IMG/VR virus record: IMGVR_UViG_3300027710_000017
Location: 29,085 to 93,084 of that record
Length of the DNA stretch: 64,000 nt
Source: a virus
Reading direction: 5' to 3' (one strand)
Position numbers and translations under genes: made by a program. The notes below the pieces were generated by a model. That model was not told the origin of the DNA and made no database searches. It saw only the letters and a list, made by a program, of their open reading frames with translations. Shown piece by piece: positions 1 through 64,000 of the stretch. Every line of letters starts with the position of its first letter. Positions within the stretch are counted from its first letter, which is position 1.

Positions 1-1101
1 GGCTGCACGGCCTAGAGCTAGGACCCAGTCGGCATCGTAAGCAATCTGTCTAGACCAGGCTGTCTGGCCAAGAGTTGGAACTGTGTCTAGCTTTGTGACA
101 TCGTCTGGTGTTGCAGAAGAAATTGCCATGATCGGAACCTGCTCAGAAATAGCCATAAGCTTTAGTTCACGAGAAAGGTTTTTCATTCTAACAGTTTCGT
201 TATCTGACTTTTGGTTTGGAGACATTAGCTGTAGGTAGTCAACCACGACAAAGTCTGGCTTATACTGATCTAATTTTCCTCTAAGCACAGATGGGTTTAC
301 ATCGCCACCACTATCATTAGAGATAATGTGAAACTCTGGTTTGCCTTCAAGATTTTTTTCGTGCCACTTAGCTAGATCTTCTAAATCTACCTGACCACTA
401 GAAAGCTTCCTATGAGACCAAAGACCTTCTCCCATGATAGCGTACACACGATTACGAACTTCAGTTTCGCTCATTTCAAGACTGACAATCATTGGGGACT
501 TGCCCTGCTTCCAGGCTTGCACGGCAAAGTAAAGACTTAGCCAAGACTTTCCAATACCTGGATAAGCCAAGAAGACTCCTAGCTGTCCTGGCATAATTCC
601 AGCTGGCAAGTAGTTGTCAAATCCTGGAAGCCCAGTCTTAATGCCAATGAACCCTAGCTCCTGATCTCTCTGAAGCTTTTTGTAATACTCTATAGCAGAG
701 GCTAAATCGGTTGCGTCAATATCTCGGATTGCTGAGGTATTTTTCTTGAGCTCAGAAGTCTTTGTAATTAGAGACTCTAGTGCAGCAACACTACTACCAC
801 CCTGAATTTCTGTAGCTGCAGAAACCAAGATTTCTTTTATGCTGCTCTCAAGGTATTCGCCCTGAAGCTCTTCAAGATGATGCTTCGTAGCCCCGACTCC
901 ATCAACTGGAGAAAAGTCCCTAAACTTTTCAACTACTACGGACTTTGGTGGAACGGATCCATTAATCTCTGCATACTTACGAATAAACTGCCAAATATCG
1001 GTATGGGTACGCAAAAGCTTTTCCACATCTGCCTGAAGCAGAACGTGGAGCTGCTTGTCCTCTAGGACCGCAGATATTAGTTTGTCTTCTACGCTACTCA
1101 C
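1..1101 (-). CDS. dnaB: DnaB-like replicative helicase (3' end outside window)
   Basis: Not in ORF track. Manual translation from GTG at 1101 gives MSSVEDKLISAVL..., Walker A AYPGIGKS, SLEMS, VVVDYLQLM, LSRELKLMA and IAYDADWVL motifs. Confidence 0.93.
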   Translation of the reverse strand, partial: MSSVEDKLISAVLEDKQLHVLLQADVEKLLRTHTDIWQFIRKYAEINGSVPPKSVVVEKFRDFSPVDGVGATKHHLEELQGEYLESSIKEILVSAATEIQGGSSVAALESLITKTSELKKNTSAIRDIDATDLASAIEYYKKLQRDQELGFIGIKTGLPGFDNYLPAGIMPGQLGVFLAYPGIGKSWLSLYFAVQAWKQGKSPMIVSLEMSETEVRNRVYAIMGEGLWSHRKLSSGQVDLEDLAKWHEKNLEGKPEFHIISNDSGGDVNPSVLRGKLDQYKPDFVVVDYLQLMSPNQKSDNETVRMKNLSRELKLMAISEQVPIMAISSATPDDVTKLDTVPTLGQTAWSRQIAYDADWVLALGRAA

Positions 1102-1402
1102 TTAGCCACTCTTTCGCTTTCTTTCTTCTTTCAATTCTCTGAGCTGTATCCTCTTCGATACGTGATTTAGACTCAATTAGCTTATCTATGTTGCTTGCAA
1201 AATTCTTCCAATTTGGAGTTGGGTATACATCAAAGTAGTACTCTAGCATTTCGTAGCACACGTGCATTCCATAAGAGTCTATGATTGCGTCTGCTGCCCA
1301 AGCTTCGGCCCACCTATTAAGATTTGGCTTTATGTCATATTTGAACTTGTAGTGCTTTTCAAATTTGCTGAGCAAGGCCATCTGGTCTTTGCGCTCAGCC
1401 AT
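1094..1402 (-). CDS. hypothetical protein upstream of helicase (possible loader)
   Basis: 102-aa ORF overlapping the helicase start. Confidence 0.7.
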   Translation of the reverse strand: MAERKDQMALLSKFEKHYKFKYDIKPNLNRWAEAWAADAIIDSYGMHVCYEMLEYYFDVYPTPNWKNFASNIDKLIESKSRIEEDTAQRIERRKKAKEWLSE

Positions 1403-1403
1403 T

Positions 1404-1613
1404 CTACTTGGCCTCTACCTCAGCCGATGCCTCTTTAACCTTAGAGGCTAACTTGTCCTCAACAAAAGCATAGACACGCTCAAAGGCATCTCCGATGTTC
1501 TCACCATCACGCTTGTTGTCTTGGATCTCTACGTCAATTCGTAGTGACTGAAAGTTTCCTAGATTAAGAGTATAGCCTAAAGCAACCCTTACCTTAGTTT
1601 CTTCGTTATTCAT
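1404..1613 (-). CDS. conserved phage hypothetical protein
   Basis: ORF with TLNLGNFQSLRIDV motif, tightly packed in operon. Confidence 0.75.
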   Translation of the reverse strand: MNNEETKVRVALGYTLNLGNFQSLRIDVEIQDNKRDGENIGDAFERVYAFVEDKLASKVKEASAEVEAK

Positions 1614-1625
1614 ACCCGTTTCTTT

Positions 1626-2156
1626 CTATATAGATTCTGACCAAATCGGAATGAATCTTCCGTCTTCAGTTCTTGTATATGTCAGTATACCATCGCCCAT
1701 CCTTCTTGTCAACTCCTGGATGGATGGAGTTACATCATTTGTAATTAACTTATCTTTCCTAGGTCTTCCCATGTGGTAAGATGCAAGTATATCACGAACT
1801 TCTCTTATTTGCGATTCTGAGTAATAGCTTCTTACCTGCCAGCCAGTTTCTCCGCCTTTTTGTGATCCAGTAGGATATGGAATTATACCACGCTTCATTA
1901 AGTTTGGCAAGTATTTTTTGTGACGATTTACGAGCTCTGCTGTTTGGCCAACAGTATAAGCCCTTTGTCTATTTTTTTTAAAGTCTGATATTAAACAACT
2001 TTCTATCTGATCCTTAATTATATTATAAACAGACATAATTCCATTAGACTTATTTAAGTGATGAATTCTTACCAAGTCTCCATTTAAGAACCAAACCTTT
2101 TTACTTCCAGGAATGACTGGAGCGCTATTGTATAGAGCCATGTCCGTTAGTGGCAT
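1626..2156 (-). CDS. MerR-like HTH DNA-binding protein
   Basis: YTVGQTAELVNRH...RGIIP...RSYYSESQI pattern typical of MerR-type HTH. Confidence 0.7.
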   Translation of the reverse strand: MPLTDMALYNSAPVIPGSKKVWFLNGDLVRIHHLNKSNGIMSVYNIIKDQIESCLISDFKKNRQRAYTVGQTAELVNRHKKYLPNLMKRGIIPYPTGSQKGGETGWQVRSYYSESQIREVRDILASYHMGRPRKDKLITNDVTPSIQELTRRMGDGILTYTRTEDGRFIPIWSESI

Positions 2157-2163
2157 GAAAAAC

Positions 2164-2616
2164 CTAGCTTGGGATTCCTACTGCAAGAATATTAATACCT
2201 ATAGACGCAGTACCACTTGTTCCAAATTTTACAACGCCTTCAATTCTAGATGTAGTGACCAAAGTTAAAACAACAGAAACGTCACCACCACTTTCAGTTC
2301 CAGATACGTTAATTGGTGTTGCTGTTACAATAGGTGGATATTTAAAATCGGCAGCTGGGAAGTTATATGAAAAGCTCGTCGACGATCCAGCTGTGACATC
2401 AGTATTTGGTGCAAGTTCATAGTACCCTCCGACAACCCTAGTGTCAGCAATACGAACATCCTGCCTACCGATGTTTGCGGCAGGGGTTTCAATTGAGCTA
2501 AACTTATTTGAAGAGTATGAGGCTTGAAGGGAAAGCTGATTTACAGCATTTGCAAGCTGATAGATATACGAAAGGTCAAGTGGTTGCCCTCGCTCTGGTA
2601 CTGGAATGTTTGCCAT
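2164..2616 (-). CDS. tail tip / minor tail protein
   Basis: Last gene of tail block; beta-rich C-terminus FKYPPIVTATP...INILAVG. Confidence 0.55.
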   Translation of the reverse strand: MANIPVPERGQPLDLSYIYQLANAVNQLSLQASYSSNKFSSIETPAANIGRQDVRIADTRVVGGYYELAPNTDVTAGSSTSFSYNFPAADFKYPPIVTATPINVSGTESGGDVSVVLTLVTTSRIEGVVKFGTSGTASIGINILAVGIPS

Positions 2617-2634
2617 TTTTCTCCTAAACTAATA

Positions 2635-3057
2635 TTATACCAGAGGTATAATCTCCGATTCGTAAATCTCTAAAGCAACGCTGCGGGTCTTAGATATTCC
2701 AGATACCTGAATCGCATACCTAAAAGACTCTGTTGCTTGGTTGATAAAGCTATAGGTGTGAACAGAAGACGATCCATGGTAAAAATAATCATCATTATCA
2801 AACTTAACAAAGATATCATATTCTGGCCTGCTCTCTTCATCTTCCCATACCACAGTTACAATATCTGGGCTTTGAATATACTTAGAATCTACTGGTGTGG
2901 GTGGTTTAGCATTTAAAGAAAAAACTGGAGACCAGGCAGAGACTCTGTTTTTGTCATCCGAAACTATCCTGTATCTAACCAGATACTTATTGTCATTAGT
3001 AACGTTGGTCAGGGATGATTTTGGAATTATTACTTTTTTAATTTCCCTGTCTGCCAC
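2635..3057 (-). CDS. minor tail protein
   Basis: Position; YLVRYRIVSDDKNRVSAWSP FN3-like motif. Confidence 0.55.
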   Translation of the reverse strand: MADREIKKVIIPKSSLTNVTNDNKYLVRYRIVSDDKNRVSAWSPVFSLNAKPPTPVDSKYIQSPDIVTVVWEDEESRPEYDIFVKFDNDDYFYHGSSSVHTYSFINQATESFRYAIQVSGISKTRSVALEIYESEIIPLV

Positions 3058-4229
3058 TAGTCTACCCCAATTGCAATTCTAAATTCAATATAGTTTGATG
3101 TATTTGAAGACTTTACTATTGGCAATGCCCCGTCGGATTTTATAACAGAATAACCAGTAAGGCCGTATAGTGGGTTTGTGGTTGTAAGATTTTCGAGTCT
3201 CATTCCATCTATAGCAATGTAGTAATCTGAAGACCCCTCTCCATCCTTAGAAACTTCGGCATAAACTCTTGCAGTATTTGCAGTGTTCCAGTTAAATCCA
3301 GGTGTGTAGTAAAGATCCTGTATTTGTTTTGAGGACACAAAGTATCTATTCTGAGTAAAGTTTTTTTCTTCTGGAGCAGTTCCAGAGGAAAATGCAGTGT
3401 GATCAATGTTTACAGCAAAGCTTGCATACTGCTGCGGAGTGGTTGATGAGAAAAATCTAACCAATACCTTTAGATTGTCTGGCACGTTAGAATCTTCGCC
3501 ATCCTTATTGATCAAAGAGAAGGCAAGCTTGATTCTGTCTGTTGGTGCATTTTTGCTAAAACTAAAAGATGTTTGAGCTCTTTCTATATAATTTCCAGAA
3601 GCAACCGTCACGCCCTGATTAACATCACTCTGTAGTTCTGAGCTATCTCCAACAATCATAATCATGTTATTGAAGAACCTACATCTTTCGTTCCTGTTAA
3701 CTCTAGTGCTATCTGTAAAAATTCTATTGTCTGCATTGGTATGGAATATTGGAGTTTCCCTCATTGTTCCATTCACAATATACTCACCAGTGATTACGTT
3801 ATTCCCAGCAGTATCTAGTGGTGCATAGACTGAAGGGATCTCGTCTGACCCTAAATACTTCCAGCCTTCTGTTTGATTAAACAAGAAAAAGTTTTTGCTG
3901 TCAAATGCCCCTGCTGATGGGTTTGACTGTGCTGGAAAAATTCCAACCTCTGTAATCTCGTATCGCTCTTCTGTAGGCAATTCAGCAGTTAAGACTAGTT
4001 TAGTCAAATTGTTTTCATTAATATAGCCTTTTGAAATAATGGGAACACGAAACATTTCAAAGTCTAACGACTTCTTCTCTGAATACTCTGCCTTTTGTTC
4101 CTCAGTAAATCCTGAAGTTTCACTATTCAATGCAGAGGGTCCGCAACCAACAGCAATATATGAGGCATAGGCTGGCGTCTGACCAACCAAATATTTGGCT
4201 AGTATGCCTTTTCCTGTATTTGTAATCAC
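3057..4229 (-). CDS. baseplate/tail protein
   Basis: MITNTGKGILAKYL...YIAVGCG...ITEVGIF N-terminus typical of baseplate/fibre-attachment proteins. Confidence 0.65.
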   Translation of the reverse strand: MITNTGKGILAKYLVGQTPAYASYIAVGCGPSALNSETSGFTEEQKAEYSEKKSLDFEMFRVPIISKGYINENNLTKLVLTAELPTEERYEITEVGIFPAQSNPSAGAFDSKNFFLFNQTEGWKYLGSDEIPSVYAPLDTAGNNVITGEYIVNGTMRETPIFHTNADNRIFTDSTRVNRNERCRFFNNMIMIVGDSSELQSDVNQGVTVASGNYIERAQTSFSFSKNAPTDRIKLAFSLINKDGEDSNVPDNLKVLVRFFSSTTPQQYASFAVNIDHTAFSSGTAPEEKNFTQNRYFVSSKQIQDLYYTPGFNWNTANTARVYAEVSKDGEGSSDYYIAIDGMRLENLTTTNPLYGLTGYSVIKSDGALPIVKSSNTSNYIEFRIAIGVD

Positions 4230-4768
4230 TACGAAAGCTCCTCAGAATATATTGTATCATGTAGCTCCCGAATATTGGAGATAATTTGTACCTCAACTTG
4301 CTCTTCTGGCTTTAAGTTAATTAGATCAATCACTATATCGCCAGTATTTGGCTCTACATAAACATACTCACAGGTAGAAATAGACAGCTGTGGCTCGCCT
4401 GGGGCAGTAAAGATGTAGTATCCACTGCCGCACTCTGGAGTTTTATTAGAAAGAGAGATTGCAAAATTCTTAAAGTAGTCCCTGTCTGTTCTTGACAAAG
4501 GAATAATATTGTCTGACCTATACTGATACGACAAGCCAGAAAGATTTTTGATAGGCTGATACGTCACATTTTGACCATTTATAATATCATTTCTAACAAT
4601 GTTAATTATTTCCTGGCCACCGATATCTTCAAATATCAGATCAACCATGACGTCTTCTGTTAGCGTGCTATCAGAGAAGTTTAACAACTCTGGCGTTGCA
4701 ATTTTTACAGAGCTAGATGTGCTTGAGTTATAAACTTTTTTATCTACTGATAATGGCTTAGATTCCAT
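4229..4768 (-). CDS. minor tail protein
   Basis: Translationally coupled within tail operon. Confidence 0.55.
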   Translation of the reverse strand: MESKPLSVDKKVYNSSTSSSVKIATPELLNFSDSTLTEDVMVDLIFEDIGGQEIINIVRNDIINGQNVTYQPIKNLSGLSYQYRSDNIIPLSRTDRDYFKNFAISLSNKTPECGSGYYIFTAPGEPQLSISTCEYVYVEPNTGDIVIDLINLKPEEQVEVQIISNIRELHDTIYSEELS

Positions 4769-7700
4769 TATGCTACCTCACTTAAAAATATAGACATCTC
4801 TGGACCCTCTGTAGTTCCAGAATATTCTATTTGATAAACTACAAACCTGTCAGCCTCTAAAGCTACTTGATCCACATTATCACTGTCCTTATAGTTAATC
4901 TTTACGATATCACCGAGCTGCAATATTGGCATTCCAAACACGGTAAGGCCTACGGATTTTCTTGGCTTCATGATTTTAGAAATCATCCAGGACATTAGAT
5001 TTTCTGCATCGTCATGGGACTGAATGTATGGTGCGTCTAGAGTAAAGTCTTTTTTACCATGAGTTAGTCGGCTAACCTTAATGTCTTGATATTCCTGCTT
5101 AGCTTTTGCTGTATAGCTTACCAGCTGCTGTGAATCAAACTGTGTGCTAGACAAATCACTATTTTTATCGAAGTACTCATCTACCGTTAGCTCGTGTGTC
5201 GACTGTTGGGTAAATGTTACACCCTGAATTCTTAAATAGTTGTTGCTTGTTTCGTCTAGGCTTAAAGCCGTGTCTGTTGCATTAAATATTAAGAACTCTG
5301 CACCATAAGCAGTTGCCATAAATCCAGAAGTTGTGTAGCCCTGCATCTTATTAAAGGTTGGAGAAAGCTTAGCGTACAAAGCTGGATAAGCCTTATCATA
5401 TCTTATATTAAAGTATGCGGCTTCACGCATAATTGTGCCAAACTCTTCAAAATAGATATTATATCTTGGTGGCTCTGAAGAACTGATCCCAGAAAGATAT
5501 GTTGCCTTTATTGCGCCAGTAAGTCCATACTTTCTAAATGACTCATTCATTCCAGCTTCATCTTGTAAAAAGACATCGCTTATTGGGGTGTCTAAAGCAT
5601 AAGACGTGTTTTGAGAATAGTTGTTTGATATTGCATAAACATTTTCAAACATTGCCCTTGCACCACCACGCACAAAAAGACACATATTTTTGTGTATTGG
5701 TAGCGGATCTTCGTCTACAACTGTAGCAATTAGCTTATTATTAATGTACAGGAAGAATTTTCTAGATGCTCCAATGTCCTGGTATTCAACTGCAAGATCA
5801 TATACCGTTGGCTTAGCTTCATTTGCCATCCTGTACTGCCCAGTAAAGTTTCCGTCATCTACTAGGATTTGAGCCAAACCACCATAAAGCTTTACTGGTA
5901 TTGCTTTTGTTGTTGGCCCAGTAGCTGGCTTTGCGACCTTATAAAATAATACGTTATGAATTTCATCTGCATTGTCATATGAGTTTATGTTGTCTTCAGT
6001 CAAAGCAGCGATCTCAAAGAAATATCCATTATTTGTTTCAGGATTTACCAGAATGCCGAGTCCGCCAGACGCCCCTGAAATTATAGAAGGCTGGCTTGGG
6101 TTACTTGCAGAGCCAAGGAAGTATGAAGATGACCCAATTGGAGTCTGAATACTATTAACATTATTTTCAACCTTTCCAATAATTCTCATCCTAGACCCAA
6201 AATGCTTGTACTTATCATCTAAAGGCTTATACACATATGAAATAAAGTCAGTTGGTACGTCAGAGGTGGTGAATGCTGGTCCAGTAAATACAAAAGCAGA
6301 TGACTGCATTGTTCCTGGCGCAATCGAGTCCTCCGAAATATTCTCCAACTCTGGACGATATGTCAAAAGATTTTTCAGAATTCCAGTTCTAGAAGAGTTT
6401 TGAGCTAGGGAATTGTTTATTCCTGCTGCTCCAGAAGTAACAGACTGCGTTGATGGCTTTCCAAATAGCTGAGTTCCGTCCATGACACATCCACGAACAT
6501 TTTGATTATCTGACCAATAAGAAGGCAAGCCTGCTGAGTGAACAACAGCTTTAGTGCCAAACTGCTCCCTACCATGCTTTGCAACTGCACCTTCTGCAAG
6601 CCTGGTTTCGTTATCTGTAATGACATAATTTGGCTCTGCGTATATTCTTACTCTACCAGTTGGATACATTTTTCCATTAAATGGAAGCTTTGCAAAATAT
6701 TTTTGGTAATCTCTTACGCTAGAAATCCACACTCTGCCAATACCACCAGATACAGATGTGTCTGCAGTTATTTCTCCATTAATATTTTCCTGCAATACAG
6801 TTCTTTCTACTCCAGGAATTTCAAACTCTACAGCATCATATTTTATAATTTCGCCATTTGCATAAAAGTATCCGTTATACCTTGTAATCCAATAGACACT
6901 TTCTCCAAGATCCATTGTATTATTTTGGATAGCTCCATTAACAATAACTGGTAGCTGGTCAGTAAGAGTGGTGCTTAGCGGGATTGCCCCAAGCACGAAG
7001 TTTGACTGATTATTTACAACATCATTTACAGACTTTGTATTTTCAGAGCCAGCGACTTCCCAAAGCAGTGCTGGCTTATAGATCCAAACCTTGTCCTTGT
7101 CTATCATGCTTGCCTGCCTGATTGTCCCGTAAGACCTCTGGATATACCTGGTGCTGTAGTTAATCTTACCGCCGTTGAATACCTCATCTTTTTGACTTGC
7201 TATTTCAATGATGTTTGCCAACTTGGTACTTGTTGTTTTATTACTTATTTGTCCGTCTACAGAAAAATCTTTTGACCCATAAAGAGTTAAGTCTAGCTCT
7301 CTTTCGGATTCTGAAGGTAGCATGTACTCTTTTGACATTACGACAAGATTGTTATACTCATCAAAGAACATTGCACTTTGTGTTGACACAGCTATGTCAT
7401 TTAATACTTCTGCTAAAGATTTATCTGGGGCAACAAAAAAGCTTGGAATAATTGGCTCTGAAAGATCACTCACTCTTTTAAATACGTAATTTGAAAAACC
7501 AATAGAGTCTAGTATCATTGATACGGCATAGCTTAGTGATGCATTTTGAATGAATGTCTGAGGGGCAAGCTTTGATTCAAAGTAAAAGAATAGATCCCTA
7601 AGCTCTAGCGTCACAGATCTATCTGCTGATGTTAGGTCTGGAATTTCCTCTGAGTACATAGTTTTAATTGGAATATAATAATCGATACCGCTAACATCCA

Positions 7701-9129
7701 GGATAACCTCATAGAGCTTAAACTGAATTCCCTTATTCAGATAATTTCTAACAATGCTTTTTTGATTATAAGAGCTAAAGGCTAGATCATAGTCAAATAG
7801 CGACAGTGAGCCAACCCCAGCTAAAAGTTGTCCAACTGGCATTCCACTATTTCCTAAGTCTGATGCGGATTTAGTAATCTTAAATGACTCAACCTTATCG
7901 GAAAGGTCAACGGCAAGCCTAGGAGATAGCTCAATTAGATCTAGGGTGGAATCTACCTTGTTCATTGTATCTACGACTATGCGTATTCCAGAAATCTCGT
8001 CGAACTCTCTATACTTGATAAGTCCGTCTACTGGATCTACATAGGATGCTGGATCAGTTAGGTTTGTTGCAAAATTTGTAAGCTTGTCTACCTGAGACTC
8101 TTCTAGGTACCAGCCATATTCTGGAACAAAAACCTCATAGTCTTCAGTAGACTCTATCCAAATATGATACGTACCAATGTCTGTATCTGTTTCTTTAATT
8201 AGATAAGCATAACCATTTGTGGACGTCTCTGGCAAAAAGCTTTCTGTGTAATACTCGTCTGCTTTTACAAAGATATCTCGATAGCCTTCTGGCACCATAA
8301 GGCCATAGGACAACTCAACATATCCGTCAGACTTGATAATTGCAGATCCGTCTTGCCTTGTTGAGCTAAAGTCAAAAGAAGCAGCGTCTACCCAGTCATT
8401 ATCTTTTAGGGTTTGAACCTTCCACTTTACTGGCGTAGTTTTATTTTGATCTCCAAAAAACGGATCGTTAAAAGTTCCGCCATTGCCAGAAAATGTTCCA
8501 AAGTCTATATCTCCAACATTAGTTTGCATCTTTACAACTAGCCTATTTGCTGGCAGGATATTTTTATACACTACAAATGGAGAGGCATCGTCTATGAAGT
8601 ATTGTCCATTAATTAATTTATTTGCAATACCTCGCTCAATTCCATTCTCAGTTCTGTAGGATGACCAGTACTTAAACTGATCTTCTTTATGTGACATGTA
8701 ATATCTAGGTCTTCTAATCATGTCAATGTTAGTGAAATGAGTATACTTTCCAGGAAAATATCTAAGCTTGTTAATTCCAGAGCGTGGCCTGAATTTTCCA
8801 AAACAATCTTCTAAGGAATAAAGTAGTCTTTCTTTTTCTTTTTTAGGAGTAAAAAGAATTGGAGTTTCGTCATCATCCTCAAGTCCGCCGTCTACGACAA
8901 CGTCGGCATCAGTAGCGTTTGTATAAAAATTACCAGAGTCATTTTCGTCAAATGAGGTTACTGCTAGGCCATAATCGCTAGATGGGCCCTCTGATGGACG
9001 ATATCTGTAGTTACCAATCTTTAGAATGTTTTCTGCAATATTCATATTCCATTCTGCAATGACTGCAGAATTGCTTTTAATTGTAGAGGATGTTTCTAAA
9101 TGATTTAATAATTCATCATCTTTAAACAT
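4768..9129 (-). CDS. large tail tip / baseplate hub protein
   Basis: 1453 aa, second gene after tape measure; hub-like motifs (AMFFDEYNNLVV, LQLGDIVKI). Confidence 0.75.
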   Translation of the reverse strand: MFKDDELLNHLETSSTIKSNSAVIAEWNMNIAENILKIGNYRYRPSEGPSSDYGLAVTSFDENDSGNFYTNATDADVVVDGGLEDDDETPILFTPKKEKERLLYSLEDCFGKFRPRSGINKLRYFPGKYTHFTNIDMIRRPRYYMSHKEDQFKYWSSYRTENGIERGIANKLINGQYFIDDASPFVVYKNILPANRLVVKMQTNVGDIDFGTFSGNGGTFNDPFFGDQNKTTPVKWKVQTLKDNDWVDAASFDFSSTRQDGSAIIKSDGYVELSYGLMVPEGYRDIFVKADEYYTESFLPETSTNGYAYLIKETDTDIGTYHIWIESTEDYEVFVPEYGWYLEESQVDKLTNFATNLTDPASYVDPVDGLIKYREFDEISGIRIVVDTMNKVDSTLDLIELSPRLAVDLSDKVESFKITKSASDLGNSGMPVGQLLAGVGSLSLFDYDLAFSSYNQKSIVRNYLNKGIQFKLYEVILDVSGIDYYIPIKTMYSEEIPDLTSADRSVTLELRDLFFYFESKLAPQTFIQNASLSYAVSMILDSIGFSNYVFKRVSDLSEPIIPSFFVAPDKSLAEVLNDIAVSTQSAMFFDEYNNLVVMSKEYMLPSESERELDLTLYGSKDFSVDGQISNKTTSTKLANIIEIASQKDEVFNGGKINYSTRYIQRSYGTIRQASMIDKDKVWIYKPALLWEVAGSENTKSVNDVVNNQSNFVLGAIPLSTTLTDQLPVIVNGAIQNNTMDLGESVYWITRYNGYFYANGEIIKYDAVEFEIPGVERTVLQENINGEITADTSVSGGIGRVWISSVRDYQKYFAKLPFNGKMYPTGRVRIYAEPNYVITDNETRLAEGAVAKHGREQFGTKAVVHSAGLPSYWSDNQNVRGCVMDGTQLFGKPSTQSVTSGAAGINNSLAQNSSRTGILKNLLTYRPELENISEDSIAPGTMQSSAFVFTGPAFTTSDVPTDFISYVYKPLDDKYKHFGSRMRIIGKVENNVNSIQTPIGSSSYFLGSASNPSQPSIISGASGGLGILVNPETNNGYFFEIAALTEDNINSYDNADEIHNVLFYKVAKPATGPTTKAIPVKLYGGLAQILVDDGNFTGQYRMANEAKPTVYDLAVEYQDIGASRKFFLYINNKLIATVVDEDPLPIHKNMCLFVRGGARAMFENVYAISNNYSQNTSYALDTPISDVFLQDEAGMNESFRKYGLTGAIKATYLSGISSSEPPRYNIYFEEFGTIMREAAYFNIRYDKAYPALYAKLSPTFNKMQGYTTSGFMATAYGAEFLIFNATDTALSLDETSNNYLRIQGVTFTQQSTHELTVDEYFDKNSDLSSTQFDSQQLVSYTAKAKQEYQDIKVSRLTHGKKDFTLDAPYIQSHDDAENLMSWMISKIMKPRKSVGLTVFGMPILQLGDIVKINYKDSDNVDQVALEADRFVVYQIEYSGTTEGPEMSIFLSEVA

Positions 9130-9828
9130 TTACACCTCTTCCAGCGTTACCGATATGTTCCAAAAATCATGGGTACTGGATCCACGCTTAACAACAGTAT
9201 AGGAAAAATCTGAAATAAACATTTCAATCAGTTGATTATAGTGTGGCAAATGCGAATATGTTTCACTATTGTTTTCAAAAACAGAATACTTGTCGTATGC
9301 AAGGTACACCCAAAAAGAACCTTTGTAGTTTTCGTACCATCTCAAAATTTCTACTCCACCTGCGCCACCATCTGTTGTATACTGCTCAGAAGAGTTTGTT
9401 GTATTAGGCAAGATTATGAATGATCCATCGTCTCCTGGCTCTCTAGATCCTACAGTATTTAAATCTGACTTACCAGTTGCCTGGTCAAAATTTGGGCTTA
9501 GCTTATGAGACCTAGATGGTAGCATATTCCAAGAAGTAGAAACTGTTAGTTTATCTGCAATATGATAAGACCTCATCCTACCATTTACCATTCTTTTTCT
9601 ATTCTCAATTCTTGTTGGGGTAAACTCTATTGAGGACCTGTTGTCGTCAGATAGAATTAGAAATTGTCCTAGGCTACCTGTTTGAGCATTAAAGCTTGTC
9701 TCAGAGTTAACCTCAAGACCGCTGGGGATGTATAGTCCATCTACAAGCGTGCCAGGGTTTTCAGACCATAGCATAGCTTGTGGTCTTTGATATTTTTTAC
9801 GGCCTAGCATGTAGTCTTCTGTAGCCAT
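9130..9828 (-). CDS. distal tail protein (Dit-like)
   Basis: Directly after tape measure; RMVNGRMRSYHIADK and WNISVTLEEV motifs. Confidence 0.65.
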   Translation of the reverse strand: MATEDYMLGRKKYQRPQAMLWSENPGTLVDGLYIPSGLEVNSETSFNAQTGSLGQFLILSDDNRSSIEFTPTRIENRKRMVNGRMRSYHIADKLTVSTSWNMLPSRSHKLSPNFDQATGKSDLNTVGSREPGDDGSFIILPNTTNSSEQYTTDGGAGGVEILRWYENYKGSFWVYLAYDKYSVFENNSETYSHLPHYNQLIEMFISDFSYTVVKRGSSTHDFWNISVTLEEV

Positions 9829-12800
9829 TAAAACTTATTCCCCCTAATCCTTTGAGAGTCAATCTGCTTAATTTGTCCAATAACGGATCTAGCAATCTGA
9901 TCTGCATTGGCATCTGTTTTAACATTAACGTTTACCTCATAATTATACACTGAATCGCTGGAATGTGTTCCATTATTTATTGCTTTCATCTTGTCTACAC
10001 CATACTTTTCAACGGCATATTTGCGAACGACAAATTCTCCTGGAGTAAGCATTGCAGGGACGGTATCCGTACCCTTAGGCTCAAATATTCCACCATCACC
10101 CATGTATGGAACAGGGCCTCCCTGAGACATCATTAGCTTAGCTCCCTTGGCATTGTACGGAGTGTTGCCTGTTGGAGAGGTAAACTTATCTCCAGTAAGT
10201 GGATCTCTAAAGACTATTCCAGTATTTACCCTAGCATCTGCCACAGGAACAAAATACCCACGAGTAGGATCGTAAGTTACCGACTCTCTGGTGGATGTGG
10301 CAGGAGCTGGTGGAAGAGCTGCTGACAGAGTCTTTGACCCAAGACTATTCCAGTGAGACACAATGTCTTTAACAATATCTAGGGCTGCTTGCATGGCATC
10401 CTTGAAGGGTTGGCTAGAAGTAACTGCTAAGTCAATGCCGTTTTTTATCTGTGTCCATTCAAGCTTTGTTTTGTTAAGGACTGTTAGGGCTTCGGTAGCT
10501 ACAGCAAGATTTGCCTCAGCAATTCGAACAGCTTCTGCTGCTGGCTCTAACCTTGTTTCTTCAATCTTAAAGATTTCTTTTTCAACTCTTAGAATTTCTG
10601 CTTCTAGCTCTGTTCTAGATTTACCGCCAGAAGACCTAAGGTTGCTTAGGGCTCCTTGCCTTGACGCCTCTAGCATATCTCTCTGAGTTCCAATAGCACC
10701 CTGAGCAGATTGAGCCCTCATCTCCTGGGCTGCTCTTGCTGCTGCTGCAATGTCTCCCTGGCTTAGTGCGTCGGCAAGAGAGATCTGTGTTTTCTGCTGT
10801 GCGGAAATTGCATCGTTTGCCTTTTCAATTTTATCTAGCGCATCTAGTCTCTTGTCGTACTTTTCATTAACAGAATCTTCTTGCCATTCAATTTCTTGGA
10901 TACCAGCCTGAAGGTTATCCATTTGGAATTGTAGTGCAGCTATTTCTCTTTGAGCCTGGGCCAATATTTCTCTAGCACCCTTTTGAGCCACACCAGCAAT
11001 ACTAAAGTCTTTTAGCTTAATTTCCATATCAATCTGAAGCTTTTCTTCTTGCGCAGAGAAGGCTTCCATTGCTTTGTTAAAGCCATCATCAAAAACAGAT
11101 TGCTTAAAGTCAATGTCGTTAATTACTTGCTGCATACGTGTAGCAAATTCTGCTGGCAGTTCTGTTATCATACCGCTCAAGAACTTTTGGTATGTTTCTG
11201 AAAGTGTTGAGTCGAACTCAATTGCTGCTTGCTGTAACTCTGTAAACTTAGTATTGTTTGTGCTAAAAGCATTCTTCATTGCGCTTTCGCCTGAAGCCTG
11301 CTGAATATCTTCAATCAGCTGGAGTCTTGATGCTACTAGGCCTACCTTAGCTGCTGAATCATTAGCATCCTTTCCTAACTGCTTAAGCTCTTTAGAGCTT
11401 ATGTCTTTTGAGGCAATTGCAGCTGCAACGGCTGGGTCCTCTATAGCCTTCAGAGCTTCTGCCACAGACATACCTGCAGCAACTAACTTGTTGAATGCCG
11501 TTGACTGGTTCAGGGCGTCTCTGGAAGCTTCTTTAAGTCCAACCTGGAACTCTCCCAAGGCAATTTCATTAAATACCTTGGCCATGTTTTTGCCAGCCTC
11601 TTTAAGTGTAACGATTCCATTCTTAACTCTTATAAACTTATCTTGAATATCCTTATCAAGTCCTAGTAAGTAATCAATGAAGGTCCTGTTAACTCCTCGG
11701 CCAATTAGCTGCTGCTCAATACCCTTAAACTGCTTCATGTTTTTATTTCCGCCGAGCCACTTATTAAGCTCTGTAATTCCACCAGTTGCTTTTACTGCTG
11801 CTTCACGTATTTCTCTAAGCCTTTGCAACGGCTCTTCGTAAGGGTCTTGCTTCGCTCCGCCTGTAGGTGGAGTTTTAGCATTTGGATCAAAGTCTCCGAG
11901 GGTCATATCTGCATTTCCAGTTTCAGCTTTTTGGAAAGACATAGCTTCTGCATACTCTTTTAAGATTATAGGGTCTGGAGAGTTTGCCCACGCAGCACCT
12001 TCTGATTTTAACCAGGCCTGAACTTTTGGATCGTGAACTGTTTTGACTGAGCTTATTATTGTTGCATACGTTCTCAAGAAGATTTCTTTGCCCTCTTCTG
12101 TGAGTTTTTCAAACTCTGCTATGTCCTGACCAACTAAGTTTAAGTTTTCTGCACCGACTATATCTGCTACAACTTTAACAGTAATAGGGCCCTTTATTTT
12201 ATCTATTTCATCATACATTCCCTGAAGTTTTTTAGCTGCAGTTGGATTTTTAATAAAGAAGTCTACTGCAAAAGCAGCATCTTTTCCAGATGCCTGAGTT
12301 ACCTTTGTATAAAAGTCAATTATATCTGCAGCTTCTTTTGAAGTTTTTGCCCCGTCAACTTGAGCAACAAATGAGGAAACGACGCTATCTATTGGCTTTC
12401 CAGTTACTGGATCTGTAAAAAATTGAGTCATTGCAGATACTTGATTTGCAAAGGCTCCGCCATATTTTGTAATAATATTTACAGTTCTTGTTTGTGTTGA
12501 TTCTGGCATTGAAAGAATATTGACAAGCTGTACTGGGTCAACCTCTTTAGATGCAAGCTGCATTGTAACTAGATACTTTTTCTCTGGTGTCAGATTAGAC
12601 GATTCCAAATTCTTTAATCCAAGAGCTGCAACTGCTGCCATTGGAGTATCTTTATATGCAGCTGTGACAGAAGTTTTTGCACCAGTCATTAAGGCATCTT
12701 GTAATTCTGGACTTGCTGTTTTGTAGCTCTCCATAATTCCAGTAGTTAGTTTTTGATTTTGAGTTAAAATATCTACTCTTGCATCTTCTAATTCTTTGAG

Positions 12801-15800
12801 GAGCTTGGCCTTTTTTACTAAGTCTCCAGCAGATTCAGCATTAGCTATCCTTTGCTCGTATTCTAACTCTAAAGAGTCGGACATCTGCTGTTGCTGTTCT
12901 AATGCCATCTGTTGCATTGCTACAGCAGCGCCAGAAGCTAGCCCAAGATCTTCCTTCCTGCCTGTTGACCCTGCAACATATCCAGTAATTCCGCCGCTGA
13001 CTCCACCAATAATAGTTCCAGCTACAGCACCAATACCAGTTCCGATTCCTGGAAGGATTGCAGTTCCAATAGCTGCACCAATACCAGCACCGATACCAGC
13101 GCCAGCCGCAGCACCCCCAACCATGGTGCCAATCGCATTCCAGTCAGTTCCTTCAATTGATTTTTTAGCAAGGTCCATCGTTGTCTTAACTTGCTCCTGT
13201 TGATCTTCTAGTATTTCAAGCCTTACTTTAAGTGGGTCCTTAGCTAGGTTTTCTCCATTTGGTCCAAGGATATTAATTAATTGTGCGTTTACCTGAATTC
13301 CAAGAGCGTAGTCTCCCATTTCTTTTGAAATATTTGCGACAACAGATCTTGCCTCAGCTGCAGACATAGCTCCAGAGGCTACTGCTGTAGCCATTTGATT
13401 AACTAATTGTGATTGGGTGGCTACACGGCCGTTAGTTGAAAGTGACTTTGTAACATCACCTATCGCTGTCTTTCCCTCTTCAGTTTGAACAAAAGCTTCT
13501 CCAAAAGTTGTCTTTCCTGTTGCAGTCTGGAATTGGCTCAAAGAGCCTGCCCTTCTTTTATCCATAATTTCACTTGCAGTTGCGTTACCAGCAAACTTGG
13601 CAAACTTCTGAAGGGCTGCGTCGCCTGCGCCTAAGCTACCACTTAAATCAAGAGCACTCTTTTGTGCTGCTTTAAATGCTTCATCTAGCTTATAGGCGGC
13701 ATACATAGGCAAAGCTACAGCTGCAACTAATGCCATCAAGGCTGCGCTAACTGGCCCCTGAATAAACATGGCTAAGGTTGATAGACCAAGCAAAACTGGA
13801 GCTATATCTTGAGCAACCTTTCCAGCTTCTCCTGGTAGCATCATAGCCGCACCAGTAGCCATGCTTGCACCCATACCAATCATGCCGATACGCTGGGCGC
13901 CTTGTGCAAACCTTTGCTTTGGATCCATTCCAGATCTGGAAGCCGCTAGCCTGCTTTGGGCCTGTTGTCTGCTTATGCGGTTTCCGTTAGCATCTTTATA
14001 TCCACCCCTTGGACCACGTGTCAGCCCTGCGGCTTCGAGTCTTTTTGCTTCTTTTCTATCTAATGCAGCTTGGTTGATAACCTTTCCATTTTCATCAACG
14101 ACCTGATTTCCAGCCATGGTTCCAATAGCTGACCCTATTGGCTTAGCAATAGCATTTCCTACTGCCCTTAGTCCTGATCCTAGCCCAGTGGCGACTGCAG
14201 ACCCCATCTGCTTTCCGCTAGCAGCAAGAACACGAGGAGCAAACGCTTCTTTGCGGAATATCCTACCTGATTTTTTGGCTTGCTTATTTTCTTCTGAGTC
14301 TGCTTGGGCGGAAGAGCCAAAAGGATCTCCGTCAAATTTGGGAGGAGCAAAAGTATTTGTAGAAGGAGTTCTAAAAGGATCATTAAGTGGATCATAGCCA
14401 TCAAAGTACCCTGGAATATTATCAGAAATCATAGAGCTAATTAGTGGGGAATACTTCTTTGCCATCTTTGTAGGTATGACCGCTTCCCCTGGAGAAAGCA
14501 TAGCTGGAACTACGTCGCCCTTGCCCTTTGGTCCTGGTACTGAAACTACACCAGTCGCAAACTTGTTTCTGCCAAACCTTCTTGCAAGCATCCCCATAAC
14601 CATTTCAGAAAAAGTTTTAGCTGGTGCAACTGCTGGCATTTTTTGAGATCCAGCAATGCTATTTCCAGCACTTAATATTTTGCTTAGTTGACTTATAGTT
14701 TTTTGAGTTGGAGCTATAGGCTTTTCGCTAGTGTTGGACTTTTGAGATCGCCGAGGCTTGGCAACTTCTTTTTCTGCTTTTGAAGATAGTTGACCATAAG
14801 ACTTTTCTTTGAGCAATTTTTCCACAGACTCAAATCTTTCTTTTTGAGCCTTAAGTACATCTGGTCGACCAACCTGATAAATAGAGTTAATTAGTCTGTT
14901 TGAAAATGCAAATTTTTCTTTTTTAGAAAGAGAGTTGTACCTTTCTCTTACACGACTTCTAAGCTCTTCTGGTAACTTTACAGATCCTTGAGACAAGAAG
15001 TTTCTTTCAAATTTATCTACAAAGCTAGCTCCAAAGATTCTTTGAGAATTTCCGCCTCTTCTGGCACCTATTAGCCTATCCCTTACATTTCCAAAAATTG
15101 GGCTGTACTCTTTACCCCTACTGCTAGCCCCTTGACCAGGCTTTGCTACCGATGTTCTTAGCCTACCAAGCAAATTAAGATCTTGAATCATTGTTTTTGC
15201 TGCTGGACTTTTTATTTTTCTAACTGCTTTTGTTTCGGCCCTTTCGTACATATCTTGAAGGTCCGCCTCTGTTACTGTACGATTAAATGAAGACTTGAGC
15301 TCAGACCTCATTGCTTTGTCAAGATTAAGGGCATAGGACTTTATCTGCCTGTCAGATATGCCGTGTCCCTCAGGAAGCCTAGACAATATTCCAGAACCAA
15401 AAAGACCTCTGGGCATACGGCGGAGTGCAGCCAAGTAACCCTTTCCAGTCATTGCTTCTGAACGTATATTAGATGTTGCTCTATTTGCATCGGCCTGCAG
15501 TGGTTCTACCATGTTTGAGAAAAGCTTAAACTCTGTTCCACCTAGCTTGCTGAGTTCAGCTTTAAAGTCTGCCCTCATTTGGTTTGGGTCTAGCCCCATT
15601 CTTGCCAAAGCTCCAGATCTGACACCTTGCTCAATTTCTCTATCGAAGATTTCAGTGACTTGTTTTCTGCTCAACCTGCCTTCTGGAGAAGCCGACATGT
15701 GGGCGCTATCAATAGAGAAGCTTCTGTCAAATTCAAATGATTTAGGAGCTGACGATGTTCCATTTTCATATCCAGGAACTCCCATGCCCCTAAACAATCT

Positions 15801-18749
15801 TGCAACAAATCCAGAGCCAGATACACGTACGCCTGCCAGGCCTGCAGCTCGCAACTCAGCCTTTAGCTGTTTTGCAATAGCTGGATCACGTGCAATAATC
15901 TTGTCTATTTCTTTAAACCCAAACCCGCCTGGAGTGTGTGTTTCTATGTATGGAGATCTTGGGTTTATCGAATACTGATTCTTAGTTCCTGGAACCAAAT
16001 TACTACCAAATGGCATTCCAAGTCTTTCAAATGACCCTAGCTGTTTTGAAGATGCTCCACGCATTGGTGCTGGACGCATTGAACTTTGGATTCTTCCCAA
16101 ACTGAGGCCAGAATTCTTTGCTCTAACATATTCCATCAATGTGTCGTTAGGATATGCAGACGATCTTCTAGCTACAGCAGATTTTGTGATAAGGTCTATA
16201 TTGCCATACCTGCTTAAAGATTTTTCGCTAGGATTAGTAGTAAGAGAGTTAAAGTTCTTTCCCTTAATTCCAAATACTCTATTAATTAAAGATTGCAAAA
16301 TTGAGGTTTTTGCATAGCCGTAAGTTGGTCTTTTTGAAGAAGAGGTTGATTTTGGATCTAGCCCAAACAGATCTCTTTCCATGTCCGATCTAGCCTGCTT
16401 TTGTCTTGGATTCAATATTCCATATTTAGTTAAATAGTCTGCTCCAGACTGGGTATCAAATGCGCTCTGATACTTTCCACCTTTTCCATTAGCTCGTAAA
16501 GCCCGTACAAAGTCTTCAGACCTCATTCTTGTTGCAACGTTAGATCGGCTCAGCATAGATGCAAATGGATTAAACCCAAATCGGAACCCAGGAATATTAT
16601 CCGAAATCATGGATGATACTAGTCCACGATATTTCTTTGCCTGTTTTGCTGGAATAACAGCCTCTCCTGGTGAGAGCATAGCTGGAACAACATCTCCAGC
16701 TCCCTTTGGACCAGGAACAGATAAAACTCCAGATGCATACTTTTTTGGAGTTTTGCCCCTTGGCATAACTGGAGCACCAGTTTCAGGATTTCTTCCAAGA
16801 AGTCTTGACTGCTGAACTACAGCTCTTGCATAAGAAGAAGCCAGTCTGTCAACAGCTCCAGCCTCCACTGCAAAAGTCTGGATTAATCTTGAGTGTGACT
16901 GGTTTAGTGAGGAGGCTACAGCGTTAGCTTCTAGCTGTTGCTGTGTCATGTAGTCTGTTGAAATTCCCAGGCTTCTAGAGGATTGCCCAGTTTTTGAGAA
17001 TACCCCCATAACGTTTGCAAAAAGCTTAATTAAGTTTGCGGCTCCGTTAGCAATAAGACCAAACATCATTAAGAAGACTGGTCCAATACCACCAATTAGT
17101 GTGGTAGCTACAACAGCAAACTGCTTTGCGCCGTCACTTAAGTTATTAAAGTTCTTTAAGACTTCTGCACCAAACTGTACTAGTGGGGTAATCGCCTTTA
17201 AGAATTCTGCTCCGACAGGAGCTAGTGCTGCCTGAAACTTTTCAAGTTGATTTTGAAATTTAAATAGTGGAGACTCTTCAACTCTCTTTAACTCTCGCTC
17301 AGAGATAATTGCAAGCTCCTCAGACGTAGCATTTGCTAGCTTTAGAACTTTTTGTGCCTGAGAGCCATCCTTGATAACGTTCTGGAACAAAGTAGATAGA
17401 CGTGAAAACTGGAATTTTCCAAACAGCTGCTCAATAGCCCTTGCACGATTTAAAGGATCTAGAGTGTCTAGGGCTTGCGCAAAGCCAATTACAATGCCTT
17501 TGACATCTCCCTTATTTGCCTGAACAATACCCTTGACATTTATACCAAAGCCATTGAGCATTTCTGCTGCTTTTCCTGTAGGGTTGATCAAAGCTGCAAG
17601 ACCAGACTTTAGGGCGTTAGCACCTTCGGAGGCATTAATTCCACCTTCCTTCATGGCTGTCAGGAAGAACGCTAGGTCTTCTACATCTCCACCAAGCTGC
17701 TTTACGACAGGACCTGCTTTTGGAATTGCAATAGTCAGGTCGTTGATGGCAGTTACTGTTTCATTTTCTACAGAGTTTAGGAAGTCAATCTTTCCAGCTA
17801 GCTGTTCGGCTGCGACCCCAAATGCATTTGTAACTGATATTGTGGCTCTTAAAGCTTCTTGCTGATCTACTTCACCTAATACTGCAAGCCTTGTGGCTTC
17901 TGTAACCTGAGCTCTAAGAGCAGCACCTGTCAAACCCATCTGAGCTGCATCTGCGGCTAGCTCCAAAGTTTTATTTACTTCAATACCATATTTTGTAAAT
18001 CCATCTGCAAGCCTCTTCATATCCTCTAAGGCTTTATCAGTTGCCTCTTCGGTATCAAAGGCTTCTCCATAAACACGCTTAAAACGTATGGCCTGCTTTT
18101 CAACTTTTTCAAATTCTTTAACGGCCATAGATCCAAAGATAGCCAAAGGTATTGTGAAACCAACCATAAGCTGGCGACCAGCCCACTGAGTATTTTTACC
18201 AAAGTTTAGAAGGTTGGTAGATCCTTGCTTTACAAGCTGATTAAATAACTGTTGCTTCTGAGCAGCGATGGCAGTTTTGGTTGCCAGGTTTTCCATGTCT
18301 AAAGCTAAAGGCCGAACAGCAATGGCCTTCATTGCACCACTGCCGTCACGGCCTAGCTTAACATACTGCGTCTGTAGGGTCTTTACTCTTTCACGAGCGA
18401 CCTTTTCAATTGTGTCAAATTCACTTCTAAATAATCTACCGAAAGTTTTTGTGGATGCTCCAGCATACCTAAAGTACTCTCCCATGGAGAGCTTGTTTCT
18501 TTCAAGTGCAGTAGTAAAAGACTCTGCAGTTGTAGATATATTTTTTACACTAGCGGCAAACTGTCCAGTTGCATTTATATTATTTATTAAATTGCGCTGG
18601 ATGTTTTGTGCGGATGCTGCCTGCTGTGCCCCGCTTTTGAGAAGCTGAGCGTTTAACTGAGATATCTGCCTCTGCAGGTTTTTTATTTCTGCTATACCCA
18701 CAGATGTGTCAACATTAATTATAATGTCTGATCTGATATCATCAGCCAT
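9828..18749 (-). CDS. tape measure protein with inserted cargo domains
   Basis: 2973 aa, Ala/Gly-rich helical TMP core, hydrophobic stretches, follows tail chaperones; three (G)DxVPAMLxPGE motifs. Confidence 0.93.
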   Translation of the reverse strand: MADDIRSDIIINVDTSVGIAEIKNLQRQISQLNAQLLKSGAQQAASAQNIQRNLINNINATGQFAASVKNISTTAESFTTALERNKLSMGEYFRYAGASTKTFGRLFRSEFDTIEKVARERVKTLQTQYVKLGRDGSGAMKAIAVRPLALDMENLATKTAIAAQKQQLFNQLVKQGSTNLLNFGKNTQWAGRQLMVGFTIPLAIFGSMAVKEFEKVEKQAIRFKRVYGEAFDTEEATDKALEDMKRLADGFTKYGIEVNKTLELAADAAQMGLTGAALRAQVTEATRLAVLGEVDQQEALRATISVTNAFGVAAEQLAGKIDFLNSVENETVTAINDLTIAIPKAGPVVKQLGGDVEDLAFFLTAMKEGGINASEGANALKSGLAALINPTGKAAEMLNGFGINVKGIVQANKGDVKGIVIGFAQALDTLDPLNRARAIEQLFGKFQFSRLSTLFQNVIKDGSQAQKVLKLANATSEELAIISERELKRVEESPLFKFQNQLEKFQAALAPVGAEFLKAITPLVQFGAEVLKNFNNLSDGAKQFAVVATTLIGGIGPVFLMMFGLIANGAANLIKLFANVMGVFSKTGQSSRSLGISTDYMTQQQLEANAVASSLNQSHSRLIQTFAVEAGAVDRLASSYARAVVQQSRLLGRNPETGAPVMPRGKTPKKYASGVLSVPGPKGAGDVVPAMLSPGEAVIPAKQAKKYRGLVSSMISDNIPGFRFGFNPFASMLSRSNVATRMRSEDFVRALRANGKGGKYQSAFDTQSGADYLTKYGILNPRQKQARSDMERDLFGLDPKSTSSSKRPTYGYAKTSILQSLINRVFGIKGKNFNSLTTNPSEKSLSRYGNIDLITKSAVARRSSAYPNDTLMEYVRAKNSGLSLGRIQSSMRPAPMRGASSKQLGSFERLGMPFGSNLVPGTKNQYSINPRSPYIETHTPGGFGFKEIDKIIARDPAIAKQLKAELRAAGLAGVRVSGSGFVARLFRGMGVPGYENGTSSAPKSFEFDRSFSIDSAHMSASPEGRLSRKQVTEIFDREIEQGVRSGALARMGLDPNQMRADFKAELSKLGGTEFKLFSNMVEPLQADANRATSNIRSEAMTGKGYLAALRRMPRGLFGSGILSRLPEGHGISDRQIKSYALNLDKAMRSELKSSFNRTVTEADLQDMYERAETKAVRKIKSPAAKTMIQDLNLLGRLRTSVAKPGQGASSRGKEYSPIFGNVRDRLIGARRGGNSQRIFGASFVDKFERNFLSQGSVKLPEELRSRVRERYNSLSKKEKFAFSNRLINSIYQVGRPDVLKAQKERFESVEKLLKEKSYGQLSSKAEKEVAKPRRSQKSNTSEKPIAPTQKTISQLSKILSAGNSIAGSQKMPAVAPAKTFSEMVMGMLARRFGRNKFATGVVSVPGPKGKGDVVPAMLSPGEAVIPTKMAKKYSPLISSMISDNIPGYFDGYDPLNDPFRTPSTNTFAPPKFDGDPFGSSAQADSEENKQAKKSGRIFRKEAFAPRVLAASGKQMGSAVATGLGSGLRAVGNAIAKPIGSAIGTMAGNQVVDENGKVINQAALDRKEAKRLEAAGLTRGPRGGYKDANGNRISRQQAQSRLAASRSGMDPKQRFAQGAQRIGMIGMGASMATGAAMMLPGEAGKVAQDIAPVLLGLSTLAMFIQGPVSAALMALVAAVALPMYAAYKLDEAFKAAQKSALDLSGSLGAGDAALQKFAKFAGNATASEIMDKRRAGSLSQFQTATGKTTFGEAFVQTEEGKTAIGDVTKSLSTNGRVATQSQLVNQMATAVASGAMSAAEARSVVANISKEMGDYALGIQVNAQLINILGPNGENLAKDPLKVRLEILEDQQEQVKTTMDLAKKSIEGTDWNAIGTMVGGAAAGAGIGAGIGAAIGTAILPGIGTGIGAVAGTIIGGVSGGITGYVAGSTGRKEDLGLASGAAVAMQQMALEQQQQMSDSLELEYEQRIANAESAGDLVKKAKLLKELEDARVDILTQNQKLTTGIMESYKTASPELQDALMTGAKTSVTAAYKDTPMAAVAALGLKNLESSNLTPEKKYLVTMQLASKEVDPVQLVNILSMPESTQTRTVNIITKYGGAFANQVSAMTQFFTDPVTGKPIDSVVSSFVAQVDGAKTSKEAADIIDFYTKVTQASGKDAAFAVDFFIKNPTAAKKLQGMYDEIDKIKGPITVKVVADIVGAENLNLVGQDIAEFEKLTEEGKEIFLRTYATIISSVKTVHDPKVQAWLKSEGAAWANSPDPIILKEYAEAMSFQKAETGNADMTLGDFDPNAKTPPTGGAKQDPYEEPLQRLREIREAAVKATGGITELNKWLGGNKNMKQFKGIEQQLIGRGVNRTFIDYLLGLDKDIQDKFIRVKNGIVTLKEAGKNMAKVFNEIALGEFQVGLKEASRDALNQSTAFNKLVAAGMSVAEALKAIEDPAVAAAIASKDISSKELKQLGKDANDSAAKVGLVASRLQLIEDIQQASGESAMKNAFSTNNTKFTELQQAAIEFDSTLSETYQKFLSGMITELPAEFATRMQQVINDIDFKQSVFDDGFNKAMEAFSAQEEKLQIDMEIKLKDFSIAGVAQKGAREILAQAQREIAALQFQMDNLQAGIQEIEWQEDSVNEKYDKRLDALDKIEKANDAISAQQKTQISLADALSQGDIAAAARAAQEMRAQSAQGAIGTQRDMLEASRQGALSNLRSSGGKSRTELEAEILRVEKEIFKIEETRLEPAAEAVRIAEANLAVATEALTVLNKTKLEWTQIKNGIDLAVTSSQPFKDAMQAALDIVKDIVSHWNSLGSKTLSAALPPAPATSTRESVTYDPTRGYFVPVADARVNTGIVFRDPLTGDKFTSPTGNTPYNAKGAKLMMSQGGPVPYMGDGGIFEPKGTDTVPAMLTPGEFVVRKYAVEKYGVDKMKAINNGTHSSDSVYNYEVNVNVKTDANADQIARSVIGQIKQIDSQRIRGNKF

Positions 18750-18780
18750 GCATTAGCACCTCCTAGCCGCTAGTCCATAT

Positions 18781-19092
18781 TTAGTTGTTTATTCTACCGA
18801 AGATACTTGAGTTCCCCGATGCTTCTTCAACAATCTTGTACACTGTTGGAAGGTCTAGTAGATCTTCCAAAACTTTTACATCCCCTGCTAGCTCTGGCTT
18901 AAACTGCTGCATAGCAATCTGAACACACTCGATAAGGAGATTCATAGACTTCTCGTTGTCTTCTGAAACTTCCTGAATTTCCTGAAACTTCTTCAAGAAT
19001 GGTCTCAAAAGAGAAATCTTTAGAGGCCTGATCTGGATCTCCTGACCATCTAGCAATGTTACCTTTTTTTCTTCGTTTACTGTAGTTGCCAT
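18781..19092 (-). CDS. tail assembly chaperone (short)
   Basis: Between major tail and TMP; similar to N-half of 19149..19841. Confidence 0.75.
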   Translation of the reverse strand: MATTVNEEKKVTLLDGQEIQIRPLKISLLRPFLKKFQEIQEVSEDNEKSMNLLIECVQIAMQQFKPELAGDVKVLEDLLDLPTVYKIVEEASGNSSIFGRINN

Positions 19093-19148
19093 AGTAATAG
19101 TTCCTTCCTAGGTTTTTTGTGGCTTTGATAATTATATCACAAAGAGGG

Positions 19149-19841
19149 CTATTTTTTAGTTAAATCTTCGTAACCCAAGCCCATGCCTATTCCAAATCCT
19201 GCCTTCTGTGCATTGTACCCCTGAAGTGCAGTAATGTCATTTGAGTCTTTAGCCTTGCCTTTACTAAATACTCTAGCTTTCATTTCTTCCCAAGCATTGC
19301 TGTTTTGTCTTCCAGTTTGCTTATCTAAATCTACTCCCTGAATTGCCGCAAAAAACTTTTTCTCTTGATAGTCTAGCTCTCTTTTAGTCTCTAGCATTGA
19401 CGTTAGCTCTGGCATAGATATATTGGATTCCATCTCTTCATAATTTTTCCAGATGCCCGTCAAGAAGGCCTCGGCTTCTAGCTTTACAAGATCTAATCCA
19501 GACCAGTCTGCACCGCTTGAAACAGCCTGTTCCTTTACTTCTTTGTCGCTTTCCTTTTTTATTTTAATACCTGCGGCTACGTCTATAATTTTATATATTG
19601 AGTTTAGGTCAAGGCTTTCTTCTAGGTCAGACATGGTCTTTATTGGTGGGTAATATTGTTGCATGCATATCCTGGCACACTCAGAAAGAAAGAATATGGC
19701 GTCATCATCAGTTTTTGCTGTTTTGACAAACTCAAAAGCATCCATAAACTGACGCAAATATTTTATCTTAAGTGGGGATATTTCAATGGTATTACCATCG
19801 AATAGCTCAATAACAGATGTCTCGTATACTCTAGTTGCCAT
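19149..19841 (-). CDS. tail assembly chaperone (long form)
   Basis: Position; N-half paralogous to 18781..19092. Confidence 0.7.
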   Translation of the reverse strand: MATRVYETSVIELFDGNTIEISPLKIKYLRQFMDAFEFVKTAKTDDDAIFFLSECARICMQQYYPPIKTMSDLEESLDLNSIYKIIDVAAGIKIKKESDKEVKEQAVSSGADWSGLDLVKLEAEAFLTGIWKNYEEMESNISMPELTSMLETKRELDYQEKKFFAAIQGVDLDKQTGRQNSNAWEEMKARVFSKGKAKDSNDITALQGYNAQKAGFGIGMGLGYEDLTKK

Positions 19842-19862
19842 GGCTCTATTATACCAAAAGCA

Positions 19863-19894
19863 AACTGCCCCAGCAACTTAATGCCAGGGCAGTT
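19863..19894 (-). terminator. intrinsic terminator after major tail gene
   Basis: AACTGCCC...GGGCAGTT inverted repeat followed by T-rich tract on the - strand. Confidence 0.65.
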
Positions 19895-19916
19895 CTATTT
19901 AATTATATTTAAGCTA

Positions 19917-20540
19917 TTAGCTTGCTGGGATTGTACGGTCCACGATCTTTCCGTATGACGCTGAGTCATTTGGAAGCAAACGGAACGAAACTTCAAACAT
20001 TGTTGCTTCGTCACGCTTAGCGCCTACAGTAACACTCTCAATAGAAAGTGCACGGTAAGCAACGTAAATACGTTCAATCTGGTCAGATGCTGCACAGTCA
20101 CCAGTTCCTGGGCCGACAGCTACTAGACCACGCTCTACTGGACACTCTCCAATGTCACCTGCGGACAGGTTCATTGTTGGGTTTCCAGCAACAGTAGTTA
20201 GGTCATCATCCTTTGCAGCTAGTGCAAATAGAAGATTCTCTAGTGTAGCTTCAGCAAAAGCAGTATTCAGGTTAACCTGCATACCCTGCTTGTATAGCTT
20301 AGCAACATCTAGAACCTGGTCAACCTGGACTTCTCCGAAGTCAGGCTGGAATACGATCTCAAGACCATTCATTGTGTAACCAACGTTACGGAAGTCAGCA
20401 TCGTCAGACAAGGTTGTCTTGTACGATACGTCGTCTGTATATGCTGGTAGATCACCGTCTGTCAAAAGACCGTTTTCGTAAGTAAATAGAGCAGCTGCAC
20501 CAACAATAATTTGTGAGCTATTACCACGTGTATATGCCAT
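19917..20540 (-). CDS. major tail protein
   Basis: IIVGAAALF...VGYTMNGLE...AEATLENL siphovirus tail tube pattern, position. Confidence 0.88.
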   Translation of the reverse strand: MAYTRGNSSQIIVGAAALFTYENGLLTDGDLPAYTDDVSYKTTLSDDADFRNVGYTMNGLEIVFQPDFGEVQVDQVLDVAKLYKQGMQVNLNTAFAEATLENLLFALAAKDDDLTTVAGNPTMNLSAGDIGECPVERGLVAVGPGTGDCAASDQIERIYVAYRALSIESVTVGAKRDEATMFEVSFRLLPNDSASYGKIVDRTIPAS

Positions 20541-20609
20541 AATTTTTCACCTCTTTTTCGTTTTATGGATAAGAGGGCTTTGTTTCCTCAAGCTAATTAT
20601 AGCACCCTT

Positions 20610-21185
20610 TTATAGATTGGTAGTATTGTAGGAGACGTTTCCCTGAGAATATCCCTTGGTGTGATAGCAATAATCTATGATAATCTTGTTTCCAGCATAG
20701 GTCCTGGCAGTACCAAAGTCAATAATATCCCTGGTTTCCTCTAGTTGATAGATTTTGATGTCGTGAAAATATACTGGTAAAAACTCACCTTTATAAAGCT
20801 TGGTTACTGGGTTATAATTTGGACTATTTACGATCCAAGCATTAAGATCTTCTGCTGATTCATCGCCACGATCTAGAAGATCCTGAACAACCTGGGTTGC
20901 AAAAACAAGTGCCTCAGAGTCGCTATGCATCTTATAGAAGTAGTAAAGTAGCTGCTCATCCTTAATGTGTGGGAAGGCACGCCTTCTCATCTTAAACATT
21001 CTGTCATATACCGCAAAAACATCAGCCGATGCGTCTGGGAAATTCTCAGTTAGTGCCTGAAGGTCTGTTGGGGCTGTAGGGAAAAACCTCATTATACTAC
21101 CATTAAATCTTTCTGGACCCAAAATTTCTGGGATCTTTTCCGAGAGATAGTCATTAATAAATATTGGTGGGTAAGAGTATGCCAT
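20610..21185 (-). CDS. tail terminator / neck protein
   Basis: Synteny just upstream of major tail gene. Confidence 0.55.
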   Translation of the reverse strand: MAYSYPPIFINDYLSEKIPEILGPERFNGSIMRFFPTAPTDLQALTENFPDASADVFAVYDRMFKMRRRAFPHIKDEQLLYYFYKMHSDSEALVFATQVVQDLLDRGDESAEDLNAWIVNSPNYNPVTKLYKGEFLPVYFHDIKIYQLEETRDIIDFGTARTYAGNKIIIDYCYHTKGYSQGNVSYNTTNL

Positions 21186-21853
21186 TATAAGACACCCGCC
21201 TTTCTAATCCAATTAAGCCCAACAGCAATGCCACGAGATCTACCGCCACGCTTAGCAGAGCTAAAATTAGTTTTAAAATCAACTGGGTTGCGAAGATAGT
21301 TTGCTATACCAGTTGACTCTAGAAAAGACTGCCTAAAGTATCTAGAGAAAAATGAATCAAACACTCTTTCATATTCTCCCTGTACCATACCACCTGGATT
21401 ATCTACTGTAACTGGAGCAGATGTAAAAACCTCTTCGCCATCATCCTCAAACGCAAGCACCTTTTGTTTAGGAACTATTGTTACTGGTATGCCATTCTCC
21501 ATTATTTCTGCCTTGTTGTAAAATGGAACAGTAGATCCATCTTTTATAGCTCTCGACTGCTTAAACTTAGAATTGAAAGAAAGGCCATTTCCTTTGACTG
21601 TATAAGTTAGATTAAATAATCTTGCATCTGGGGAACCCGTCTGGTTCCATTCGTATACGTGGTGTAGCAACTGAGGGTTTACCCTAGCGTTCGAATCTAT
21701 ATATTGCTTTAATGCTACCAAGGATGTTTCTCCAAATGATTTTAAAAAAGATGGTAGGCCTCTTTTTACACCATCTAAAAACCCAAAAGTATAGTCAACC
21801 ATATTATCCATATCACGCATAAACTTTTTATTATTAACTTTTAGCCTAATCAT
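21185..21853 (-). CDS. neck / tail completion protein
   Basis: Synteny; basic protein. Confidence 0.55.
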   Translation of the reverse strand: MIRLKVNNKKFMRDMDNMVDYTFGFLDGVKRGLPSFLKSFGETSLVALKQYIDSNARVNPQLLHHVYEWNQTGSPDARLFNLTYTVKGNGLSFNSKFKQSRAIKDGSTVPFYNKAEIMENGIPVTIVPKQKVLAFEDDGEEVFTSAPVTVDNPGGMVQGEYERVFDSFFSRYFRQSFLESTGIANYLRNPVDFKTNFSSAKRGGRSRGIAVGLNWIRKAGVL

Positions 21854-22302
21854 TATACGTCAGCCCCCTGGTTTTCTGACCTACGAATAATAATCTTATA
21901 ATATTCAGCATTTCCAAAAGGACCAACGAATGGCTGGTTTGTTGCCACTTCAAAAATAGTAGACTTTCCCTTTCTTGGTCCAGCTGTTTCTGTGTATAAA
22001 GGGTTGCAGTTCTTGTCACGGATATTTGTGATAATTACATTTGTAATTGCATTCTCAGACTTCCTGCTTGATATTCTTATGTCTTCTCTGGCTCTTCCAA
22101 TTAGAACATTGTCCTGAGTTATATCAACGTTTGGCTTAATTTCTTCTTTCCATGCTGTACCAGCAGTATTAAAATTACAGGCAATAGTCCTGTCTAGGAT
22201 CCAACTTTTCTTAACATTTCCTAAAGCTGTCTGCTCAACTATTGGGTAAAAAATGTCTGCTTCCATGGGAAACATGAAGTCTGTCTTGTCTCCGCATGCC
22301 AT
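21853..22302 (-). CDS. head closure (stopper) protein
   Basis: Synteny and size. Confidence 0.55.
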   Translation of the reverse strand: MACGDKTDFMFPMEADIFYPIVEQTALGNVKKSWILDRTIACNFNTAGTAWKEEIKPNVDITQDNVLIGRAREDIRISSRKSENAITNVIITNIRDKNCNPLYTETAGPRKGKSTIFEVATNQPFVGPFGNAEYYKIIIRRSENQGADV

Positions 22303-23180
22303 TAAAAAACTCCTAATGACTTAATGGGCCTGTGATACTTAGAAAGTATCTTGTCCACTAAAATGTTCCCCGTTCCATCAAAAACGCCTGCATCAAATTT
22401 GATCTTAAACTGATCTGTGCTATAGTCAGAAATGTATCTCTTGTAATAGTCTAATTTTCCACAATCAATGTCTTCTACTAGAAGCTCCGTTGCTCTTACA
22501 ATGTCTGATGGAATTTTTGCATAACCAAATTCAGCAATAATGGTATAGTCAAATCCTTTGGGGAAGCCCCTAAAGGAAAAATTAAGATCTAGCATGTCGG
22601 AGCCACCAGCTGGAAGGATGTTCGGGGCAGACTCATTTCTATTAATAATTTCAGTAGTGGACTCTTGGACTCCAAGCCTACTCTTATCTATCTCGTACTT
22701 AACGGTATAGATATCTGGATTCGAGGAATCAAACACCAAGATATTATTTTCATATAGCTTCAAAAGCTTTTTTACGTCATCCCAGATTGGCAAAAGATCG
22801 GCACCGAGACCGACTGTGGAATAAGACTTTTTCCTATAGTAAAACCCATCTGAGACTACAGAATCAATGATTGCTCTGGCTAGCTCTTCATTTTTTGCAT
22901 ACTTCTCTATCTCGGTAGCTGTCTCGCCTTTTGTGTTTGGGTCGACATACGGCCTAACGACTTCAACAATGTATTCTTCGTCGTCGATATTAATTGTGTA
23001 AGTGTTGTCATATCTTGATGGCAAGGACAGAGTTACATTTGAAGATGAGTTTGATGTTGCAGTTCCAGAAATAGTTGAGGAGTCCGCCATATCCAAAATG
23101 GTGTATTCGTAGCTAGTTCCAGTTGAACTAACAGAAATTGTGACATCTGTATTATATGGCGGAACTCTCAAAATTTGCAT
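22302..23180 (-). CDS. head-tail adaptor protein
   Basis: GYAKIPSDIVRATELLV...VDKILSKY adaptor motif. Confidence 0.7.
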   Translation of the reverse strand: MQILRVPPYNTDVTISVSSTGTSYEYTILDMADSSTISGTATSNSSSNVTLSLPSRYDNTYTINIDDEEYIVEVVRPYVDPNTKGETATEIEKYAKNEELARAIIDSVVSDGFYYRKKSYSTVGLGADLLPIWDDVKKLLKLYENNILVFDSSNPDIYTVKYEIDKSRLGVQESTTEIINRNESAPNILPAGGSDMLDLNFSFRGFPKGFDYTIIAEFGYAKIPSDIVRATELLVEDIDCGKLDYYKRYISDYSTDQFKIKFDAGVFDGTGNILVDKILSKYHRPIKSLGVF

Positions 23181-23639
23181 TTACTTGCCAAACTCCCTTG
23201 CAACCTCTTCTGGAGTTGCTGTTCTAACATGGCTACGAGATAGCCAAGATTCAGCCTGTTCTGGTGTAACAAGATTATAGCCCTTATAAACTTTTCCGAC
23301 TGAGCTCCAGGTTACATTTTTTGTTGAATAGATTGCAACCTTTTCAACCTTTGGCTTGGTATTTACAGGCTCAGCCTTTGGCTTTCTTGCAACCTTGCCT
23401 GTTCCAATTACTCCGTTAGCAACAGAGGTAATTCCAGCAACGGTGCCATCCCCCAAAGAAGTGCTCTGCTTTTCATTGGTAATAACATTATCTGTATTTG
23501 GCTTAACTTCTACAGCCTGCTTGACTTCAACCTTTTCGGAAAGGTCTTCTTTAACTTCAGGCTTTTCTTCTAGAACTAGCTCATCTTCAGTTTCTAAAAT
23601 TTCAGAAGCAAGCTCTTCGCTGTTATTTTCTTCGGACAT
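23181..23639 (-). CDS. hypothetical protein (capsid-associated region)
   Basis: RBS AGGAGA and own extended -10 promoter. Confidence 0.65.
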   Translation of the reverse strand: MSEENNSEELASEILETEDELVLEEKPEVKEDLSEKVEVKQAVEVKPNTDNVITNEKQSTSLGDGTVAGITSVANGVIGTGKVARKPKAEPVNTKPKVEKVAIYSTKNVTWSSVGKVYKGYNLVTPEQAESWLSRSHVRTATPEEVAREFGK

Positions 23640-23681
23640 AGTGTCTCCTTCTATTTATTTAATTATATCAGATTAATGAAT

Positions 23682-23713
23682 AAAGGGGCAGGAGCTAGAT
23701 GCCCCTGCCCCCT
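23682..23713 (-). terminator. terminator after major capsid gene
   Basis: AGGGGCAGG...CCTGCCCCCT inverted repeat plus T-tract. Confidence 0.7.
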
Positions 23714-23730
23714 CAATTTGTTTCTATGGT

Positions 23731-24861
23731 TTAGCTGTCAGCAGCTGCGTCAGCGAACGCAATTGCGTCCTCTTCTTCCCACTGTACACCAAAGCGAATG
23801 AACACAGTGTATTCAATTGTGTCCTTCTTTGGCTGGTACTGACGGTTAACTGTGATGTCCCTCTGGAATCCCCACACACGGTTCTGTGGGAATGTAAGGT
23901 CTACGTAACCATCTGGGTAGTAAGGAACTTCCTGAACGTCAATTCCTAGAACACGGGTAGTGCGAGCACCACCAAATGTCTGACCCTGTCCATCTAGGTA
24001 AGCCTGGGTGTTAGCCGCAGTGTTACCGTTCTTTCCAAGAGCCTCAGCAATTGCGTCAGATAGTGTTCCGTTGTTCTTTACGATACCCTGGAACGCATCG
24101 GTACCTGCATAGAACTTCAAGTTAGACTTGATTGCACGGTACTTACGTGGCAGAGCTAGAACAATCTGCTGCATAACCTCTGGAGTCCATGCATTGTCTG
24201 CTACTGTTACCAGCGCTTCGTGTGCATCTCCGTTAGTCTTTACCTTGTTGACAAAACCGTTCATGATTGAAAGGAATGGGTCTGAACCCGCTCCTGTACC
24301 ATTAATGGCTAGGTCTTCGATGTCATTGGCAAAGGCATTTGTCATTAGACGGACCAAGTGATCCTCTAGTGCAGCCCCCTCAATACCATCTTCGAGAGCT
24401 TCCGCTGAGACTTCCCAGTCTAGGCGGATCTTCTTTGTTGTTAGTTCTACCTTTGAGAACTGAGCGCCAGCGTTTGTGTAGTCACCTACAGCCTGAGCTG
24501 CGGCACGAATTACACGCTCACCAACGTTAACCTTTTCAAGTTCCATGGTGTTGGCTCGCATAGTTACACGACGACCATCCTTGGCGAGTACAGTTGCATC
24601 CCATACGTAGTCAATAAAACGACGTGCCTGTTCAGGGCGTAGAATACCACTGCCTGCATCACCCGAAGGATTTACAGCGTTTGGTCCAGTAGTTAGACCA
24701 TATTCAGCGTTTGGGATGTTACCCAGTGTGTTAGCACCTGGATCTGTTACTCCACCAATACCACCAGATGCAAACGCACCCTGACCTTGGAAAGTACCAG
24801 AGGCTGTGCCACCTAGTTCACCAGTTTCTCCTGGCTGATTCTTAATAATCTCTTCCGACAT
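23731..24861 (-). CDS. major capsid protein (HK97 fold)
   Basis: GILRPEQARRFID...LEDGIEG...FANDIEDLAINGTG; start reassigned to MSEE at 24861 behind RBS GGAGGTG. Confidence 0.93.
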   Translation of the reverse strand: MSEEIIKNQPGETGELGGTASGTFQGQGAFASGGIGGVTDPGANTLGNIPNAEYGLTTGPNAVNPSGDAGSGILRPEQARRFIDYVWDATVLAKDGRRVTMRANTMELEKVNVGERVIRAAAQAVGDYTNAGAQFSKVELTTKKIRLDWEVSAEALEDGIEGAALEDHLVRLMTNAFANDIEDLAINGTGAGSDPFLSIMNGFVNKVKTNGDAHEALVTVADNAWTPEVMQQIVLALPRKYRAIKSNLKFYAGTDAFQGIVKNNGTLSDAIAEALGKNGNTAANTQAYLDGQGQTFGGARTTRVLGIDVQEVPYYPDGYVDLTFPQNRVWGFQRDITVNRQYQPKKDTIEYTVFIRFGVQWEEEDAIAFADAAADS

Positions 24862-24886
24862 ATTGTCACCTCCTAAGTGATTTTGT

Positions 24887-26230
24887 TTATTTGAATAAAT
24901 CGGCAGTTTTGAGGAAACGTCCGCCCCATAGGGATTTCTCAACCTTTTCTGGTTGAAACTGTACGATCTCGCCTAGATCGCCAGACTTACGAAAAGCAGT
25001 ATCTGCCTCAACGGCGTCAACTCGCTTTCCAAAATTGTCAAACTCTGATGCTGCCTGCGCAAGTTCACCCTTTACGGATGAAAGCTCGCCCTTGACAAGA
25101 CCAAGAGATTTGTTTAGTTCCGAAACCTGTTCGTGCAAAGACTTTACAGTTTCGGCTAGATCGCTAAAGGCTGATGTTAGAGTACTCTGGATTTCAGTAA
25201 CTGCATTAGCAATTACTTCTTCCGACTTAGATACCTCATCGACTTCTGGTGCAGATTCAGACTTCATTTCGTCCTCAGACTTCATCTCGTCTTCATCCAT
25301 ATCAGCGGACTTGACTTCTTCTTCATCCATAGATTTCTCTTCAGATTTGGTCTCGTCGTTGTCCATAGACTTTTCTACTGCATCTTCAGTTGTGGCATCT
25401 GCCTCTGGAGCGACCTGTGCTTCTTCAACTACCTCGTCGTTTTTTACGACATCTTCAGTTGTTTCATTCATAGGATTTCCCTCCCTGTTAATCTTAGAAG
25501 TATTAATGCCTTTAGCACTATCAACTAAGAACTTTATCATTTCTGTTTTTTCGCTGTCGTTTTTTTCAACGAAACCTATGTTCTTCATTGCAGATCCATC
25601 TATTGGACTCTCTTCAGACTCTTCAGATGAAACCTTTACGATTCCGTTCGACACGTCCCAAAAAACATTTTCAAATTCTACGTCAAGGTTCTCTCCCTTG
25701 ATCATGTCTACTCCGTCTACCTTTTCAATAGAAAGGATATTAGCAAACTGGTTGGCTGGATTGTCTACAAGAGAAAGCTCTACAAGATCGTAGTCTTTGA
25801 TGATTCTGATTGATTTATCTATTGACTCATCGTATCCGTCATCCCACTTATTCATCTTGCCACCGATTGAAAATCCAGAAAGAGTTCCGTCCAAAACCTT
25901 TTCCCAAGTATTTTGTGCACCCTTAGAAATATACGCAGAAACAAAAACTCCAGAATAGAATTTTTTGGTGTCTGCATCGAAGAACTTCTCTTCTTTAAAA
26001 TTAACCATTTTGCCAACAGATAGTGGCTGGTGCATCTCACGGATATTTCCACGGAATTTCTTAAAAGCCTTTACACTAGCTTCTGTAGTAACTATGTCTG
26101 CCTGCTTGTCAACATTGTCAAGTGTGGCAAATCCTGAAACGATCCTTCGTTCCTGGTCAACCTTACTAAATGGCATAGACAGTCTTACACTGTCGCCATC
26201 CATATCCCATTGCGCTTTTGACATAGTCAT
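24887..26230 (-). CDS. prohead protease fused to scaffold
   Basis: IVSGFAT, REMH, GFSIGG, ELSLVDNPAN (HK97-type protease) plus acidic coiled-coil C-half. Confidence 0.92.
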   Translation of the reverse strand: MTMSKAQWDMDGDSVRLSMPFSKVDQERRIVSGFATLDNVDKQADIVTTEASVKAFKKFRGNIREMHQPLSVGKMVNFKEEKFFDADTKKFYSGVFVSAYISKGAQNTWEKVLDGTLSGFSIGGKMNKWDDGYDESIDKSIRIIKDYDLVELSLVDNPANQFANILSIEKVDGVDMIKGENLDVEFENVFWDVSNGIVKVSSEESEESPIDGSAMKNIGFVEKNDSEKTEMIKFLVDSAKGINTSKINREGNPMNETTEDVVKNDEVVEEAQVAPEADATTEDAVEKSMDNDETKSEEKSMDEEEVKSADMDEDEMKSEDEMKSESAPEVDEVSKSEEVIANAVTEIQSTLTSAFSDLAETVKSLHEQVSELNKSLGLVKGELSSVKGELAQAASEFDNFGKRVDAVEADTAFRKSGDLGEIVQFQPEKVEKSLWGGRFLKTADLFK

Positions 26231-26300
26231 TCTATTCCAATTATATCGCTTTTTTATCAAATTGTTATATTTTATAGATAAAGGACCATTATATCAGATT

Positions 26301-27929
26301 TTATTCTGAAGAGCGGCCCTCTCCTTGAGCATTTCTACCTGATATGGTAGCCGTGCTGTCGGATTGGTTATTTGTTCTCTCGGCGTCCCTCTGGCGGTTA
26401 CCAGCCAAGTTTGCCCTAGAGTCTGCAGTCTGTCTGGCAGACATCTCAAAAGGATCGTCTCCGTCTGGCCTTTGAGGCAAACCAAGAACCTCTCTAGCTT
26501 CGTTCGGAACCATAATCTGAGTCTTAACATAACGCTCTAGAATCTGAGACTGGGCTATTTCGTCTGTCAAAGTTAGCTCGTTAAACTTTAATTCTAGAAC
26601 ATCCGTTTTTTCTTTTACTATTCTATTAATAAGCTTTTCGACAGTTCTTTGTAAAGGTCTTGCTACCTGCTCTTTGAATGTGCGATCTTGAGAAAGAGCA
26701 GCAGCTATGTTAGATGCATCGGATCCACCTATCTTAGATAGTGGCACCTGATGTGCAACAAGGATGTCGTCACGGTTTCTTAGTCTATAGTCATTAAAGG
26801 ATGCCTCTTGAACATTGTTTTCGACTGGCTTCATCTCAAACTCTACCTTGTTTTGGTCAGTGTCACCTGGCAATGGGATGTAGAGGGTTCTGTGAGACTG
26901 CCCTTTAAGATTAGTCTGCATAAATCTAAATAGCTTGTCCTCTGCCTCAGAAGAAAGCTTGGCACCCTTTAGGGTAAAGATATATCTAGGAACAGCCTTA
27001 TTGCTGAAGTAATCGATATTGTACTGAGACGCAAGCTGGTCTCCATGCAAAGAAGAAACTGCAGACATAATGTCTGGAATTCCGTAGTATGTGTTTAATG
27101 GAGAGTACTGCTTGAAGTGGATGATCTCATTTGGTCTTGGATCTTCTGTAATTGGGTTAGCATTGGTTGCTTCAAAGTTTCTAAAGTAAACAACCTTATT
27201 TCCTATAATCTGAACAAAGCCATCCTTTAGTCTACGGACACGCATTGTAGTTGCTGGAATGTGTCCGATGTACCCGATTTCCCCACGGGTAGTTCTTCCA
27301 ATTTCAAGATAGCCATTTCCAGTAGATTCATAATCGGTGAGAACCTTCATCATAATATTTGTAAAAGCTTCTTCGTCATTAAGATTTTCTATCCAGTCAC
27401 GCATCTCCATCTTTATTCTTTCGATGCGCTTTCTTGCCTTTTCTCTTGCAGAGTCATTTTCGTTAGACTCTAACAGCATCAGAGTTCTGTCAGATACGTG
27501 AAAGTCATAGCCGAGGCCTACAGTATTCTGCACCTTTGCATCAATTGCCGCATGGTTGGCAAAAGAGGTGTCGTAAAAGTTTGCTAGCTCATATAGATTC
27601 CATGGAGGGGTAATTACGTCAAACATGCCGTAACCATTACGATAGACAGTTCCTGGATTTATCTCTTTCGAGGTAGCTCCATTTACTCCAGAATTAATAG
27701 CTAGGGCACTGTCCAAATAAACAGGACTAGACGTATCTAGACTTTTAGGAACCTGAGTTTCGTATGCCTTAGACATTCTATCTGTTCTACGCTTAAAGTT
27801 TTTTTCTAAGCCAGTTAACCCTTTAAGTTCATTCCAGGCTTTATCAAATGGGTCTTTCGACTTAAACTCATTCTCAACATCGCCAGTCTCTGGAAGTCCA
27901 AGATCTCTAATGTAGTGTTCTTCTGACAT
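26301..27929 (-). CDS. portal protein
   Basis: DYESTGNGYLEI, EIIHFK, YYGIP, YFSNKAVP, PNEAREVLGLP. Confidence 0.95.
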   Translation of the reverse strand: MSEEHYIRDLGLPETGDVENEFKSKDPFDKAWNELKGLTGLEKNFKRRTDRMSKAYETQVPKSLDTSSPVYLDSALAINSGVNGATSKEINPGTVYRNGYGMFDVITPPWNLYELANFYDTSFANHAAIDAKVQNTVGLGYDFHVSDRTLMLLESNENDSAREKARKRIERIKMEMRDWIENLNDEEAFTNIMMKVLTDYESTGNGYLEIGRTTRGEIGYIGHIPATTMRVRRLKDGFVQIIGNKVVYFRNFEATNANPITEDPRPNEIIHFKQYSPLNTYYGIPDIMSAVSSLHGDQLASQYNIDYFSNKAVPRYIFTLKGAKLSSEAEDKLFRFMQTNLKGQSHRTLYIPLPGDTDQNKVEFEMKPVENNVQEASFNDYRLRNRDDILVAHQVPLSKIGGSDASNIAAALSQDRTFKEQVARPLQRTVEKLINRIVKEKTDVLELKFNELTLTDEIAQSQILERYVKTQIMVPNEAREVLGLPQRPDGDDPFEMSARQTADSRANLAGNRQRDAERTNNQSDSTATISGRNAQGEGRSSE

Positions 27930-28300
27930 TACTCTTCATCTCCATAAAGCTCTAAAGTCTTCTTGGCAGCAATAACGGCACCAAGGTCATTCATGGATGG
28001 GATAAGCCCCTGCTTCATCCTGTCCATTTGCTCAGAGTATTCCTCATCGCTGATTCTGGCAGTTCCTGGGAAAAATATTGGAGTTCCGTCTGGCTCACCG
28101 TGGTAAGTAGCAGCTTGCTTTAGTTTGGCGATCTGATTTTCGTCACCCTTATTTGCTGGAACGTTTAGAACGTTACCGTTACCGTCGGTAAACCACTTTC
28201 CATTAGACTTTTTCCAGACGTAAACGCCCCACGCATACCCAGTTGGCTCTACCAGTGTTAGCTTTGCTTTACCAAGAGCCTCTGCAAATTTATCTTCCAT
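27929..28300 (-). CDS. hypothetical protein upstream of portal
   Basis: ORF; leaderless start 7 nt after GTGGTATACT. Confidence 0.7.
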   Translation of the reverse strand: MEDKFAEALGKAKLTLVEPTGYAWGVYVWKKSNGKWFTDGNGNVLNVPANKGDENQIAKLKQAATYHGEPDGTPIFFPGTARISDEEYSEQMDRMKQGLIPSMNDLGAVIAAKKTLELYGDEE

Positions 28301-28318
28301 AACCATAAGTATACCACA

Positions 28319-31300
28319 TTATACTGCCTGGTATACTTGTGAACGCCAAGAAATATCCTCAGCAACCGTATATGAGTAATCTCCGAACCTAGTCTCGACC
28401 TCATCATCGATGATTATCTTATTTGTTCCAGTATATATCTTATATATGTCGGATGGATTGACTCCATAATAGCTAGTTGTTGCAATTACTAAGACATTTT
28501 CCCATAAAAATGGGAATTTCCAGTAATCCCACTCTAGTTCTATAGTTTCTGCTAACTTTACCTTAAACCATGGTCTCTCAATAACTGTCTGAACCTCTTG
28601 CAGGTTTGTTGATTTGTAATAAGATATGTTATTGTATGTCAATGGTGCTGTTAACCTGAGTGCACCAGCATAGTTCCCAAACTCTTGAGTATTTGAAAAC
28701 CTAATGCCGATCATAGCCCATTCTTTTATAGTTAGGATAGGGTCTTTAACAAGCTTTCCATTTAAGAAAAAGGACAGGCCATTTTCTAACTTTCCCTCAT
28801 CACTAATTGCGTAAACCTTAGCACGCTTACCAGCAGAGTCTACAGCAACCATGTAAAACTTTATGTATGAGTTTTTGCTCTGTATTTCAAATATCTTGGT
28901 AGGGGCATATGGAAAGAAGTCCTGGTCAAATCTCATGGCAAGCTGCATAGCAATAACTTTATAGTTGTCAGACTTTGCTTCATTTATAGGCACCGAGATT
29001 CCCCTATTTACCAGTGGGTCATAAGATCCACGCATGGTTATACCGCTATTTCTGGTCAGGTAAAGGTAGGGGGTGCTTCCCTTATATATAGAAAATGGAT
29101 TCTTTTCTTTATAGGTAAAGTAAAATCCATCTTTTCTGTATGGATAAATATCATTTCCAAACCTTGTTCCTATCGACGTTGGAGCAGTTTCAGATAGGGA
29201 CATTGATGCATACTCCAAAGCTTTTATAGATATTGGATTATCTGAAATACTGTTTGATGACATTTCTATGTGAGTTACTATAGCTATGTCTTCAAAAGCT
29301 ATAGACTGTGGAGGATAAATGATCATATTGTCAACTACCTCATACCTAGTGCTTAGCCAGTCATCTCCTGGAGATATAACCCCATCCTTAGGAGCAAGCT
29401 CTGTATTTGGAAAATTATCAGCTGACGTGTTTGCACCGTTTTCTAAAAGTTGAAAAGTTATGTAGGTTTTTACAACTGAGTTAGACGTGTCATATTTATA
29501 GGAGCTTACAGACTTATTTTTTAAATCTTCATAATTCTCATAGCCAGTGACCAACTGATTATCTAAGGAGTCGTATCCTCTTTGAACTGGATTCGAATAC
29601 TGATCCTGAAGCTCTTGGTACGTCCAGCTTCCTGCAGTTTCATCTTGCACAAACAGGGATGGTGATGGGTAATTGATATTAAACTGTATAAAGTCTAGAT
29701 CAAGCTTTTCATCGCCCCTAGGATCTAGAACATTTTTTGCAAAGAATGAAAGTGGCACATAGTCTTGCCAAGAAGAGTCTGCAGCTACAAGGAGTCCAAA
29801 TCCTGAAAGGTTTTCTCCAGGAGCTATCCCATAGCTAGGTGTGTGACTACTGATAACTGACTCCGAGTATCCCTTAAGTGTTCCACCATCGTATAAAAAT
29901 TCAAAAATAGAGTTATTGTACAAACCAGCATCGGCCACACTTAAATGTGGTAGAGCTCCATCGACAAAGTCATCAGTTAGTGGTAAACCATCCTGACCAA
30001 AAACAGATGATATTTTGCTTAGGTTTTTTGCTGAGCAAAAGCCAATGCTATAAATCTTGCCGCCGAACGGCTGCGAGAAGTCTTTTCTGCTTCCAACATA
30101 AACAGATGGAGATGATAGCTTTCCAAAAAATTGAGCAGCCTTACCGCCATAGTAATCTGAAAACTTTCTTATATCTAATGCGATAGCTCCCTTTTCTCCG
30201 ATTCCAGCCATAGATGGTCTAGATACGAATGCTATTAAGTTAGACTCTCCCCTTTCATTAATAACATAGCTTATTCCGCTGGCACTAAGTTTAATCTCAA
30301 AAGTTGTTTCTGATGATCGGTCTTCAATAACTAGCAAGGTTTGTTCTGAAGATGGCAAGGACCCTTCTTTGCATACAACGTATATACCACGAATTTCTTC
30401 ATTTGCAAGATTTGCATTTTCAAAAAATAAGTGCCCGCTTGAAGAGCTCCAAGAAGAGTTAGGTCTTATTTTAATAAAATAGTCAGATTCGTTTTGGGCC
30501 TCTTCTAAGTCTAAAAGCCACTCACTTTCTGTTTTATTGTTAAATTTAGCCACTGGAGCACTGTATGATGGAAAAGAAATAGAGTTTCCATCAATCAACA
30601 GGTTGTCGTAAGCCCCCTGCCTCCACTTTCCTAAGCTAGGATAGTTGTAGTTTTTAGAATATTTGGAAAATGGATAGTCAATAAAAACAGAGCTACCGCT
30701 GTAAGCATTATTTATGTTTTCTGGGAACTCTACCCCCTGGCCATACACAAATCTTCTTTTTGCCATTTGGTTTGGAACTTTGTAGCCATAGATTGCCACA
30801 CCATCTAGGTCTATTGGAGAAACGTCTTCGTAAGACCAAAACCCAACCCAATCATTGTCTAACATTACTTCTTCTGAAAGAAAGGTAGTTGATTCTGGAA
30901 AATCTAATTCTTCAACATTTATAGAGATCTCTCCTACCTGCTCTCCATTTATTACTAAACTTACAGATGATGCCGAATACCTTATTTGAATTAGCATTGG
31001 CCTATACCACTGTCCGACATAATGTCTAACAATATACTTGCCAACCTTTAGCGATAGGCTTGCCCCCTTAACATACAGACCATCTAAACCACGAATATTT
31101 CCAAAAATTCTTTTTTCTTCTGTTGTATCGGAATTTATTCTTGCCCAAAACTCAAATGTGTAGTCTTTATATTGACCAGACTTATTTAAAAACCCTTGTC
31201 CTGGAACAATTAAAGATGGGACTATACCACCACTCTGCTGAACAATAGTGCTATTGGTTGCACCGTATACCAAGGGTATTCCAGAATTTTTTGCAGAAAG

Positions 31301-32017
31301 CGCATTCTTTCTAATTAAATAATATCCATCTAATTCTTCTAGGCCATATGCTTTAGCTGGAATACCTTGTATATTGTCGGCACCAAAAATCTGCACAGGA
31401 AGCTCTACTGGAACCACACCCAAAGAGCTGGCGGTAAACTCTTCAGACCATTGCCCCAGGGAAACTCCATTTACCAAAAATGACAGATCTTCTAATGTCC
31501 CTCCGTCGAAGAAGTTTGCCCTGATTACTATTCGAATTGATGAATTGTCTGAAGGCAATGAAAATGTTTCTGAAAGAAATATCCAGCTATCGGCAATTTG
31601 AGATGTAAAAAGCTTTAAATTTTGAACTAAGGATCCACTGACAGAATCAAAGTACTCATACCCAATCTCAAATCCAGAAATATATGGGGTTTTACTGTAT
31701 AGCATAGCAGAAATAGCAAACGTTGAAAGATCTTCGTTTAAATCTGAAATATTTACCATGTCTGGGCTAACGGCAGTAACACTTAGGCTTTCAGATAGGC
31801 TTTCTGCTGCAACTTCTGTTGTAAAACTTTCTGGAAATGGCTCATCTAGTATGCTGCCAACTGTTGTGGCCACGCCATTATCAATATTCCAAAGAGTCAA
31901 GTCCCTATTTTGCTCAGAAATAAGTGATACGTAATCAGCTTTATCGTCAAGGGGCCAGAAAGCTACTGGATGCTCTGCAAAGATTTTTTCAGCATATAAA
32001 CTAGAAGGAGTAGACAT
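28319..32017 (-). CDS. large virion structural protein (LamG/beta-sandwich-like)
   Basis: HPVAFWPLDD N-terminus and YTFEFW...LVING LamG-like motifs; 1232 aa. Confidence 0.6.
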   Translation of the reverse strand: MSTPSSLYAEKIFAEHPVAFWPLDDKADYVSLISEQNRDLTLWNIDNGVATTVGSILDEPFPESFTTEVAAESLSESLSVTAVSPDMVNISDLNEDLSTFAISAMLYSKTPYISGFEIGYEYFDSVSGSLVQNLKLFTSQIADSWIFLSETFSLPSDNSSIRIVIRANFFDGGTLEDLSFLVNGVSLGQWSEEFTASSLGVVPVELPVQIFGADNIQGIPAKAYGLEELDGYYLIRKNALSAKNSGIPLVYGATNSTIVQQSGGIVPSLIVPGQGFLNKSGQYKDYTFEFWARINSDTTEEKRIFGNIRGLDGLYVKGASLSLKVGKYIVRHYVGQWYRPMLIQIRYSASSVSLVINGEQVGEISINVEELDFPESTTFLSEEVMLDNDWVGFWSYEDVSPIDLDGVAIYGYKVPNQMAKRRFVYGQGVEFPENINNAYSGSSVFIDYPFSKYSKNYNYPSLGKWRQGAYDNLLIDGNSISFPSYSAPVAKFNNKTESEWLLDLEEAQNESDYFIKIRPNSSWSSSSGHLFFENANLANEEIRGIYVVCKEGSLPSSEQTLLVIEDRSSETTFEIKLSASGISYVINERGESNLIAFVSRPSMAGIGEKGAIALDIRKFSDYYGGKAAQFFGKLSSPSVYVGSRKDFSQPFGGKIYSIGFCSAKNLSKISSVFGQDGLPLTDDFVDGALPHLSVADAGLYNNSIFEFLYDGGTLKGYSESVISSHTPSYGIAPGENLSGFGLLVAADSSWQDYVPLSFFAKNVLDPRGDEKLDLDFIQFNINYPSPSLFVQDETAGSWTYQELQDQYSNPVQRGYDSLDNQLVTGYENYEDLKNKSVSSYKYDTSNSVVKTYITFQLLENGANTSADNFPNTELAPKDGVISPGDDWLSTRYEVVDNMIIYPPQSIAFEDIAIVTHIEMSSNSISDNPISIKALEYASMSLSETAPTSIGTRFGNDIYPYRKDGFYFTYKEKNPFSIYKGSTPYLYLTRNSGITMRGSYDPLVNRGISVPINEAKSDNYKVIAMQLAMRFDQDFFPYAPTKIFEIQSKNSYIKFYMVAVDSAGKRAKVYAISDEGKLENGLSFFLNGKLVKDPILTIKEWAMIGIRFSNTQEFGNYAGALRLTAPLTYNNISYYKSTNLQEVQTVIERPWFKVKLAETIELEWDYWKFPFLWENVLVIATTSYYGVNPSDIYKIYTGTNKIIIDDEVETRFGDYSYTVAEDISWRSQVYQAV

Positions 32018-32049
32018 AAATCACCTTCTCTAGTTTACCACACAAAAAT

Positions 32050-32664
32050 CTAGAATCCTCTGATCTCCCAGCTGTCCCACTCTACTTTGTCGTAGTCAAC
32101 AGATGGGAACCAGGACTGACCCTTAAGTCCCATCCAAGCTTGAGAAAGATACATCGTTCCGTCTGTTACTGGAGTGATTTTTCTCATATCTTCCATGTTA
32201 CCTTCTTCAAAGATAACCAAGTCTCCAGGAGAATAATCTATTTCTGACTCTTCTTGAGTGTTTCCGTTTACAGCCATAAGCTTTCCGCCAGAGAAGTTGT
32301 TATTCCAAATAACATAGCCAACAAGGGTATGTGCTGGCCTGTTGATATCTGTTTGGGCTGGCTCCCCAAATTCAGGAATATACCTTGCGATGTAGTGCTT
32401 TGAAAACATTGGTGGCAAATATTCTAAATTTTTGTTGTTTTCTTTAACTGACTCATAAAATCTTTTAGAATACTTAGAAAAAATTTCTAGCATCTCATCA
32501 GAAAACTCTCCCCTTGTCCTAATGTGGAAGCTTACTGAATCTTGACTAAAAAGGTTGTCGTGAAGTGGTGGATGATTTTCTTTTGTATGAAAGTGAGAAG
32601 ACTTTGCATACTCATATACAGCCTGAGCATCTTTAGAAGAAATAAAATTCTTTATTAATATCAT
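32050..32664 (-). CDS. 2OG-Fe(II) oxygenase-like protein, metal ligands apparently degenerate
   Basis: IKNFIS, WNNNFSGG, PGDLVIF scaffold motifs but no HxD or distal His. Confidence 0.6.
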   Translation of the reverse strand: MILIKNFISSKDAQAVYEYAKSSHFHTKENHPPLHDNLFSQDSVSFHIRTRGEFSDEMLEIFSKYSKRFYESVKENNKNLEYLPPMFSKHYIARYIPEFGEPAQTDINRPAHTLVGYVIWNNNFSGGKLMAVNGNTQEESEIDYSPGDLVIFEEGNMEDMRKITPVTDGTMYLSQAWMGLKGQSWFPSVDYDKVEWDSWEIRGF

Positions 32665-32798
32665 TTAAACGACATCCTTGAGTGAGAGTTGTTGCTTGGG
32701 CATCTAGAGCAAGTTTCTTGTTTAGCCTTTGTTACGGGACACTCTTGCACCATTAGGTTATGTCCAAAAATAAAGCATTTTATCTTATTAAAGATCAA
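32661..32798 (-). CDS. small Cys/His protein
   Basis: KCFIFGH...CP...CSRC; TTG start overlapping upstream stop. Confidence 0.5.
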   Translation of the reverse strand: MIFNKIKCFIFGHNLMVQECPVTKAKQETCSRCPSNNSHSRMSFK

Positions 32799-33438
32799 TC
32801 CAGGTTCCTCCAAAAAAGTTAGGAGTAATGTCATAAGCGATTGTGATTCTTGGCTTTTCTTCAAACCAATCATCCCTTCCGTGAGGGTGGCCAGTTTCTG
32901 ACAATATTGCACGATTGTTCTTGTTAATGTTTTCAAATATCTGACCAGATTTATCTATGTCATAGAATGTTTTTGATGGTTCTGCATTAACACAGTAATA
33001 TCCATGAAACACTGGGCTACCCTGACCACCCATGTGATCATGAAAAAACTGTTCATTTTTTAATGGATTTACTCCAAAATTAGCATCGTCAGTCTTTGGA
33101 TCTAGATTAAACCAGCCATTAAGATAAAACTTTGTGCCTTTGTCTATTGAGTAATACTCTGAAGCTTCTGCGACCATGTTACGAAGGGCATCTTGTAGTT
33201 TTTGGATGCCATCATACTCAAATGAGAAAATGTTGTAGTACTTACCTAGCTGTGTAGGGGCGCCAGTCTCCCTAGAAAAATTAGAAAGCTCTTCTGCTGG
33301 CATATTTAAAATATTATCGTTTAAGAAACTAGACAGTAGATTGTCTAAATAATTATAGAAATCTTCTAGGTCATTATCCAGATAGGCATCAAAGAACTTG
33401 TGGGCTGGCTTTGCATCGTTCAATTTAGTGGTATCCAA
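32788..33438 (-). CDS. putative 2OG-Fe(II) oxygenase
   Basis: GWFN, HDH, FHGYY, GHPH, RITIAYD; paralog of 33420..34073; start uncertain. Confidence 0.7.
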   Translation of the reverse strand: MDTTKLNDAKPAHKFFDAYLDNDLEDFYNYLDNLLSSFLNDNILNMPAEELSNFSRETGAPTQLGKYYNIFSFEYDGIQKLQDALRNMVAEASEYYSIDKGTKFYLNGWFNLDPKTDDANFGVNPLKNEQFFHDHMGGQGSPVFHGYYCVNAEPSKTFYDIDKSGQIFENINKNNRAILSETGHPHGRDDWFEEKPRITIAYDITPNFFGGTWIDL

Positions 33439-34073
33439 TGCTGTTCTTCGTTTAAGCCAAACTTTTGAATTTCTGATAACGGCAGAAGGTCGTAAGCTAT
33501 AGTTATTCGATCTCCGTCCCAATCCCAATCTCCCATAGCATGAGGATGCCCCATTTCAGAAAGAATTGCACGATTATCTTTATTTATGTTTTGGACCTCT
33601 TTGTCAAAAACAAGGTAATGGGTGGTTGATGGCTCTGCCTTTACTGAATAATATCCATGAAAAAATGGAGCTCCTCCTGGGCCGTGGTCATGCCAATTAA
33701 GCTTTCCGCCATTCTTTTTATTATTTATATTAAACCAACCCTGCATTAAGAATTGCTGGCTATCGAAATCTATTCCATAATACTCGCATGCCTCTTTAGC
33801 CATTTCTTTTATGGCTAACCCAAGCTTATAGATTTCTGGAGTGTGAAACTGAAAAACATTATACTGACGCCACTTCATTGTAGAAACGCTTTTTGATTCC
33901 TGCCAAGACTCATACTCTGTTAATGGTGTGACACCAATTAGCTCTGCGTTTTTAATTTTTTCATATCTGAGCCTTAGGTCTTGAGACAAGGTGTCTAGAT
34001 CATTGTCTAAATATCTCTCAAAGAATTTATGTGGCTGTGCAGATTTACTTAAACTGGGTAATGGGCTTTTCAT
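33420..34073 (-). CDS. putative 2OG-Fe(II) oxygenase
   Basis: GWFN, WHDH, FHGYY, GHPH, RITIAYD. Confidence 0.72.
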   Translation of the reverse strand: MKSPLPSLSKSAQPHKFFERYLDNDLDTLSQDLRLRYEKIKNAELIGVTPLTEYESWQESKSVSTMKWRQYNVFQFHTPEIYKLGLAIKEMAKEACEYYGIDFDSQQFLMQGWFNINNKKNGGKLNWHDHGPGGAPFFHGYYSVKAEPSTTHYLVFDKEVQNINKDNRAILSEMGHPHAMGDWDWDGDRITIAYDLLPLSEIQKFGLNEEQHWIPLN

Positions 34074-34118
34074 AACAACTCTTTTCTATAACTTAATTAA
34101 ATTATAGCATAAAGGCTG

Positions 34119-34826
34119 TTAGATTGGATATCTTCCGCCACCCCAAGGGGCGAATCCGAATGGTGAGAATCCGAATGGTGAGAACCCGAATGGTGAAAAC
34201 CCGAATGCACCAAAGGGGGCAAATGAGAATGTTGTGGTAATGCTATTAGAAGCAGCTGAAGTTCCAGAGTTTCCATTAGCATTAGTTGCAATAACAGTAT
34301 ATGTCTGAGCTGTTCCCTGCTCTTGAGTAACATCAACAGTCGTGCTTGCGGTTGTGCCAGTTTTGCTGTCATCAGATGCCCAGGTGTAGCCAGTAATAGC
34401 CTTTCCACCATTTGCTGGGGCTGTCCATTCAACTCTATCGACACCTGCTGATGGGGAAGATGCAGTTGGTGCTGAAGGAGTCGCAGGAACAGTAGTAGCT
34501 GTAACGGATGCTGAAGCTGAAGAAGCTGGGCTTGTTCCATCAGCATTAGCTGCTGTTACAGTAAATGTATAGGCAGTATCTGACTGCAGTCCCTCTACTG
34601 TAAGTGGAGACGATGATCCAGTTGCTGTAAATCCGCCTGGAGATGATGTTACGGTAAACGAAGTGGCAGCATTTGGACCCTGAGCAGTAAAGGTTACTGT
34701 TGCAGCACCATTGTTAAATGCCCTAGAGGTTCCAACATCTGTAGCGGTTCCAATTAAAGGAGCCGCTGGTGCCAGATGGTCGTTCTGTGCAAGAGATTTC
34801 TTTCCCGCTCTTTTATTTGCTGCCAT
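34119..34826 (-). CDS. FN3-domain virion protein with C-terminal FSPFG repeats
   Basis: Two FN3 repeats (YTFTVTAAN, WTAPANGG, YTVIATN) then FAPFG-AFG-(FSPFG)3-FAPWG. Confidence 0.85.
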   Translation of the reverse strand: MAANKRAGKKSLAQNDHLAPAAPLIGTATDVGTSRAFNNGAATVTFTAQGPNAATSFTVTSSPGGFTATGSSSPLTVEGLQSDTAYTFTVTAANADGTSPASSASASVTATTVPATPSAPTASSPSAGVDRVEWTAPANGGKAITGYTWASDDSKTGTTASTTVDVTQEQGTAQTYTVIATNANGNSGTSAASNSITTTFSFAPFGAFGFSPFGFSPFGFSPFGFAPWGGGRYPI

Positions 34827-34850
34827 TTATATATCTCCTAAATTTGTTAA

Positions 34851-36428
34851 TTATGCGGACAAGTCTCCGAAGACTACCCAAGTATTTTCTGCTCTCTTAA
34901 ACATTGTAGCAGATGACCACTGGGTACGTAGCTTAAGTCCAGGAGTAGAATTAACTGTAACTCCTGCTGCTCCAGCAATAGTAACCTGACCAGCACCTGT
35001 CTGTAGGATATCGATAGATGTTCCCACTGGATATGCAACAGATGCATTTGTAGGGATGGTTACAGTCACACCAGTAGCTGAAGAGACCTCTACGAGCTTG
35101 TCACGGTCTGTGAGAACCGTTGTGTAGGCACTAGTCTGTGCATTGATTTCAGTAAGTGATGGAACACCCTGCTTTACCTGAACTCCATCAGAGAATTCTA
35201 CTCCTCCGAGTCTTAGAGTATCATATCCAGCGTTTGTCAAATCTACAGTGTTAGATACTGGGTGTGGAACGTTTGATACAAGCTTCCACTTTTTGCCATC
35301 GCTTACGTCACGGAATAAACCAGAGTGCTTGTGGTCTCCCTCAGTTCCTCCAGCTTCACCTGTAGCAGCAAGGAATCCAACATCGACAGTGTCTGTTGTC
35401 CAGTTTCCGCTAGACATGTAAATTAGTGGGTCTGATATAGCAAGATCAGTTGCGTTTACGGTTGTAGTGGTTCCACCAACAACCAAGTTTCCAGTAATTT
35501 CAAGATTTGCAGTAGTGGTAGTTCCTGTAAATGTTGGATCTGCCAAAGGAGCCTTAGCGTCTAGCTGAGTCTGAATATTAGAGGTTACGCCATCTACATG
35601 GTTTAGCTCTGCAGTTGAAAGGGTTGCTCCGTCAAGAATGTTTACTTCTGCAACTGATGCAGTTACATCAATAACATCTGCTAGATTAACTGTTACATTG
35701 TTATCGGCTGCAGAAATAGTCTTGTTGGTTAGGGTTTCAGTTCCAGTTTTGGTTGCAAGAGCTGTAGTATCTGCAATTCCATGAACGTTAGTTGTATCTG
35801 AGTTGTGGGTGCTAAGATTACCATCTAGAGTAGTGTAGTTTGAGCCAACAGTGCTGGTTAGTGTTGAAAGGTCGCCCTCTAGGTCACCAACGGCGGTCTC
35901 TAGATCTCCAGCTCTTGTCTCTAGTAATCCAATGTCAGTGGTATTAGCTGTAGATGCTGTTTCTACAACACCAAGTCTTGTTTCGTGATCCTGAGCTTGA
36001 TCTCCTAGACCTTCGATGGAATCATTAACTAGTCCAATGTCATAGTTAACACTGGTAAAGTAGTCTGGATTATTATTAATTGCTGCTGCAATATCGTTTA
36101 TGGTTGGGACAGATCCCCAGGTAGTCCATGCCCCTGCAGAGTCATCGATGATGTTTCCTAGTTGATTTAATGGAACGTTTACAGTGCCATCTAGAGTAGC
36201 AACACCATTTGCAGCGGCCCTCTGGGTTAGTGGAATGTAGTCATCGATGGTTCCACCAAGTTCGGTTATTGTTAGGAAGTACTCTAGGTCTGACCAAGGG
36301 TTAGCTCCATCACCAATCTTAAATCTTCCAGTGTCGGTTTCAAAACCGATTTCACCAGCTTCAAGAGTTGGGTCTGCCGATGTCCACTGTTCCGCAGTTC
36401 CTCTGCGCTGTTGCATTCTAGTTGCCAT
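34851..36428 (-). CDS. tail fibre / appendage protein
   Basis: N-terminal QRRGT...GEIGFETDTGRFKIGDG (Mtd_N-like), coiled coil, C-terminal ...WVVFGDLSA domain. Confidence 0.8.
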   Translation of the reverse strand: MATRMQQRRGTAEQWTSADPTLEAGEIGFETDTGRFKIGDGANPWSDLEYFLTITELGGTIDDYIPLTQRAAANGVATLDGTVNVPLNQLGNIIDDSAGAWTTWGSVPTINDIAAAINNNPDYFTSVNYDIGLVNDSIEGLGDQAQDHETRLGVVETASTANTTDIGLLETRAGDLETAVGDLEGDLSTLTSTVGSNYTTLDGNLSTHNSDTTNVHGIADTTALATKTGTETLTNKTISAADNNVTVNLADVIDVTASVAEVNILDGATLSTAELNHVDGVTSNIQTQLDAKAPLADPTFTGTTTTANLEITGNLVVGGTTTTVNATDLAISDPLIYMSSGNWTTDTVDVGFLAATGEAGGTEGDHKHSGLFRDVSDGKKWKLVSNVPHPVSNTVDLTNAGYDTLRLGGVEFSDGVQVKQGVPSLTEINAQTSAYTTVLTDRDKLVEVSSATGVTVTIPTNASVAYPVGTSIDILQTGAGQVTIAGAAGVTVNSTPGLKLRTQWSSATMFKRAENTWVVFGDLSA

Positions 36429-36481
36429 TTATAATAATCTCCTCATGGGTTCTTCCCATACTATTTTAATTATACAGCTTT

Positions 36482-36937
36482 TTAATTAAAATTATCCACT
36501 GGGCTTCCTCCGTCAAGTACGACAGACCATTCTGTTGTGGATGGTCCTCCGCCGTCTATTGGAGATCCCTGAGGATCATTAAAACTTCCACCGCTTGTAA
36601 AGGTGGTTACGATAAATCCTGTTCCGTCAATAGAAGTATCGTGGATGTGTTGTGGGATATTTAGGGTATCATCGATTGTTGCAACGGTCATCCACGATTG
36701 TCCATAGTAGACGTTAACTCTTTGAGTCAAAGTATCGAACCATAGACTACCGTTGACTGGTGATTCTGGAGCTGTAGATCCTACTGGCATACTACCAGCA
36801 AGTGCATCAACATATGACTTAGTTGCTGCATGAGTAGCTTCTGTTGGGTCAGAAACAACAACGGTACCGCCAAAGGTACCTCCAGCTGCAACGTTTAATC
36901 CGTTTTTGACCTTAAAGTCTTTGCTTGCAGTTGCCAT
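36482..36937 (-). CDS. fibre-associated structural protein
   Basis: DFKVKNGL, HAATKSYVD, GSLWFDT fibre motifs. Confidence 0.7.
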   Translation of the reverse strand: MATASKDFKVKNGLNVAAGGTFGGTVVVSDPTEATHAATKSYVDALAGSMPVGSTAPESPVNGSLWFDTLTQRVNVYYGQSWMTVATIDDTLNIPQHIHDTSIDGTGFIVTTFTSGGSFNDPQGSPIDGGGPSTTEWSVVLDGGSPVDNFN

Positions 36938-36964
36938 CTAGTTCTCCTAATTAAAACTCTTTTG

Positions 36965-36988
36965 TGGGGGGTTTTTAAGGAACCCCCC
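36965..36988 (-). terminator. terminator hairpin
   Basis: GGGGGGTT...AACCCCCC inverted repeat. Confidence 0.5.
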
Positions 36989-37005
36989 GTAAACCCTTAA
37001 TTCAA

Positions 37006-39294
37006 TTATACTAGCAATGTTCCAACAACAGTGATTGTAGAATCATTGTTGGCAGTTGTTACTAATAATCTTACGTTTGTTCCAGAAATATCTGCTGAAA
37101 CTGTTGATGCTGAACCATTGGTTCCAACAATTCCATATTCTGTAATTGCAATGTTGTCTGAAGTATCTAGGGTCAAAAGAACCTTAGAGATTTCAGTGTG
37201 TGTTCCATAGGCAACCTTTACAAGAAATTCTGCTGAACGATAGTCTGCCTTAGCAAATGCATATCCAGTGTGAATGCCTGCTGTTGTTGCATCTGATGTT
37301 GCTGCAACCTGTTTTGCAACTAAGTCAATCTCAACTGCAGCGAAGTTCGGAGTGGTTTCATTAAGAGCACCAATTGCACGAGCATCTGTGAAGTAGAGAT
37401 TTGTACTACCCTCGTCAAGGTCATCAGTTGTTGCATCACCAACGCCGCCTTCAGCGGTAATAGTAAGGCCTGAACCATTTCCTGTAATTGTAATGTTTGT
37501 AAGAGTTGCACCTGTCAAAAGATCTGCAGCTGAATTCTTAGCACGAGAATCTGTAAAGTACTGGTTTGTAGTACCTTCCTCAATGTCATCTGTGTCAAGA
37601 TTGCCAATTGCAGTATCTGTATATCCATTAGCATTTGTTTCTGCAGTTGCGGCTGAGCCTGCTGCATCGTAGTTAACAGCTAGGCCATCTGCATAGCTTT
37701 GTGCTGCAGTCTGTGCTGAAGAAGCAGAACCTGCTGGGTCATAGTTTGATGCAAGACCATCTGCATAAGCTTCAGCATTGCTTTCAGCGGTGTCAGCGTA
37801 GCCCTGTGCGGTTGTAAGAGCAGTTGTGATCTCTCCGTCAGTGTAGCTGTTTGCTGCAGTCTCTGCTGCAGAAGCTTCGTCAGAAGCAAATGTCCTGGTA
37901 GCTGTAATGGTGTCATCAATCTCGAAAGTATTGCCATCAAGAATTAGACCATTTCCAGCAAGGAAAGTTCCAGCACCAGAGAACTGGCTAAAGGAGAGTG
38001 CATCTGTACCAATGGTTGCTGGCTTTAGAGTCTGAACCCATCCAGTATTTGCATAAGTTCCAGCTGTTACAAAGACAAAGTCTCCGCTGTCTATTTCAGT
38101 TGCAGTATCAAAGTCAGTTGCACGTAATGCCTGGCCTGAAGCCTGAACAACATAGATACCATTTTCTGAAGCAGTTGTCTGATCCTTTACTAGAACACGG
38201 TCGCCAGTTACAAGAGTAACTCCCCCAGCAGTATCTCCATTCTCAAGACCAGTGGCAATTGAGATGTTTCCATTTGTTGCTACCCTTGCTGCCTCGTGAA
38301 CGTGAAGTCCTTCTGCAACTGCGTCAACATATGCCTTTGTTGCTGCGTGGTCTGCCTGAGTTGGTGTTCCAAGTCCAGAAACCTGGTAACCATCCATAAG
38401 TAAGTCGTCACCCATTGTCTTGTTTGTAAGAGTCTGAGCATCAGAAGTTCCTACAACATCTCCAGTTACCCCGTGAACTCCAGTAGTTAAGCCTGAGTGT
38501 GTACTTACAGCACCACTAGTCTCGTAGTCTCCTGCAAGATTATCTGCGTAGTCCTTAGCGTTCTGCTCAGCTGTAGCTGCTGCACCGTTTGCATCGTACC
38601 AACCATCTACTATTGTACGATCTACAATAACCTGCCCAGCACTATTCTTTAGGCCTTGTCCTGTATCTACAGAAATATCTCCTGCTGAATATGTAATTCC
38701 GTCTCCACCAGATAGGTGTGAGTCTACTCTTGCGTCTGTGTAGTAAAGGTTTGTAGTTCCTTCTGTGATTTCATCTGAGTTGAATGTAAGGTCAATGTTG
38801 TTAATTGCATCGTCTACATAACCCTGTGATGCAACTCTTTCGGAATCTAGGTTGTCAATATTTTCACCAACATAGACGTTTGCACTTGTTAGTTTGATGC
38901 TTCCACTAGTTGCATTAATGAAGACATCTCCGCCTACGCCTGCATTTAAGCGAACATCATCCTGTGCATTAAGTCTAATGTCTTCACCGTTTAGGACAAC
39001 ATCGTTACCGTCAACGTTAGAGATAACGATATCGTCATCATTAACAATAGTACCTACTGAGCCAATATTAAGTTGATTTACTGTAACTGTACCTGCAGCA
39101 AAGTCTCCATTGCCGTCACGAAGGACTAGAGTGTTTGGGGTATTGGTAGACTCTCCAGAACCACCAACTTGATCAATAATGTAATCAATGTCAGCCTGAG
39201 CTTTGGTAAGGATGTCCTCACCATTAATGGTACCTGTGGTACCTTCTACAACAAGACCGCTTTTGATCTTGAAGTTTTTATTTACTGTTGCCAT
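37006..39294 (-). CDS. long tail fibre protein
   Basis: Repeated EGTTNLY(F/Y)TD, AATKAYVD, DRVLVKDQT..ENGIY motifs. Confidence 0.85.
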   Translation of the reverse strand: MATVNKNFKIKSGLVVEGTTGTINGEDILTKAQADIDYIIDQVGGSGESTNTPNTLVLRDGNGDFAAGTVTVNQLNIGSVGTIVNDDDIVISNVDGNDVVLNGEDIRLNAQDDVRLNAGVGGDVFINATSGSIKLTSANVYVGENIDNLDSERVASQGYVDDAINNIDLTFNSDEITEGTTNLYYTDARVDSHLSGGDGITYSAGDISVDTGQGLKNSAGQVIVDRTIVDGWYDANGAAATAEQNAKDYADNLAGDYETSGAVSTHSGLTTGVHGVTGDVVGTSDAQTLTNKTMGDDLLMDGYQVSGLGTPTQADHAATKAYVDAVAEGLHVHEAARVATNGNISIATGLENGDTAGGVTLVTGDRVLVKDQTTASENGIYVVQASGQALRATDFDTATEIDSGDFVFVTAGTYANTGWVQTLKPATIGTDALSFSQFSGAGTFLAGNGLILDGNTFEIDDTITATRTFASDEASAAETAANSYTDGEITTALTTAQGYADTAESNAEAYADGLASNYDPAGSASSAQTAAQSYADGLAVNYDAAGSAATAETNANGYTDTAIGNLDTDDIEEGTTNQYFTDSRAKNSAADLLTGATLTNITITGNGSGLTITAEGGVGDATTDDLDEGSTNLYFTDARAIGALNETTPNFAAVEIDLVAKQVAATSDATTAGIHTGYAFAKADYRSAEFLVKVAYGTHTEISKVLLTLDTSDNIAITEYGIVGTNGSASTVSADISGTNVRLLVTTANNDSTITVVGTLLV

Positions 39295-39314
39295 TTTTAT
39301 CTCCTAGGGGTTAG

Positions 39315-39761
39315 CTAAGCCTTTAGACCCATGCGAGCATATCGCACGGTTACAGGCTTGATTGACGGATCTGGGGTAACAGTTAAAGCAACTGTATTTC
39401 CAGTCCTAGAGACACTAATGGTGCCAATATTCCCATCGTTGTCTATTGTTCCATACTCAGAAACGTTCACATCTGTTCCGTCTACAAGTATGGTAAGTTC
39501 TGTTGCATAGAAATAATTATCTCCTGCAGAAGTCTTTGCTATTGATACTAAATATTTGACCATTCTCCATACCGTGGCATCAAAGCTATCTACTACGGTT
39601 GGATTCTGAATATCGTTAATGGTATTTTCATTGTTACCAAATGTTCCAAGGTCAGTAGCCTGACCAGAAACGGTATCGATTAAATCAACGTAGTCTTCTT
39701 GAGATGGACGGTCTCCTGTCTCAAAGCGTGTTTTTACATAGGGTATAGAGGTTCTTGCCAT
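39315..39761 (-). CDS. fibre-associated protein
   Basis: FETGDRPSQEDY; C-terminal domain similar to the C-terminus of 37006..39294 (EYG). Confidence 0.65.
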   Translation of the reverse strand: MARTSIPYVKTRFETGDRPSQEDYVDLIDTVSGQATDLGTFGNNENTINDIQNPTVVDSFDATVWRMVKYLVSIAKTSAGDNYFYATELTILVDGTDVNVSEYGTIDNDGNIGTISVSRTGNTVALTVTPDPSIKPVTVRYARMGLKA

Positions 39762-39795
39762 GTTTTAATTATACTAGCATTTATGATAATTTATT

Positions 39796-40017
39796 TTATA
39801 ATATGTAGTTGCTATAGCCAATAATCTGTATTCCAATTCCAGGAATGTTGTTTGCTCCATAGCTCGGAACGGTAATATTTGTTAATCGAATTCTAAAAGG
39901 AACAGTCTCTTCAATACGTACAAGTTGTCTTGAAGGTTTAATAAAAAATCTAGGATATTTTTTTGCTTCTACTTTTCTTGCTATGTTTGATTTGTTTATA
40001 ATGACTGCTGTTGCCAT
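39796..40017 (-). CDS. small hypothetical protein
   Basis: Coupled to upstream gene. Confidence 0.55.
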   Translation of the reverse strand: MATAVIINKSNIARKVEAKKYPRFFIKPSRQLVRIEETVPFRIRLTNITVPSYGANNIPGIGIQIIGYSNYIL

Positions 40018-40427
40018 TAGTCAGTTACATCCTCAAGAATTATCATTGCACCCTGAGCTACCGTCCAAACAATCTCATCATTTGGTAGCGAAAGCTGAAT
40101 GTCAAAAATATCTCCAGTTTCAAGCGTTTCTGTTTCCGATGCAGCAAGAGATACTGTAAACTCTCCAGGCTCATCATCTAAGTCTGCTGCTGGTGTTAGG
40201 GTAAGTAGAGTTGTAGCAGCGTCTGTCATCACTGGTGGAATCACTGGGCTATTTGGACGCTTCATTTTCATTGTAATTGTCCAGTCTGCAATAGTTAATG
40301 GTTGCCTGTCGTCATCTGTAACGTAGACCCTAAAAGCAGCGGTATCTCCACGGACAACTGTCCATGTAACAAGTGGTGGATTGTTTCCAACGGAATAGGA
40401 TGAAGCGGATCCTCTAGTAGTTGTCAT
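40017..40427 (-). CDS. BppU-like Ig-fold structural protein
   Basis: VRGDT...FDIQ...G...DVT; paralog of 45398 and 46575 genes. Confidence 0.6.
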   Translation of the reverse strand: MTTTRGSASSYSVGNNPPLVTWTVVRGDTAAFRVYVTDDDRQPLTIADWTITMKMKRPNSPVIPPVMTDAATTLLTLTPAADLDDEPGEFTVSLAASETETLETGDIFDIQLSLPNDEIVWTVAQGAMIILEDVTD

Positions 40428-40445
40428 AATTTTTATTATACCACA

Positions 40446-40949
40446 CTAAGCTAGTCCAGCTTTAAGAGCACCCCAAGTTCCATTACCCTTTGCCTCTACA
40501 ATAACAAGTCCCTGCTCAGCTGCATGAGCAACAATGCCAACGGCTCCGCCAGCATCTTGAGAAGCTGTTAGGCCACCAGTTGTTCCAGTATAAAGGATAT
40601 CTCCAGCAGTAAAGCCAGAGGTATTGATATTTTCTAAAATTCCAGAAACTACAATAATTCCATTAGCACCATTTGCAATGCTAGTCTTTGCCAAACCTAG
40701 AATTGGCTGTGTTGTAGAAGATGTTGCTCTGCTCACAGTGGTGGCACTCGTATATCCTGTAACGAATACTGGATCTCCTGCAGAAATGGCAGAGCCACTA
40801 TTATTTAGTACTCTAATCTGAGAATAGGATGCTAGGGGAAGAACAGCTTCAAGCTTTTCTACAAGCTCTTTTATATCTCCATGAACATTAACGGGGTCGT
40901 CAAGTAATGGATAGGGTAGGTCGTAAGCCGATGATTCTCCAGTTGCCAT
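40446..40949 (-). CDS. capsid cement/decoration-like protein
   Basis: LPYP..DPVNVHGDI N-terminus; ISAGDPV...GDILY beta-clip pattern. Confidence 0.55.
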   Translation of the reverse strand: MATGESSAYDLPYPLLDDPVNVHGDIKELVEKLEAVLPLASYSQIRVLNNSGSAISAGDPVFVTGYTSATTVSRATSSTTQPILGLAKTSIANGANGIIVVSGILENINTSGFTAGDILYTGTTGGLTASQDAGGAVGIVAHAAEQGLVIVEAKGNGTWGALKAGLA

Positions 40950-40988
40950 AAAAATAATTATATCATGCCAAAGGGCACAAACGTTGAT

Positions 40989-41558
40989 TTACCAATCTAG
41001 CATTGCTCTAGCTTTGTCAAATGTGAGAAAGCTTGTTAGCGTGTATCGAATGTTTCCTTCTATTTTGGTTACCCCATGCATATGATCAGTGCTTGCTGGG
41101 TGAATGGCTAGCTTTCCTGGTTCGGGATTGATATAAAAATTATGCTGGGGATAAAAAGTATTGCCGCCCTTAAAATCATCATTTAAATAAATAACTATTC
41201 CATATTCTCTGTGCTTATGAAACTCAGAATGGCTGGTATTCTCCATATTATCTGAATGGGGGGGCTGCTCCATTCCTGGGAACCACCTAGTTAACTGAAG
41301 AAGATCTGCATAGATATCTTCGTTAATGGAGTAAGCCTCTTTTGCTATTTTTAAAATTTTTTCTTTAGTATTTTTTAAAACAATTCCCAAGGCTGTACTT
41401 TTTTGATTAATGTTATAAGCATTTATTACTCTGCCATCCCAAAAGCCTTCTCCTGGGCTTCCCCAAAGATCTGTGTTCTTGGCAAAACTTAAAATATCTG
41501 AAACTTCTTCTTTACTTAAGAAATTTGAAAACTCTTTTGCGTTTATCATTTCTACCAT
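40989..41558 (-). CDS. prolyl-4-hydroxylase-like 2OG-Fe(II) oxygenase
   Basis: PPHSD, YLNDDFKGG, HMHGV, RYT. Confidence 0.88.
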   Translation of the reverse strand: MVEMINAKEFSNFLSKEEVSDILSFAKNTDLWGSPGEGFWDGRVINAYNINQKSTALGIVLKNTKEKILKIAKEAYSINEDIYADLLQLTRWFPGMEQPPHSDNMENTSHSEFHKHREYGIVIYLNDDFKGGNTFYPQHNFYINPEPGKLAIHPASTDHMHGVTKIEGNIRYTLTSFLTFDKARAMLDW

Positions 41559-41788
41559 TTGTGTATTGGGCACACTGCTTTTTCTAGTTTTGTTTTAAGT
41601 TCCATAAAACACCCACACTTTTTGCATTGCTTTGTGGCATTGATCAATTCTGGACATGATTTACAGATAGAAAATCTCTCGTCAGAAATAGCCTTATCTA
41701 CATATTCGGTTTGTGGATTAATTAAATCCCACGGCCTAGTCTCTCCAAGATTTTGCTTCCATCTTGCCCAAGGTGATAAATCAGACAT
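41552..41788 (-). CDS. small Cys-rich protein
   Basis: CxxC...CxxCGC...CPxxKW; paralog of 48508..48705. Confidence 0.75.
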   Translation of the reverse strand: MSDLSPWARWKQNLGETRPWDLINPQTEYVDKAISDERFSICKSCPELINATKQCKKCGCFMELKTKLEKAVCPIHKW

Positions 41789-41994
41789 TATTCGCTCGGA
41801 GCTACAAAATTTTGACCATCATAGGTCCAGCCAAAATCGACACCTGGAACGTTTGTAGCCTCTACAACAGTTGGATTTGAGGATAGCCCAGCCCAAAATC
41901 TTTCATGATTTGCTGCAATTGATGGAACGTGAATAGTAGCAACCACATCTCCATCGACAACAAATGCAAAACTTCTTACTTCAGATTCACTCAT
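41788..41994 (-). CDS. small hypothetical protein (fibre-chaperone-like)
   Basis: FAFVVDGDV...GWTYDGQNF. Confidence 0.65.
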   Translation of the reverse strand: MSESEVRSFAFVVDGDVVATIHVPSIAANHERFWAGLSSNPTVVEATNVPGVDFGWTYDGQNFVAPSE

Positions 41995-42045
41995 AATACT
42001 CTCCTTATAAAAATTATATCATAACGGCGTGCTTGTCGCTACAAA

Positions 42046-42774
42046 CTATTCCACTACTAAGTTCTTCTTTATTTCTGAAAGAACGAGTTCCCGTATTCCA
42101 GACTTTTTGGCAAGGTCATATTTTTTACCCATTGCCCACCTTTTCCCGTATTTAATATGAGACTTAGAAAGCTCATCTGCAATAGCCGAAAGCCTTGGGC
42201 TGACAACATACCTTTGAAACTTAATTTTTTTATCTGTTTTAAACTCAAGATAGGCAAGTTCTTGATCCTCTTTAATAGAAATCAGCTCTGTGCTTTCTGG
42301 AATATGCCAATCAAGATTGGTTTGCCTATACCATTTCCCTATGTCAAAGGACCCAGGGGAAAATAGGGATCCGTCACAAATTCCCTTGGCTGGAAAATAT
42401 GGAGCTATAAGCTTCATTTCAACTGGCTCAGAAGCAAAAAACAACCAGCTCATGTTGTAGGTTACATTAATATGCTCTGGAAAACTTGTTTCTCTAGGTT
42501 GTGAAAAAAATATTTTAGACTCACCAAGGCTAGTATTTAGTTCTGAAAAGGCTGCACTGTTTATTTCAAACTCATCGTCAATATTGCTTTGGAGTGCAAA
42601 AGTATTACTCAATAAGCCACGTGTAGCTGGGCACATTGCAATACCTGCACCAGAAGTCTTGCTTTTTAAAAGTTTGTCCAAAATTGAAATTGGCTCAGAG
42701 TAGAGCAAGTCTGAAGACAGAGAAAAACTATTAAATGATCCTGGTGCCCAATAAATAGTTATTTCATCTGCCAT
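42046..42774 (-). CDS. hypothetical protein of oxygenase cassettes
   Basis: ORF with RBS AGGAG; CPA and PGSFDIGKWYR motifs. Confidence 0.7.
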   Translation of the reverse strand: MADEITIYWAPGSFNSFSLSSDLLYSEPISILDKLLKSKTSGAGIAMCPATRGLLSNTFALQSNIDDEFEINSAAFSELNTSLGESKIFFSQPRETSFPEHINVTYNMSWLFFASEPVEMKLIAPYFPAKGICDGSLFSPGSFDIGKWYRQTNLDWHIPESTELISIKEDQELAYLEFKTDKKIKFQRYVVSPRLSAIADELSKSHIKYGKRWAMGKKYDLAKKSGIRELVLSEIKKNLVVE

Positions 42775-42801
42775 GCTATCTCCTTGAGAAATTATAGCAC
42801 A

Positions 42802-43437
<636 letters not shown>

Positions 43438-43445
43438 TGCATCAC

Positions 43446-44078
43446 CTAGGCCTTAAGATCACCGATTAAGTGCCACTCATTTGTGCCAATTTTTGTTAGC
43501 ATTGCTCCAGAATATTGTGTAGAGATTCTTGCATTATTGTTCTTGCTTCTAATTGTTACACCAGATCCAGAAACAATTACAATGCTAACTTCTCCAGAGC
43601 CATACCTAACAACCTCAAGTCTTGATCCTACAGGAAGGGCTGCTGCAGAGTTAGCTGGAATAATTAGCTCTAAGTCTGAAGAGCTATTCATTTTAATCAT
43701 TTTGTTAGCGTCAGCAGCTGTGATTGTGTAGGACGAAGTCTTTTCATCTATGGAAATGTTTTTATAGTCTACCCAGGCTCCGCTGTGATAATACTGTATT
43801 TGATTAATTACATTACCATTAGCATCTTGACGAACAAATGCAACAATTCCGTTTGTCGGAGATGCTATTGCTGCATCTCTTGCTGTTGGATTTTGAAAAT
43901 TATTTACGCCTGCTTTTGCAGCTATCACAGAGTCGAAAGATACGCTTGTTGAAAAGGTGTGATCTCCAGTCCAATTATAGTCTGCCGATGTGCTAGCAAG
44001 TCCTGCTGTTGGATACCAGGTATCAGTTCCAGAATCATATATGTAAGCTACCTTTGAGGCAGAAGAAAAAGTTGTCAT
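43446..44078 (-). CDS. fibre adaptor protein
   Basis: C-terminal ...WHLIGDLKA domain homologous to C-terminus of 34851..36428; ATGA overlap start. Confidence 0.7.
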   Translation of the reverse strand: MTTFSSASKVAYIYDSGTDTWYPTAGLASTSADYNWTGDHTFSTSVSFDSVIAAKAGVNNFQNPTARDAAIASPTNGIVAFVRQDANGNVINQIQYYHSGAWVDYKNISIDEKTSSYTITAADANKMIKMNSSSDLELIIPANSAAALPVGSRLEVVRYGSGEVSIVIVSGSGVTIRSKNNNARISTQYSGAMLTKIGTNEWHLIGDLKA

Positions 44079-44800
44079 GCCTGATAACTCCAAACCTGGT
44101 AATCTCCAGTATCAAAGTTTCCTGTATCAGATAGGGTTAGCTGCACCGAAGTGATTGCGTTCGTATTTTTGTAATATCCAAAGTATGGACCGTCAGAAGT
44201 ATCTGCGATAGTAGCTACTGGCTTTAAGAAAGCGGCAGTGCTTGCAAGATCAACTTCAATAGTTAAATCTTGGGTTGCTGTATTAGGAAAAGTTGGGGAA
44301 GCTAATGCTGAAGCAGAAATTAATCCTCCAGTATTGGTGTAGTTAGGACCTGAGTCAGAATTAAATCTGACAAGCAATCCTAGTTCGGTCCCAGTATTTG
44401 AGTGACCCCAGTCCTTTAAAACAACATAAAATTTTTCTCCAGAGATTCCAGAAACAGAGACAGATGAGCCAGACAATGACCCAGAACTAATTAGCTTCCA
44501 TGTTGGATTTTCAATAATTGGGACTACGCTGTCGGAGTCTACCCAGATGAAGCCATCTTCTGGAGATGTTGGCTCTGTGGAAGAGTATTCTGATCCAATA
44601 CCAGTAGTCTCTACAGAATCTAGTCTTGTGTCTAAAGCCTTAATGTGTCCAGCAACAGAATTTGCAATTAATGCGCTTTCATTTGTTGGAACAGTTGTAG
44701 TACCATAATGGTAGAGCTTTAAAGCTGCCTGTATGTCGGCAGCATCGTCATACCCTGGAATTTGTGTTGGGTATACAGAGCCAATACTCTCAGAAGCCAT
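44075..44800 (-). CDS. virion structural/fibre protein
   Basis: IPGYDDAADIQ, GFIWVDSD, AITSVQL motifs. Confidence 0.65.
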   Translation of the reverse strand: MASESIGSVYPTQIPGYDDAADIQAALKLYHYGTTTVPTNESALIANSVAGHIKALDTRLDSVETTGIGSEYSSTEPTSPEDGFIWVDSDSVVPIIENPTWKLISSGSLSGSSVSVSGISGEKFYVVLKDWGHSNTGTELGLLVRFNSDSGPNYTNTGGLISASALASPTFPNTATQDLTIEVDLASTAAFLKPVATIADTSDGPYFGYYKNTNAITSVQLTLSDTGNFDTGDYQVWSYQA

Positions 44801-44819
44801 AAACTATCACCAATTCAAA

Positions 44820-45398
44820 TTATACCACAGTAATCAGAAGGTGAATTGTTTTTTGCCCAGAGAGGGTTCCCCAAGATTCTGAACTATATTCAATTGCTTC
44901 AATTGATATTGGCAGAACTGACTCGTCTCCTGATACTACAACCTCAGAAACAGTTGTAGCGACAGAAACTGGGTTTTCGTTAATAACATTTACCTGGACA
45001 TTAAAGTTTTCTGCTGGAATGTCTCCAACAAGTCCTTCTGGAACAATAAGAGAAACTGGAACGTTTATAGACGCACTCCCATCGACAAACGTCCTTGCAA
45101 AATTTTGACTATAAGTATTAGTGGTCAATTTAAAAATTTTAACCCAAGATGGAACACCGCCGTCTGCCGAGATATACTGGTATAAAAACTGATACTCATC
45201 GTCTGAGGCTAAGGCATTTATGTATGTGTCATATGGCTTTAGGTCTTCTGGAAGTGTTGAGTTTTCGTCTGGCTTGCCTAGACCATAAAATATTAAACTT
45301 CCACGGTCGCCCTTTGGGCCAAGGTCAACATCCACACTTATCTCAGCTGGGCCACCAAGCACCACTAGATCATCCGAAGATAGCAGGACCTCAGCCAT
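44820..45398 (-). CDS. structural protein with short collagen-like motif
   Basis: GPKGDRGS. Confidence 0.6.
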   Translation of the reverse strand: MAEVLLSSDDLVVLGGPAEISVDVDLGPKGDRGSLIFYGLGKPDENSTLPEDLKPYDTYINALASDDEYQFLYQYISADGGVPSWVKIFKLTTNTYSQNFARTFVDGSASINVPVSLIVPEGLVGDIPAENFNVQVNVINENPVSVATTVSEVVVSGDESVLPISIEAIEYSSESWGTLSGQKTIHLLITVV

Positions 45399-45757
45399 TA
45401 GTCGCCAGACATCCTAGTAACATCTGCACGAACAGTAACGTCACCCGTCAAAAGTGTATAAATTTTATCTGCTGATCCAGCTACTGGCTTCTTAATTTGA
45501 ACATCGTAAACGTAGCTGGTGCCTGCGGTAAGAGTTTTTCCTACACCACCAGGAATTTTGCAAACAATTGCATTATCTACAATTTCAGCAAGGCACTCAA
45601 ATTGAGTAGCGCCTGACCCACGTGCAGTTGCAATAAAAAACTTAGTGGAATAGCCAGTCAGATCAAAGGCTGAGCCATTGGTTGTTTTGGGGTAGATGTT
45701 AAACTCATACAGGTCACCCTGATAGTATCGAATATTGTAATTTCCTGGAAATGCCAT
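45398..45757 (-). CDS. BppU-like Ig-fold structural protein
   Basis: YQGD...FDLTGY...YVYDVQ...G...DVT; leaderless start. Confidence 0.65.
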   Translation of the reverse strand: MAFPGNYNIRYYQGDLYEFNIYPKTTNGSAFDLTGYSTKFFIATARGSGATQFECLAEIVDNAIVCKIPGGVGKTLTAGTSYVYDVQIKKPVAGSADKIYTLLTGDVTVRADVTRMSGD

Positions 45758-45775
45758 ATCCATATTATAGCATGA

Positions 45776-46480
45776 CTAAGAGACGGAAATGCCAATTGAT
45801 TGCATCTCAACTAAGGCATCAAGGTCTGTTCTAATTTGTGGCACGGCACCACCAAGTCGAATAAGGTCATTCTCTATATAAAATTTTTGAGTGATTGACA
45901 TGTCGTACTCAAACTGATACTTTAGCGTTCCAGCAAAAGTTATTACAGATGTCTCTGAATTTGGGAAATATGTCCTGACCCATAGCTCAGTATTACTAGA
46001 CAATGTCTCAATTGAAAAGTTATAAGTCACACTAACCTGGGACCCTATGGCTAAGCCCCTGAGGTTTATCCTTTTGGATTCATTATTATAAAAACTAGCA
46101 GTATTTCTTGGCATATAAGCCTCTAGGTCTTTTGTCTTGTCTGAGTTTATAGAAACCTGAACCCAACCGTCTATTCCCCTATCGCCGCCAAGTTTGATTT
46201 GCTGCGGACTCTTGCTAAAGTATTTAGCCCAGCCTGCGTCTTGTTCATAAACTGGAAGATAGGTCTTTCCATCTTTTCCAGGAGCACCCTTTGGACCTGG
46301 CTCTCCACGATCACCCTTTTCACCACGCTCGCCTATTGGCCCTCTGTCGCCTTTGAGGCCTTGGGGACCTGGCACTGCGATATAAAAAGATTCGACTTCC
46401 TGCTTTTGAACTTGCTCTGCTAATTTAGCGTAGTTGGGCTTTTTATTAGATGGGAAGTCCATGCTTTTACTGATGGCCAC
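45776..46480 (-). CDS. collagen-repeat protein
   Basis: About 11 Gly-X-Y triplets GPQGLKGDRGPIGERGEKGDRGEPGPKGAPGKDG. Confidence 0.8.
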   Translation of the reverse strand: MAISKSMDFPSNKKPNYAKLAEQVQKQEVESFYIAVPGPQGLKGDRGPIGERGEKGDRGEPGPKGAPGKDGKTYLPVYEQDAGWAKYFSKSPQQIKLGGDRGIDGWVQVSINSDKTKDLEAYMPRNTASFYNNESKRINLRGLAIGSQVSVTYNFSIETLSSNTELWVRTYFPNSETSVITFAGTLKYQFEYDMSITQKFYIENDLIRLGGAVPQIRTDLDALVEMQSIGISVS

Positions 46481-46488
46481 TAAGACTC

Positions 46489-46575
46489 CTACTTTGTTGT
46501 TTTAAAAATCTTTCCAGCAACCTTGATTACTGGAGGTATTACAGGAATATTGTTAGAAATTTTTATAACTGGCAT
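46489..46575 (-). CDS. 28-aa micro-protein MPVIKISNNIPVIPPVIKVAGKIFKTTK
   Basis: ATG overlaps upstream stop (TAATG) and the ORF fills the gap. Confidence 0.55.
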   Translation of the reverse strand: MPVIKISNNIPVIPPVIKVAGKIFKTTK

Positions 46576-46949
46576 TATAGACTTCCCGACACGTCACCGA
46601 ATACGGTTATTGTTCCAATTAGCGGTGTCCATACCAGACCATCTACAACAACCTGTAGATCGAAAGCAAGCTCTGCCACTGTAGAAGTATAGCCAGCTCC
46701 CCAGAATTCAGTAATCTCAGATGGTGCAGTAATGACCACATAGCCATTTCCAGCCTCTACTTGCAGCTCATCAAGAATATCGCCACGGAAGTCGTAGCTG
46801 GTAGCGGTAAATTCCCAATCGGAAGTATCGAATGAAGTAGATTCGTCGTTTTCGTAGAAATCTACCCTAAGTGAGGCGGTATCGCCTCTAACTACCTGCC
46901 ATTTAACATTTGCAGGATTAGCACCAAAAATTTCAGGAGAGCAAGACAT
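46575..46949 (-). CDS. BppU-like Ig-fold structural protein
   Basis: VRGDT...FDLQ...GTITVFGDV; leaderless start. Confidence 0.6.
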   Translation of the reverse strand: MSCSPEIFGANPANVKWQVVRGDTASLRVDFYENDESTSFDTSDWEFTATSYDFRGDILDELQVEAGNGYVVITAPSEITEFWGAGYTSTVAELAFDLQVVVDGLVWTPLIGTITVFGDVSGSL

Positions 46950-46971
46950 ATTAATATTATACATACCAATA

Positions 46972-47030
46972 TAAACAAAAAGCTAGTACCTGAAGCGGTG
47001 GGTATGAGAGACTCACTTCAAGTACTAGCC
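46972..47030 (-). ncRNA. candidate small hairpin RNA
   Basis: TGATATAAT at 47036-47044, long stem 46982-47029, then U-tract; no ORF. Confidence 0.5.
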
Positions 47031-47086
47031 TAATTATTATATCAAAGAAAATAAATTAAATTGTAAAAGTCAGGAAAGTAAAGGGT

Positions 47087-47266
47087 TGTTATACAAAGTT
47101 TATAAAATCGTTATATAAGAGTTATAGAAATTTGCCTACTTTACGAACAAAAATCTGGTAGGATGTATATATTAATATATTACTTTATATCTTTAATTCT
47201 TATATATATTATATATATTAGCTTTATATCTAGATATCTTATATATTATATATAGTAGATTATAGA
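47087..47266. repeat. four GTTAT/TTTAT 11-bp-period repeats plus very AT-rich tract (origin candidate)
   Basis: gttatacaaag tttataaaatc gttatataaga gttatag followed by about 100 bp of (AT)n-rich DNA. Confidence 0.45.
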
Positions 47267-47533
47267 TTATTTGCTATTAGAAGACAAGTGATCAATTAAC
47301 GTGTCAAATATCTTGTCTATCTTGGTTTCAAGCTTATTGTGTTGAGAATCCATTTTTTTCTCAAGCTCGCCCTGTTTTGATTCAAGTCTGGTTATTTGAT
47401 CTTTCATACTAGATCCACTATTTGGTCTTAGCTCATCGAGATAGTGTTTTACGAGCCAACGGATAAACATCGCTACTGATGTTATGATTGTTATAATTCC
47501 TACTGCTACAGCAACCCAAGATTCTACTGACAT
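47267..47533 (-). CDS. membrane protein (holin/lysis-associated type)
   Basis: One N-terminal TM helix, LRPNSGSSMKD motif and coiled coil. Confidence 0.65.
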   Translation of the reverse strand: MSVESWVAVAVGIITIITSVAMFIRWLVKHYLDELRPNSGSSMKDQITRLESKQGELEKKMDSQHNKLETKIDKIFDTLIDHLSSNSK

Positions 47534-47565
47534 AATAGAATAATTATACATATATTTTTTTACAT

Positions 47566-48162
47566 TTATAGCTTCCAGAACGGATATTCTGTTACCCAAA
47601 CTGGCAATGAGTAGCGATCTTCAGAAATTTCATTTACGGTATGTAAATACTGTGGTGGTCTTGATGGAAATACAACTAAGTCACCTGGCTCTGGAGTATA
47701 TTTATGACCTAATTTGGTAAACTTTAGTTCTCCACCACTCTTCATTTTATTAAGATAGATTACTCCACCATATTTTAATTGCATGTTTGCACCGCCGTCG
47801 TTATCTACATGCTCTTCTATTTTGCCACCAGCGACTTGTTTTGCAAGATAAAACGCACAGACCATTAAGTCTTTTTTATTTTTATAAACTTCTTTTACAC
47901 TTGCTTCAATTCTTGGGAAGAGGTCGGATCTAAGCATTGGCTCAATATCCTTGATTTTTTCTAACGTCAGATCTGACTTTTCTTTACGATATCCATCTTT
48001 TCCAAACATAAGGACTTTGCGCTCAAACTTAGCGCCATTCCACTCTTTAAGCATGTCGTCAATATTATCTATATAATCAATAAAAAATTTAGTTTCTTCT
48101 GGAGACAGAAAGTTTTTAATAACTTTTATCTCTTCGATTCCCATATCTTCTTCAAATTTCAT
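47566..48162 (-). CDS. prolyl-4-hydroxylase-like 2OG-Fe(II) oxygenase
   Basis: EHVD, IYLN..GGEL, PGDLVVFPS, LHTV, RYS. Confidence 0.88.
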   Translation of the reverse strand: MKFEEDMGIEEIKVIKNFLSPEETKFFIDYIDNIDDMLKEWNGAKFERKVLMFGKDGYRKEKSDLTLEKIKDIEPMLRSDLFPRIEASVKEVYKNKKDLMVCAFYLAKQVAGGKIEEHVDNDGGANMQLKYGGVIYLNKMKSGGELKFTKLGHKYTPEPGDLVVFPSRPPQYLHTVNEISEDRYSLPVWVTEYPFWKL

Positions 48163-48207
48163 ATAATTAGTATACCACAGCAGCCTATTTAGTGATATAA
48201 TTGAAAA

Positions 48208-48399
48208 ATGACAAAAGATGAGCTTGTTGAGATTATGTCCAATTCAGTCGAAGAAACAAATAAAAAGCTCATAACCAATATAAAGACTCCGCCCGAAGTT
48301 TATGAAGAGTCGCTAAAATGGAACAGACCCAGCCTGGACTATATAAACGAAATGATAGTTGAAGAGCTAGTTCGACGAAAAATAGTTTCGGTCGAATAA
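48208..48399 (+). CDS. small helical protein
   Basis: Leaderless start after TGATATAAT; paralog of 48705 gene. Confidence 0.7.
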   Translation: MTKDELVEIMSNSVEETNKKLITNIKTPPEVYEESLKWNRPSLDYINEMIVEELVRRKIVSVE

Positions 48400-48507
48400 A
48401 GCTCGATTTTAAATTCGGCGGAATATAGAGATACCAATGCACCCAAACCCACAATATGTGATATATGTGCAATATTTCTAATAACCGAAATATGGTATAA
48501 TTTTCCT

Positions 48508-48705
48508 ATGGGAGACGTCACTTTCTTTGATCTTTTTGATCCAAACCAGCCTAGGTCTGATAAGGAACTTATCGAATCCCGCCTAGCCATATGCAATACA
48601 TGTGAGTGGTTTGATAAGCGCATGGTTAAATGTCGCAAATGTGGCTGTTTTATGAAATTAAAAAGTACGCTTAAACAGGCGGAATGTCCGATTGGTAAAT
48701 GGTAA
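48508..48705 (+). CDS. small Cys-rich protein
   Basis: CxxC..CxxCGC..CPIGKW; leaderless after TGGTATAAT. Confidence 0.8.
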   Translation: MGDVTFFDLFDPNQPRSDKELIESRLAICNTCEWFDKRMVKCRKCGCFMKLKSTLKQAECPIGKW

Positions 48706-48893
48706 TGTATAAAGATGAAGTAGTGGCATTAATGACAAATGCTGTCAACGAGATGAATAGACTAAGAGCTATTCAAATGGGTATTCATTCTGCTGGCATT
48801 GAAGATAGTATTCAGGGTATGCAGGAAGAACTAAATCATGTCAATAGTATGTTATATGACACACTAGTAGACAATGGAGTTATAAGGACTTAA
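48705..48893 (+). CDS. small helical protein
   Basis: MYKDEVV paralog of MTKDELV. Confidence 0.7.
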   Translation: MYKDEVVALMTNAVNEMNRLRAIQMGIHSAGIEDSIQGMQEELNHVNSMLYDTLVDNGVIRT

Positions 48894-48971
48894 AGTCTTT
48901 ATTCAGGCTGTGGAGTTTGTTTTCCACATGTACAATTACCGTTACACATGGTTATATGATACACTATAATT

Positions 48972-49631
48972 ATGAGTGATGTTATTGATTTTAAACCCTT
49001 TGTAACCAAAGACTTTCTACCCCAAGAAATTTACGATGTAGTATATGATGCTGTAAATTCTCAAATTTCTAAGAATCTAGCAGAAGGAAAAGAGGCCTAT
49101 GCTGAACCTTTTGTAAAGGCTGGATCTAATGGATTTATTATCCTTTTTGAGTGTGTTCCAGATAGTGTATATGCCTTTTTAAAAGAAAAGATCTCAGAAG
49201 CTGTTGGATTTGAGATAGCTACTCCTGGATTGCTTTTTGCTAGATATACACACGATTCAGGATATGCCCCTAGATTATTACCACATGCAGATAGGGCTGT
49301 AAAAACTCAAGCCATTACTATGACAGTTGAGCTAGATTCTACTCTAGATTGGGATATTTATATTGAACATGACAGATACCAGCTAGAAAAGAATGATGCA
49401 ATATTCTTCTCTGGATCTCATCAAACACACTTTAGGCCATACCAAAAATTTGAAAAAGATGATTACTACGATATTTTACTGATTCAGACAGCAATCGATT
49501 TACCAGATCAGGATGAGATTACAGAAGAAAACCACTTCCAGTATATGGACAAGAGAGCTGGAGACTTTATCGTAAAGTATAAGGACCTTCTAGAACAGTC
49601 TTTAGATGATAGAGGAGACTTGCGTAATTGA
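48972..49631 (+). CDS. 2OG-Fe(II) oxygenase
   Basis: LPHAD, HQTHFRP. Confidence 0.78.
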   Translation: MSDVIDFKPFVTKDFLPQEIYDVVYDAVNSQISKNLAEGKEAYAEPFVKAGSNGFIILFECVPDSVYAFLKEKISEAVGFEIATPGLLFARYTHDSGYAPRLLPHADRAVKTQAITMTVELDSTLDWDIYIEHDRYQLEKNDAIFFSGSHQTHFRPYQKFEKDDYYDILLIQTAIDLPDQDEITEENHFQYMDKRAGDFIVKYKDLLEQSLDDRGDLRN

Positions 49632-50251
49632 TTAACTTATTAGAGCTAAAGCCTTTTGTTATCAAGAACGTTCTTTCTGAAGAAGAGTATTCCTATGTCT
49701 ATGATTGTGTTAATAAGGGCTTTCCAGAAGAGATCAAACCTGATCTACCCTCAGATAATAGAGAATATCCAGAATACTTGAATGTTCCAGATCTTGGATA
49801 CCTGGCTTATATTAAAGGTTTTAGTGAAGACTTTAAAAAATCTATAAAAAATACTTTAGAAAATAGCTTAGGAATTCCACTATCTTTACCAGATATCCAC
49901 TTTGCCAGATACACTAGCAAAACTGGACATAAGCCAACTTTAAAACCACATTATGACATAGGCGTTAGACATCCATCAGTAACTATCTCTATTCAAATGG
50001 ACACTACTCTGGATTGGGATTTACATGCATACGATGGGTCTGCTACCCTTTCAAAAAATGAAGCTATGGTGTTTTCAGGATCACACCAAGTCCATTGGAG
50101 ACCTCCAAAAGACTTCTCTGAGGATGACTACTTTGACATTATGGTGTGCCAGCTAGCAGTTAGCGATGAGATCTTGTCTGAAGATCATGCAGAATATATG
50201 TCTATTATTAATGCAGCTGCAGGTGCTGACTATTCCGCTAGATATATGTAA
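49628..50251 (+). CDS. 2OG-Fe(II) oxygenase (paralog of upstream gene)
   Basis: KPHYD, HQVHWRP. Confidence 0.78.
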   Translation: MINLLELKPFVIKNVLSEEEYSYVYDCVNKGFPEEIKPDLPSDNREYPEYLNVPDLGYLAYIKGFSEDFKKSIKNTLENSLGIPLSLPDIHFARYTSKTGHKPTLKPHYDIGVRHPSVTISIQMDTTLDWDLHAYDGSATLSKNEAMVFSGSHQVHWRPPKDFSEDDYFDIMVCQLAVSDEILSEDHAEYMSIINAAAGADYSARYM

Positions 50252-50335
50252 ATCTGAAAAAATTTTTAAAATAGCCAAAATCTGAATATTTTACAATTAT
50301 GTATGATACATAAAAGAAATAAAAAAACAACTTTA

Positions 50336-50361
50336 TTTTAGTGAGCACACACTCGCTAAAA
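50336..50361. terminator. bidirectional terminator between convergent units
   Basis: TTTTAGTGAG-cacaca-CTCGCTAAAA hairpin with A/T tracts. Confidence 0.45.
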
Positions 50362-50411
50362 AAAATAAACACTAGTGCCAGCTTTTTACTGAACACTAGT
50401 GCCACCTTTTT

Positions 50412-50630
50412 CTATGCGACTACGCCGACAGTTGCCCAAAATTCTTTTGAGCTAGGGTCATAGCTATTGCCAGATACTCTAACCGCATACACGAATCCAC
50501 TTGGAAAGTGAACATCACCTCTAGGCTTAGCCTCTAGAATAGTTCCCCAACCTGTTCTAGCAGTTGAGTGATACTCCTTGCCCAATAGCAATTCTCCAAT
50601 AGTGTTGATTTCCATTTTTAGTTTATACAT
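50412..50630 (-). CDS. small SH3-like early protein
   Basis: ORF with RBS; GTI.E...VRV...WATV resembles 54321 ORF. Confidence 0.6.
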   Translation of the reverse strand: MYKLKMEINTIGELLLGKEYHSTARTGWGTILEAKPRGDVHFPSGFVYAVRVSGNSYDPSSKEFWATVGVVA

Positions 50631-50632
50631 TT

Positions 50633-50812
50633 CTATCTTGCCTTTCTAATAACATTTTCATTGTAGTAATTCATAACCTCTTGGACTGCCTCAACGCCGT
50701 GAACAAGTTTCATTAGTTCGTATTCTTGTTCCGCATCTTCTATCTCTTGGCGGTCGTCGCCTTGATTAGCTATGTGATAAGCGGATACCGCTTTATAGAT
50801 TTCTGGATTCAT
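50633..50812 (-). CDS. 59-aa hypothetical early protein
   Basis: Manual translation MNPEIYKAV...; RBS AGAAAGGA. Confidence 0.65.
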   Translation of the reverse strand: MNPEIYKAVSAYHIANQGDDRQEIEDAEQEYELMKLVHGVEAVQEVMNYYNENVIRKAR

Positions 50813-50825
50813 AATCTATTCCTTT

Positions 50826-51035
50826 CTACTTGATAATGCTTAGTTTGTTTAGTGATTCTAGTGTTCCTGCGAACAATTCATCAAAACTGTTTTTAGACTT
50901 TCTAATCTCGCCACACTTGACTAGGTCGTGATTAGCTTTCCACGCTTTAGCATCAAGGTAGTAGCTAACAAAAGTTTCCTGTTCATACTCGCAATTTGAG
51001 CAACGGGTCTTGCGATACATTGTTGTTTTAGTCAT
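50826..51035 (-). CDS. small Zn-binding early protein
   Basis: CSNC...H...C; RBS AGAAAAGGA. Confidence 0.7.
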   Translation of the reverse strand: MTKTTMYRKTRCSNCEYEQETFVSYYLDAKAWKANHDLVKCGEIRKSKNSFDELFAGTLESLNKLSIIK

Positions 51036-51062
51036 AATTTATCTTCCTTTTCTAATAATCTA

Positions 51063-51084
51063 AACTTAGCATAACCTACCGACA
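51063..51084 (-). promoter_or_regulatory. PafBC/RecA-NDp-type promoter
   Basis: TGTCGG-N10-TAAGTT. Confidence 0.75.
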
Positions 51085-51085
51085 T

Positions 51086-51211
51086 TTATACACGGTAGAC
51101 GCTTACAACATCTAGCATTGAGATACCTTCCTTAGCTAGGTAGAATCCCCAGTTATCTCCTGGGTAAATCTCAACTTTTCCATTTGTAAAGGTAATCTGG
51201 ACTTTTTCCAT
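51086..51211 (-). CDS. 41-aa early protein
   Basis: MEKVQITFTNGK...; RBS AGAAAGGA. Confidence 0.6.
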   Translation of the reverse strand: MEKVQITFTNGKVEIYPGDNWGFYLAKEGISMLDVVSVYRV

Positions 51212-51254
51212 TTTACACTTCCTTTCTATTTATCTAATCTTTCTTTATACCTTT

Positions 51255-51276
51255 AGCCTACCATCAACTACCGACA
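51255..51276 (-). promoter_or_regulatory. PafBC/RecA-NDp-type promoter
   Basis: TGTCGG-N10-TAGGCT. Confidence 0.75.
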
Positions 51277-51372
51277 TTTATGCCACTTTTACAAGGTATT
51301 TCTATACAAACTTTTACCCTGTTTTTTGTAGGTATTTACAGTAATTGCGACACGCCCGACGCCGTGCGCCAC

Positions 51373-51392
51373 TGTGGATAACCTGTGGATAA
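51373..51392 (-). promoter_or_regulatory. two tandem perfect DnaA boxes
   Basis: TTATCCACA x2, 11-bp period. Confidence 0.7.
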
Positions 51393-51438
51393 CTCCGTTA
51401 TGATAATGTTATGAAACGCCCCGATCAGCCTCCCCAAA

Positions 51439-51460
51439 TGTCGGTGGTTTGTGATAGGGT
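51439..51460 (+). promoter_or_regulatory. PafBC/RecA-NDp-type promoter
   Basis: TGTCGG-N10-TAGGGT. Confidence 0.75.
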
Positions 51461-51490
51461 TTTAGTAAGCCAAAAGAAAGGAAACAACAA

Positions 51491-51631
51491 ATGGACAAGA
51501 TGTGTGTTTACTGTGAGAGCGTATTCTCACCTGATACTATTGTTTGCCACAACTGTAATGAGTATGATGGGATGATGCCCCTAGAGTCTGCCATCGACTA
51601 CCTCAACCTTGACCCTAACGACTTCCTATAA
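51491..51631 (+). CDS. 46-aa Zn-ribbon protein
   Basis: CVYC...CHNC; RBS AGAAAGGA. Confidence 0.7.
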   Translation: MDKMCVYCESVFSPDTIVCHNCNEYDGMMPLESAIDYLNLDPNDFL

Positions 51632-51632
51632 A

Positions 51633-51654
51633 TGTCAGAGGGTTATGCTAGGTT
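51633..51654 (+). promoter_or_regulatory. PafBC/RecA-NDp-type promoter
   Basis: TGTCAG-N10-TAGGTT. Confidence 0.72.
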
Positions 51655-51676
51655 GGAACTAACGAAAGGAAATCAA

Positions 51677-51772
51677 ATGATAACACTAACATTCGAAACT
51701 TGGGAAGAGTTTGATAACGCTATCGCTGGGATAGTATTATTGGAAACAGAACTAACAAAGGAGAGCAACTAA
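51677..51772 (+). CDS. 31-aa early protein
   Basis: RBS GAAAGGA; coupled stop/start. Confidence 0.55.
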   Translation: MITLTFETWEEFDNAIAGIVLLETELTKESN

Positions 51773-51906
51773 TGACAGTAGAGGTAATGTTCAAAGATGG
51801 TTCAGCAATTTACCCTAGCTATGACCCAGAGCACCGCAAAAGTGTCCTAGAGTTTTATGCTAATCTTTTTGACAAGGGTGAAATTATTTCTTGGAAGGTA
51901 ATCTAA
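51772..51906 (+). CDS. 44-aa early protein
   Basis: RBS AAGGAG; TAATG coupling. Confidence 0.6.
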   Translation: MTVEVMFKDGSAIYPSYDPEHRKSVLEFYANLFDKGEIISWKVI

Positions 51907-52019
51907 TGATGTTTTATAACGGATTCAACTTGCTAATTGACCTAATCTTGGTTATAGTAGCCTATGAGGTTGGTATGTATTTCGGAACTAAGCGTGTGAT
52001 TGAAAGGAATAGCAAATGA
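51906..52019 (+). CDS. 37-aa membrane peptide
   Basis: Hydrophobic core; TAATG coupling. Confidence 0.55.
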   Translation: MMFYNGFNLLIDLILVIVAYEVGMYFGTKRVIERNSK

Positions 52020-52198
52020 TGACAGAAGAAGAATTTGATGATTGGCTAGATGATGTTTATCCAACTTACCAAATTGCTGGGGTGACTCTTTACCCCTCGC
52101 AAATGCTAAAGAACTGCGACCCTATCGCATACAGAATTGCGTTGTCAGAGTGTGAAGAAAGAGAAGAAGAGTGGGAGGGTTATTTTGACAATAAGTGA
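52016..52198 (+). CDS. small acidic phage protein
   Basis: FDDWLD...SQMLKNCDPIAYR; RBS GAAAGGA. Confidence 0.75.
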   Translation: MMTEEEFDDWLDDVYPTYQIAGVTLYPSQMLKNCDPIAYRIALSECEEREEEWEGYFDNK

Positions 52199-52280
52199 AT
52201 TAGAACAACTGATTTTCCAAATTGACCTAATGCTAACTGAAGATGTTGGCGAATTATTTACAACACCAGAGGAGAACTAA

Positions 52281-52415
52281 ATGGAATTGTTTTTGATTTT
52301 TGTAATCGTTGGTATTGCTATTTTTGTTGGAACTTCTTTAGCTGCTGTTTTGTTTTTGCTACAAGAAAATAACAGACTTGGCGAAGAGCTAGAAAAGAAT
52401 CAGCCACCCTTCTAA
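52281..52415 (+). CDS. 44-aa membrane protein ending in QPPF
   Basis: TM helix; RBS GAGGAG. Confidence 0.65.
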   Translation: MELFLIFVIVGIAIFVGTSLAAVLFLLQENNRLGEELEKNQPPF

Positions 52416-52506
52416 AACGACACGCCCGAGAGGGTGCGCCACATCCTGGGACAGATGTCAAATGTTTACGAAGAGTTTTATGATCGCCCCAAATTCTGTC
52501 CAGAAA

Positions 52507-52528
52507 TGTCAGTGGTTTATGCTAAGAT
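52507..52528 (+). promoter_or_regulatory. PafBC/RecA-NDp-type promoter (leaderless)
   Basis: TGTCAG-N10-TAAGAT with ATG 6 nt downstream. Confidence 0.75.
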
Positions 52529-52534
52529 TATTTT

Positions 52535-52687
52535 ATGTTGAACAGAACTAATGAGGCAAGACGCAAGGCAGAGAGCCAGGCGTTGTTTCAGTCTATGCTA
52601 AAAGCTCCTCACTTGGTTCAGACCCCAAAGAAATACAAAGGTAGCCGTCAGTCTAACAAGACTAAGGCAATAAAGGAGAGCGAATGA
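52535..52687 (+). CDS. 50-aa basic protein
   Basis: MLNRTNEARRK...KKYKGSR; leaderless. Confidence 0.65.
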   Translation: MLNRTNEARRKAESQALFQSMLKAPHLVQTPKKYKGSRQSNKTKAIKESE

Positions 52688-52836
52688 TTCTACAAGGCTT
52701 GATTCACTATGTATGTGAAGACTGTAATAGGTTTGTTCACTCTAACACAGTCTATTCCTATGACCTCAAAAATGTCTGTGGCAGATGTTATGCTGTTCAG
52801 GCAGGCCATCCATCAACAAGAAAGGTAAGTAAATGA
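52684..52836 (+). CDS. 50-aa Zn-finger protein
   Basis: CEDC...CGRC; RBS AAGGAG. Confidence 0.6.
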   Translation: MILQGLIHYVCEDCNRFVHSNTVYSYDLKNVCGRCYAVQAGHPSTRKVSK

Positions 52837-52933
52837 TAGATTGGGAGCCAACAATAAATGAAGAAGCTATCCTAGCCCTAACTGGCGAAGAGGTAGTAGC
52901 AATTATGGAACTACTAGAGAAAGCAGGATACTA

Positions 52934-53200
52934 ATGGGATTCGCAACTGCAGTTGGACTTACAGATACAGACCTAACCCTATCAGACCAAATTAGCATTC
53001 ACTTTAGTAGCAACTGTTATCCACCTATCCCCAAGGTAATGATTCCAGTTGCAGTTGCAGCTATTGACGCTTATTGGGAAGAAGACTATGACAGACTAAT
53101 TACCCTGCCAGAAGGCGTAGAGTTTAGGACAGGTGCAACAAGCGTGTCTGCCTCACAAGCTATTGAGTCTCTTAGGCTTGACGCTTGGTGTATGGAATAG
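52934..53200 (+). CDS. hypothetical early protein
   Basis: HFSSNCYPPIP...ITLPEGV motif. Confidence 0.75.
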   Translation: MGFATAVGLTDTDLTLSDQISIHFSSNCYPPIPKVMIPVAVAAIDAYWEEDYDRLITLPEGVEFRTGATSVSASQAIESLRLDAWCME

Positions 53201-53284
53201 ACTTGACAAGTCCACCGAAAGGTGGGCGCACCAGATCTTGATCCATAAGTCAAATTAAGAAACGTTTAAGAATGCCCTTGAAAA

Positions 53285-53306
53285 TGTCCTAGGGTAATGG
53301 TATAGT
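53285..53306 (+). promoter_or_regulatory. PafBC-type variant promoter with overlapping TTGAAA -35
   Basis: TGTCCT-N10-TATAGT. Confidence 0.65.
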
Positions 53307-53333
53307 TTTACCATACAAAGAAAGCAGGCCCCT

Positions 53334-54050
53334 ATGCTAATTCGTTCCAAAGACCGAAAGGTTACTAATGCAGTATCTCCAAATGGTAAAACGCCAACTA
53401 TTGCGAATACTTTTGGCCTTCCTTCTGGGAAAAGTTATTCCTGTCCTGGAGCAACAAGTGTATGCGAGAAAATCTGTTATGCAGGCAAGCTCGAAAAAGT
53501 ATTCAAGGGAGTAAAAGCTGTACTGTTGACAAACTGGGAGCAACTAAAAGACGCCAATCAACAACAAATGGAAGCGCTTATCTACCAAATGATAGATGAG
53601 TTTGAAAAGGACTGTGATAAAAAGAATGCTAAAAAACTATTTCGTATCCATTGGGACGGTGACTTTTTTAGTGATACTTACACAATGGCTTGGAAGAATG
53701 TAATCCTTGCATTCCCTCAAATTCAGTTCTGGGTATACACGAGGTCAGACTTTGCAGTTCCAATTCTTACTGGTATTGATAACTTAGCGCTTTACTTCTC
53801 TACCGATGACGACAACTGGCAACTGGCCAGTGAATTAAAAAAGACTAACGGTGTGAAGCTTGCTTATCTTGCTAACAACTTTGCAATGGGTAAAGAGCGC
53901 ATGTTGTCTATCACTGTCAAGTCCGCCATCCCATGTCCTGAAAATAATAAAAAGATTCCGCTCATTAGCGAAAAGGGTTCCGCTTGTGTTACCTGTTCGC
54001 AATGTGTCTTTGCTCGTAATGACATCCTGTTCAGTGCAAGTAAAACATAA
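53334..54050 (+). CDS. Gp88-like Cys-cluster (radical-SAM-like) protein
   Basis: SCPGATSVCEKICYA, FRIHWDGDFF, WVYTR, C-terminal CP...CxxCxxC. Confidence 0.8.
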   Translation: MLIRSKDRKVTNAVSPNGKTPTIANTFGLPSGKSYSCPGATSVCEKICYAGKLEKVFKGVKAVLLTNWEQLKDANQQQMEALIYQMIDEFEKDCDKKNAKKLFRIHWDGDFFSDTYTMAWKNVILAFPQIQFWVYTRSDFAVPILTGIDNLALYFSTDDDNWQLASELKKTNGVKLAYLANNFAMGKERMLSITVKSAIPCPENNKKIPLISEKGSACVTCSQCVFARNDILFSASKT

Positions 54051-54075
54051 TCTCATGCTATAGGGGCATGTAAAC

Positions 54076-54140
54076 TGTAGGTCCCTTGTTATATCCTTTC
54101 TTAGGGATCTACACGTCCTGGCCACGACGTCAAACTGGCC
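54076..54140 (+). ncRNA. anti-SD-loop hairpin plus H-type pseudoknot
   Basis: Stem GTAGGTCCCT/AGGGATCTAC with loop ...TCCTTTCT; then ACGTC-CT-GGCCA-C-GACGT-CAAAC-TGGCC. Confidence 0.6.
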
Positions 54141-54232
54141 ACAAAAGCGGCGCACCAGATTTGCCAGGGAAAGTAAAGCTTATGAAGATAACGATTTCCC
54201 CCCCCGAATCGTTATAAAAAGATGGTTGATAA

Positions 54233-54254
54233 TGTCGGTGGTATAGGCTACAAT
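54233..54254 (+). promoter_or_regulatory. PafBC/RecA-NDp-type promoter with TTGATA -35
   Basis: TGTCGG-N10-TACAAT. Confidence 0.78.
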
Positions 54255-54320
54255 GGTGGTATCAACAAAAGTTGGTAATCAAATAGACAAATCCTAGCTC
54301 TGCTAGGTGATAGGAAGCAA

Positions 54321-54473
54321 ATGTCAAACGCAACCCTAACTGTTGGCTCACAGTTCACTACTCTAAAGAGTGGTGTATCAGGCACAATTCAGGAAGTAGT
54401 AGAAAACAAGAACGGCTCTTTCCGAGTCCGTCTTGATGTAAACGGACAGCCACGCTGGACTACTGTAAAGTAA
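54321..54473 (+). CDS. 50-aa SH3-like protein
   Basis: Manual translation MSNATLTVGSQF...RVRLDVNGQPRWTTVK. Confidence 0.7.
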   Translation: MSNATLTVGSQFTTLKSGVSGTIQEVVENKNGSFRVRLDVNGQPRWTTVK

Positions 54474-54552
54474 TCTAGTTAGTGTTAGTGGCGTTAGACT
54501 ACATAAAAGGGTGAATCAGAGTCTATTAGAAATACCCTGCCACTTTCACAAA

Positions 54553-54574
54553 TGTCATACCCCACCCCTATAAT
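54553..54574 (+). promoter_or_regulatory. PafBC-type variant promoter
   Basis: TGTCAT-N10-TATAAT. Confidence 0.65.
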
Positions 54575-54607
54575 AGTAATACCCTAACAAGAAAAGGAAA
54601 ACAAACT

Positions 54608-55051
54608 ATGGCAAGAAGCCTGTCAGTAAAAATCCCAACCGCAAAACTAATCGCAGATGTAGAGCAGTCTATCGCTAAGATAGATACCGCTATTGCTGAG
54701 TATGCTGATAAGCGTAAGCAGTATGAAACAGAAATCAAGCAGTATGACCTAGACATTGTTGCTCACGCTATCAAGGCTATGTCAGACCCAAGTAATGTTG
54801 GAACAGAACACGGCTCTCTAGTTCGTGTATCAAGAGGATACAACGGAAACATTTCTGTTGATTTTGATGTTGAGGCACTTGGACTACCAGCAAAGCCAGT
54901 AGAGCCAGCAAGACCAAATGAGAAAAGTTATTTTGGTCGTGAGTATGCTACACGCAAAGAAATCCTAGAGCGTAATCTTCGTATCCTAAAGATGACAACT
55001 CAAGAGGAGATTTCAGCAAGTTCTTACTCTGCTGTTATTGACCTTATCTAA
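54608..55051 (+). CDS. hypothetical coiled-coil early protein
   Basis: RBS AGAAAAGGA. Confidence 0.8.
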   Translation: MARSLSVKIPTAKLIADVEQSIAKIDTAIAEYADKRKQYETEIKQYDLDIVAHAIKAMSDPSNVGTEHGSLVRVSRGYNGNISVDFDVEALGLPAKPVEPARPNEKSYFGREYATRKEILERNLRILKMTTQEEISASSYSAVIDLI

Positions 55052-55091
55052 CTTAGGGAAAGACCCCTGCCTAGCAGGTATAACGCCCGAA

Positions 55092-55119
55092 GCAACCTAA
55101 GCAAGTTGTAAAACTGCTT
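55092..55119 (+). ncRNA. H-type pseudoknot
   Basis: GCAAC-CT-AAGCA-A-GTTGT-AAAAC-TGCTT. Confidence 0.55.
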
Positions 55120-55249
55120 CCACTCCCCTCCAAAAGCTGAAGGATCTTTGATCCACAAATACTGTGAGGGGAAAAAGTGGGCGCACCGCATTTTCGTTAC
55201 CAAACTGTTATTTATGATGACTAATTATTTTGCCCCGAATCGTTGACAA

Positions 55250-55271
55250 TGTCGGAGGGTAGCCCTATAAT
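55250..55271 (+). promoter_or_regulatory. PafBC/RecA-NDp-type promoter with TTGACA -35
   Basis: TTGACA-A-TGTCGG-N10-TATAAT. Confidence 0.8.
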
Positions 55272-55310
55272 TAGACTATTAGTAATCCAACCCTAAAGAA
55301 AGTAGATAAC

Positions 55311-56321
55311 ATGGCACATTTGCTAGAATCCGTAAACGGAGAAACCGCATTTGCTTCACTCAGAGAGCCAGCTTGGCATGGTCTAGGAACTGTATTCACT
55401 GAGGAAGTTTCAACAGCCGAGATGTTGAAGAAAGCTAAACTAAATAACTGGAATGTTCGCTTGGAAGATGTAGAGATTCCTACTGGCATGGATTCAGACA
55501 AGGGCTACTCTTTCGTAGTTCGTGATAACCCATTCACTAAGGGCAACAAGGACATTCTTGGTGTTGTTGGTGAGCGTTATGTTCCGCTTCAGAATGAGGA
55601 CTTGTTTGATTTTGCTGATAACATTCTAGACGCTGGTGGACGCTGGGAAACCGCTGGTTCCATCAAGGGTGGTCGAGTTGTATTCGGTTCTCTAGCTCTT
55701 GAGCGTGAAACAGTTCTTGACCCTAACGGCGTATCAGATAAGGTAAACAGTTATCTTCTAGTAAACACTAGCCATGACGGCTCTATCGCAATTCAGGCAA
55801 GCATTACACCTGTCCGAGTTGTATGTGCCAACACTCTAAACTTGGCACTTGGTAATCGTGGTCGTGGTGGTTCGGTAAAGCAGTCGTTCAAGATTCGCCA
55901 CACCCAAACTGCTAACGGCAAAGTTCAAGCAGCTCGTGAGGCTCTTGGCTTGGCTAATGCTTACTTAGATGAGTTCGACAAGATGGCAAACGAGATGATT
56001 CAGAATGAAGTTAGCAAGGCTAAGTTTGATGAAATTGTTTTGGCATTGTATCCAAAGCCTGAGAAAGATTCTAAGGGTGCTGTCAAGAAGTGGGAAACTA
56101 AACTAGACATCATCAACGGCATTTATGTTGGACAGTATAACGACACTATTGCTGGAACAGCTTGGGGTGTTGCTAACGCTCTAACTGAAAGACTAGACTG
56201 GTATCGTTCGGCAAGGGGTGGCAACAACGAATCCATTCTTGCTTCCGCTTCTGGGTTTGACCCAATGATAAACGCTGAGAAGAATAGAATCTTCAAGGCA
56301 GTTCAACTGGCAACAGCATAA
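55311..56321 (+). CDS. DUF932 / TIGR03299-family phage protein
   Basis: MAH...PAWHGLG...LQNE...ETAGSIKGG...SHDGS...TPVRVVCANTL...RHT. Confidence 0.9.
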   Translation: MAHLLESVNGETAFASLREPAWHGLGTVFTEEVSTAEMLKKAKLNNWNVRLEDVEIPTGMDSDKGYSFVVRDNPFTKGNKDILGVVGERYVPLQNEDLFDFADNILDAGGRWETAGSIKGGRVVFGSLALERETVLDPNGVSDKVNSYLLVNTSHDGSIAIQASITPVRVVCANTLNLALGNRGRGGSVKQSFKIRHTQTANGKVQAAREALGLANAYLDEFDKMANEMIQNEVSKAKFDEIVLALYPKPEKDSKGAVKKWETKLDIINGIYVGQYNDTIAGTAWGVANALTERLDWYRSARGGNNESILASASGFDPMINAEKNRIFKAVQLATA

Positions 56322-56326
56322 GCAAA

Positions 56327-56353
56327 AGTCCTGGGCATGACTAAAAACTGCCC
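56327..56353 (+). ncRNA. H-type pseudoknot
   Basis: AGTC-CT-GGGCA-T-GACT-AAAAAC-TGCCC. Confidence 0.6.
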
Positions 56354-56446
56354 ATCACCTATACTTGACACAGGATCAAAAACGTGGCGCACCTGGATAA
56401 CGAAACTATAACAAGTTTACGATACAGTTTAAGAATCCCTTGAAAA

Positions 56447-56468
56447 TGTCGGTGGCTACTGGTAAAAT
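56447..56468 (+). promoter_or_regulatory. PafBC/RecA-NDp-type promoter
   Basis: TGTCGG-N10-TAAAAT. Confidence 0.78.
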
Positions 56469-56492
56469 CTAGGTATAAAGAAAGGAATTCAA

Positions 56493-56615
56493 ATGGACGA
56501 GCAAGCAGAAGAAATTCGTGAGGCATTAGCTGAGTACTATGCCAACCCAGAAGACTACACCCTAGAAGACTTCGAAGAAATCTTTCAGGATAGGGACCCA
56601 TTCGAATTTCTATAA
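56493..56615 (+). CDS. 40-aa acidic protein
   Basis: RBS AGAAAGGA. Confidence 0.65.
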   Translation: MDEQAEEIREALAEYYANPEDYTLEDFEEIFQDRDPFEFL

Positions 56616-56637
56616 TGTCGGTGGTTCATGGTAAAAT
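56616..56637 (+). promoter_or_regulatory. PafBC/RecA-NDp-type promoter
   Basis: TGTCGG-N10-TAAAAT. Confidence 0.78.
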
Positions 56638-56661
56638 CCAAATAGACAACGAAAGGAAAAC

Positions 56662-56859
56662 ATGTCGCATTTACTAAATAACATTGGATACGTTTCTTAT
56701 GATGGAAACTATGGAGCAGAAGCGGACGTACTTGTGTTCGATACTGATTCACTTACCCTGCAGCAATGGGAAACCCTAGGTGAGCTAGATGACAACTCTA
56801 GGTATGACTATGTCGAAGCTATTTTTGCAGGTAAAGACCTATCTGAATGGGAGGGCTAA
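56662..56859 (+). CDS. hypothetical early protein
   Basis: RBS GAAAGGA. Confidence 0.7.
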   Translation: MSHLLNNIGYVSYDGNYGAEADVLVFDTDSLTLQQWETLGELDDNSRYDYVEAIFAGKDLSEWEG

Positions 56860-57212
56860 TGTTAGACGTATTGGAAATGGATTACAGGATTGATGAGTAT
56901 ACCAATGAGGCAAAGGGCATTGCTTGGGATACATGTCATAAAATCTATGTACTCATGGACGAGGAGCAAGTAGCGCTTCAAAGAAGTTATGGCTATGGTG
57001 ATGAGAATGACCCAGATAGCCTAATCACAAGTGAGCAGATGACTGGTGATGAAATGAGAAAGCAAGTCATGGACTGGTATCAGAAGTCTTGTGGCCTAAG
57101 ATTTATTTCAGCTGTTTCAACCGACACCAGGTTTGGTGATGACGGCTGGGTTCACATCATTAGTCAGTTTGAAGATACTGATGAAGATGAAGATGAGGAT
57201 GAAGACCTGTAG
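56859..57212 (+). CDS. hypothetical early protein
   Basis: WDTCHKIY...SCGLRFI, acidic tail; TAATG coupling. Confidence 0.75.
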   Translation: MLDVLEMDYRIDEYTNEAKGIAWDTCHKIYVLMDEEQVALQRSYGYGDENDPDSLITSEQMTGDEMRKQVMDWYQKSCGLRFISAVSTDTRFGDDGWVHIISQFEDTDEDEDEDEDL

Positions 57213-57273
57213 CGCATTCCCTTACTTCCTTTCTGGAATGTGCTACCGTCCTAGCTATGACGTAAAACTGGCT
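57211..57273 (+). ncRNA. anti-SD-loop hairpin plus H-type pseudoknot
   Basis: AGCGCATTCC/GGAATGTGCT stem, loop CTTACTTCCTTTCT; CGTC-CT-AGCTA-T-GACG-TAAAAC-TGGCT. Confidence 0.6.
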
Positions 57274-57354
57274 TTCCAGCAGGCGCACCACAATAATGGA
57301 TCAGTGTCAACAGTTTAAGAAGAATTAAGATTACTCCCCGAAACCCCTTGATAA

Positions 57355-57376
57355 TGTCAGTGGGTAGTAGTAAAAT
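57355..57376 (+). promoter_or_regulatory. PafBC/RecA-NDp-type promoter
   Basis: TGTCAG-N10-TAAAAT. Confidence 0.78.
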
Positions 57377-57404
57377 GATACTACCCGAAAGAAAGGAACC
57401 CCCA

Positions 57405-57905
57405 ATGGGAACCAGAAACCTAACAGTAGTAAAGAACAAAGCAGGACAAACCAAGATTGCTCAATACGGACAATGGGACGGATACCCAAGCTATTCAGGT
57501 ATTCAAGCTCTAGAGTTTCTAAGAGATGAAGGCAACCAAGCCTTACTACAAGCTAAGCTAGACCTTGTCCAGTTTGTTGGTGATGAGGAAGTAGATACGC
57601 TGTATAAGCAGTATGAGTCTACTGATTGGGAGAATAAGGAATTCCTAAACGCATACCCTGGCCTACACAGAGATACTGGTATTGACATCCTAAAGGTAGT
57701 TGCCAATGCTACTGCCACTATCAAGAGTGTAGATAATACAGAGTTTGCTAAGGATGAACTATTTTGTGAGGGTGTCTATGAGGTAGACTTCTCTACTAAT
57801 AAGTTTATTACTGTCTATGACAACAAGGTTGTTGAGTATGACTTGGATTCCTTGCCTAGTGATTCGGATTACCTAGCAGCGTTTGAGGTGGAACAGCTTG
57901 TTTGA
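57405..57905 (+). CDS. conserved phage protein (MGTR...QWDGYP family)
   Basis: MGTRNL...AQYGQWDGYPS; RBS AGAAAGGA. Confidence 0.8.
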   Translation: MGTRNLTVVKNKAGQTKIAQYGQWDGYPSYSGIQALEFLRDEGNQALLQAKLDLVQFVGDEEVDTLYKQYESTDWENKEFLNAYPGLHRDTGIDILKVVANATATIKSVDNTEFAKDELFCEGVYEVDFSTNKFITVYDNKVVEYDLDSLPSDSDYLAAFEVEQLV

Positions 57906-58073
57906 TAATCTAGATACCAAGTATGCCACAGGAAACATCGCAAAGGATGTTGAGTTTATCAAAGATAACCTTAGTATTGATGACAAAGAGTTCTTTAGAA
58001 GGGCTATGGCTAACATAATGTCTGAGGGTAATGCTAGAATTGACCTACTTACTGGAGAGGAACTGGAACAGCT

Positions 58074-58268
58074 ATGATGAAACTAACAAGCACAGACCTA
58101 AAGACTTGGCAGGTAGAGTATTCTGCAGCCTACTGGGTAGAAGCTACAAGTGAAGATGAAGCTATTGAAAAGGCTATGGAACAACACGCTGATTTGCCTG
58201 ACGGTAGCTGGGAAGCAATGATTGACCCCTATGATAGCAACAACTTCAATACCCTAGGAGAAAAGTAA
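58074..58268 (+). CDS. small acidic protein (VEA.SE.EA motif)
   Basis: Motif shared with 58673 ORF. Confidence 0.65.
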   Translation: MMKLTSTDLKTWQVEYSAAYWVEATSEDEAIEKAMEQHADLPDGSWEAMIDPYDSNNFNTLGEK

Positions 58269-58462
58269 TGGCAATGGCAAAGATAAGTATTGTCCTAGAG
58301 TATGACCTAGAAAACCATTTTCAAGAATTAGCGTATAAGCACCTAAAGACCGATACTATTATTGACGAACTAGAAGATAATGTGTATGAGGATTTACTAG
58401 ACCTAATGCGTGGAGATAGATTGCGTTCTTGGTCTTACTATGAGATAGTAGATGGGAAATAA
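58268..58462 (+). CDS. hypothetical early protein
   Basis: RBS AGGAG, coupled. Confidence 0.65.
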   Translation: MAMAKISIVLEYDLENHFQELAYKHLKTDTIIDELEDNVYEDLLDLMRGDRLRSWSYYEIVDGK

Positions 58463-58609
58463 TGGAACACGAATGCGTCCCACTTCTTGAAGGAGATGCC
58501 TGGTGTCTATGTGGAAAGGACCTGGACACCTAACCAGATCCCCCGAAAGGGGTGCGCCGATTCTTTTATAGATAATCTTATTAAACATAAAAATGTAATT
58601 AAGAAGCTC

Positions 58610-58638
58610 TTGACTTTTTCCCCAGATTGTGGGACAAT
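58610..58638 (+). promoter_or_regulatory. sigma70/SigA-type promoter
   Basis: TTGACT-N17-GACAAT with TGTGG. Confidence 0.55.
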
Positions 58639-58672
58639 TGAGTATCAAAGCCCCAACCCCATAGGAGATAAA

Positions 58673-58849
58673 TTGCCTTTATACAAAGTTCAAAGAGAAT
58701 ACACCAACTGGGAAGAGATTACAGTTGAAGCAGAATCAGAAGCGGAAGCCCTAGACCTCATGGAAGATGAAAGTATGTGGGAATACGCAACTGATGCCAG
58801 TACGTACAACTACACTGGTGAGACTTGGATTGGAGACTACGATGAGTAA
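58673..58849 (+). CDS. small acidic protein (VEAESEAEA)
   Basis: TTG start after RBS AGGAGA. Confidence 0.65.
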   Translation: MPLYKVQREYTNWEEITVEAESEAEALDLMEDESMWEYATDASTYNYTGETWIGDYDE

Positions 58850-58942
58850 ACACATGCACTACTTTAGTTATGGAGCCTGCATTCATTGTGGCAAGGTAGT
58901 CAATAAAGGATTGGGCGTAGACCTATTAAGAGGGAAGAGAGT

Positions 58943-59176
58943 ATGAGCCAGATTTATGTAGACAAGAAGCCTAGTGTAAAGGATACTACTTGGACCAGGA
59001 TCTTTCATTACAATACCGCCCAGGTTATGGAATCGGATCGCTACTATGACTTCTATAAGGCTGTAGTTGAAGGAGAGCGACCAAAGTATTTCTTTGGAGA
59101 ATCTGCATGGATGAATTGCCAACGATATGTAGTTGACAAAATTGGCATGCAGGGCTATAATGTATTTAGAAGATAA
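58943..59176 (+). CDS. hypothetical protein
   Basis: ORF; KYFFGESAW motif. Confidence 0.65.
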   Translation: MSQIYVDKKPSVKDTTWTRIFHYNTAQVMESDRYYDFYKAVVEGERPKYFFGESAWMNCQRYVVDKIGMQGYNVFRR

Positions 59177-59197
59177 CCCCGATAGAAAGCAGACCCC

Positions 59198-59740
59198 ATG
59201 CATGTATTACAATGGATAGCTACAGAAGCTGATAATAAAGATGAGGCCTATCGTAGAGTAGAAGATACTCTGCAGGAAATGCTAGGCGACTTTGAATTAC
59301 CAACCCTTACTTGGTATGACTGGTTTGTCGTAGGTGGCGGACGTTGGAATACTAAGGATGATGAAAGCGCTACTGCTGCCTACACTGAAGGTAAAACTAA
59401 TCTAATTATCTCCTATGATGAAAGTCCAGAACCTTTTCTAACTGGTATCCTAAGAGCATTGGAAGACCGTAAAGCTGAGTTTGATAACTATGCCAAAGAC
59501 GTAGACAGCAGTGTAATAGATAAGATAATCAAAGACTATAACCCTAAAGAGTTTGACTTCCCTGCATTTCAGTCTCTTTATGTTATCAAGAAGGTTATTG
59601 ACATGGCCTATGGCACATGGGATTTCAATGCATACTTTTATGACATGGTCAATGATACAACTACCCCAAAGTATTTGTATGAATCTATTGACAAAGGCAA
59701 CAAAAACTGGTATCTTGTACCTGTAGACTTTCATTTCTAA
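59198..59740 (+). CDS. conserved phage protein
   Basis: MH...WYDWFVVGGGRW...LVPVDFHF. Confidence 0.8.
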   Translation: MHVLQWIATEADNKDEAYRRVEDTLQEMLGDFELPTLTWYDWFVVGGGRWNTKDDESATAAYTEGKTNLIISYDESPEPFLTGILRALEDRKAEFDNYAKDVDSSVIDKIIKDYNPKEFDFPAFQSLYVIKKVIDMAYGTWDFNAYFYDMVNDTTTPKYLYESIDKGNKNWYLVPVDFHF

Positions 59741-59752
59741 GAGAGGACCCCA

Positions 59753-60160
59753 ATGCTAAAGTTTCCAGAAGTAAAGTATGTTGAGCTAACTTGGAAAGAG
59801 TTTGAGCAACAGTTTAGACCTATCAAAAATCACTTCCGTAAAGACCCAGACGAGATTATGTTTGAGACCTATGGTGAGGAGCTAGACTTTGTTGTATCTA
59901 AAGTAGAGGACAATGTTGTTTGGACCTATGCTGATGGTGATTACTGTTCCTATGTTAGTGGAGGCTATCACTATGTAAACAGGATTGGCTATTACATTAC
60001 CGAGGTCCCTATGGAGAAAGACACAGAGTATCAGATTATCGTAAGCACCGAAGAAGAGTGTGAGTGTTACAACGAGGAAGGTTATGAAGATGGAGAAATG
60101 GGCAGAGCCGATTGTGAAAAATGCGAGGGGTATGGACTTGTCACTAACTACGTCGACTAG
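59753..60160 (+). CDS. hypothetical protein with C-terminal Zn finger
   Basis: GYHYVNRIGYYITE; CEKCEGYG. Confidence 0.75.
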   Translation: MLKFPEVKYVELTWKEFEQQFRPIKNHFRKDPDEIMFETYGEELDFVVSKVEDNVVWTYADGDYCSYVSGGYHYVNRIGYYITEVPMEKDTEYQIIVSTEEECECYNEEGYEDGEMGRADCEKCEGYGLVTNYVD

Positions 60161-60497
60161 AAACCAAAACAAAGATAAGACGCATATTGTCTATGACCTA
60201 AACATCTACCAGCTAGAGCAGTTGGACTCAGATGGTGAGTACAGACATTTTGGCCCATGGTATATACATGTCTATGAATATGAAAACAGTAACATCGAAG
60301 AAGTTACAGCTCCAATAGAGTTAACTCAGGAGGAGTACGATAGTCTTATTGCTAATGACCCATACTTTGACGAGCCAGACGTATGGTATGGCCTAGAAGG
60401 ATTTCTATTTGAAAAGTGGGACCAGCTGGACGATCGTTTAAAGATGGTATTTGAATGTCTACCCAAGTACAAGGAAGATGCATTAGTAGATAACTAA
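60138..60497 (+). CDS. hypothetical acidic protein
   Basis: 3' part of track ORF 60060..60497; start uncertain. Confidence 0.55.
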   Translation: MSLTTSTRNQNKDKTHIVYDLNIYQLEQLDSDGEYRHFGPWYIHVYEYENSNIEEVTAPIELTQEEYDSLIANDPYFDEPDVWYGLEGFLFEKWDQLDDRLKMVFECLPKYKEDALVDN

Positions 60498-60599
60498 ATA
60501 AGGATTGATACGTCGAGCCTAGCTCCGTATCATGGATAACTGGTTAGGGGTAGCCAGGGTATCCGAACGGGGTGTCAGGACTCTTTCCTACTTTCAGTC

Positions 60600-60628
60600 T
60601 TGACACCCCAACTAATTTTTGATACAAT
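60600..60628 (+). promoter_or_regulatory. sigma70/SigA-type promoter
   Basis: TTGACA-N17-TACAAT, with the -35 lying in the 3' arm of a 14-bp hairpin. Confidence 0.7.
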
Positions 60629-60647
60629 GTCATAGGAGAATAATACA

Positions 60648-60857
60648 ATGAGGCACTTGAAACCAACGAAAGAACTAAGGGTAGCTGTAAAAATGTCAGA
60701 CCTTGTCAATGACCTAACGCTAGACCTAGACCAAGTTGGAACATACATAGCAACTAACAACGCTACCACTTACAGACGAATTATGGAAGTTGCTGATTCG
60801 GCTAGGTATGAAAAAGAGCAAATGTGGAAGGACAATAATGACGACAACCTTTTCTAA
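60648..60857 (+). CDS. hypothetical protein
   Basis: RBS AGGAG. Confidence 0.7.
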   Translation: MRHLKPTKELRVAVKMSDLVNDLTLDLDQVGTYIATNNATTYRRIMEVADSARYEKEQMWKDNNDDNLF

Positions 60858-61113
60858 CAAGTGTGAAATACTTGGAGAACTTTGGATGGACTACAGAGAA
60901 GACGAAGAGTTCCAAGACTTTGTGGAATACAATGACTTGGGATTGCCATTAGCATATATGGTTGCTAGTGGAATCATAGCTACACCAACAGAGAAGGCAG
61001 AGGACATTGTAAACGAAACCTTTGACCTATTCCTAGGCTCTATGAGTATCAAAGACATTGGCTTCGAAACTTTGCCAGATGTGTTTGATGTAGCAGCGAA
61101 CCCACCAGAGTAA
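60838..61113 (+). CDS. hypothetical protein
   Basis: KCEILGELW...YNDLGLPLAY. Confidence 0.75.
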   Translation: MTTTFSNKCEILGELWMDYREDEEFQDFVEYNDLGLPLAYMVASGIIATPTEKAEDIVNETFDLFLGSMSIKDIGFETLPDVFDVAANPPE

Positions 61114-61226
61114 AACCAGGGATCTGGCTTCGGCCAGAAACTTGGCGCACCACATCTTTGTCCATTTGTCAAGGGTATTACGATAACAATTTGATTACGA
61201 TGGATCATATTTTTCCCCAGAATATA

Positions 61227-61360
61227 CAAACCTTTCTATCTTATAGACATTACGAACATGTCCAAAAAATCCCAGAAAGTTAGATAGGTATCAAACCTTA
61301 TATAAATAGACATTAAGAACCCAAGTGAAAAAATCCCAGAAAGTTGGATATAAGGTTTGG
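61227..61360. repeat. imperfect ~63-bp tandem duplication
   Basis: ATAGACATTAnGAAC at 61243/61306 and AAAAATCCCAGAAAGTT at about 61266/61329. Confidence 0.7.
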
Positions 61361-61393
61361 GGGTATCAATGAATACACTGCTATACTTGATAT

Positions 61394-61588
61394 ATGAGTC
61401 CAAGAAGGTATTTCCAAGCATTCAGTAATATGCCTATACCTGACTATGGTAAAGATCTAGGTACTACACTATGGTCTGCCTTTACTGTTATCAGTGGTTT
61501 GGATAAGTTATTTAGATTTACCCCGCCTACAATCACTAATGGTTTGGATAATGATAAGGCATCTACAGATCAAACCGTAGATAAATAG
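61394..61588 (+). CDS. hypothetical protein, leaderless
   Basis: TGCTATACT 6 nt before ATG. Confidence 0.5.
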   Translation: MSPRRYFQAFSNMPIPDYGKDLGTTLWSAFTVISGLDKLFRFTPPTITNGLDNDKASTDQTVDK

Positions 61589-61745
61589 ACATTACGATAG
61601 TCTTAAAAATTTCGGGGAATAACCAAATCATTCTGACAAATATCCCCTATATATATAACAATAACAAACCATTTATCCCTGATATCTGCATATTTTTATA
61701 GGGGTTTTTAGGCTATAAAGGTTTGATATTTATGTGGTTTGGCTA

Positions 61746-61774
61746 TTGACATTATAAAGGTTTGAGTGTATAAT
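61746..61774 (+). promoter_or_regulatory. perfect consensus promoter
   Basis: TTGACA-N17-TATAAT. Confidence 0.7.
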
Positions 61775-61879
61775 GGTTTGAGAAAGATTACGATCCAAGG
61801 TTTTATAGGTTCCATTACACAATACTAATATCAAAACCTCTCTTCACTATCTAAACCAATACAATCAGTAAGATCTATA

Positions 61880-61920
61880 TGTGGATAACTCTGTGTATAA
61901 CTATCTAAAACTGTGTATAA
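61880..61920 (-). promoter_or_regulatory. three DnaA boxes
   Basis: TTATCCACA (61880), TTATACACA (61892, 61912). Confidence 0.65.
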
Positions 61921-62070
61921 CTTATCATAAAAATGGGGGTATCCAAACCTCTGTATGGGGACTATGGGGCTATGGGGTTATCGTCTATAATGGTTTATTA
62001 GGTATGCTGCTATGAAGCAAGCCAAGCCTATCAGGATGTTATCCATAGGGTGTTATTCTTTCTATAGGTA

Positions 62071-62301
62071 TTACGAAGGCTTCGATTTATTCCCCGAAAA
62101 TTTAGTGCTACCCCATTTGACTCTAAGCCAGAGTCTCTCATGGATGTAGTATAGAATAAAGTTAATTCCATTTGATACCAAAGCAAGAGATGCTGAGAAG
62201 GCTAGGCTACCTGTCATAATTAGACCTACTAAGAATGTGGTTATGATTGCTATGACTCTCCAGCTAATGGACTTAGCTAAGGATCTTTTCTTGCTAACCA
62301 T
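62071..62301 (-). CDS. DUF2061-like membrane protein
   Basis: RSLAKSISWR...YYIHERLW. Confidence 0.85.
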   Translation of the reverse strand: MVSKKRSLAKSISWRVIAIITTFLVGLIMTGSLAFSASLALVSNGINFILYYIHERLWLRVKWGSTKFSGNKSKPS

Positions 62302-62500
62302 CTATTTCCCAGTCTCCTGCATATCCAAAACATACCCCACCAGTAGACTTATCCCAGAGAGCAATCTCTCCTAGCTGTAGGTATTTAATCTGACTAGGCG
62401 ATGTGATATGGAACATCCAGCTACCCTCTGATATTGCAAACTCAGTGTCTACATCACTCATGAGGTTGATGTGGGTGTCTCTCTTTGCTGTAGCAAACAT
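62294..62500 (-). CDS. hypothetical protein
   Basis: Coupled ORF between two DUF2061-like genes. Confidence 0.55.
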   Translation of the reverse strand: MFATAKRDTHINLMSDVDTEFAISEGSWMFHITSPSQIKYLQLGEIALWDKSTGGVCFGYAGDWEIDG

Positions 62501-62501
62501 G

Positions 62502-62699
62502 CTACTTGATCTTTACAAACTTAGCCCAGACACGTTCATGAATGAAGTATCCGACAGCTTCCCAAGCGATGTATAGTAATGCTCCCAGAGTAGCATATTC
62601 CCATTCTCCTGTGAATAGGTAAATTACTCCAGCTACTCCGACTAGGTGAAAGATCTCCCAGCTGAGTGTTTTGATTAAGCTTCTCTTTGTGCTTTCCAT
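62502..62699 (-). CDS. DUF2061-like membrane protein
   Basis: RSLIKTLSW...YFIHERVW. Confidence 0.8.
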   Translation of the reverse strand: MESTKRSLIKTLSWEIFHLVGVAGVIYLFTGEWEYATLGALLYIAWEAVGYFIHERVWAKFVKIK

Positions 62700-62707
62700 A
62701 GCTATCC

Positions 62708-63058
62708 TTATTCTGCTATTAGCCAGTCCAGAAGTTCTGGATTGTCTCTCATGAACATTAGCAAAGCATTCTCATAGATGCCGATAAAGTAGTGCTCCCA
62801 CTTCTCATACTCCGACTCTTTCTCTGGCAAACCATTCTCAAAGATCATACGCATAGCATGAAGAATCTCATGCATTAGAACTACCTTTTGTTTGCTTAAT
62901 GCTATATCGTTTGCTACGACAATTAGATTACCCTGGTCAAGAGTATACCCCTGGGAACCATCGTTTAGCATACCATCTAGATTGGTATCACGATATTCTA
63001 CCTCATACGTCTGTGGCCCAACCTTAACAGACTTGGGTCTTGGATCCTTTACGACCAT
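62708..63058 (-). CDS. HExxH metallopeptidase-like phage protein
   Basis: LMHEILHA...DNPEL. Confidence 0.75.
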   Translation of the reverse strand: MVVKDPRPKSVKVGPQTYEVEYRDTNLDGMLNDGSQGYTLDQGNLIVVANDIALSKQKVVLMHEILHAMRMIFENGLPEKESEYEKWEHYFIGIYENALLMFMRDNPELLDWLIAE

Positions 63059-63176
63059 GTTTTTCCTTAGCTCAATTTACTACAATTATACCCCATTTGG
63101 GGGGTCCATGTCAAGCAGGAATACCAGAGAATGTCAAGACGGAGTCTTGTATGTATCTCTTATTTTCCGCCGAACT

Positions 63177-63935
63177 TTAATTATTAGTCTCTATAATGCG
63201 AGTATAGGTAATTTCGCTGTTACCGTTGCCCTTAGCCCAGCCCTTAATAGAGCGTATCTCAGTCCTGTCTCCTGGCTTACCACCTGCGTGAATCATCTCG
63301 TCAGGGCCTATGTAGATACCGATGTGATAGGCACTACCGTAGCTTTGGTAATTAAAGGATACAAGGTCTCCGATCTTTGGCTCAGTTACGATAGCCCCAG
63401 AAACTCTTTGAACAGAAGCTCTGTGCTCAAGGTCAACGCCAAGGTGAGCGTATGTCCACTTGACAAGTCCTGAGCAATCCCATGCAGCTGGAGTAGATCC
63501 ACTAAAGACCCAAGGGGTTTTTCCAATTTGCTTCTTGACTAAAACCAAGGTCTCGTTTAGTGTCTTGGTGTCACTGGCAACCTTTTCCAGTCTGGCAATC
63601 TCTGCCTCTAGCTCATCCTGCTTTTTTTCAGCATCGGACTTGAGCTTATCCTTTGCTGCCTTTTCCTGGGCCATCCAATCGACTGAGCCGATGAGGGGTG
63701 GGTCTGAAGCCAGGACTGGCCCAACTGCCAGCTCCAAGGCCTTCACTGGCCCTGAGAAGATAACTTCTGTTGTTACTGGGGAATCAATTACTGGTGTTGG
63801 CTTTGTTACTTGTGTTACTGGTTGTTCTTTGTTCGATAATTCTGTGGTCTCTATCATAGCTCCGAATGCTACTCCAGTACCACTTGTAAGTAGCAATGCA
63901 ATCATACCAATTGCGATGAACCTTTTTCTTTCCAT
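63177..63935 (-). CDS. secreted NlpC/P60 peptidoglycan endopeptidase
   Basis: Signal/TM N-terminus, coiled coil, WDCSGLV, PKIGDLV, HIGIY, MIHA. Confidence 0.92.
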   Translation of the reverse strand: MERKRFIAIGMIALLLTSGTGVAFGAMIETTELSNKEQPVTQVTKPTPVIDSPVTTEVIFSGPVKALELAVGPVLASDPPLIGSVDWMAQEKAAKDKLKSDAEKKQDELEAEIARLEKVASDTKTLNETLVLVKKQIGKTPWVFSGSTPAAWDCSGLVKWTYAHLGVDLEHRASVQRVSGAIVTEPKIGDLVSFNYQSYGSAYHIGIYIGPDEMIHAGGKPGDRTEIRSIKGWAKGNGNSEITYTRIIETNN

Positions 63936-64000
63936 TTGGCGACCTCCTTATTTATTTCTTGGTCGTTTATTGTTAGTGGGGGGTTCCCCTATTAAATTAT

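Follow-up and report, generated by a model that had tools for sequence, protein, structure and literature searches.

A palindrome-purged early block in an uncultured phage contig keeps GATC at the joints between its gene cassettes

Why should a four-letter word be missing from a run of genes and yet be present at the junctions between them? The question is raised by part of a 64,000-nt window, the whole stretch of DNA analyzed here (positions 29,085-93,084 of IMG/VR record IMGVR_UViG_3300027710_000017; coordinates below are those of the window), which belongs to a linear, 82% complete contig of 93 kb. The source is probably an uncultured, long-tailed phage with an actinobacterial host, and it can be placed as a distant relation of the Streptomyces BE cluster. 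None of its early proteins matches a protein family whose function is known.

A sequence-only reading of positions 50190-58990 had counted ten GATC by eye against roughly 30 expected, and had placed all ten between genes. An exact search returned precisely the same ten positions, the contig rate predicts ~28, and the nearest sites outside the interval are at 50183 and 58999. The whole 93-kb contig holds 300 GATC (3.2/kb); when 300 sites were placed randomly, an 8.8-kb window with ten or fewer occurred in 0.5% of simulations. GATC was also said to be common in the structural region, and its density is normal outside the early block defined below (285 observed, 307 expected). All ten sites are non-coding under our own gene calls; genes cover 71% of the interval, and ten sites would all miss them with a probability of 3.7e-6. 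Two cases were doubtful at first: site 58537 proved to be 3 nt past the stop codon of a conserved small ORF and ahead of the true start at 58673, and site 51423 precedes a promoter. The 24 early CDSs do not carry GATC at a background rate: none was observed, whereas 2000 synonymous-codon shuffles gave 25.3 ± 3.8 with a minimum of 14. The deficit is thus apparent by synonymous shuffling as well as against a Markov expectation.

The implication that GATC alone is avoided did not hold. Other words are depleted as well, and both ATAT (4 versus 37 expected) and TTAA (7 versus 41 expected) show stronger deficits than GATC. In the block, 4-bp palindromes reach 0.55 of expectation and 6-bp palindromes occur at 6.5/kb, compared to 0.95 and 15.7/kb elsewhere in the genome, and palindromes as a class differ from the other words in the block (Mann-Whitney p ~1e-9). 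This palindrome-purged early block of ~10.9 kb extends from 50290 to 61200, with a sharp left edge at ~50290 and a right edge at ~60.2-61.2 kb; the purge is confined to 50.29-61.2 kb and recurs in relatives. Word counts were pooled over the early gene bodies of 23 family members (this phage and 22 relatives), and the six most depleted of the 136 strand-collapsed 4-mers are all palindromes: TTAA (0.11), ATAT (0.15), GATC (0.18), TATA (0.29), GTAC (0.51) and GGCC (0.52). Lineages share a core set (TTAA, ATAT and GATC) to which each adds extras of its own, and the block of one relative, L071, is almost without any 4-bp palindromes. Loss of one common set of core words in every lineage is no less compatible with a cause intrinsic to the phage than with a variety of host enzymes, and we know of no restriction enzyme for ATAT. 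The proposal that first-entering DNA avoids a GATC restriction site, as in T5, survives in part. The block behaves as DNA under special pressure against short palindromes, and just two of its genes have homologues in the BE-cluster phage Bmoc, both of them within the 11-kb direct terminal repeat of that phage; the avoidance, however, is not GATC-specific, the deficit in T5 is weak, and joint sites are kept. A GATC-cutting host enzyme is an unlikely driver, because the joint sites would have gone too, yet they are actively kept. If the host is of the lake-actinobacterial type, host restriction is doubtful, since seven freshwater actinobacterial draft genomes showed neither methylated motifs nor genes for a methylase (PMC6329791).

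Small-gene cassettes, each with a 5' promoter module, at least one gene and 3' hairpins, follow one another along the block. Cassettes are connected by a short joint containing an exact GC-rich 8-mer tag, which is lineage-specific and often flanked by TTGACA-like hexamers. Joints are also purged of ATAT, TGCA and GTAC, and GATC is the sole palindrome missing from gene bodies yet kept there. Nine tags are present in this phage. The exact 8-mer GGCGCACC occupies 53225-53232 on the plus strand, others are at 54149, 55180, 56386, 57282 and 61144 on the plus strand, and minus-strand copies are at 52433, 58551 and 51364, the last being a 7-of-8 variant (TGGCGCAC). Both orientations relative to transcription are found, and the core hexamer GCGCAC has a single further occurrence in the 93-kb contig. 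The ten GATC sites had been placed within about 60 bp of this motif, and for each of them a GGCGCACC/GGTGCGCC tag is present at a distance of 7-57 nt; conversely, all nine tags have a GATC within 57 nt. The retained sites are indeed found between transcription units, as had been proposed, in that they lie in or beside the short segment between a 3' module and the 5' module of the next cassette. GATC often falls in the spacer from a TTGACA-like hexamer to the tag, with variable placement there; the "several" sites assigned to such pseudo-promoter spacers number four (53234, 53240, 56374 and 57299), each in a spacer of 15 nt.

Individual joints were compared with those of two relatives, L013 and L030. 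The site at 51423-51426 is followed 12 nt downstream by the promoter element at 51438, and the site at 52482-52485 is substituted in both relatives by GATC at positions aligned to 52442/52448. The doublet GATCTTGATC (53234-53243) lies in the spacer from tag 53225 to AGTCAA at 53248; its second member, 53240, is kept in both relatives and 53234 in L013 only. The site at 54106-54109, kept in both, is part of the 3' arm of a hairpin with CCTTTCT showing in the loop, and a second doublet, GGATC-TTT-GATCC (55143-55153), has 55150 conserved. Also conserved are 56374-56377, in the spacer from TTGACA at 56365 to tag 56386, and 57299-57302, in the spacer from tag 57282 to TGTCAA at 57305. The site at 58537-58540 adjoins both a CCCC-GAAA-GGGG hairpin and tag 58551, and its position turns over in both relatives. 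A further joint site (61121-61124) is found at the last tag, beyond the interval first read. Joint sites that shift in L013 and L030 are replaced close by.

The real early-promoter cores contain no GATC. One of them, ATGTCGGTGG-N7-TAAAAT, lies at 56446-56468 on the plus strand; others on that strand start at 51438, 51632, 52506, 53284, 54232, 55249, 56615, 57354 and 58018, and two lie on the minus strand (51255-51277 and 51063-51085). They match what we take to be the actinobacterial PafBC/RecA-NDp motif, TGTCRGTG-N8-TANNNT. Two perfect DnaA-box 9-mers, TGTGGATAA CC TGTGGATAA (51373-51392), lie on the minus strand some 1.1 kb from the block's inner edge, and similar pairs occur at 45 of 80 related loci. 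Two plus-strand genes, both with no internal GATC, have homologues within the Bmoc terminal repeat: a GP88-family gene (PF17338; 53334-54050; Bmoc gp8) and a DUF932 gene (PF06067; 55311-56321; Bmoc gp2).

The pattern holds across about 80 related phage contigs or loci, which are not phylogenetically independent; joint GATC is conserved among them. The DUF932 gene is GATC-free in 78 of 80 relatives, and GATC is present within 300 nt upstream of it at 76 of 79 loci and within 250 nt downstream at 74 of 79. Counting distinct flanks, 94% and 92% contain GATC, compared to 10-59% for palindromes of the same composition. GATC ranks 7th and 8th of the 136 words in these flanks, despite the fact that a palindrome has half the chances of other words. 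Joint zones hold 3.5 GATC per kb, compared to 0.5/kb within the bodies of early genes and 2.8/kb beyond the block. In lineages with other tags, GATC lies within 65 nt of the tag in 15 of 17 cases (L027), 8 of 8 (L025) and 7 of 7 (L073). We found no longer consensus around joint GATC, and positions and flanks vary among lineages; doublets make up 19% of early-block contexts compared to 10% outside. L040 and L007 have their cassettes in a different order, with homology breaks flanking tag and GATC, and at two of five joints examined GATC is inside the 3' module of the upstream cassette, away from the break. One related contig of 124.5 kb has an 8,517-bp end repeat, which does not coincide with the block. 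These data show positive retention of GATC, with at least one site at nearly every joint, flexible position and no wider consensus. Repetition of the pattern in about 80 related contigs indicates that the joint GATC is probably functional. The site is dispensable, because L071 and Bmoc, both with no GATC, live without it.

We assign a probability of about 0.5 to the reading that the block is a pre-early region, the counterpart of the 11-kb terminal repeat of BE phages, which has been purged of palindromes and has kept joint GATC as a DNA recognition site. The segment at 50.29-61.2 kb would then be pre-early DNA, the first to be exposed in the cell, and would correspond to the BE-cluster 11-kb direct terminal repeat. 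The correspondence is suggested by block size and by the GP88 (50% identity) and DUF932 (56%) genes, which are the sole window genes with Bmoc homologues and both lie in the Bmoc repeat (1-11063); only these two genes link the regions. Two selective forces would overlap on GATC, a block-wide palindrome purge and retention at joints. The purge may represent avoidance of double-strand nucleases that act before phage counter-measures work, and the joint GATC may be recognized at the joint itself as a DNA site. Candidates for its use are a protein acting as regulator or insulator, an enzyme that nicks or cuts, and a mark set by methylation.

Alternatively, joint GATC may be a passive leftover or due to chance, purged where synonymous change is free and persisting elsewhere through overlap with constrained motifs or shared ancestry. 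Joint density (3.5-4.7/kb) is near the background of 2.8-3.0/kb, about half of promoter-upstream windows and no more contain GATC, the site overlaps a CRP-like half-site (GATCACA) in some distant lineages, and the relatives share kinship. We consider this unlikely, though not negligibly so, as ATAT, TGCA and GTAC have gone from the same joints, the context around GATC is not conserved, its presence persists while positions and flanking sequence change between lineages, and it ranks high in the DUF932 flanks even with halved chances. Selection at the RNA level, in which GAUC is avoided in early transcripts (e.g., as an endoribonuclease target) and survives where transcription is scarce, from terminator to promoter, would account for GATC-free coding sequence next to spacers at background density, and most sites do lie past 3' hairpins and ahead of the next promoter. 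It is very unlikely, however, given that the remaining purged words are all palindromes, which points to double-stranded DNA recognition, that 92-94% of flanks have GATC against a neutral expectation of ~40-60%, and that site 54106 is in a probably transcribed hairpin; to our knowledge there is no GAUC-specific RNase.

Two further explanations involve an enzyme acting on GATC itself. Joint GATC could be N6-adenine methylated, its state (virion, unmethylated or hemimethylated) setting factor binding at the TTGACA-spacer-tag element and thereby timing early transcription or labelling replicated DNA. Conservation of GATC alone, with no wider consensus, resembles a Dam site, the site is often within the spacer of a promoter-like element, and doublets are more frequent in the block; in E. 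coli elements, promoter GATC sites that control transcription are known. This explanation is unlikely, since MethyltransfD12 (PF02086), Dam (PF05869) and N6_N4_Mtase (PF01555) are absent from the 82%-complete contig, no m6A motifs were seen in the lake actinobacterial genomes (PMC6329791), the position of GATC is variable, real promoter cores are without it, and the gene-body purge is left unexplained. We find it equally improbable that fragmentation is programmed or tolerated, an extension of the sequence-only reading, with a GATC endonuclease of the host or of the early phage cutting first-entered DNA only at joints. Promoter-gene-terminator cassettes would stay expressible, identical 4-nt ends would permit rejoining in changed order, and a cut could also free the DNA already inside so that a second step of transfer can follow, on the lines of Davison's proposal for T5. 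GATC-free cassettes with at least one GATC per tag-bearing joint, a promoter and 3' hairpins on each cassette, the permuted order in L040 and L007 with its breaks, and DnaA-box pairs as in the T5 injection-stop region (10.1101/866236) are all consistent with such cutting. On the other hand, a search of the contig found no gene for a nuclease of MutH/Sau3AI or DpnII type, tolerance of joint sites would be explained but their positive retention only if cutting is needed, two of the five joints have GATC in the upstream 3' module, and recombination between repeated modules gives shuffling without cutting (PMC2839356); cleavage in T5 is likewise no more than a hypothesis. That joint GATC are working cut-and-join points, severing between cassettes, releasing DNA for the next infection step and allowing re-ligation in new order, is quite doubtful.

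Whether a phage escapes host nucleases is settled in the first minutes of infection, and this phage family provides an unusually clean sequence record of early-nuclease pressure, with an 11-kb block stripped far beyond that of T5, the textbook case. Should the block be a terminal repeat that enters first, the purge could serve as a marker for locating regions of this kind in contigs of uncultured phages and as a guide to the host nucleases that are relevant. Conservation of the joint GATC beside a lineage-variable tag points to an undescribed protein-DNA interaction that organizes or regulates exchangeable early cassettes. Were the cut-and-join reading true, the array would be restriction-tolerant and self-shuffling, with every anti-host gene remaining expressible.

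Among known systems, the BE cluster (Bmoc, Jay2Jay and Samisti12) has GP88 and DUF932 homologues in the same order and orientation, repeats of 10.8-11.06 kb compared to our ~10.9-kb block (PMC5764925), numerous single-gene units with 100-150-nt gaps, and a related portal (47% identity). The block is slightly GC-richer than the rest, as in Bmoc, but by a much smaller difference. Bmoc differs in having no GATC across 132,885 bp, and its repeat shows no palindrome purge that sets it apart from the rest of that genome; GC content is 48-56% in BE phages versus 40% here, and most cassette genes are not shared.

T5 and BF23 have no protein homology to this phage but resemble it in a ~10-11-kb early block of small genes of unknown function in divergent transcription units, in DnaA boxes paired 2-3 bp apart near its inner end (10.1101/866236), and in restriction targets that are scarce in the putatively first-entering block and present elsewhere. 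Davison proposed the paired boxes as the T5 injection-stop region, a role that is putative even in T5 (10.1101/866236). In T5-like phages, restriction sensitivity comes only from sites in the first-injected terminal repeat (PMC10644984). The first-step block of T5 itself has a palindrome ratio of 0.84 and 24 GATC versus 29 expected, compared to 0.55 and none in genes here; a terminal repeat and two-step entry, the latter dependent on the pre-early proteins A1 and A2, are features of T5 and would be putative ones here.

The promoter-early stem-loop (PeSL) cassettes of T4-type phages are similar in that small genes of unknown function lie between repeated promoter-plus-terminator modules (PMC2839356) and gene order is shuffled among relatives with breaks at modules; they differ from ours, which have PafBC-like promoters and an additional joint in the middle that carries both a conserved GATC and an exact 8-mer tag specific to the lineage. 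In Autographiviridae, the location of a motif in the leading region, not its frequency in the genome, decides sensitivity (PMC12455610). There, experiments addressed one Type I motif, whereas the present case, deduced from sequence, concerns a class of 4-bp palindromes, one of which is retained at the joints.

GATC sites are sparse in the early region and lie outside its genes. The window makes up the final 64 kb of a viral contig of 93,084 bp, and the whole contig contains 300 GATC sites (3.2/kb), so about 28 would be expected in 50190-58990. An exact search found ten, precisely where the sequence-only reading had placed them (51423, 52482, 53234, 53240, 54106, 55143, 55150, 56374, 57299 and 58537), with the nearest outer sites at 50183 and 58999. 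When 300 sites were placed at random, an 8.8-kb window with ten or fewer arose in 0.5% of trials. Early-gene calls combined ORFs, ribosome-binding sites and the pattern of substitutions at third codon positions versus two relatives; all ten sites proved to be non-coding, as that reading had held, and the probability of such a split is 3.7e-6. The same reading had put the sites within about 60 bp of a motif, here termed the tag, a GC-rich 8-mer found in the short joints between small-gene cassettes. The distances agree: the ten sites are separated from a tag by 7-57 nt, and all nine GGCGCACC-type tags have a GATC within 57 nt.

GATC is not the only word affected. By maximal-order Markov expectation, the region 50238-58462 is also short of ATAT (4 observed, 37 expected), TTAA (7 and 41), GTAC (4 and 26) and TGCA (13 and 30). 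The claim that GATC is avoided in early genes stands, but GATC is not singled out, as other palindromes are purged likewise. Elsewhere in the genome, ATAT, TTAA and TGCA are near their expected level; GTAC is short there too (148 versus 219 expected), but less strongly. The observed/expected ratio of 4-bp palindromes as a class is 0.55 in the block versus 0.95 outside, and 6-bp palindromes number 6.5/kb inside versus 15.7/kb outside. The block has a sharp left border near 50290 and a right border between 60.2 and 61.2 kb, giving a length of about 10.9 kb. ATAT, TGCA and GTAC are absent from the non-coding DNA of the block too, unlike GATC, which in 50238-58462 is split 0 coding to 9 non-coding. 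Two further words, CCGG and CGCG, are missing from the entire 93-kb contig (66 and 37 expected, Markov) and from nearly all 80 related loci; CCGG is regained in L041, L047, L060, L063 and L081, and CGCG in L062.

The relatives examined were 80 loci that each carry a homologue of DUF932 (66-92% identity), and the retention of junction GATCs holds across them. The DUF932 gene itself is GATC-free in 78 of the 80, while GATC occurs within 300 nt upstream in 76/79 loci and within 250 nt downstream in 74/79. Among distinct flank windows, GATC was present in 94% and 92%, and palindromes of the same composition in 10-59%. The two relatives with 82% DNA identity to the studied phage over the block (L013 and L030) share six joint GATCs exactly, have a nearby GATC instead at two other joints, and have none in their large early genes. 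Because automatic ORF calling put spurious ORFs into joints, family-wide coding and non-coding figures are conservative, and promoter-anchored zones and the DUF932 gene were relied on instead. In 25 relatives with the same promoter type, GATC occurs at 3.5/kb upstream of promoters, 0.5/kb in the remainder of the early block and 2.8/kb outside the block. When 23 family members were pooled (the studied phage and 22 relatives), the six most depleted of 136 words in early gene bodies were all palindromes, and the highest joint-to-body ratio of any word was that of GATC (7.0). TTAA, ATAT and GATC are low in all lineages, and further losses are lineage-specific. An extreme case of palindrome purging is L071 (IMGVR_UViG_3300046804_001530), with no GATC, AGCT or GGCC in 18.3 kb and an early block that also lacks CATG, ACGT, TCGA, GTAC, TTAA and ATAT, so that nearly every 4-bp palindrome is missing.

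The tags vary by lineage (GGGGTACC, GGCTAGCC, GGCCGACC, GGCGAGCC, GGGCCCCC and others), and despite these differences GATC lies beside nearly every tag (15/17 in L027, 8/8 in L025 and 7/7 in L073). No consensus beyond the four bases was found around the joint GATC; longer joint motifs such as RGATCY and GGATC were rejected, as the flanking bases resemble background. Upstream of DUF932 in distant lineages (L037, L042, L028 and similar), a CRP-type site (TGTGA-N6-TCACA, e.g., GATCATGTGAATTTAATCACA) or a GATCACA half-site directly adjoins or overlaps the joint GATC.

Each cassette opens with a 5' module of TTTAAGAA/TTACGA repeats, a promoter and a ribosome-binding site, continues with one to several genes, and ends in 3' hairpins, several having GNRA or UUCG tetraloops. 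Within the joint, the tag may point with or against transcription; the contig has just one copy of its core hexamer GCGCAC outside the tags, and TTGACA or its complement often flanks the tag at 15-16 nt, four GATCs lying in that spacer. BLAST homology to relatives stops right after the 3' hairpins and restarts right after the tag or GATC, so the joint is the variable segment. Cassette order is permuted in L040 (8133-11661) and L007 (1-2540) compared with the window, with breaks at joints: in L040 DUF932 is preceded by the 56386-57272 cassette, and in L007 by three downstream cassettes.

The promoter at 52506-52537 has its -10 element (TAAGAT, 52523-52528) only 6 nt ahead of the ATG at 52535, and this gene is therefore probably translated from a leaderless mRNA. 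At 58463-58534 a 23-codon Cys-rich ORF (MEHECVPLLEGDAWCLCGKDLDT) overlaps the stop codon before it; its protein is conserved in L013, where changes are mostly synonymous, and the ORF is deleted in L030. The gene at 56859-57212 encodes a 117-aa early protein whose sequence ends in DEDL, and repeats of the GAAGAT/GAAGAC type occur towards the 3' end of the gene; a family match was sought for this protein and none was found. Acidic tails are a feature of DNA-mimic anti-restriction proteins.

The phage encodes a portal, a major capsid protein and a 2,973-aa tape-measure protein. Its closest named relatives are Streptomyces cluster BE siphoviruses (portal 47% identity, DUF932 57%), and a search for near-identical phage records found none. 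BE phages carry ~11-kb direct terminal repeats with 20-25 small genes (PMC5764925); that of Streptomyces phage Bmoc spans 1-11063. In window 38-64 kb, GP88 (53334-54050) and DUF932 (55311-56321) are the only ORFs with counterparts in the Bmoc repeat, where their order and orientation are preserved, and one further Bmoc match (ORF 63177-63935) lies beyond the block and has its homologue outside the repeat. From the GP88 and DUF932 matches we infer that the purged block would be the terminal-repeat, pre-early region of this phage, assembled as a single copy. A 124,540-bp relative (IMGVR_UViG_3300043438_002264; L007/L008) has an 8,517-bp repeat, 100% identical, at both ends; this was rejected as a marker of the true terminal repeat, since it begins inside the block and extends past it, and it probably arose as an assembly overlap in a 116-kb unit. 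The early promoters have the form ATGTC(G/A)GTGG-N7-TAnnnT, which matches the actinobacterial PafBC/RecA-NDp motif. This match and the Streptomyces phage relatives point to an actinobacterial host; the sole match among genome contigs, from a Bacteroidia MAG and 2 kb long, was uninformative.

Codon usage was ruled out as the cause of the GATC loss, since a synonymous shuffle of 24 early genes (6.2 kb) that preserved codon usage still gave 25.3 ± 3.8 GATC (minimum 14), compared with none in the actual genes. Avoidance of spurious -10 elements, or stray promoters, might be thought to lie behind the loss of ATAT and TTAA, but TANNNT is not depleted (21.8/kb versus 23.5/kb), and this explanation was likewise ruled out. 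The best reading of the block-limited purge is that the phage avoids nucleases whose double-stranded target sites are symmetrical and which would act while the DNA of the block alone is exposed. These nucleases may come from the host or from the phage. A phage-encoded cause would fit two points: every lineage has lost the same core words, and genomes of lake actinobacteria showed no methylated motifs (PMC6329791).

The joint GATC, being kept against a palindrome-purged background, is probably used. Its flexible position, lack of wider context, frequent doublets and place beside the tag suggest a DNA-level site for a protein. Genes for Dam, N6_N4 methylase, MutH/Sau3AI, DpnII and ParB_N were not found in the contig, and the early proteins matched no family of known function. 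The sequence-only reading had proposed that cutting at the joints releases intact cassettes; this is a candidate that fits the anatomy and needs an added reason for cutting to be useful. The family can live without GATC, as L071 and Bmoc do.

Restriction-site avoidance in first-injected DNA is already known, as is the shuffling of promoter-terminator cassettes, for which PeSL is an example (PMC2839356). No description of a purge of this strength and breadth, of a palindrome purge confined to such a block, or of protected GATC at cassette joints was found in the literature searched. Bmoc (NC_055842.1) differs from the studied phage: it has no repeat-specific purge, GATC being missing genome-wide instead (0 in 132,885 bp versus ~400 expected), and GC content is 55.7% in its 11,063-bp terminal repeat versus 48.4% in the unique part.

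The divergent promoter region contains two perfect DnaA-box 9-mers separated by 2 bp (51373-51392), and the inner edge of the block is about 1.1 kb away. The arrangement resembles the T5 injection-stop region, which has paired boxes too; of the 80 related loci, 45 have similar pairs, spaced 1-4 bp, at 1-3 places each. The T5 record (AY543070) annotates a single-strand nick consensus, 5'-N-Pu-pGCGC-N-3', and the GGCGCACC tag (e.g., 53225-53232) contains a matching G|GCGC|A; the T5 first-step region is GCGC-rich (5.8/kb versus 0.85/kb), and the fit of the tag may be coincidence. The parallel with T5 drawn by the sequence-only reading holds in part. In T5-like phages restriction acts only via sites in the first-injected repeat (PMC10644984), and in Autographiviridae a similar position rule applies to a Type I motif (PMC12455610). 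T5 was rejected as a quantitative precedent, however, as its palindrome deficit is weak (0.84, versus 0.55 in the studied block) and its GATC content is normal, which makes the studied phage family a much stronger case.

Follow-up and report, generated by a model that had tools for sequence, protein, structure and literature searches.

A block of small phage genes with repeated promoter-like sites

The DNA comes from an uncultured, lake-type phage represented by an IMG/VR contig of 93,084 bp with 40% GC, and a stretch of 64,000 nucleotides of that contig (the window) was analysed. The full phage is probably roughly 110 kb long and virulent. Within the window, a 7-10 kb block of small genes comprises a GP88-family gene, a DUF932 gene and ORFans, about 87% of its ORFs being without a known family; these genes are probably early and engaged in host takeover. 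A divergent control region separates the leftward promoters from the rightward ones, and two tandem copies of the DnaA-box-like TTATCCACA (51373-51392) and a G+C-rich element (GACACGCC / GGCGCAC) were observed in it. The features are listed in Table 1.

Table 1. Putative promoters, genes and control region of the block (window coordinates)
Feature	Position	Strand	Remarks
Putative PafBC-type promoter TGTCGG-N10-TAAGTT, extended -10 TGc	51063..51084	-	serves leftward small ORF 50826-51035; start codon 27 nt past the -10
Putative PafBC-type promoter TGTCGG-N10-TAGGCT	51255..51276	-	serves leftward ORF 51086-51211
Divergent control region	51277..51438	.	motifs inside
Putative PafBC-type promoter TGTCGGTGG, TGa-TAGGGT	51439..51460	+	upstream of ORF 51491-51631
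Putative PafBC-type promoter TGTCAGAGG	51633..51654	+	begins at stop codon of prior ORF; upstream of ORF at 51677
Putative PafBC-type promoter TGTCAGTGG	52507..52528	+	ATG at 52535
Extra copy TGTCTGTGG	52773..52794	+	within ORF 52684-52836; same sequence in relatives G002 and G036
Putative PafBC-type promoter, deviant TGTCCT, TTGAAA -35 at 17 bp	53285..53306	+	upstream of GP88-family gene
GP88-family gene (PF17338)	53334..54050	+	family match; tblastn
Putative PafBC-type promoter TGTCGGTGG with TTGATA -35	54233..54254	+	upstream of ORF 54321-54473
Weak copy TGTCAT, no GG; perfect TATAAT, TTCACA at 18 bp	54553..54574	+	upstream of ORF 54608-55051
PafBC-type element TGTCGGAGG within perfect TTGACA-17-TATAAT promoter	55250..55271	+	upstream of DUF932 gene
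DUF932 gene (PF06067)	55311..56321	+	relatives in Streptomyces BE-cluster phages
Putative PafBC-type promoter TGTCGGTGG, TGg-TAAAAT, with TTGAAA -35	56447..56468	+	
Putative PafBC-type promoter TGTCGGTGG, TGg-TAAAAT, without -35	56616..56637	+	begins right after stop codon of prior ORF
Putative PafBC-type promoter TGTCAGTGG with TTGATA -35	57355..57376	+	upstream of ORF 57405-57905
Extra copy TGTCTGAGG, TGc-TAGAAT	58019..58040	+	upstream of ORF 58074-58268
Canonical TTGACA-17-TATAAT promoter without -26 element	59133..59161	+	
Canonical TTGACA-17-TACAAT promoter	60600..60649	+	overlaps weak TGTCAT-N10-TACAAT copy at 60628
Canonical TTGACA-17-TATAAT promoter without -26 element	61746..61774	+	

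A preliminary description of this DNA had listed twelve TGTC-type sites, and all of them were found where and on the strand it had placed them. In every one, exactly 10 nt separated the TGTCNN hexamer from TAnnnT and AA stood in front; the hexamer ended in GG at seven sites, AG at three, CT at 53285 and AT at 54553. GTC was invariant, TGTC being present in the twelve sites and in three extra copies absent from that list (52773 and 58019, lying within small ORFs or at their ends, and a weak copy at 60628), and RG followed in 10 of the 12; the sites at 53285 and 54553, in which GG is missing, were the weak ones among those listed. The sites lay just upstream of a ribosome-binding site or start codon, as had been claimed, with 6 to 66 nt between the end of the -10 and the start codon and mostly with a GAAAGGA-type ribosome site. 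The ATG served by the site at 52507 does follow its -10 by 6 nt, and the transcript is therefore probably leaderless. A TTGAnA -35 at 17 bp was confirmed at five sites (53285, 54233, 55250, 56447 and 57355).

The loose pattern TGTC-N12-TAnnnT matched 26 times in the window against 10.5 expected, a count reached by 0 of 100 shuffles, and the strict form TGTCnGnGG-N7-TAnnnT (TGTCNGNGG-N7-TAnnnT) matched 10 times against 0.11 expected. Within the 93-kb genome the strict form was confined to 51.0-60.7 kb of the window, and in the whole 93,084-bp genome every loose-pattern match outside this interval lacked the extended consensus. No LexA box was found to accompany the phage sites. Just downstream, the canonical TTGACA-17-TA(T/C)AAT promoters at 59133, 60600 and 61746 make up a second promoter class.

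Conservation of the element in related phages

The scan of the whole genome and of related phages that the preliminary description had called for returned enrichment in one block, repeated in the relatives: the element was found in more than 120 related viral stretches, on one strand and in one block. A family profile was made from 910 unique sites in 120 such stretches with only TGTC, N12 and TAnnnT fixed, and the free positions gave aAATGTCRGtgg-N4-TGnTAnaaT. The base frequencies were 0.79 and 0.74 for AA at -2/-1, 0.88 for R at +4, 0.90 for G at +5, 0.66 for T at +6 and about 0.6 for GG at +7/+8; TG at +13/+14, the extended -10 TGn, reached 0.64 and 0.73 across family copies. It had been proposed that the five sites with a -35 would allow both basal and induced transcription. 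This is plausible there, but not confined to them, since about 64 to 73% of family copies have the TGn and basal transcription is therefore plausible at most sites.

The spacer was rigid (n = 939 for N10 against 3 to 24 for N6-9, 11, 13 and 14), and the dominant strand held 1127 sites, the other strand 129 and the reversed control 185 (both strands counted). A -35 consensus was missing, the information content being near zero at -40 to -5 (447 and 910 unique sites). Five complete relatives had 6 to 17 copies each in one main block, with 55 of 57 sites on the same strand and control matches of 0. The loose pattern was kept in 31 of 35 unique regions upstream of GP88 orthologues and in 34 of 46 upstream of DUF932 orthologues, and at least nine of the remaining 12 had TGTCRG equally far from a -10 that reads GATAAT or CATAAT. 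The element upstream of these two genes persisted down to about 50% protein identity, with diverging flanks.

Phage group and candidate hosts

The contig's kin are Streptomyces BE-type phages, distantly related: the virion and replication modules are akin to those of the BE cluster (Stanwilliamsviridae), with 47% identity for the portal. The tblastn matches of GP88 were nearly all in Mycobacterium and Streptomyces phages (up to about 56% identity), and the best relatives of DUF932 lay at most 2.7 kb from the left end of Streptomyces BE-cluster genomes (56-57% identity), each of these records having a second DUF932 copy. WhiB was found in 17 of 49 related phage records and in 6 of the 8 with a completeness of at least 90%. 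Because of the WhiB genes and of the GP88, DUF932 and portal relatives in Mycobacterium and Streptomyces phages, the group is, judged by gene content, one of actinobacteriophages; both actinobacteria-specific genes and cultured actinophage relatives were present. A search for integrase genes in this phage and in five or six complete relatives found none, which fits the lytic lifestyle given in the preliminary description. Mycobacterium was rejected as host of this phage, and so was M. smegmatis, the species named there for reporter tests; a low-GC freshwater actinobacterium is more likely.

Actinobacterial genomes of 1.3 Mb, belonging to the class of a MAG labelled Aquiluna, were taken as candidate hosts and as candidates only. 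These carry TGTC(A/G)GTGG-N7-TAnnnT upstream of recA, a dnaE2-type polymerase gene, a LysM gene and carD, and the first two have a LexA box as well. A pafB-pafC-tatC arrangement with HTH_PafC, WYL and WCX domains was also found, so that the candidates possess the pafBC genes whose presence in the host had been put forward as a check, together with the same motif at recA. When aligned to PDB 7P5X, their PafB kept the GTC-reading R46/R50 ('RMFERDK'). Of 301 genomes sampled from the class (7 of them unpublished), 299 had WYL proteins, and in each of three 1.3-Mb genomes an ORF of about 740 aa gave a third WYL match, weaker than the others.

Which factor reads the element

The damage-promoter consensus given in the preliminary description was correct: the published PafBC motif is tGTCgg(N10)tA(N3)T, a -26 element with its hexamer at -28 to -23, used without a -35 by the housekeeping SigA (Muller et al., 2021; PMC8635444). 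The phage sites agree with it in sequence, position and rigid spacing, having GTC within the hexamer, the exact 10-nt gap and, in the family, no -35 consensus. On the strength of motif, spacing, strand and place, conservation, an actinobacterial host, the pafBC genes and recA motif of the candidate hosts and the finding of no phage reader, we consider it rather probable that the sites are promoters of the PafBC-dependent (RecA-NDp, -26 element) class on an actinophage. Host RNA polymerase with the housekeeping sigma would read the TAnnnT -10, often aided by the extended TGn, and host PafBC activated by single-stranded DNA would use the PafB helix-turn-helix to bind TGTCRG at -28 to -23 and would bridge to sigma region 4, standing in for the missing -35 ('sigma adaptation'). 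The 7-10 kb block would thereby be coupled to the LexA-independent DNA-damage alarm of the host, and the single-stranded DNA might come from phage DNA ends, nicks, replication intermediates or breakdown of host DNA. The extended -10 and the occasional -35 would supply a basal level, which PafBC would boost. In short, the phage probably borrows the single-stranded-DNA alarm of its host, as far as can be read from sequence.

The same box could be read by a phage-encoded activator, made from canonical promoters and bridging to sigma in the manner of T4 MotA/AsiA, in which case the block would be a PafBC-independent middle class. T4 middle promoters are indeed built in this way, with a box at about -26 to -30 in place of the -35 and a good -10 beside it, a comparison already made by Muller et al. 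(2021; PMC8635444). Moreover, canonical TTGACA-17-TA(T/C)AAT promoters without the element occur in the same block and could be the true immediate-early ones, maybe expressing a phage factor first, and most early ORFs have no family, so that a novel DNA-binding protein could be among them. However, the box is that of host PafBC in sequence, position and spacing, TGTCRGTGG also stands upstream of recA in the candidate hosts, and it is improbable that an unrelated protein would have converged on these 6 to 9 bases with an identical distance to the -10. Searches of this phage (G000) and of five or six complete relatives (seven phage genomes) detected no WYL, PafC-type HTH (HTH_PafC) or sigma-70 region 2; the preliminary description had counted a phage-encoded activator among the findings that would speak against its reading. 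A box-binding adaptor like MotA was thus absent among the domains searched, and a novel fold among the ORFans is possible. We regard a phage activator as unlikely.

SigA alone could also fire these promoters, because TGn is found in most copies and a -35 at 5 of the 12 sites listed here. Extended -10 promoters can function without a -35. TGTCRGTGG would then act as an operator, bound by a repressor of phage or host origin to turn early genes off, or as a decoy soaking up PafBC and blunting the damage response. Such an arrangement agrees with the presence of TGn in about two thirds of the copies and of a -35 in a minority of them, and 10 to 17 sites per genome, multiplied by many replicating copies, would titrate a low-abundance regulator. 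Yet an operator could do without a fixed gap of 10 nt before the -10, a gap kept here by hundreds of diverged promoters, and about a third of copies have neither TGn nor -35 and still keep the element; a decoy role is compatible with activation. This account seems to us about as improbable as the phage activator. Very improbable is a reader of another kind from the host, whether a different WYL/HTH regulator or else an alternative sigma factor, belonging to a lineage outside the sample. The third WYL match noted above would provide a candidate, but the -10 is of SigA type, the motif in candidate hosts stands at recA, dnaE2 and a chiZ-like gene, all classical PafBC targets, and PafB's GTC-reading arginines are conserved.

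A stronger form of the PafBC reading is conceivable, though doubtful: a whole abundant family of freshwater actinophages might have PafBC as its ignition key, the block lacking effective expression otherwise, with the entering DNA (ends, nicks, restriction attack) as the trigger and pafBC-less hosts resistant. A literature search found no description of such PafBC-type phage promoters. If PafBC dependence is true, this would be the first case found of a virulent phage family with a host WYL-domain damage activator as positive switch for a gene block, and 'sigma adaptation' would be widened from host stress genes to viral takeover. PafBC would be predicted to act as a phage dependency factor, giving hosts a reason to modulate it, in line with the growing picture of WYL regulators at the interface of phage and defence. 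The phages also offer hundreds of natural promoter variants for dissecting site recognition by PafBC, and the conserved DNA-reading residues of PafB make the idea testable directly in M. smegmatis, Corynebacterium or Streptomyces.

Comparison with known systems

The block resembles the small-gene region of Streptomyces BE-cluster phages, whose genomes have direct terminal repeats of about 11 kb: homologues of DUF932 and GP88 are present there, among many small ORFs with their own promoter and terminator each. The cultured relatives Jay2Jay and Circinus showed no enrichment of the motif, and Jay2Jay has instead an intergenic CCGGACA element and TTGTA-type -35 elements. As in the SOS-coupled switches of temperate phages (LexA- or RecA-controlled repressors and antirepressors), phage expression would be tied to a damage signal of the host; those switches inactivate a repressor for prophage induction, whereas here positive control by a WYL activator is proposed for a whole early block in phages with no integrase found. 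With T4 middle promoters (MotA box and AsiA, 'sigma appropriation') the sites would share an upstream box that takes the place of the -35 and is bound by an adaptor between DNA and sigma region 4; the T4 adaptor, however, comes from the phage itself and remodels sigma region 4, and here no phage adaptor was found and the box matches the site of a host activator.

The sites likewise resemble the PafBC-dependent (RecA-NDp, recA P1-type) promoters of Mycobacterium and other actinobacteria, for which 'sigma adaptation' has been described (Muller et al., 2021; PMC8635444; Schilling et al., 2025; PMC11804915): the TGTCRG hexamer occupies -28 to -23 and is set off by exactly 10 nt from a TAnnnT of SigA type, GTC is invariant and a -35 consensus is absent from the phage family. 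Unlike the host promoters, these are phage-borne, number 12 to 15 in about 10 kb, stand upstream of ORFans rather than repair genes and are unaccompanied by a LexA box. The extended -10 TGn is much commoner in the phage copies than at the inspected host sites (2 of 7), and their 5′ flank is AA, compared with mostly T at host sites.

Promoter elements in the window

All twelve copies of TGTC(GG/AG/CT/AT)-N10-TAnnnT that the preliminary description had located were found in place, each with the AA flank and TGTC followed by exactly 12 further bases and TAnnnT. The loose pattern TGTC-N12-TAnnnT was matched 26 times in the window against 10.5 expected, a 2.5-fold enrichment, and none of 100 shuffles reached 26; the more demanding TGTCNGNGG-N7-TAnnnT gave 10 matches against 0.11 expected. 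When the whole genome was scanned, extended-consensus sites were found only at window 51.0-60.7 kb. The sites diverge from a 160-bp control region, 51084 and 51276 pointing leftward and all the remaining of the twelve rightward; further copies are included in the table below.

The start codon lies 6-66 nt past the end of the -10 at every site, usually with a GAAAGGA-type ribosome site between them. At site 52507 the ATG is 6 nt past the -10 (window 52528-52537), a layout which implies that this mRNA would be leaderless. Leaderless mRNAs are frequent in actinobacteria. Leaderless layouts, with the ATG 6-7 nt past the -10, recur in the family at GP88 orthologues of several related viral loci (L008, L042, L051, L077 and others).

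Promoters and repeated elements of the window, in window coordinates
Feature	Position	Strand
Promoter copy additional to the twelve	52773	
Promoter copy additional to the twelve	58019	
Weak promoter copy additional to the twelve	60628	
Canonical TTGACA-17-TA(T/C)AAT promoter, perfect or near-perfect, without -26 element	59133-59161	+
Canonical TTGACA-17-TA(T/C)AAT promoter, perfect or near-perfect, without -26 element	60600-60628	+
Canonical TTGACA-17-TA(T/C)AAT promoter, perfect or near-perfect, without -26 element	61746-61774	+
GGCGCACC, exact copies	53225, 54149, 55180, 56386, 57282, 61144	+
GGCGCACC, exact copies	52433, 58551	-
DnaA-box-like TTATCCACA, two tandem copies in the divergent control region	51373-51392	
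DnaA-box-like TTATCCACA	61880-61888	
GGCGTGTCG/CGACACGCC	51349, 52419	

The repeat GGCGCACC has eight exact copies in the window (52433-61151), only within the early block; five of its plus-strand copies precede a PafBC-type promoter by 60-84 nt, and a TTGACA stands before the copies at 53225 and 56386. It was rejected as a family-wide promoter partner, as only close relatives carry it (in 106 loci, 18 copies on the promoter strand and 6 on the opposite one, where about 4 per strand were expected) and as its distance to the promoter varies; one idea is that it is a nick or recognition site. TTATCCACA was among the commonest 8-mers within 150 nt upstream of promoters throughout the phage family. 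The commonest 8-mers upstream of promoters in the related loci L002-L121 were GGCGTGTCG and its reverse complement CGACACGCC (often TTACGACACGCC), counted 183 and 113 times, and these may form the arms of junction hairpins or be additional TGTCG half-sites.

We infer that the block is early from its cassettes of small ORFans, each under a promoter of its own, and from homology to genes of BE and L5-like phages. In BE phages these homologues are no more than 2.7 kb from the genome end, and in L5-like mycobacteriophages they lie in the early right arm. Location in a terminal repeat was rejected as proof of earliness, since the repeat overlaps the block in the relative G036 and the block is internal in the relative G025. 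Four promoter copies of G036 (124,540 bp) recur 116,023 bp further on (464-2656 and 116487-118679), apparently as part of a terminal repeat, about 8.5 kb long, that overlaps the promoter block; given the internal block of G025, such repeats may be real or an assembly wrap-around.

Conservation across the phage family

IMG/VR was scanned with AATGTCGGTGG-N4-TGnTAnnnT, and at least 120 stretches matched, nearly all of 35-45% GC and with several co-oriented copies. By tblastn from the window proteins, the matches listed carry a homologous gene block, with GP88 in 48 of them, DUF932 in 53 and other small ORFs in up to 71. With TGTC-N12-TAnnnT alone fixed, the matches listed (1.17 Mb) held 1127 sites on the dominant strand against 129 on the other, and the reversed control pattern gave 185 sites with both strands counted. 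Among these listed matches the free positions read aAATGTCRGtgg-N4-TGnTAnaaT, and upstream of -4 there is no information, hence no -35 consensus. The spacer is rigid in the same set, N10 being found at 939 sites against 3-24 at each of N6-9, N11, N13 and N14; the 101 sites at N12 probably echo -10 boxes of TATA type.

Upstream of orthologues of GP88 and DUF932 the element is kept, with the flanks diverging, down to protein identities of about 50%, and the apparent exceptions mostly have GATAAT or CATAAT as -10 at equal distance. Five complete relatives (107-125 kb) carry 6-17 copies each, in one main block and with 55 of 57 sites on one strand; the control pattern had no match in these five. 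Inheritance of the motif from cultured relatives was rejected, as there was no enrichment in Jay2Jay (19 loose-pattern matches against 24 for the control) or Circinus (1 against 2).

The phage and its candidate host

The window covers bases 29085-93084 of a single IMG/VR viral contig, which is 93,084 bp long, 82% complete (CheckV) and of about 40% GC. On the minus strand, positions 1 to about 48 kb are taken up by a siphovirus-type virion module (portal, protease, capsid, 2973-aa tape measure and fibres), and DnaE, RecA, primase, class Ib NrdE/NrdF and five tRNAs are encoded upstream of the window. Streptomyces BE-cluster phages (Stanwilliamsviridae) show 47% identity to the portal and 56-57% to the DUF932 protein; relatives of the GP88-family protein are nearly confined to Mycobacterium and Streptomyces phages, and no cultured phage matched 20 kb of the window at near-identity DNA level. 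Neither tyrosine nor serine integrase was found in the contig and six near-complete relatives, which fits a virulent phage. A pair of adjacent paralogous ORFs of 219 and 207 aa, at window 48972-50251, shows weak matches to PHROG 2954 (annotated as ferrochelatase) and converges on the leftward early genes.

WhiB is characteristic of actinobacteria and of the phages that infect them. It was found in 17 of 49 motif-bearing records and in 6 of the 8 that are at least 90% complete; the 82% complete contig under study gave a sub-threshold match only. Host identification through WhiB relatives in genomes was rejected: the only hits were mis-binned phage contigs in unrelated MAGs from fresh water (Rimov, Mendota and others), which point to lakes, i.e., to the environment and not to the host. 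Phage contigs of the group, up to 110 kb long, were also seen among genome contigs (L131-L140) in MAGs labelled Chitinophagaceae, Methylococcus, Polynucleobacter, Bifidobacterium, Aquiluna, Beijerinckiaceae, Bacteroidia, cyanobacterium and Omnitrophota, evidently viral contigs mis-binned in freshwater MAG sets.

The actinobacterial class sampled was that of the Aquiluna-labelled MAG, and WYL-domain proteins were present in 299 of its 301 sampled genomes, many of 1.3-1.5 Mb; this tally, and no other claim, includes the unpublished genomes G057, G072, G077, G080, G086, G291 and G329. Each of three complete 1.3-Mb genomes (G248, G293 and G321) has two adjacent WYL genes, and in G248 this pair precedes tatC, as in the pafB-pafC-tat order of mycobacteria. 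In G248 the second gene encodes HTH_PafC, WYL and WCX domains, and the first aligns to a 331-residue chain of PDB 7P5X (E = 8e-34) with the segment RMFERDK and its R46 and R50 kept. That chain is taken to be PafB because its residues 46 and 50 are the arginines named in PMC8635444.

In the same three genomes, TGTC(A/G)GTGG-N7-TAnnnT was found before recA, a dnaE2-type polymerase operon, a LysM gene and carD, and a LexA box adjoins the -10 at the first three of these. Thus, in at least one plausible host group, the consensus of the PafBC regulon is the extended phage consensus. Matches to the loose pattern are rare, 5-11 per 1.3-Mb genome, indicating that the motif is not a general housekeeping promoter.

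Recognition of the phage promoters

The most likely mechanism, which we consider somewhat probable from the sequence comparison, is that host RNA polymerase with SigA and host PafBC would recognise the phage promoters through sigma adaptation. Addition of a single-stranded DNA fragment was reported to increase PafBC retention (PMC8635444), and single-stranded DNA binding is given as the trigger by Schilling et al. 2025 (PMC11804915). Such DNA could come from ends or nicks of the entering DNA, post-restriction resection, phage replication or host DNA breakdown. LexA co-control was rejected, since LexA boxes in the window do not exceed the number expected by chance, and the promoters would then respond to PafBC alone.

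The main rival is a scheme like that of T4 MotA, in which canonical promoters serve immediate-early genes and the TGTC-class promoters follow. The three canonical promoters lacking the element share the block, which thus has two promoter classes, and they are possibly the true immediate-early class; nearly all early ORFs are without known family, and a novel DNA-binding phage protein may be among them. However, this scheme would need the convergence of an unrelated protein towards the exact site and geometry of the host activator. A phage-encoded PafBC-like protein was rejected after searches for WYL and HTH_PafC detected neither in the contig and five complete relatives. Sigma-70 region 2 was not detected in the contig and five or six complete relatives, and a single-subunit (T7-type) RNA polymerase was not found either, a weak negative because that family was matched in no control genome.

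Comparison with known promoters

Full-text literature searches covering phages, mycobacteriophages and actinophages found no description of phage promoters of the PafBC/RecA-NDp class; PMC12848934 cites Rafique et al. 2025, whose subject is pafBC and resistance to mycobacteriophages. The promoter class itself is already known; what is new, as far as can be told, is that a virulent phage family uses it wholesale. The early-promoter layout of the cultured relatives is a different conserved design, at the genome end: the intergenic regions of Streptomyces phage Jay2Jay (1-10.5 kb) each have, in this order, a G+C-rich hairpin, a CCGGACA element and a -35 of TTGTA type accompanied by a TGTAGACT extended -10.

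The older RecA-NDp consensus is tTGTCRgtg-8nt-TAnnnT, and the phage element agrees with it in R at +4 and GTG at +5 to +7. The in vivo PafBC motif is tGTCgg(N10)tA(N3)T (Muller et al. 2021, PMC8635444), with which the consensus stated in the preliminary description agrees, -26 element included. Its 5' part, the -26 element at -23 to -28, is read by the PafB helix-turn-helix, R46 and R50 contacting both guanines of the conserved GTC triplet; these promoters lack a -35, and their -10 is read by the housekeeping SigA (PMC8635444). An extended -10 TGn occurs in about two thirds of the phage copies against 2 of 7 host sites inspected, so many phage copies may have a PafBC-independent basal level. 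Basal transcription had been attributed to a TTGAnA -35 at 17 bp in five of the twelve sites; those five boxes are present, the other seven sites having nothing that resembles a -35, but basal activity may not be limited to them. The phage element is like PafBC promoters in sequence, spacing, lack of a -35 and also position, the T of TGTC falling at -28 if transcription starts 7 nt past the -10.

Follow-up and report, generated by a model that had tools for sequence, protein, structure and literature searches.

An 8-bp word that differs between lineages marks promoter-like junctions in the early region of freshwater actinobacterial phages

Introduction

Small early ORFs of unknown function are separated in T4-type phages by promoter-early stem-loops (PeSLs), modules that join a stem-loop to an early sigma-70-type promoter and are repeated many times in one region (Arbiol 2010, PMC2839356; Comeau 2014, PMC4122927). 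Their stem-loop sequences vary between phage lineages, and where relatives differ by insertions, deletions, or rearrangements, these changes fall at the modules. Actinophages also carry many short intergenic sites. The L5 stoperator consists of a variable half joined to TGTCAAG, the complement of a -35 hexamer. Stoperators of Cluster A mycobacteriophages are contiguous, asymmetric 13-14-bp sites that are oriented with transcription, uniform within a genome, variable between lineages, and recognized by a co-evolving repressor (PMC6550527, PMC9283540). In bidirectional promoters, described by Warman and Grainger, -35 hexamers on opposite strands flank a shared -10 (PMC12825309).

The junctions described here, from the early block of an uncultured phage, share the PeSL features listed above. 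Unlike the PeSLs of T4-type myoviruses, they belong to a siphovirus-like phage of an actinobacterial host, and their conserved unit is an 8-bp word following the hairpin, not the stem. With respect to flanking -35-like hexamers, this word occupies the -10 position, and it is switched in concert between close relatives, two properties that set the junctions apart from T4-type PeSLs. With stoperators they have in common the number of short intergenic sites, their uniformity within a genome, their variation between lineages, and the two ingredients of the L5 site, a variable part and TGTCAAG. However, the two parts stand 15 bp apart, the orientation can flip, and searches of the phage proteins and genome returned neither a co-varying protein nor an integrase. 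As in symmetric bidirectional promoters, opposite-strand -35 hexamers can flank a central element at promoter spacing (PMC12825309), but this element is GC-rich and lineage-specific instead of TAnnnT.

Results

The source phage is an uncultured, siphovirus-like, freshwater actinobacterial phage. Its portal is closest to those of Streptomyces BE-cluster phages (47% identical), and the cellular relatives of its ribonucleotide reductase are Actinomycetota. We analyzed a 64-kb stretch of its 93,084-bp genome, called the window below. For comparison, 109 related stretches were found in IMG/VR and 80 of them kept as loci, alongside 21 genomes; junction-site statistics were computed on 169 non-redundant sites out of 30 loci.

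The window contains eight exact matches to GGYGCRCC where 0.98 are expected, and none of 100 shuffles reached eight. The word occurs in two forms, as GGCGCACC at 53225..53232, 54149..54156, 55180..55187, 56386..56393, 57282..57289, and 61144..61151 and as plus-strand GGTGCGCC at 52433..52440 and 58551..58558. A ninth site at 51363..51370 is a near-copy with one mismatch (CGTGCGCC). These are the nine junction sites that an earlier, sequence-only reading had listed, and all of them hold up. No further exact word was found in the rest of the genome, so that all copies fall within the 10-kb early block, with nine junctions per 10 kb among small variable ORFs.

At six copies, a -35-like hexamer and the final six bases of the word are exactly 17 bp apart, which leaves 15 nt between the hexamer and the word itself. 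On the minus strand, this hexamer is TTGACA for the words at 52433, 57282, and 61144 (52456..52461, 57305..57310, and 61167..61172, respectively), TTGACT for the word at 53225 (53248..53253), and TTTACT for the word at 54149 (54172..54177; TTGACT in the relatives L012 and L029). The word at 56386 has a plus-strand TTGACA at 56365..56370. Only the word at 53225 has hexamers on both sides, the additional one, overlooked in the sequence-only reading, being a plus-strand TTGACA at 53203..53208, 16 nt before the word, while 51363, 55180, and 58551 lack a flanking hexamer. In the window the spacers end in TGG, and 16-18 bp after the -35, CGCACC or TGCGCC is found in place of TAnnnT, which eliminates an ordinary sigma-70-type promoter at the word. 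The same reading had described this geometry, with a GC-rich word substituted for the -10, and it was borne out at all six sites. As an unbiased check, we counted the genomic 8-mers that follow a TTGAC[AT] at a distance of 14-16 nt; GGCGCACC ranked first, with five of its eight copies in this position.

Every word site lies 3' of an ORF end and 5' of an early promoter, 17-128 nt past a stop codon and 52-76 nt ahead of the TGTC box of the promoter. These real early promoters (TTGAYA-a-TGTCRGTG-N8-TAnnnT) span 51439..57382 on the plus strand, with TGTC boxes at 51439, 52507, 53285, 54233, 55250, 56447, and 57355, and resemble PafBC-type promoters (PMC8635444). Six more candidate promoter boxes in the early block have no word. 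The module reads, in order, stop codon, pseudoknot or tetraloop hairpin, word, 15-nt spacer (often containing GATC), TGTCAAG, two TTAMGA repeats, and the next early promoter.

Individual junctions vary around this order. The first, at 51363, separates diverging minus- and plus-strand gene blocks; its near-copy word is identical in L012, L022, and L029, and directly 3' of it two plus-strand TGTGGATAA repeats (51373..51393) resemble DnaA boxes (reverse complement TTATCCACA). This layout of a word and a box pair recurs in relatives with other words. At 52433, the word pairs with an upstream CGACACGCCC motif as the 3' arm of a hairpin. At 53225, the 3' arm of the plus-strand hairpin CCACC-GAAA-GGTGG (53212..53225) enters the word. 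The word at 55180 is followed by GTTACCA-N4-GTTATTT repeats and is replaced in relatives by GGGGCGCCCC. The word at 56386 lies downstream of a DUF932 gene and its pseudoknot, and a CCCC-GAAA-GGGG hairpin precedes the word at 58551. The last junction, at 61144 in the plus-strand early block, has a UUCG tetraloop hairpin before it (CTGGC-TTCG-GCCAG, 61124..61137, plus strand).

Tetraloop hairpins ending on the word were found at 70 of the 169 sites, compared to 27 at a control offset, and 27 of these 70 have a GAAA loop. A pairing probability of 0.8-0.9 is limited to the first two bases of the word. A terminator scan for a GC-rich hairpin with a U-tract found no canonical terminator at any junction, which speaks against plain intrinsic terminators; behind the hairpin, the word stands where the U-tract would be. 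The junctions had no Rfam match. Among 20 early ORFs compared with PHROGs, none received a named function, most being unmatched and two matching only families of unknown function. In a Pfam scan of eight early ORFs, GP88 and DUF932 were the sole matches.

Relatives throughout the family (80 loci and 21 genomes) keep the geometry TTGACA-N15-word-N15-TGTCAA. Among the 169 sites, -35-like hexamers are concentrated at offsets -21/-20 (32 and 19 sites, respectively) and +23 (27 sites) over a background of ~0.3 per offset, so that the spacing first noticed in the window extends to its relatives. The sequence-only reading had named a loss of this spacing in relatives as a refutation, and this refutation did not occur. 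A 15-bp gap thus separates the word from a -35-like hexamer on one side or on both; 16 sites carry the full pair, 70 a single hexamer, and 83 none. The pattern proposed earlier stands in its geometry; beyond its reach was that the motif is no fixed signal, each lineage having its own word. At least 15 distinct words were found, uniform inside one genome.

The relatives L012, L022, and L029 share ~82% DNA identity with the window phage, and their word is unchanged at seven of the nine junctions, the remaining two each having a single-base difference. By our own arithmetic, the chance of seven unchanged words is 0.817^56, or ~1e-5; the word is under purifying selection. The genomes G007 and G015 have collinear early regions that are 89% identical, and their words (GGCTCGCC/GGCGAGCC and GGTCGAC(C/A), respectively) differ at all eight orthologous junctions, while the spacers and TGTCAAG are retained despite the change. 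The word is rewritten in concert across all junctions. Conversely, G004 carries the same word as G007 despite a median protein identity of 72%, and the orientation of the word is reversed between them at two orthologous junctions. Because the word flips at orthologous junctions, it would be read as double-stranded DNA. In 400 pairwise synteny breaks, which are non-independent events, the upstream blocks stop at or before the word and the downstream blocks begin past it.

None of the conserved phage proteins of at least 50 aa co-varied with the word in whole-protein identity, group-exclusive presence, or alignment columns, in a search whose power was low because fragments (44-73% complete) occur in three of the four pairs of genomes that share a word. 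The whole-genome tests covered ORFs of 50 aa and longer. With this limit, a stoperator or operator array with a cognate repressor was rejected on the mixed and flipping orientation of the word and the lack of a co-varying protein. A recombination site of the lox, att, or attC type was also rejected, since the tyrosine and serine recombinase families (PF00589 and PF00239) were unmatched in G000 (82% complete). Sigma70_r4 had no match in the phage genome (82% complete), and no nuclease or methyltransferase was found to co-vary with the word.

Discussion

We tentatively favor the reading of a PeSL-like terminator/promoter junction module with the word as its lineage-specific core, where the word would offer a putative reader its site at a shared -10 and serve as a boundary. 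Its 15-bp distance to the -35-like hexamers would place it at the shared -10 of a symmetric scaffold resembling a bidirectional promoter, and because the center is GC-rich instead of TAnnnT, this scaffold is not expected to be opened by RNA polymerase carrying the housekeeping sigma. The composite module would close each early transcription unit; a sequence-specific factor would read the word as double-stranded DNA, and the polymerase would dock on the hexamers and fail to melt the GC word. Docking without opening, one of the roles suggested by the sequence-only reading, would be plausible, while its alternative of a re-specified sigma is weakened by the unmatched Sigma70_r4, the orientation-insensitive word, and the lack of a co-varying phage protein. 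The boundary would most likely act as an insulator or a roadblock, or possibly as a gated cryptic promoter, with strongly promoted cassettes kept apart by it, and the module may double as a place of cassette exchange, as at T4-type PeSLs. The putative reader is probably not a conserved phage protein; the host may encode it, or it may be a phage product that is small or non-homologous. Several words are non-palindromic (GGCGAGCC, GGTCGGGC) and therefore fit a simple homodimer poorly. Against this reading, 83 of the 169 sites have no flanking hexamer, which makes the promoter-like scaffold optional, the low-power protein search found no candidate that tracks the word, and the more asymmetric words are biased in orientation on the coding strand.

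The junction design is common to a large family of uncultured freshwater actinobacterial phages, in which it organizes the host-takeover genes, and its central eight bases behave like a changeable password. If a reader exists, its identity would explain how early transcription is insulated or timed in these phages and how a recognition code can change simultaneously at eight or more sites. If there is none, the words would show, cleanly and in a natural system, how very short sequences at recombination junctions evolve in concert. Either way, they are practical markers to delimit cassettes and to group phages.

The absence of any trans-acting reader is possible but unlikely in our view. The word would then be the homogenized core of a PeSL-like recombination junction, maintained by gene conversion or microhomology exchange, with the GC block clamping the foot of the terminator hairpin. 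The synteny breaks at the junctions, the failure to find a co-varying protein, the first two G's of the word within the hairpin stem, and the similar variation of T4-type PeSL stem-loops between phage pairs (PMC4122927) agree with this. However, conversion would have to be restricted to 8-10 bp, with the flanking spacers staying orthologous and site-specific, and neither the fixed 15-bp distance to the hexamers nor the quasi-palindromic form and orientation flips would be explained. Less probable than this is a bolder version of the favored reading, in which the word is a rapidly switchable 8-bp code, specified by host or phage, that gates RNA polymerase docking sites, similar to bidirectional promoters but lacking a -10, at each boundary between early units and is rewritten in concert at all junctions when the reader changes. 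The reader might then be a strain-variable host factor, for example a defense or modification enzyme, acting as a host-specific switch; if true, this regulatory principle would have no described counterpart in phage early regions. We consider it more doubtful again that the sites are cryptic promoters, perhaps middle-phase or antisense, where host RNA polymerase uses the -35 and a phage factor recognizes or opens the GC word. The 17-bp spacing is optimal, the TGG spacer ends match the real extended -10 promoters of the phage, and the arrangement resembles a bidirectional promoter (PMC12825309), but half of the sites have no hexamer, the orientation of the word is mixed at single-hexamer sites and is reversed between orthologues, and a GC-rich 8-mer is hard to melt. 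The searches for Sigma70_r4 (82% complete genome) and for a co-varying protein also offer no such factor.

Site-specific nicks are known in T5 DNA, and the words could be programmed nick or cut sites of a phage or host endonuclease, a conjectural idea that we rate lower than the cryptic promoters. Their length and quasi-palindromy are reminiscent of endonuclease or methyltransferase sites, their lineage-dependent specificity and orientation-independent function also agree with this idea, and the breaks might give PafBC single-stranded DNA next to promoters that resemble the PafBC type (PMC8635444). Against this, no co-varying nuclease or methyltransferase was found, and eight or nine breaks per 10 kb would fragment the early region. 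The least probable explanation, in our estimate, is that the word works at the RNA level, immediately 3' of the hairpin, as a signal for the 3' end, for termination, or for processing. This agrees poorly with the flips at orthologous junctions, the presence of both orientations on the coding strand in most genomes, the unmatched Rfam search, and the symmetric DNA geometry with hexamers on the non-coding side too. Yet GNRA and UUCG tetraloops are RNA-type features, the word replaces the U-tract at junctions without canonical terminators, and on the coding strand the more asymmetric words favor one orientation (7:0 and 10:3).

A GC-rich word closes the early transcription units

The window derives from a single viral contig of 93,084 bp (40.5% GC) belonging to a large tailed phage, whose portal is 47% identical to that of the Streptomyces BE-cluster phages and whose ribonucleotide reductase has its nearest cellular relatives in freshwater Actinomycetota, e.g. 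Rhodoluna and Nanopelagicus. Megablast against 50,697 phage records returned no match for the region, and no tRNA was found in the window. A 23-kb contig from a Beijerinckiaceae MAG bin (L187, JBIPLL010000671.1) carries a ribonucleotide reductase 86% identical to that of the phage and is probably a phage contig misplaced into the wrong bacterial bin.

Small ORFs run along the plus strand from 51.3 to 61.6 kb. In a PHROGs scan of 20 of these early ORFs, 18 were without a match and the other two hit only unknown-function families, while a Pfam scan of eight gave matches only for GP88 and DUF932. The early promoters have the form TTGAYA-a-TGTCRGTG-N8-TAnnnT, and their TGTC boxes lie at 51439, 51633, 52507, 52773, 53285, 54233, 54553, 55250, 56447, 56616, 57355, 58019, and 60628 (span 51439-60655). 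They join a canonical -35 (TTGAYA) to a TGTCRGTG-N8-TAnnnT core that matches the PafBC/RecA-NDp type, a promoter type described without a -35 (PMC8635444).

The word GGYGCRCC has eight exact matches in the window, where 0.98 are expected and none of 100 shuffles reached eight. All of them fall within 52433-61144, with no further exact copy in the whole 93,084-bp contig; the 51363 site is a one-mismatch copy. Across the early block, the word follows a stop codon by 17-128 nt and precedes the next promoter box by 52-76 nt, and six more candidate promoter boxes have no word. Because of this position and these word-less boxes, the word marks the ends of transcription units and not promoters as such. 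No canonical intrinsic terminator was found at the window junctions, and Rfam gave no match there beyond a single sub-threshold chance hit. A host-wide over-represented motif of the Chi or uptake-sequence kind was rejected, since candidate host genomes carry the word at just 14-67 copies per Mb, no more than 4-5 times the control level.

The word occupies the -10 position relative to -35-like hexamers

The sequence-only reading had placed the word at the -10 position of near-consensus promoters, and its layout of hexamer, spacer, and word stands. On the minus strand we recovered TTGACA-N15-word at 52433, 57282, and 61144, TTGACT-N15-word at 53225, and TTTACT-N15-word at 54149, and on the plus strand TTGACA-N15-word at 56386. 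The 17-bp spacing, counted from the hexamer to the last six bases of the word, was confirmed, as was the spacer end TGG. The 53225 site has an additional, previously overlooked plus-strand TTGACA 16 nt upstream of the word, and a flanking hexamer is absent at 51363, 55180, and 58551. An unbiased genome-wide count of the 8-mers located 14-16 nt 3' of any TTGAC[AT] ranked GGCGCACC first.

The geometry was then followed in 169 non-redundant junction sites from 30 loci; as the words had been picked by enrichment, only their flanks serve as a test. Relatives retain the spacing: the start of a plus-strand -35-like hexamer falls at -21 in 32 sites and at -20 in 19, and that of a minus-strand hexamer at +23 in 27, against a background of ~0.3 per offset. 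Hexamers stand on both sides at 16 of the 169 sites, only upstream at 43, only downstream at 27, and on neither side at 83. The TTGACA-N15-word-N15-TGTCAA arrangement resembles a symmetric bidirectional promoter, in which -35 hexamers flank a shared -10 (PMC12825309), but differs from it in its GC-rich central element.

Related phages carry other words at the same position

An IMG/VR search with the DUF932 protein yielded 109 related stretches, the best 80 of which were taken as loci (68-92% protein identity, 36-43% GC). Among these 80, GGCGCACC is multi-copy only in L012, L022, and L029, and GGGGCGCAC(C) is the multi-copy form in L039 and L014. In other relatives the same place in the junction is taken by a different GC-rich word that recurs, for example GGCTAGCC, GGCCGACC/GGTCGGCC, GGGGCCCC, GGGGCGGCC, GGCGAGCC/GGCTCGCC, GGTCGAC(C/A), GGCGCGGCC, GGTCGGGC, GCTGCGGCC, GCCCWGGGC, or GGGGTACC. 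In the complete 124.5-kb relative G001, all eight unique GGCTAGCC sites lie within one 9-kb stretch, and four other genomes searched contain none. A search of 15 relatives for GGCGCACC/GGTGCGCC gave 0-2 occurrences per genome, the background level.

Within a lineage the word is retained under selection. The window is collinear with L012, L029, and L022 at ~82% DNA identity, and the word is unchanged at seven of the nine junctions and one base off at the other two (GGGGCGCC, GGGGCGCCCC), so that the lineage consensus is approximately GGNGCNCC. By simple arithmetic, the chance of 56 unchanged positions at 18% divergence is ~1e-5.

Between lineages, all copies can differ together. G007 and G015 are the closest genome pair (88% median protein identity), and their early regions align collinearly with 89% identity over 7.5 kb; yet the word differs at all eight orthologous junctions, being GGCTCGCC/GGCGAGCC in G007 and GGTCGAC(C/A) in G015, while the adjoining spacers and TGTCAAG are conserved. 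G004, by comparison, has the same word as G007 at only 72% identity. Non-palindromic words occur in both coding-strand orientations in most genomes, the more asymmetric ones with a bias, and at two orthologous junctions of G004 and G007 the shared word is inverted with its flanks kept. As judged from these sequences, the two orientations and the inversions argue for a word that would be recognised as double-stranded DNA.

No phage protein was found to track the word

We looked for a putative reader, a phage protein whose distribution follows the word. None was found by family-level identity in the early loci, among group-exclusive strict clusters in the early loci, in 21 whole genomes, or by a column-wise specificity test, and a tblastn test of the triad G004 and G007 versus G015 gave no word-tracking DNA-binding candidate. 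The power of these negatives is limited, since several genomes are fragments and the whole-genome tests considered only ORFs of at least 50 aa. A 60-aa Cys/His early protein, although 98% identical in both GGCGAGCC phages, was rejected as a reader; G015 has in its place an unrelated CxxC..CxxH protein of 69 aa, which the other GGTCGAC phages lack. Neither a tyrosine nor a serine recombinase was matched in the 82%-complete source genome.

Within the triad, the word is tracked by a glycosyltransferase, a 2OG-Fe(II) oxygenase, and ORFs without a known function, with no DNA binder among them. The glycosyltransferase (GlcNAc-type) and the oxygenase, at 89628-90542 and 110167-110754 of G007 (L124, L125), are common to the two GGCGAGCC phages and divergent in G015, the otherwise closer phage. 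As these genes look like host-interaction genes, it is possible, from this one triad, that the putative reader is host-encoded.

Synteny between relatives breaks near the word

Among 31 loci, 400 pairwise synteny breaks (not independent events) lie near a word. Upstream blocks stop at or before the word, downstream blocks begin after it, and the word is inside the unaligned gap between the two blocks in 83% of the breaks. This behaviour resembles that of the promoter-early stem-loops (PeSLs) of T4-type phages, whose stem-loop consensus also varies by phage pair (PMC4122927).

Upstream, GGCGTGTC lies at about -35 from the word in the window and its relatives, and a tetraloop hairpin whose 3' arm ends on the first G's of the word is present at 70 of the 169 sites, compared with 27 at a control offset; its loop is GAAA in 27 of the 70. 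In RNA folding, only the two bases preceding the word and its own first two reached a pairing probability of 0.8-0.9, the remaining word bases being at background. At 118 of the 169 sites (the window and 30 related loci), a GATC lies no more than 40 nt from the word, mostly in the 15-nt spacers, and a TGTGGATAA box pair replaces the downstream hexamer at some junctions. Two TTAMGA repeats (TTAAGA/TTACGA), spaced ~10-11 nt, follow each word at about +30 and +40, and a promoter box lies at +50 to +90 in the window and its relatives.

Possible functions of the junctions

We tentatively favor a PeSL-like boundary module whose core is a lineage-specific site for a putative double-stranded-DNA reader. 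The word would take the -10 position in a promoter-like scaffold on which RNA polymerase would dock but which it should not open, and the module could act as an insulator, a roadblock, or a gated element while doubling as a cassette-exchange junction. An unlikely alternative is a recombination core that is homogenised among the junctions and has no reader.

The word might also belong to cryptic promoters for a modified polymerase, which we consider improbable. The mixed orientation of the word and its flips between G004 and G007 orthologues stand against any directional -10-type reading, and the earlier idea of a re-specified sigma is weakened by both the occurrence of two orientations and the lack of a Sigma70_r4 match in the 82%-complete source genome. 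The same mixed and flipping orientation speaks against an RNA-level reading, and an RNA 3'-end signal is the least probable explanation of all; nick or cut sites would be hardly more credible.

Composite early junction modules and multi-copy lineage-specific sites are already known kinds. What appears to be new is the switchable 8-bp word, its fixation at a dead -10 between symmetric -35 hexamers, and its concerted rewriting with no co-varying phage gene found.

Additional features of the junctions

At the first junction, two TGTGGATAA repeats lie immediately 3' of the word (51373-51393) and correspond to the DnaA-box consensus on the opposite strand. The word and the TGTGGATAA pair are kept in relatives with differing words (L007 at 4797, L057 at 3674 and 4953, L071 at 2445), and the pair could be an origin of replication or a point of control by DnaA. 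Lying between the downstream hexamer and the promoter that follows, the TTAAGA/TTACGA repeats (e.g. 53254-53275) resemble a protein-binding or upstream activating element. A second motif, ACGGCGTGTCG/CGACACGCC (52418-52426 and 51348-51356), is conserved family-wide in many relatives, either 2-3 nt before the upstream TTGACA or as the 5' arm of a hairpin ending in the word.

IMG/VR assigns G001, the record behind L006 and L007, to the class with direct terminal repeats, and its site positions reappear 116,023 bp further along. By arithmetic the repeat is ~8.5 kb (1-8517 and 116024-124540) and includes part of the early cassette block, which may thus lie in or at a terminal repeat in this genome.

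A small H-type pseudoknot at 56328-56356, also present downstream of the DUF932 gene in L001-L039, has a GTC/GAC stem and a loop, CUGGGCAU, that base-pairs with a CUGCCCA further downstream; compensatory changes are seen in relatives (GAGCA/TGCTC, AGGCA/TGCCT, AAGCA/TGCTT).

Follow-up and report, generated by a model that had tools for sequence, protein, structure and literature searches.

Candidate anti-RBS hairpins at the 3' ends of early gene cassettes in an actinobacterial-type phage

The early region of this uncultured phage contains three intergenic hairpins whose large pyrimidine-rich loops are complementary to the GAAAGGA-type ribosome-binding sites (RBSs) of its early genes. We propose that these are 3'-UTR anti-RBS hairpins at early cassette ends that pair with early RBSs and repress early-gene translation, a reading that in our judgement has about an even chance of being right. 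The hairpins lie in the 64,000-nt stretch analysed here (the window; IMG/VR record IMGVR_UViG_3300027710_000017, positions 29,085 to 93,084) together with the following neighbouring elements.

54054-54070, + strand: small hairpin with G-rich loop AUAGG(GG), 4 nt past the GP88 stop codon and 5 nt ahead of hairpin 1
54076-54113, + strand: hairpin 1; 11 bp including one G.U, 16-nt loop with AUCCUUUCUU (anti-RBS), -15.1 kcal/mol, z -4.3
54114-54140, + strand: 27-nt H-type pseudoknot fused to hairpin 1; P1 CGUC/GACG, L1 CU, P2 GGCCA/UGGCC, A-rich L3
55093-55119, + strand: pseudoknot-only copy behind ORF 54608-55051
56327-56353, + strand: pseudoknot-only copy, 5 nt past the stop of the DUF932 gene
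57209-57246, + strand: hairpin 2; 12 bp including one G.U, 14-nt loop with UUCCUUUCU, -16.6 kcal/mol, z -6.6
57247-57273, + strand: 27-nt H-type pseudoknot fused to hairpin 2; P2 AGCUA/UGGCU
60540-60557, + strand: small hairpin with GGGG loop, 11 nt ahead of hairpin 3
60569-60609, + strand: hairpin 3; 14 bp G+C-rich stem, 13-nt loop CUUUCCUACUUUC, -23.6 kcal/mol, z -5.0
60610-60620, + strand: U-rich tail 3' of hairpin 3 (AACUAAUUUUU), terminator-like in shape

The three hairpins had been described in an earlier sequence-only reading of the window, and both refolding and a blind scan recovered them at the reported places. The scan covered both strands of the whole 93-kb contig (stem of at least 8 bp with at least 4 G-C, loop of 9-24 nt, at least 80% pyrimidine) and returned exactly these three and no others. 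The reported span of hairpin 2, 57211-57244, is only the inner part of the full element, and the TAG stop of ORF 56847-57212 falls inside its stem; the direct junction of hairpins 1 and 2 with pseudoknots was as described. All three hairpins lie in the early region and on its gene-sense strand, their loops are unpaired in the MFE folds, and their G.U pairs are found on the sense strand only; the antisense strands fold worse because these pairs turn into A.C. The hairpins begin 0-72 nt past stop codons with no promoter-like site between, and in every case a stop codon precedes them and a promoter, pseudoknot or U-run follows. A U-tract is missing behind hairpins 1 and 2, where the pseudoknot comes next instead, whereas hairpin 3 is followed by five U beginning 6 nt past the stem. 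The early region in general is laid out as small ORFs with a stem-loop and then an early promoter about every 1 kb. Four copies of TCCTTTCT occur on the + strand, two of them in hairpin loops and two being RBSs of minus-strand genes. A reading of the loops themselves as minus-strand RBSs or ORFs was rejected because no start codon is suitably spaced from them and the G.U pairs are sense-only; hairpins as readthrough or frameshift stimulators were likewise rejected, the in-frame extension past 57212 being 13 codons to the next stop.

Within the window, complementarity to the loops separates early from late genes. GAAAG-type (GAAAGGA-type) RBSs, which the sequence-only reading had assigned to early genes, are found at 16 of 28 starts in the early class and at 1 of 40 in the late class, and AGAAAGGA is the exact RBS at five early genes. 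When pairing against the phage's own TIRs was computed, as had been suggested, loops 1 and 2 favoured early over late TIRs (means of -7.8 and -5.4 kcal/mol; Mann-Whitney p about 0.001-0.002) and paired better than shuffled loops do. Individual sites include the following.

51217-51227, - strand: RBS of ORF 51086-51211, 11-nt complement of the hairpin-2 loop, duplex -16.0 kcal/mol
51475-51483, + strand: RBS AGAAAGGAA of the ORF starting at 51491, 9-nt complement of the loops
56479-56487, + strand: RBS AGAAAGGAA of the ORF starting at 56493, within the cassette ended by hairpin 2
57390-57398, + strand: RBS AGAAAGGAA then CCCCCAAUG, ORF starting at 57405, downstream of hairpin 2

The 11-nt match at the 51211 ORF, previously singled out, is real but as a specific target does not exceed chance, since, with about 30 similar RBSs available, the common 9-mer would be expected to extend by about 2 nt at random. 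Complementarity in the window is otherwise confined to the 9-nt core, and any sequence resembling the 16S tail would match in this way. Many late genes were said to be leaderless and immune, and most late genes would indeed be spared: they appear leaderless or have GGAG-type SDs, and loop pairing with GGAG-type TIRs is weak. About six show the leaderless pattern, a TAnnnT box 5-8 nt ahead of the ATG; others have a GGAG-type SD.

Conservation in relatives provides one line of evidence. Among about 35 distinct homologues on related IMG/VR contigs (L numbers below), more than 20 different stem sequences occur, all still pairing, while in the loop core CUUUC is invariant and UCCUUUCU near-invariant. 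The sequence-only reading had proposed to look for loop conservation with stem covariation; in these relatives the core is kept and the stems are replaced. Homologue stems are G+C-rich and of 7-14 bp, with loops of 13-23 nt. Sense-strand TCCTTTC (UCCUUUC) lies inside loops closed by at least 8 bp at 33 of 76 distinct sites (43%), compared with 25 of 324 antisense sites (8%) and 0-10% for composition-matched 7-mers. Hairpin 1 has orthologues behind GP88 in L003-L015 and L017, with different stems and the same loop core; it is absent behind GP88 in L016. Hairpin 2 has orthologues in L003, L004 and L005 (near 9920). The UCCUUUCU core is missing from the hairpin-3 loop of the window but present in the homologues of this hairpin at L084:1933 and L085:1952, which have UUAUCCUUUCUU or UUAUACCUUUCUU in their loops and, like hairpin 3, U runs behind them; the loop type UUCCUACUUUC is found again in L016, L021, L023, L024 and L027. 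In class-C homologues a promoter lies 6 nt past the stem. Many relatives with the same RBS type (L030-L082) have no such hairpin. A search of IMG/VR with the exact 14-mer loop word was uninformative, yielding unrelated A+T-rich contigs with no G+C-rich stems among the matches listed. Two further candidates were set aside: GGCGCACC as part of the RNA element, being lineage-specific (window and L003-L005 only), and pairing of the loop with a nearby purine tract in the same intergenic region, which is not conserved in L003.

Another line is that loop and RBS change together. In one clade (L006, L013, L014, L015 and L017) the loop gains AACUAAC, and at the same loci 2-7 early genes each have the RBS AGUUAGAAAGGAUA, with AGUUAG ahead of the RBS, giving perfect complements of 14-16 nt; such extended RBSs are absent from the window, L003, L016 and L019-L033, whose loops do not have the extension. 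In L012 and L015 the hairpin behind GP88 has a match of 10-18 nt to the leader of GP88 itself, the full 18 nt being reached in L015, and a class-C loop in L010 has a 15-nt match to CGAAAGGAUAAAUAA(AUG). Complementarity in the relatives reaches the RBS flanks, AGUUAG upstream and the AUAAAUAA spacer downstream. Because this added flank pairing extends beyond the reach of the 16S 3' end, the loop's partner is more likely an mRNA ribosome site than a factor recognising the 16S tail, and the joint change suggests that the hairpins probably pair with those sites. The changes amount to few clade-level events, counted without regard to kinship, and an inverted RBS duplication could give rise to such a loop with no function needed. 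The sequence-only reading had called the loops mimics of the 16S anti-SD; they do complement the early-type RBS, but are better described as anti-RBS sequences apparently fitted to the phage's own TIRs. The 16S tail ending ...CCUCCUUUCU assumed there fits that of B. subtilis (PMC6107228) and the mycobacterial tail, whose cut at C^ACCU falls 11 nt short of the 3' end (PMC12274833).

In the mechanism that we favour, each hairpin would belong to the 3' end of an early transcription unit, in the gap from a stop codon to the promoter that follows, and its large single-stranded loop would serve as an anti-RBS seed pairing with GAAAGGA-type Shine-Dalgarno regions of phage early mRNAs. Pairing could occur when the tail folds back onto its own 5' leader or when a 3'UTR-derived fragment acts in trans; for the latter, 2-3 hairpins would face about 16 target sites. 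Either route may block 30S binding and so limit or shut off early-gene translation, with late genes escaping because they have leaderless-like or GGAG-type sites. The stem may double as a terminator or 3' stabiliser, the 3' end being set or protected by the fused pseudoknot in hairpins 1 and 2 and by the U-tail in hairpin 3. We infer pairing in vivo, repression by pairing, and transcript ends.

The neighbouring hairpin with a G-loop may in addition cover the latter half of the initiation region (CCCCUAUG). The G-loop at 54054-54070 is complementary to this common TIR spacer and start, its ATAGGGG columns are unchanged in 10 orthologous loci, and CCCC[TA]ATG occurs 177 times in sense and 45 times in antisense. 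The tandem of a GGGG-loop hairpin with a hairpin-3-type element recurs with other stems in L016, L021, L023, L024, L027, L084 and L085. RNAalifold offers an alternative in which AGGGG pairs with the loop CCUUU, a possible but weak loop-loop contact (5 bp, two G.U). A wider version of the proposal is possible but doubtful: the hairpin-pseudoknot tails would be abundant 3'UTR-derived RNAs, excised or persisting, that act in trans on all GAAAGGA-led early mRNAs and, with the G-loop hairpin, cover SD, spacer and start codon, giving an RNA-only early-to-late translational shut-off from which leaderless and GGAG-led late genes escape, a design perhaps shared by many unrelated phage lineages.

PreQ1-I riboswitches are H-type pseudoknots in which L3 is A-rich and L2, several nucleotides long, contains a conserved C that pairs with the ligand. 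The fused pseudoknot is similar in fold type and in its AAAC tail, but this assignment was rejected, its L2 being a single variable nucleotide (A, U or C) across about 150 copies compared; the preQ1-I model RF00522 gave zero matches to it at E up to 10. Copies in other genomes matched no Rfam family, and a literature string search with the pseudoknot sequence returned nothing relevant. Rfam 15 gave no gathering-score match in the whole window and, with E relaxed to 10 over 51-62 kb, chance-level matches only. A megablast search of cultured phages with the 53.3-58 kb segment gave no match. The listed sequencing runs are DNA metagenomes (subsurface, lake and estuary).

Several other explanations fit part of these data. 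The hairpins may be terminators or 3'-end stabilisers only, the pyrimidine loop being kept for some other purpose, for instance termination efficiency or factor loading, and its anti-RBS likeness having no regulatory effect. Their location between stop codon and next promoter, their G+C-rich stems of 7-14 bp, the U runs behind hairpin 3 and its homologues, and a cassette layout like the PeSL (promoter-early stem-loop) terminator-promoter cassettes of T4-like phages all agree with this. We nevertheless consider it unlikely, as usual terminator loops are short and unconstrained, whereas here loops of 13-23 nt keep an invariant core despite full stem turnover and their extensions follow clade-specific RBS flanks. 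Moreover, hairpins 1 and 2 run into a pseudoknot with no U-tract, the window loops (13-16 nt) exceed the 3-8 nt expected of intrinsic terminators though the stems qualify, and a terminator scan did not list the three hairpins. The same clade-specific flanks, which track the phage and not 16S, also speak against the version drawn from the sequence-only reading, in which abundant processed sRNAs mimic the 16S 3' tail and soak up SDs generally, host mRNAs included, favouring leaderless late genes. The loop core does equal the last 8 nt of the actinobacterial/Bacillus-type tail (PMC6107228, PMC12274833), several late genes appear leaderless, and the fused pseudoknot could stabilise a fragment; GGAGG-type SDs, however, pair with a CCUCC core that is absent from the loops, and the loops pair weakly with GGAG-type late TIRs and number only 2-3 per genome, making general sequestration distinctly improbable.

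Hairpins that are bound by proteins typically combine variable stems with an invariant loop, and the loop here might be recognised by a protein such as a translational repressor of the phage, an antiterminator or a host binder of pyrimidine-rich RNA. The early region is rich in small ORFs of unknown function, yet no RNA-binding domain turned up in the ten early proteins scanned, and loop length and flanks vary by clade with the RBS flanks, for which base pairing is the simpler explanation; a protein site is very unlikely in our view. We see only a slight chance that the loops are decoy or sensor substrates of host toxins whose cleavage target is the 16S anti-SD tail, shielding ribosomes in abortive infection. 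According to PMC12274833 and PMC12620021, actinobacterial toxins aim at exactly this tail (MazF-mt3 at U^CCUU, MazF-mt6 at UU^CCU, and a RelE1-like toxin), and single-stranded UCCUU is present in the loops, with UUCCU in hairpin 2. The hairpin-3 loop of the window, though, has no UCCUU, a cleavable substrate at 2-3 copies would be a poor inhibitor, and the clade-specific extensions fit RBS flanks and not 16S.

If anti-RBS pairing is real, an uncultured freshwater and subsurface clade of actinobacterial-type phages brakes early translation through the tails of early mRNAs, needing no protein repressor, and its RBS dialects (GAAAGGA early; GGAG or leaderless late) are tied to temporal control. 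Few bacterial 5'UTR-3'UTR and 3'UTR-sRNA anti-SD systems are known, and the hairpins would then join them as a phage case that comes with natural compensatory variation. The nearest of these is icaR mRNA of Staphylococcus aureus, whose 3'UTR contains an anti-SD motif, UCCCCUG, that pairs in cis or trans with the SD region of its own mRNA, blocks initiation and makes an RNase III substrate; UCCC-motif sRNAs of S. aureus are mentioned there as precedent (PMC3868564). Both systems have a pyrimidine motif past the stop that is complementary to an own or related SD (9-11 nt in the window; 10-18 nt for the GP88 leader in L012 and L015). The icaR element is cellular, whereas the candidate phage motif forms part of a strong hairpin's loop a few nt past the stop, fits several early genes and repeats across several cassettes, with a pseudoknot or U-tail fused to it.

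C-rich or UCCC-loop sRNAs of Gram-positive bacteria (RNAIII, RsaE/RoxS and the 6C RNA of Actinobacteria) pair with SDs through loop seeds without Hfq, and in RNAIII the terminator hairpin can itself bear the seed. The phage hairpins similarly present a seed in a loop aimed at SD regions, but that seed is U/C-mixed (UCCUUUCU) and apparently tuned to the GAAAGGA-type RBS, the RNA is seemingly a 3'UTR and not a separate gene, and the two share no sequence or Rfam relationship. The PeSLs of T4-like phages reportedly are terminator/promoter and recombination modules and not anti-RBS regulators; the layout here is alike, with a stem-loop closely followed by an early promoter and repeated between small early ORFs of a variable region, while host clade and sequences differ. 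An RNA-only early-to-late shut-off by the putative hairpin RNAs would be the RNA counterpart of T4 RegA.

The virus contig, linear, 93 kb long and ~40% G+C, contributes its final 64 kb to the window, and its DNA occurs in sequencing sources from subsurface, lake and estuary metagenomes. Between 51.4 and 62 kb, small plus-strand genes form cassettes that run from a promoter through one to three ORFs and structured RNA elements to the next promoter. GP88 (PF17338) and DUF932 proteins, both encoded in this early region, are ~56% identical to terminal-repeat proteins of Streptomyces BE-cluster phages. The early promoter form TGTC-N3-G-N8-TAnnnT may resemble the PafBC/RecA-NDp DNA-damage promoter motif described for Actinobacteria. 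Minus-strand late genes carry a GGAG-type SD or else a TAnnnT box that precedes the ATG by 5-8 nt; both signals would fit a putative actinobacterial host. An extended -10 placed so close to the ATG is, judged by sequence, the pattern of leaderless mRNAs; other late genes use AGGAG/GGAGG SDs, differing from the early GAAAGGA type.

Features of the early region and of the late genes (window positions)
54076-54113, plus strand: hairpin 1, -15.1 kcal/mol, z -4.3
57209-57246, plus strand: hairpin 2, -16.6 kcal/mol, z -6.6
60569-60609, plus strand: hairpin 3, -23.6 kcal/mol, z -5.0
54114-54140, 55093-55119, 56327-56353, 57247-57273, plus strand: copies of the 27-nt pseudoknot
53225, 54149, 55180, 56386, 57282, 61144 (plus strand) and 52433, 58551 (minus strand): eight exact copies of GGCGCACC, all in 52-61 kb
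53255-53302, 56417-56464, 57325-57372: TTACGA/TTAAGA repeats (often TTACGACACG), just upstream of early promoters; also in related loci
51348, 52418: related box CGACACGCCCGA..GTGCGCC
51439-60660, twelve sites: early promoters, (TTGAYA)-ATGTC-RGTGG-N8-TAnnnT
19841, 39761, 40427, 40949, 48162 (starts), minus strand: late genes whose ATG is preceded at 6-7 nt by an extended -10 (TGGTATAAT or a close variant)

The three hairpins fold in prediction where and as the sequence-only reading had described them, with open loops, and a G.U pair in every stem makes the sense-strand fold more stable than that of the complement. When the full contig was scanned blind, strong stems with large pyrimidine loops turned up at these three places alone. 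Hairpins 1 and 2 had been described as fused to a pseudoknot, and a 27-nt H-type pseudoknot does adjoin both without a gap; hairpin 3 leads into a U-rich tail.

Related loci were collected via GP88 (eighty) and via the gene preceding hairpin 3 (three). The hairpin after GP88 is kept in place in thirteen loci, on four unrelated stem types with the loop core unchanged, and hairpin 2, which follows the gene of an acidic protein, is kept in L003, L004 and L005. Other copies lie after other genes and are followed by a pseudoknot, a promoter (6 nt off) or a U-run. Alignment of 35 distinct hairpin copies shows CUUUC without variation and UCCUUUCU with almost none, and nothing in common among the stems. 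Of 76 distinct sense-strand TCCTTTC sites, 33 fall in loops closed by at least 8 bp; among antisense sites 25 of 324 do, and among control words 0-10%. Homologues of hairpin 3 in L084 and L085 carry UUAUCCUUUCUU or UUAUACCUUUCUU in the loop, and the window's own variant, UUCCUACUUUC, is common to five other loci.

Ribosome-binding sites of the GAAAG type precede 16 of 28 early starts but only 1 of 40 late starts, and loops 1 and 2 pair better with early initiation regions than with late ones, and better than shuffled loops do. Inside the window the match is a 9-nt core; the 11-nt match of a loop to the RBS of the 51211 ORF, singled out in the sequence-only reading, is present but does not exceed chance. 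Longer and more telling matches occur in relatives. In L006, L013, L014, L015 and L017 the loop of the GP88 tail reads UAUCCUUUCU followed by AACUAAC, and in the same loci AGUUAG stands before the RBS of two to seven early genes, GP88 included, giving perfect complements of 14-16 nt; the L015 loop and GP88's own leader form an 18-nt complement with two G.U pairs. Among examined loci with unextended loops no RBS was preceded by AGUUAG; loop and RBS flank change jointly at the level of clades. The loop of the L010 class-C homologue is a 15-nt complement to an RBS and its spacer up to the start codon. These extra positions are beyond the reach of 16S 3'-end pairing, which points to the mRNA initiation region as a more likely selected partner of the loop than a factor recognising the 16S tail. 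The proposal that the loops mimic the 16S anti-Shine-Dalgarno sequence survives insofar as they complement early RBSs, but their extensions follow RBS flanks, not 16S.

A second element may accompany the loop. In 16 of 43 distinct cases the pyrimidine-loop hairpin is preceded, at a distance of 5-11 nt, by a small hairpin whose loop contains GGGG; this tandem is seen independently at two sites, one following GP88 and one where the G-loop hairpin precedes hairpin 3. The post-GP88 G-loop, AUAGGGG, complements CCCCUAU(G), a spacer plus start, and CCCC[TA]ATG is frequent in these phages (177 sense-strand versus 45 antisense occurrences). The order of G-loop then pyrimidine loop is antiparallel-colinear with a translation-initiation region of the form AGAAAGGA..CCCCUAUG, as at the ORF at 57405; a bipartite complement is suggestive only. 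At 54188-54215, just before the promoter at 54226, a 9-bp A+U-rich hairpin kept in L003 bears a loop of eight C (UCCCCCCCCG), which could be a candidate partner of GGGG loops.

The pseudoknot has a wider distribution. A structure-defined pattern scan of related loci found 178 sense-strand copies and 1 antisense, with P1 and P2 both varying while pairing is kept; the contig's four copies compare with 0.46 expected in shuffles. Copies lie 5-10 nt past stop codons, and some immediately precede an RBS or a tRNA. Across GTDB, one genome per prokaryotic species, the exact pattern NNNC-CU-GAGCA-W-GNNN-NNAAAC-UGCUC occurs on at least 118 contigs from many phyla, against an estimated chance yield of ~2. 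The matches listed include Saccharibacteria, Aminicenantes, Firmicutes, Actinobacteria, Proteobacteria, Patescibacteria and a DPANN archaeon; among them P1 again varies with pairing kept, and the element usually lies 5-10 nt past a stop codon, often just before hammerhead-like cores, DUF2800 RNA (RF02960), tRNAs, an RBS or U-runs. As it tends to sit immediately upstream of RNA-processing sites, it may serve as a 3'-end cap or as punctuation, a role that would fit a stable hairpin-pseudoknot fragment. An Rfam search that included copies in other genomes returned no model for it, and this cosmopolitan RNA motif seems to be very widely distributed and not yet described.

On several non-phage-looking contigs (L198, L207, L213, L222, L223, L246, L249, L252, L270 and others) a conserved mini-ORF of ~20 codons, MK(R/K)F..VPR.AHC.EGC..., ends inside the pseudoknot, its UGA stop being the UGA in the pseudoknot's CCUGAGCA. 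In the window GGCGCACC usually lies 10-40 nt past the pseudoknot, often 17 nt past TTGACA; the closest relatives retain it, and other lineages have other G+C-rich boxes there (GGGCCGAGGGC, GGCGCTCC), frequently with GATC before them.

The most economical reading, to which we give about even odds, is that the hairpins are anti-RBS tails of early transcripts. Plain terminators would account for the U-rich tail of hairpin 3, but it is the loop that is conserved across unrelated stems, and we consider this explanation unlikely. Less probable still is a global SD sponge, with which the complementarity to RBSs agrees and the clade-specific extensions do not. The invariant core could instead be a protein site, an improbable reading given that loop and RBS flank change together. 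The same joint change weighs against a decoy for a toxin of the MazF-mt3/RelE1 type (PMC12274833, PMC12620021), for which the pyrimidine loop speaks and which seems the most doubtful of all.

As an anti-RBS tail, the hairpin would end or stabilise the early transcript, and its loop would repress initiation by base-pairing with early RBSs, whether in cis or in trans; late genes would escape through their different initiation signals. Pairing in cis, as described for icaR (PMC3868564), offers a model for how the phage tail may pair with an early RBS.
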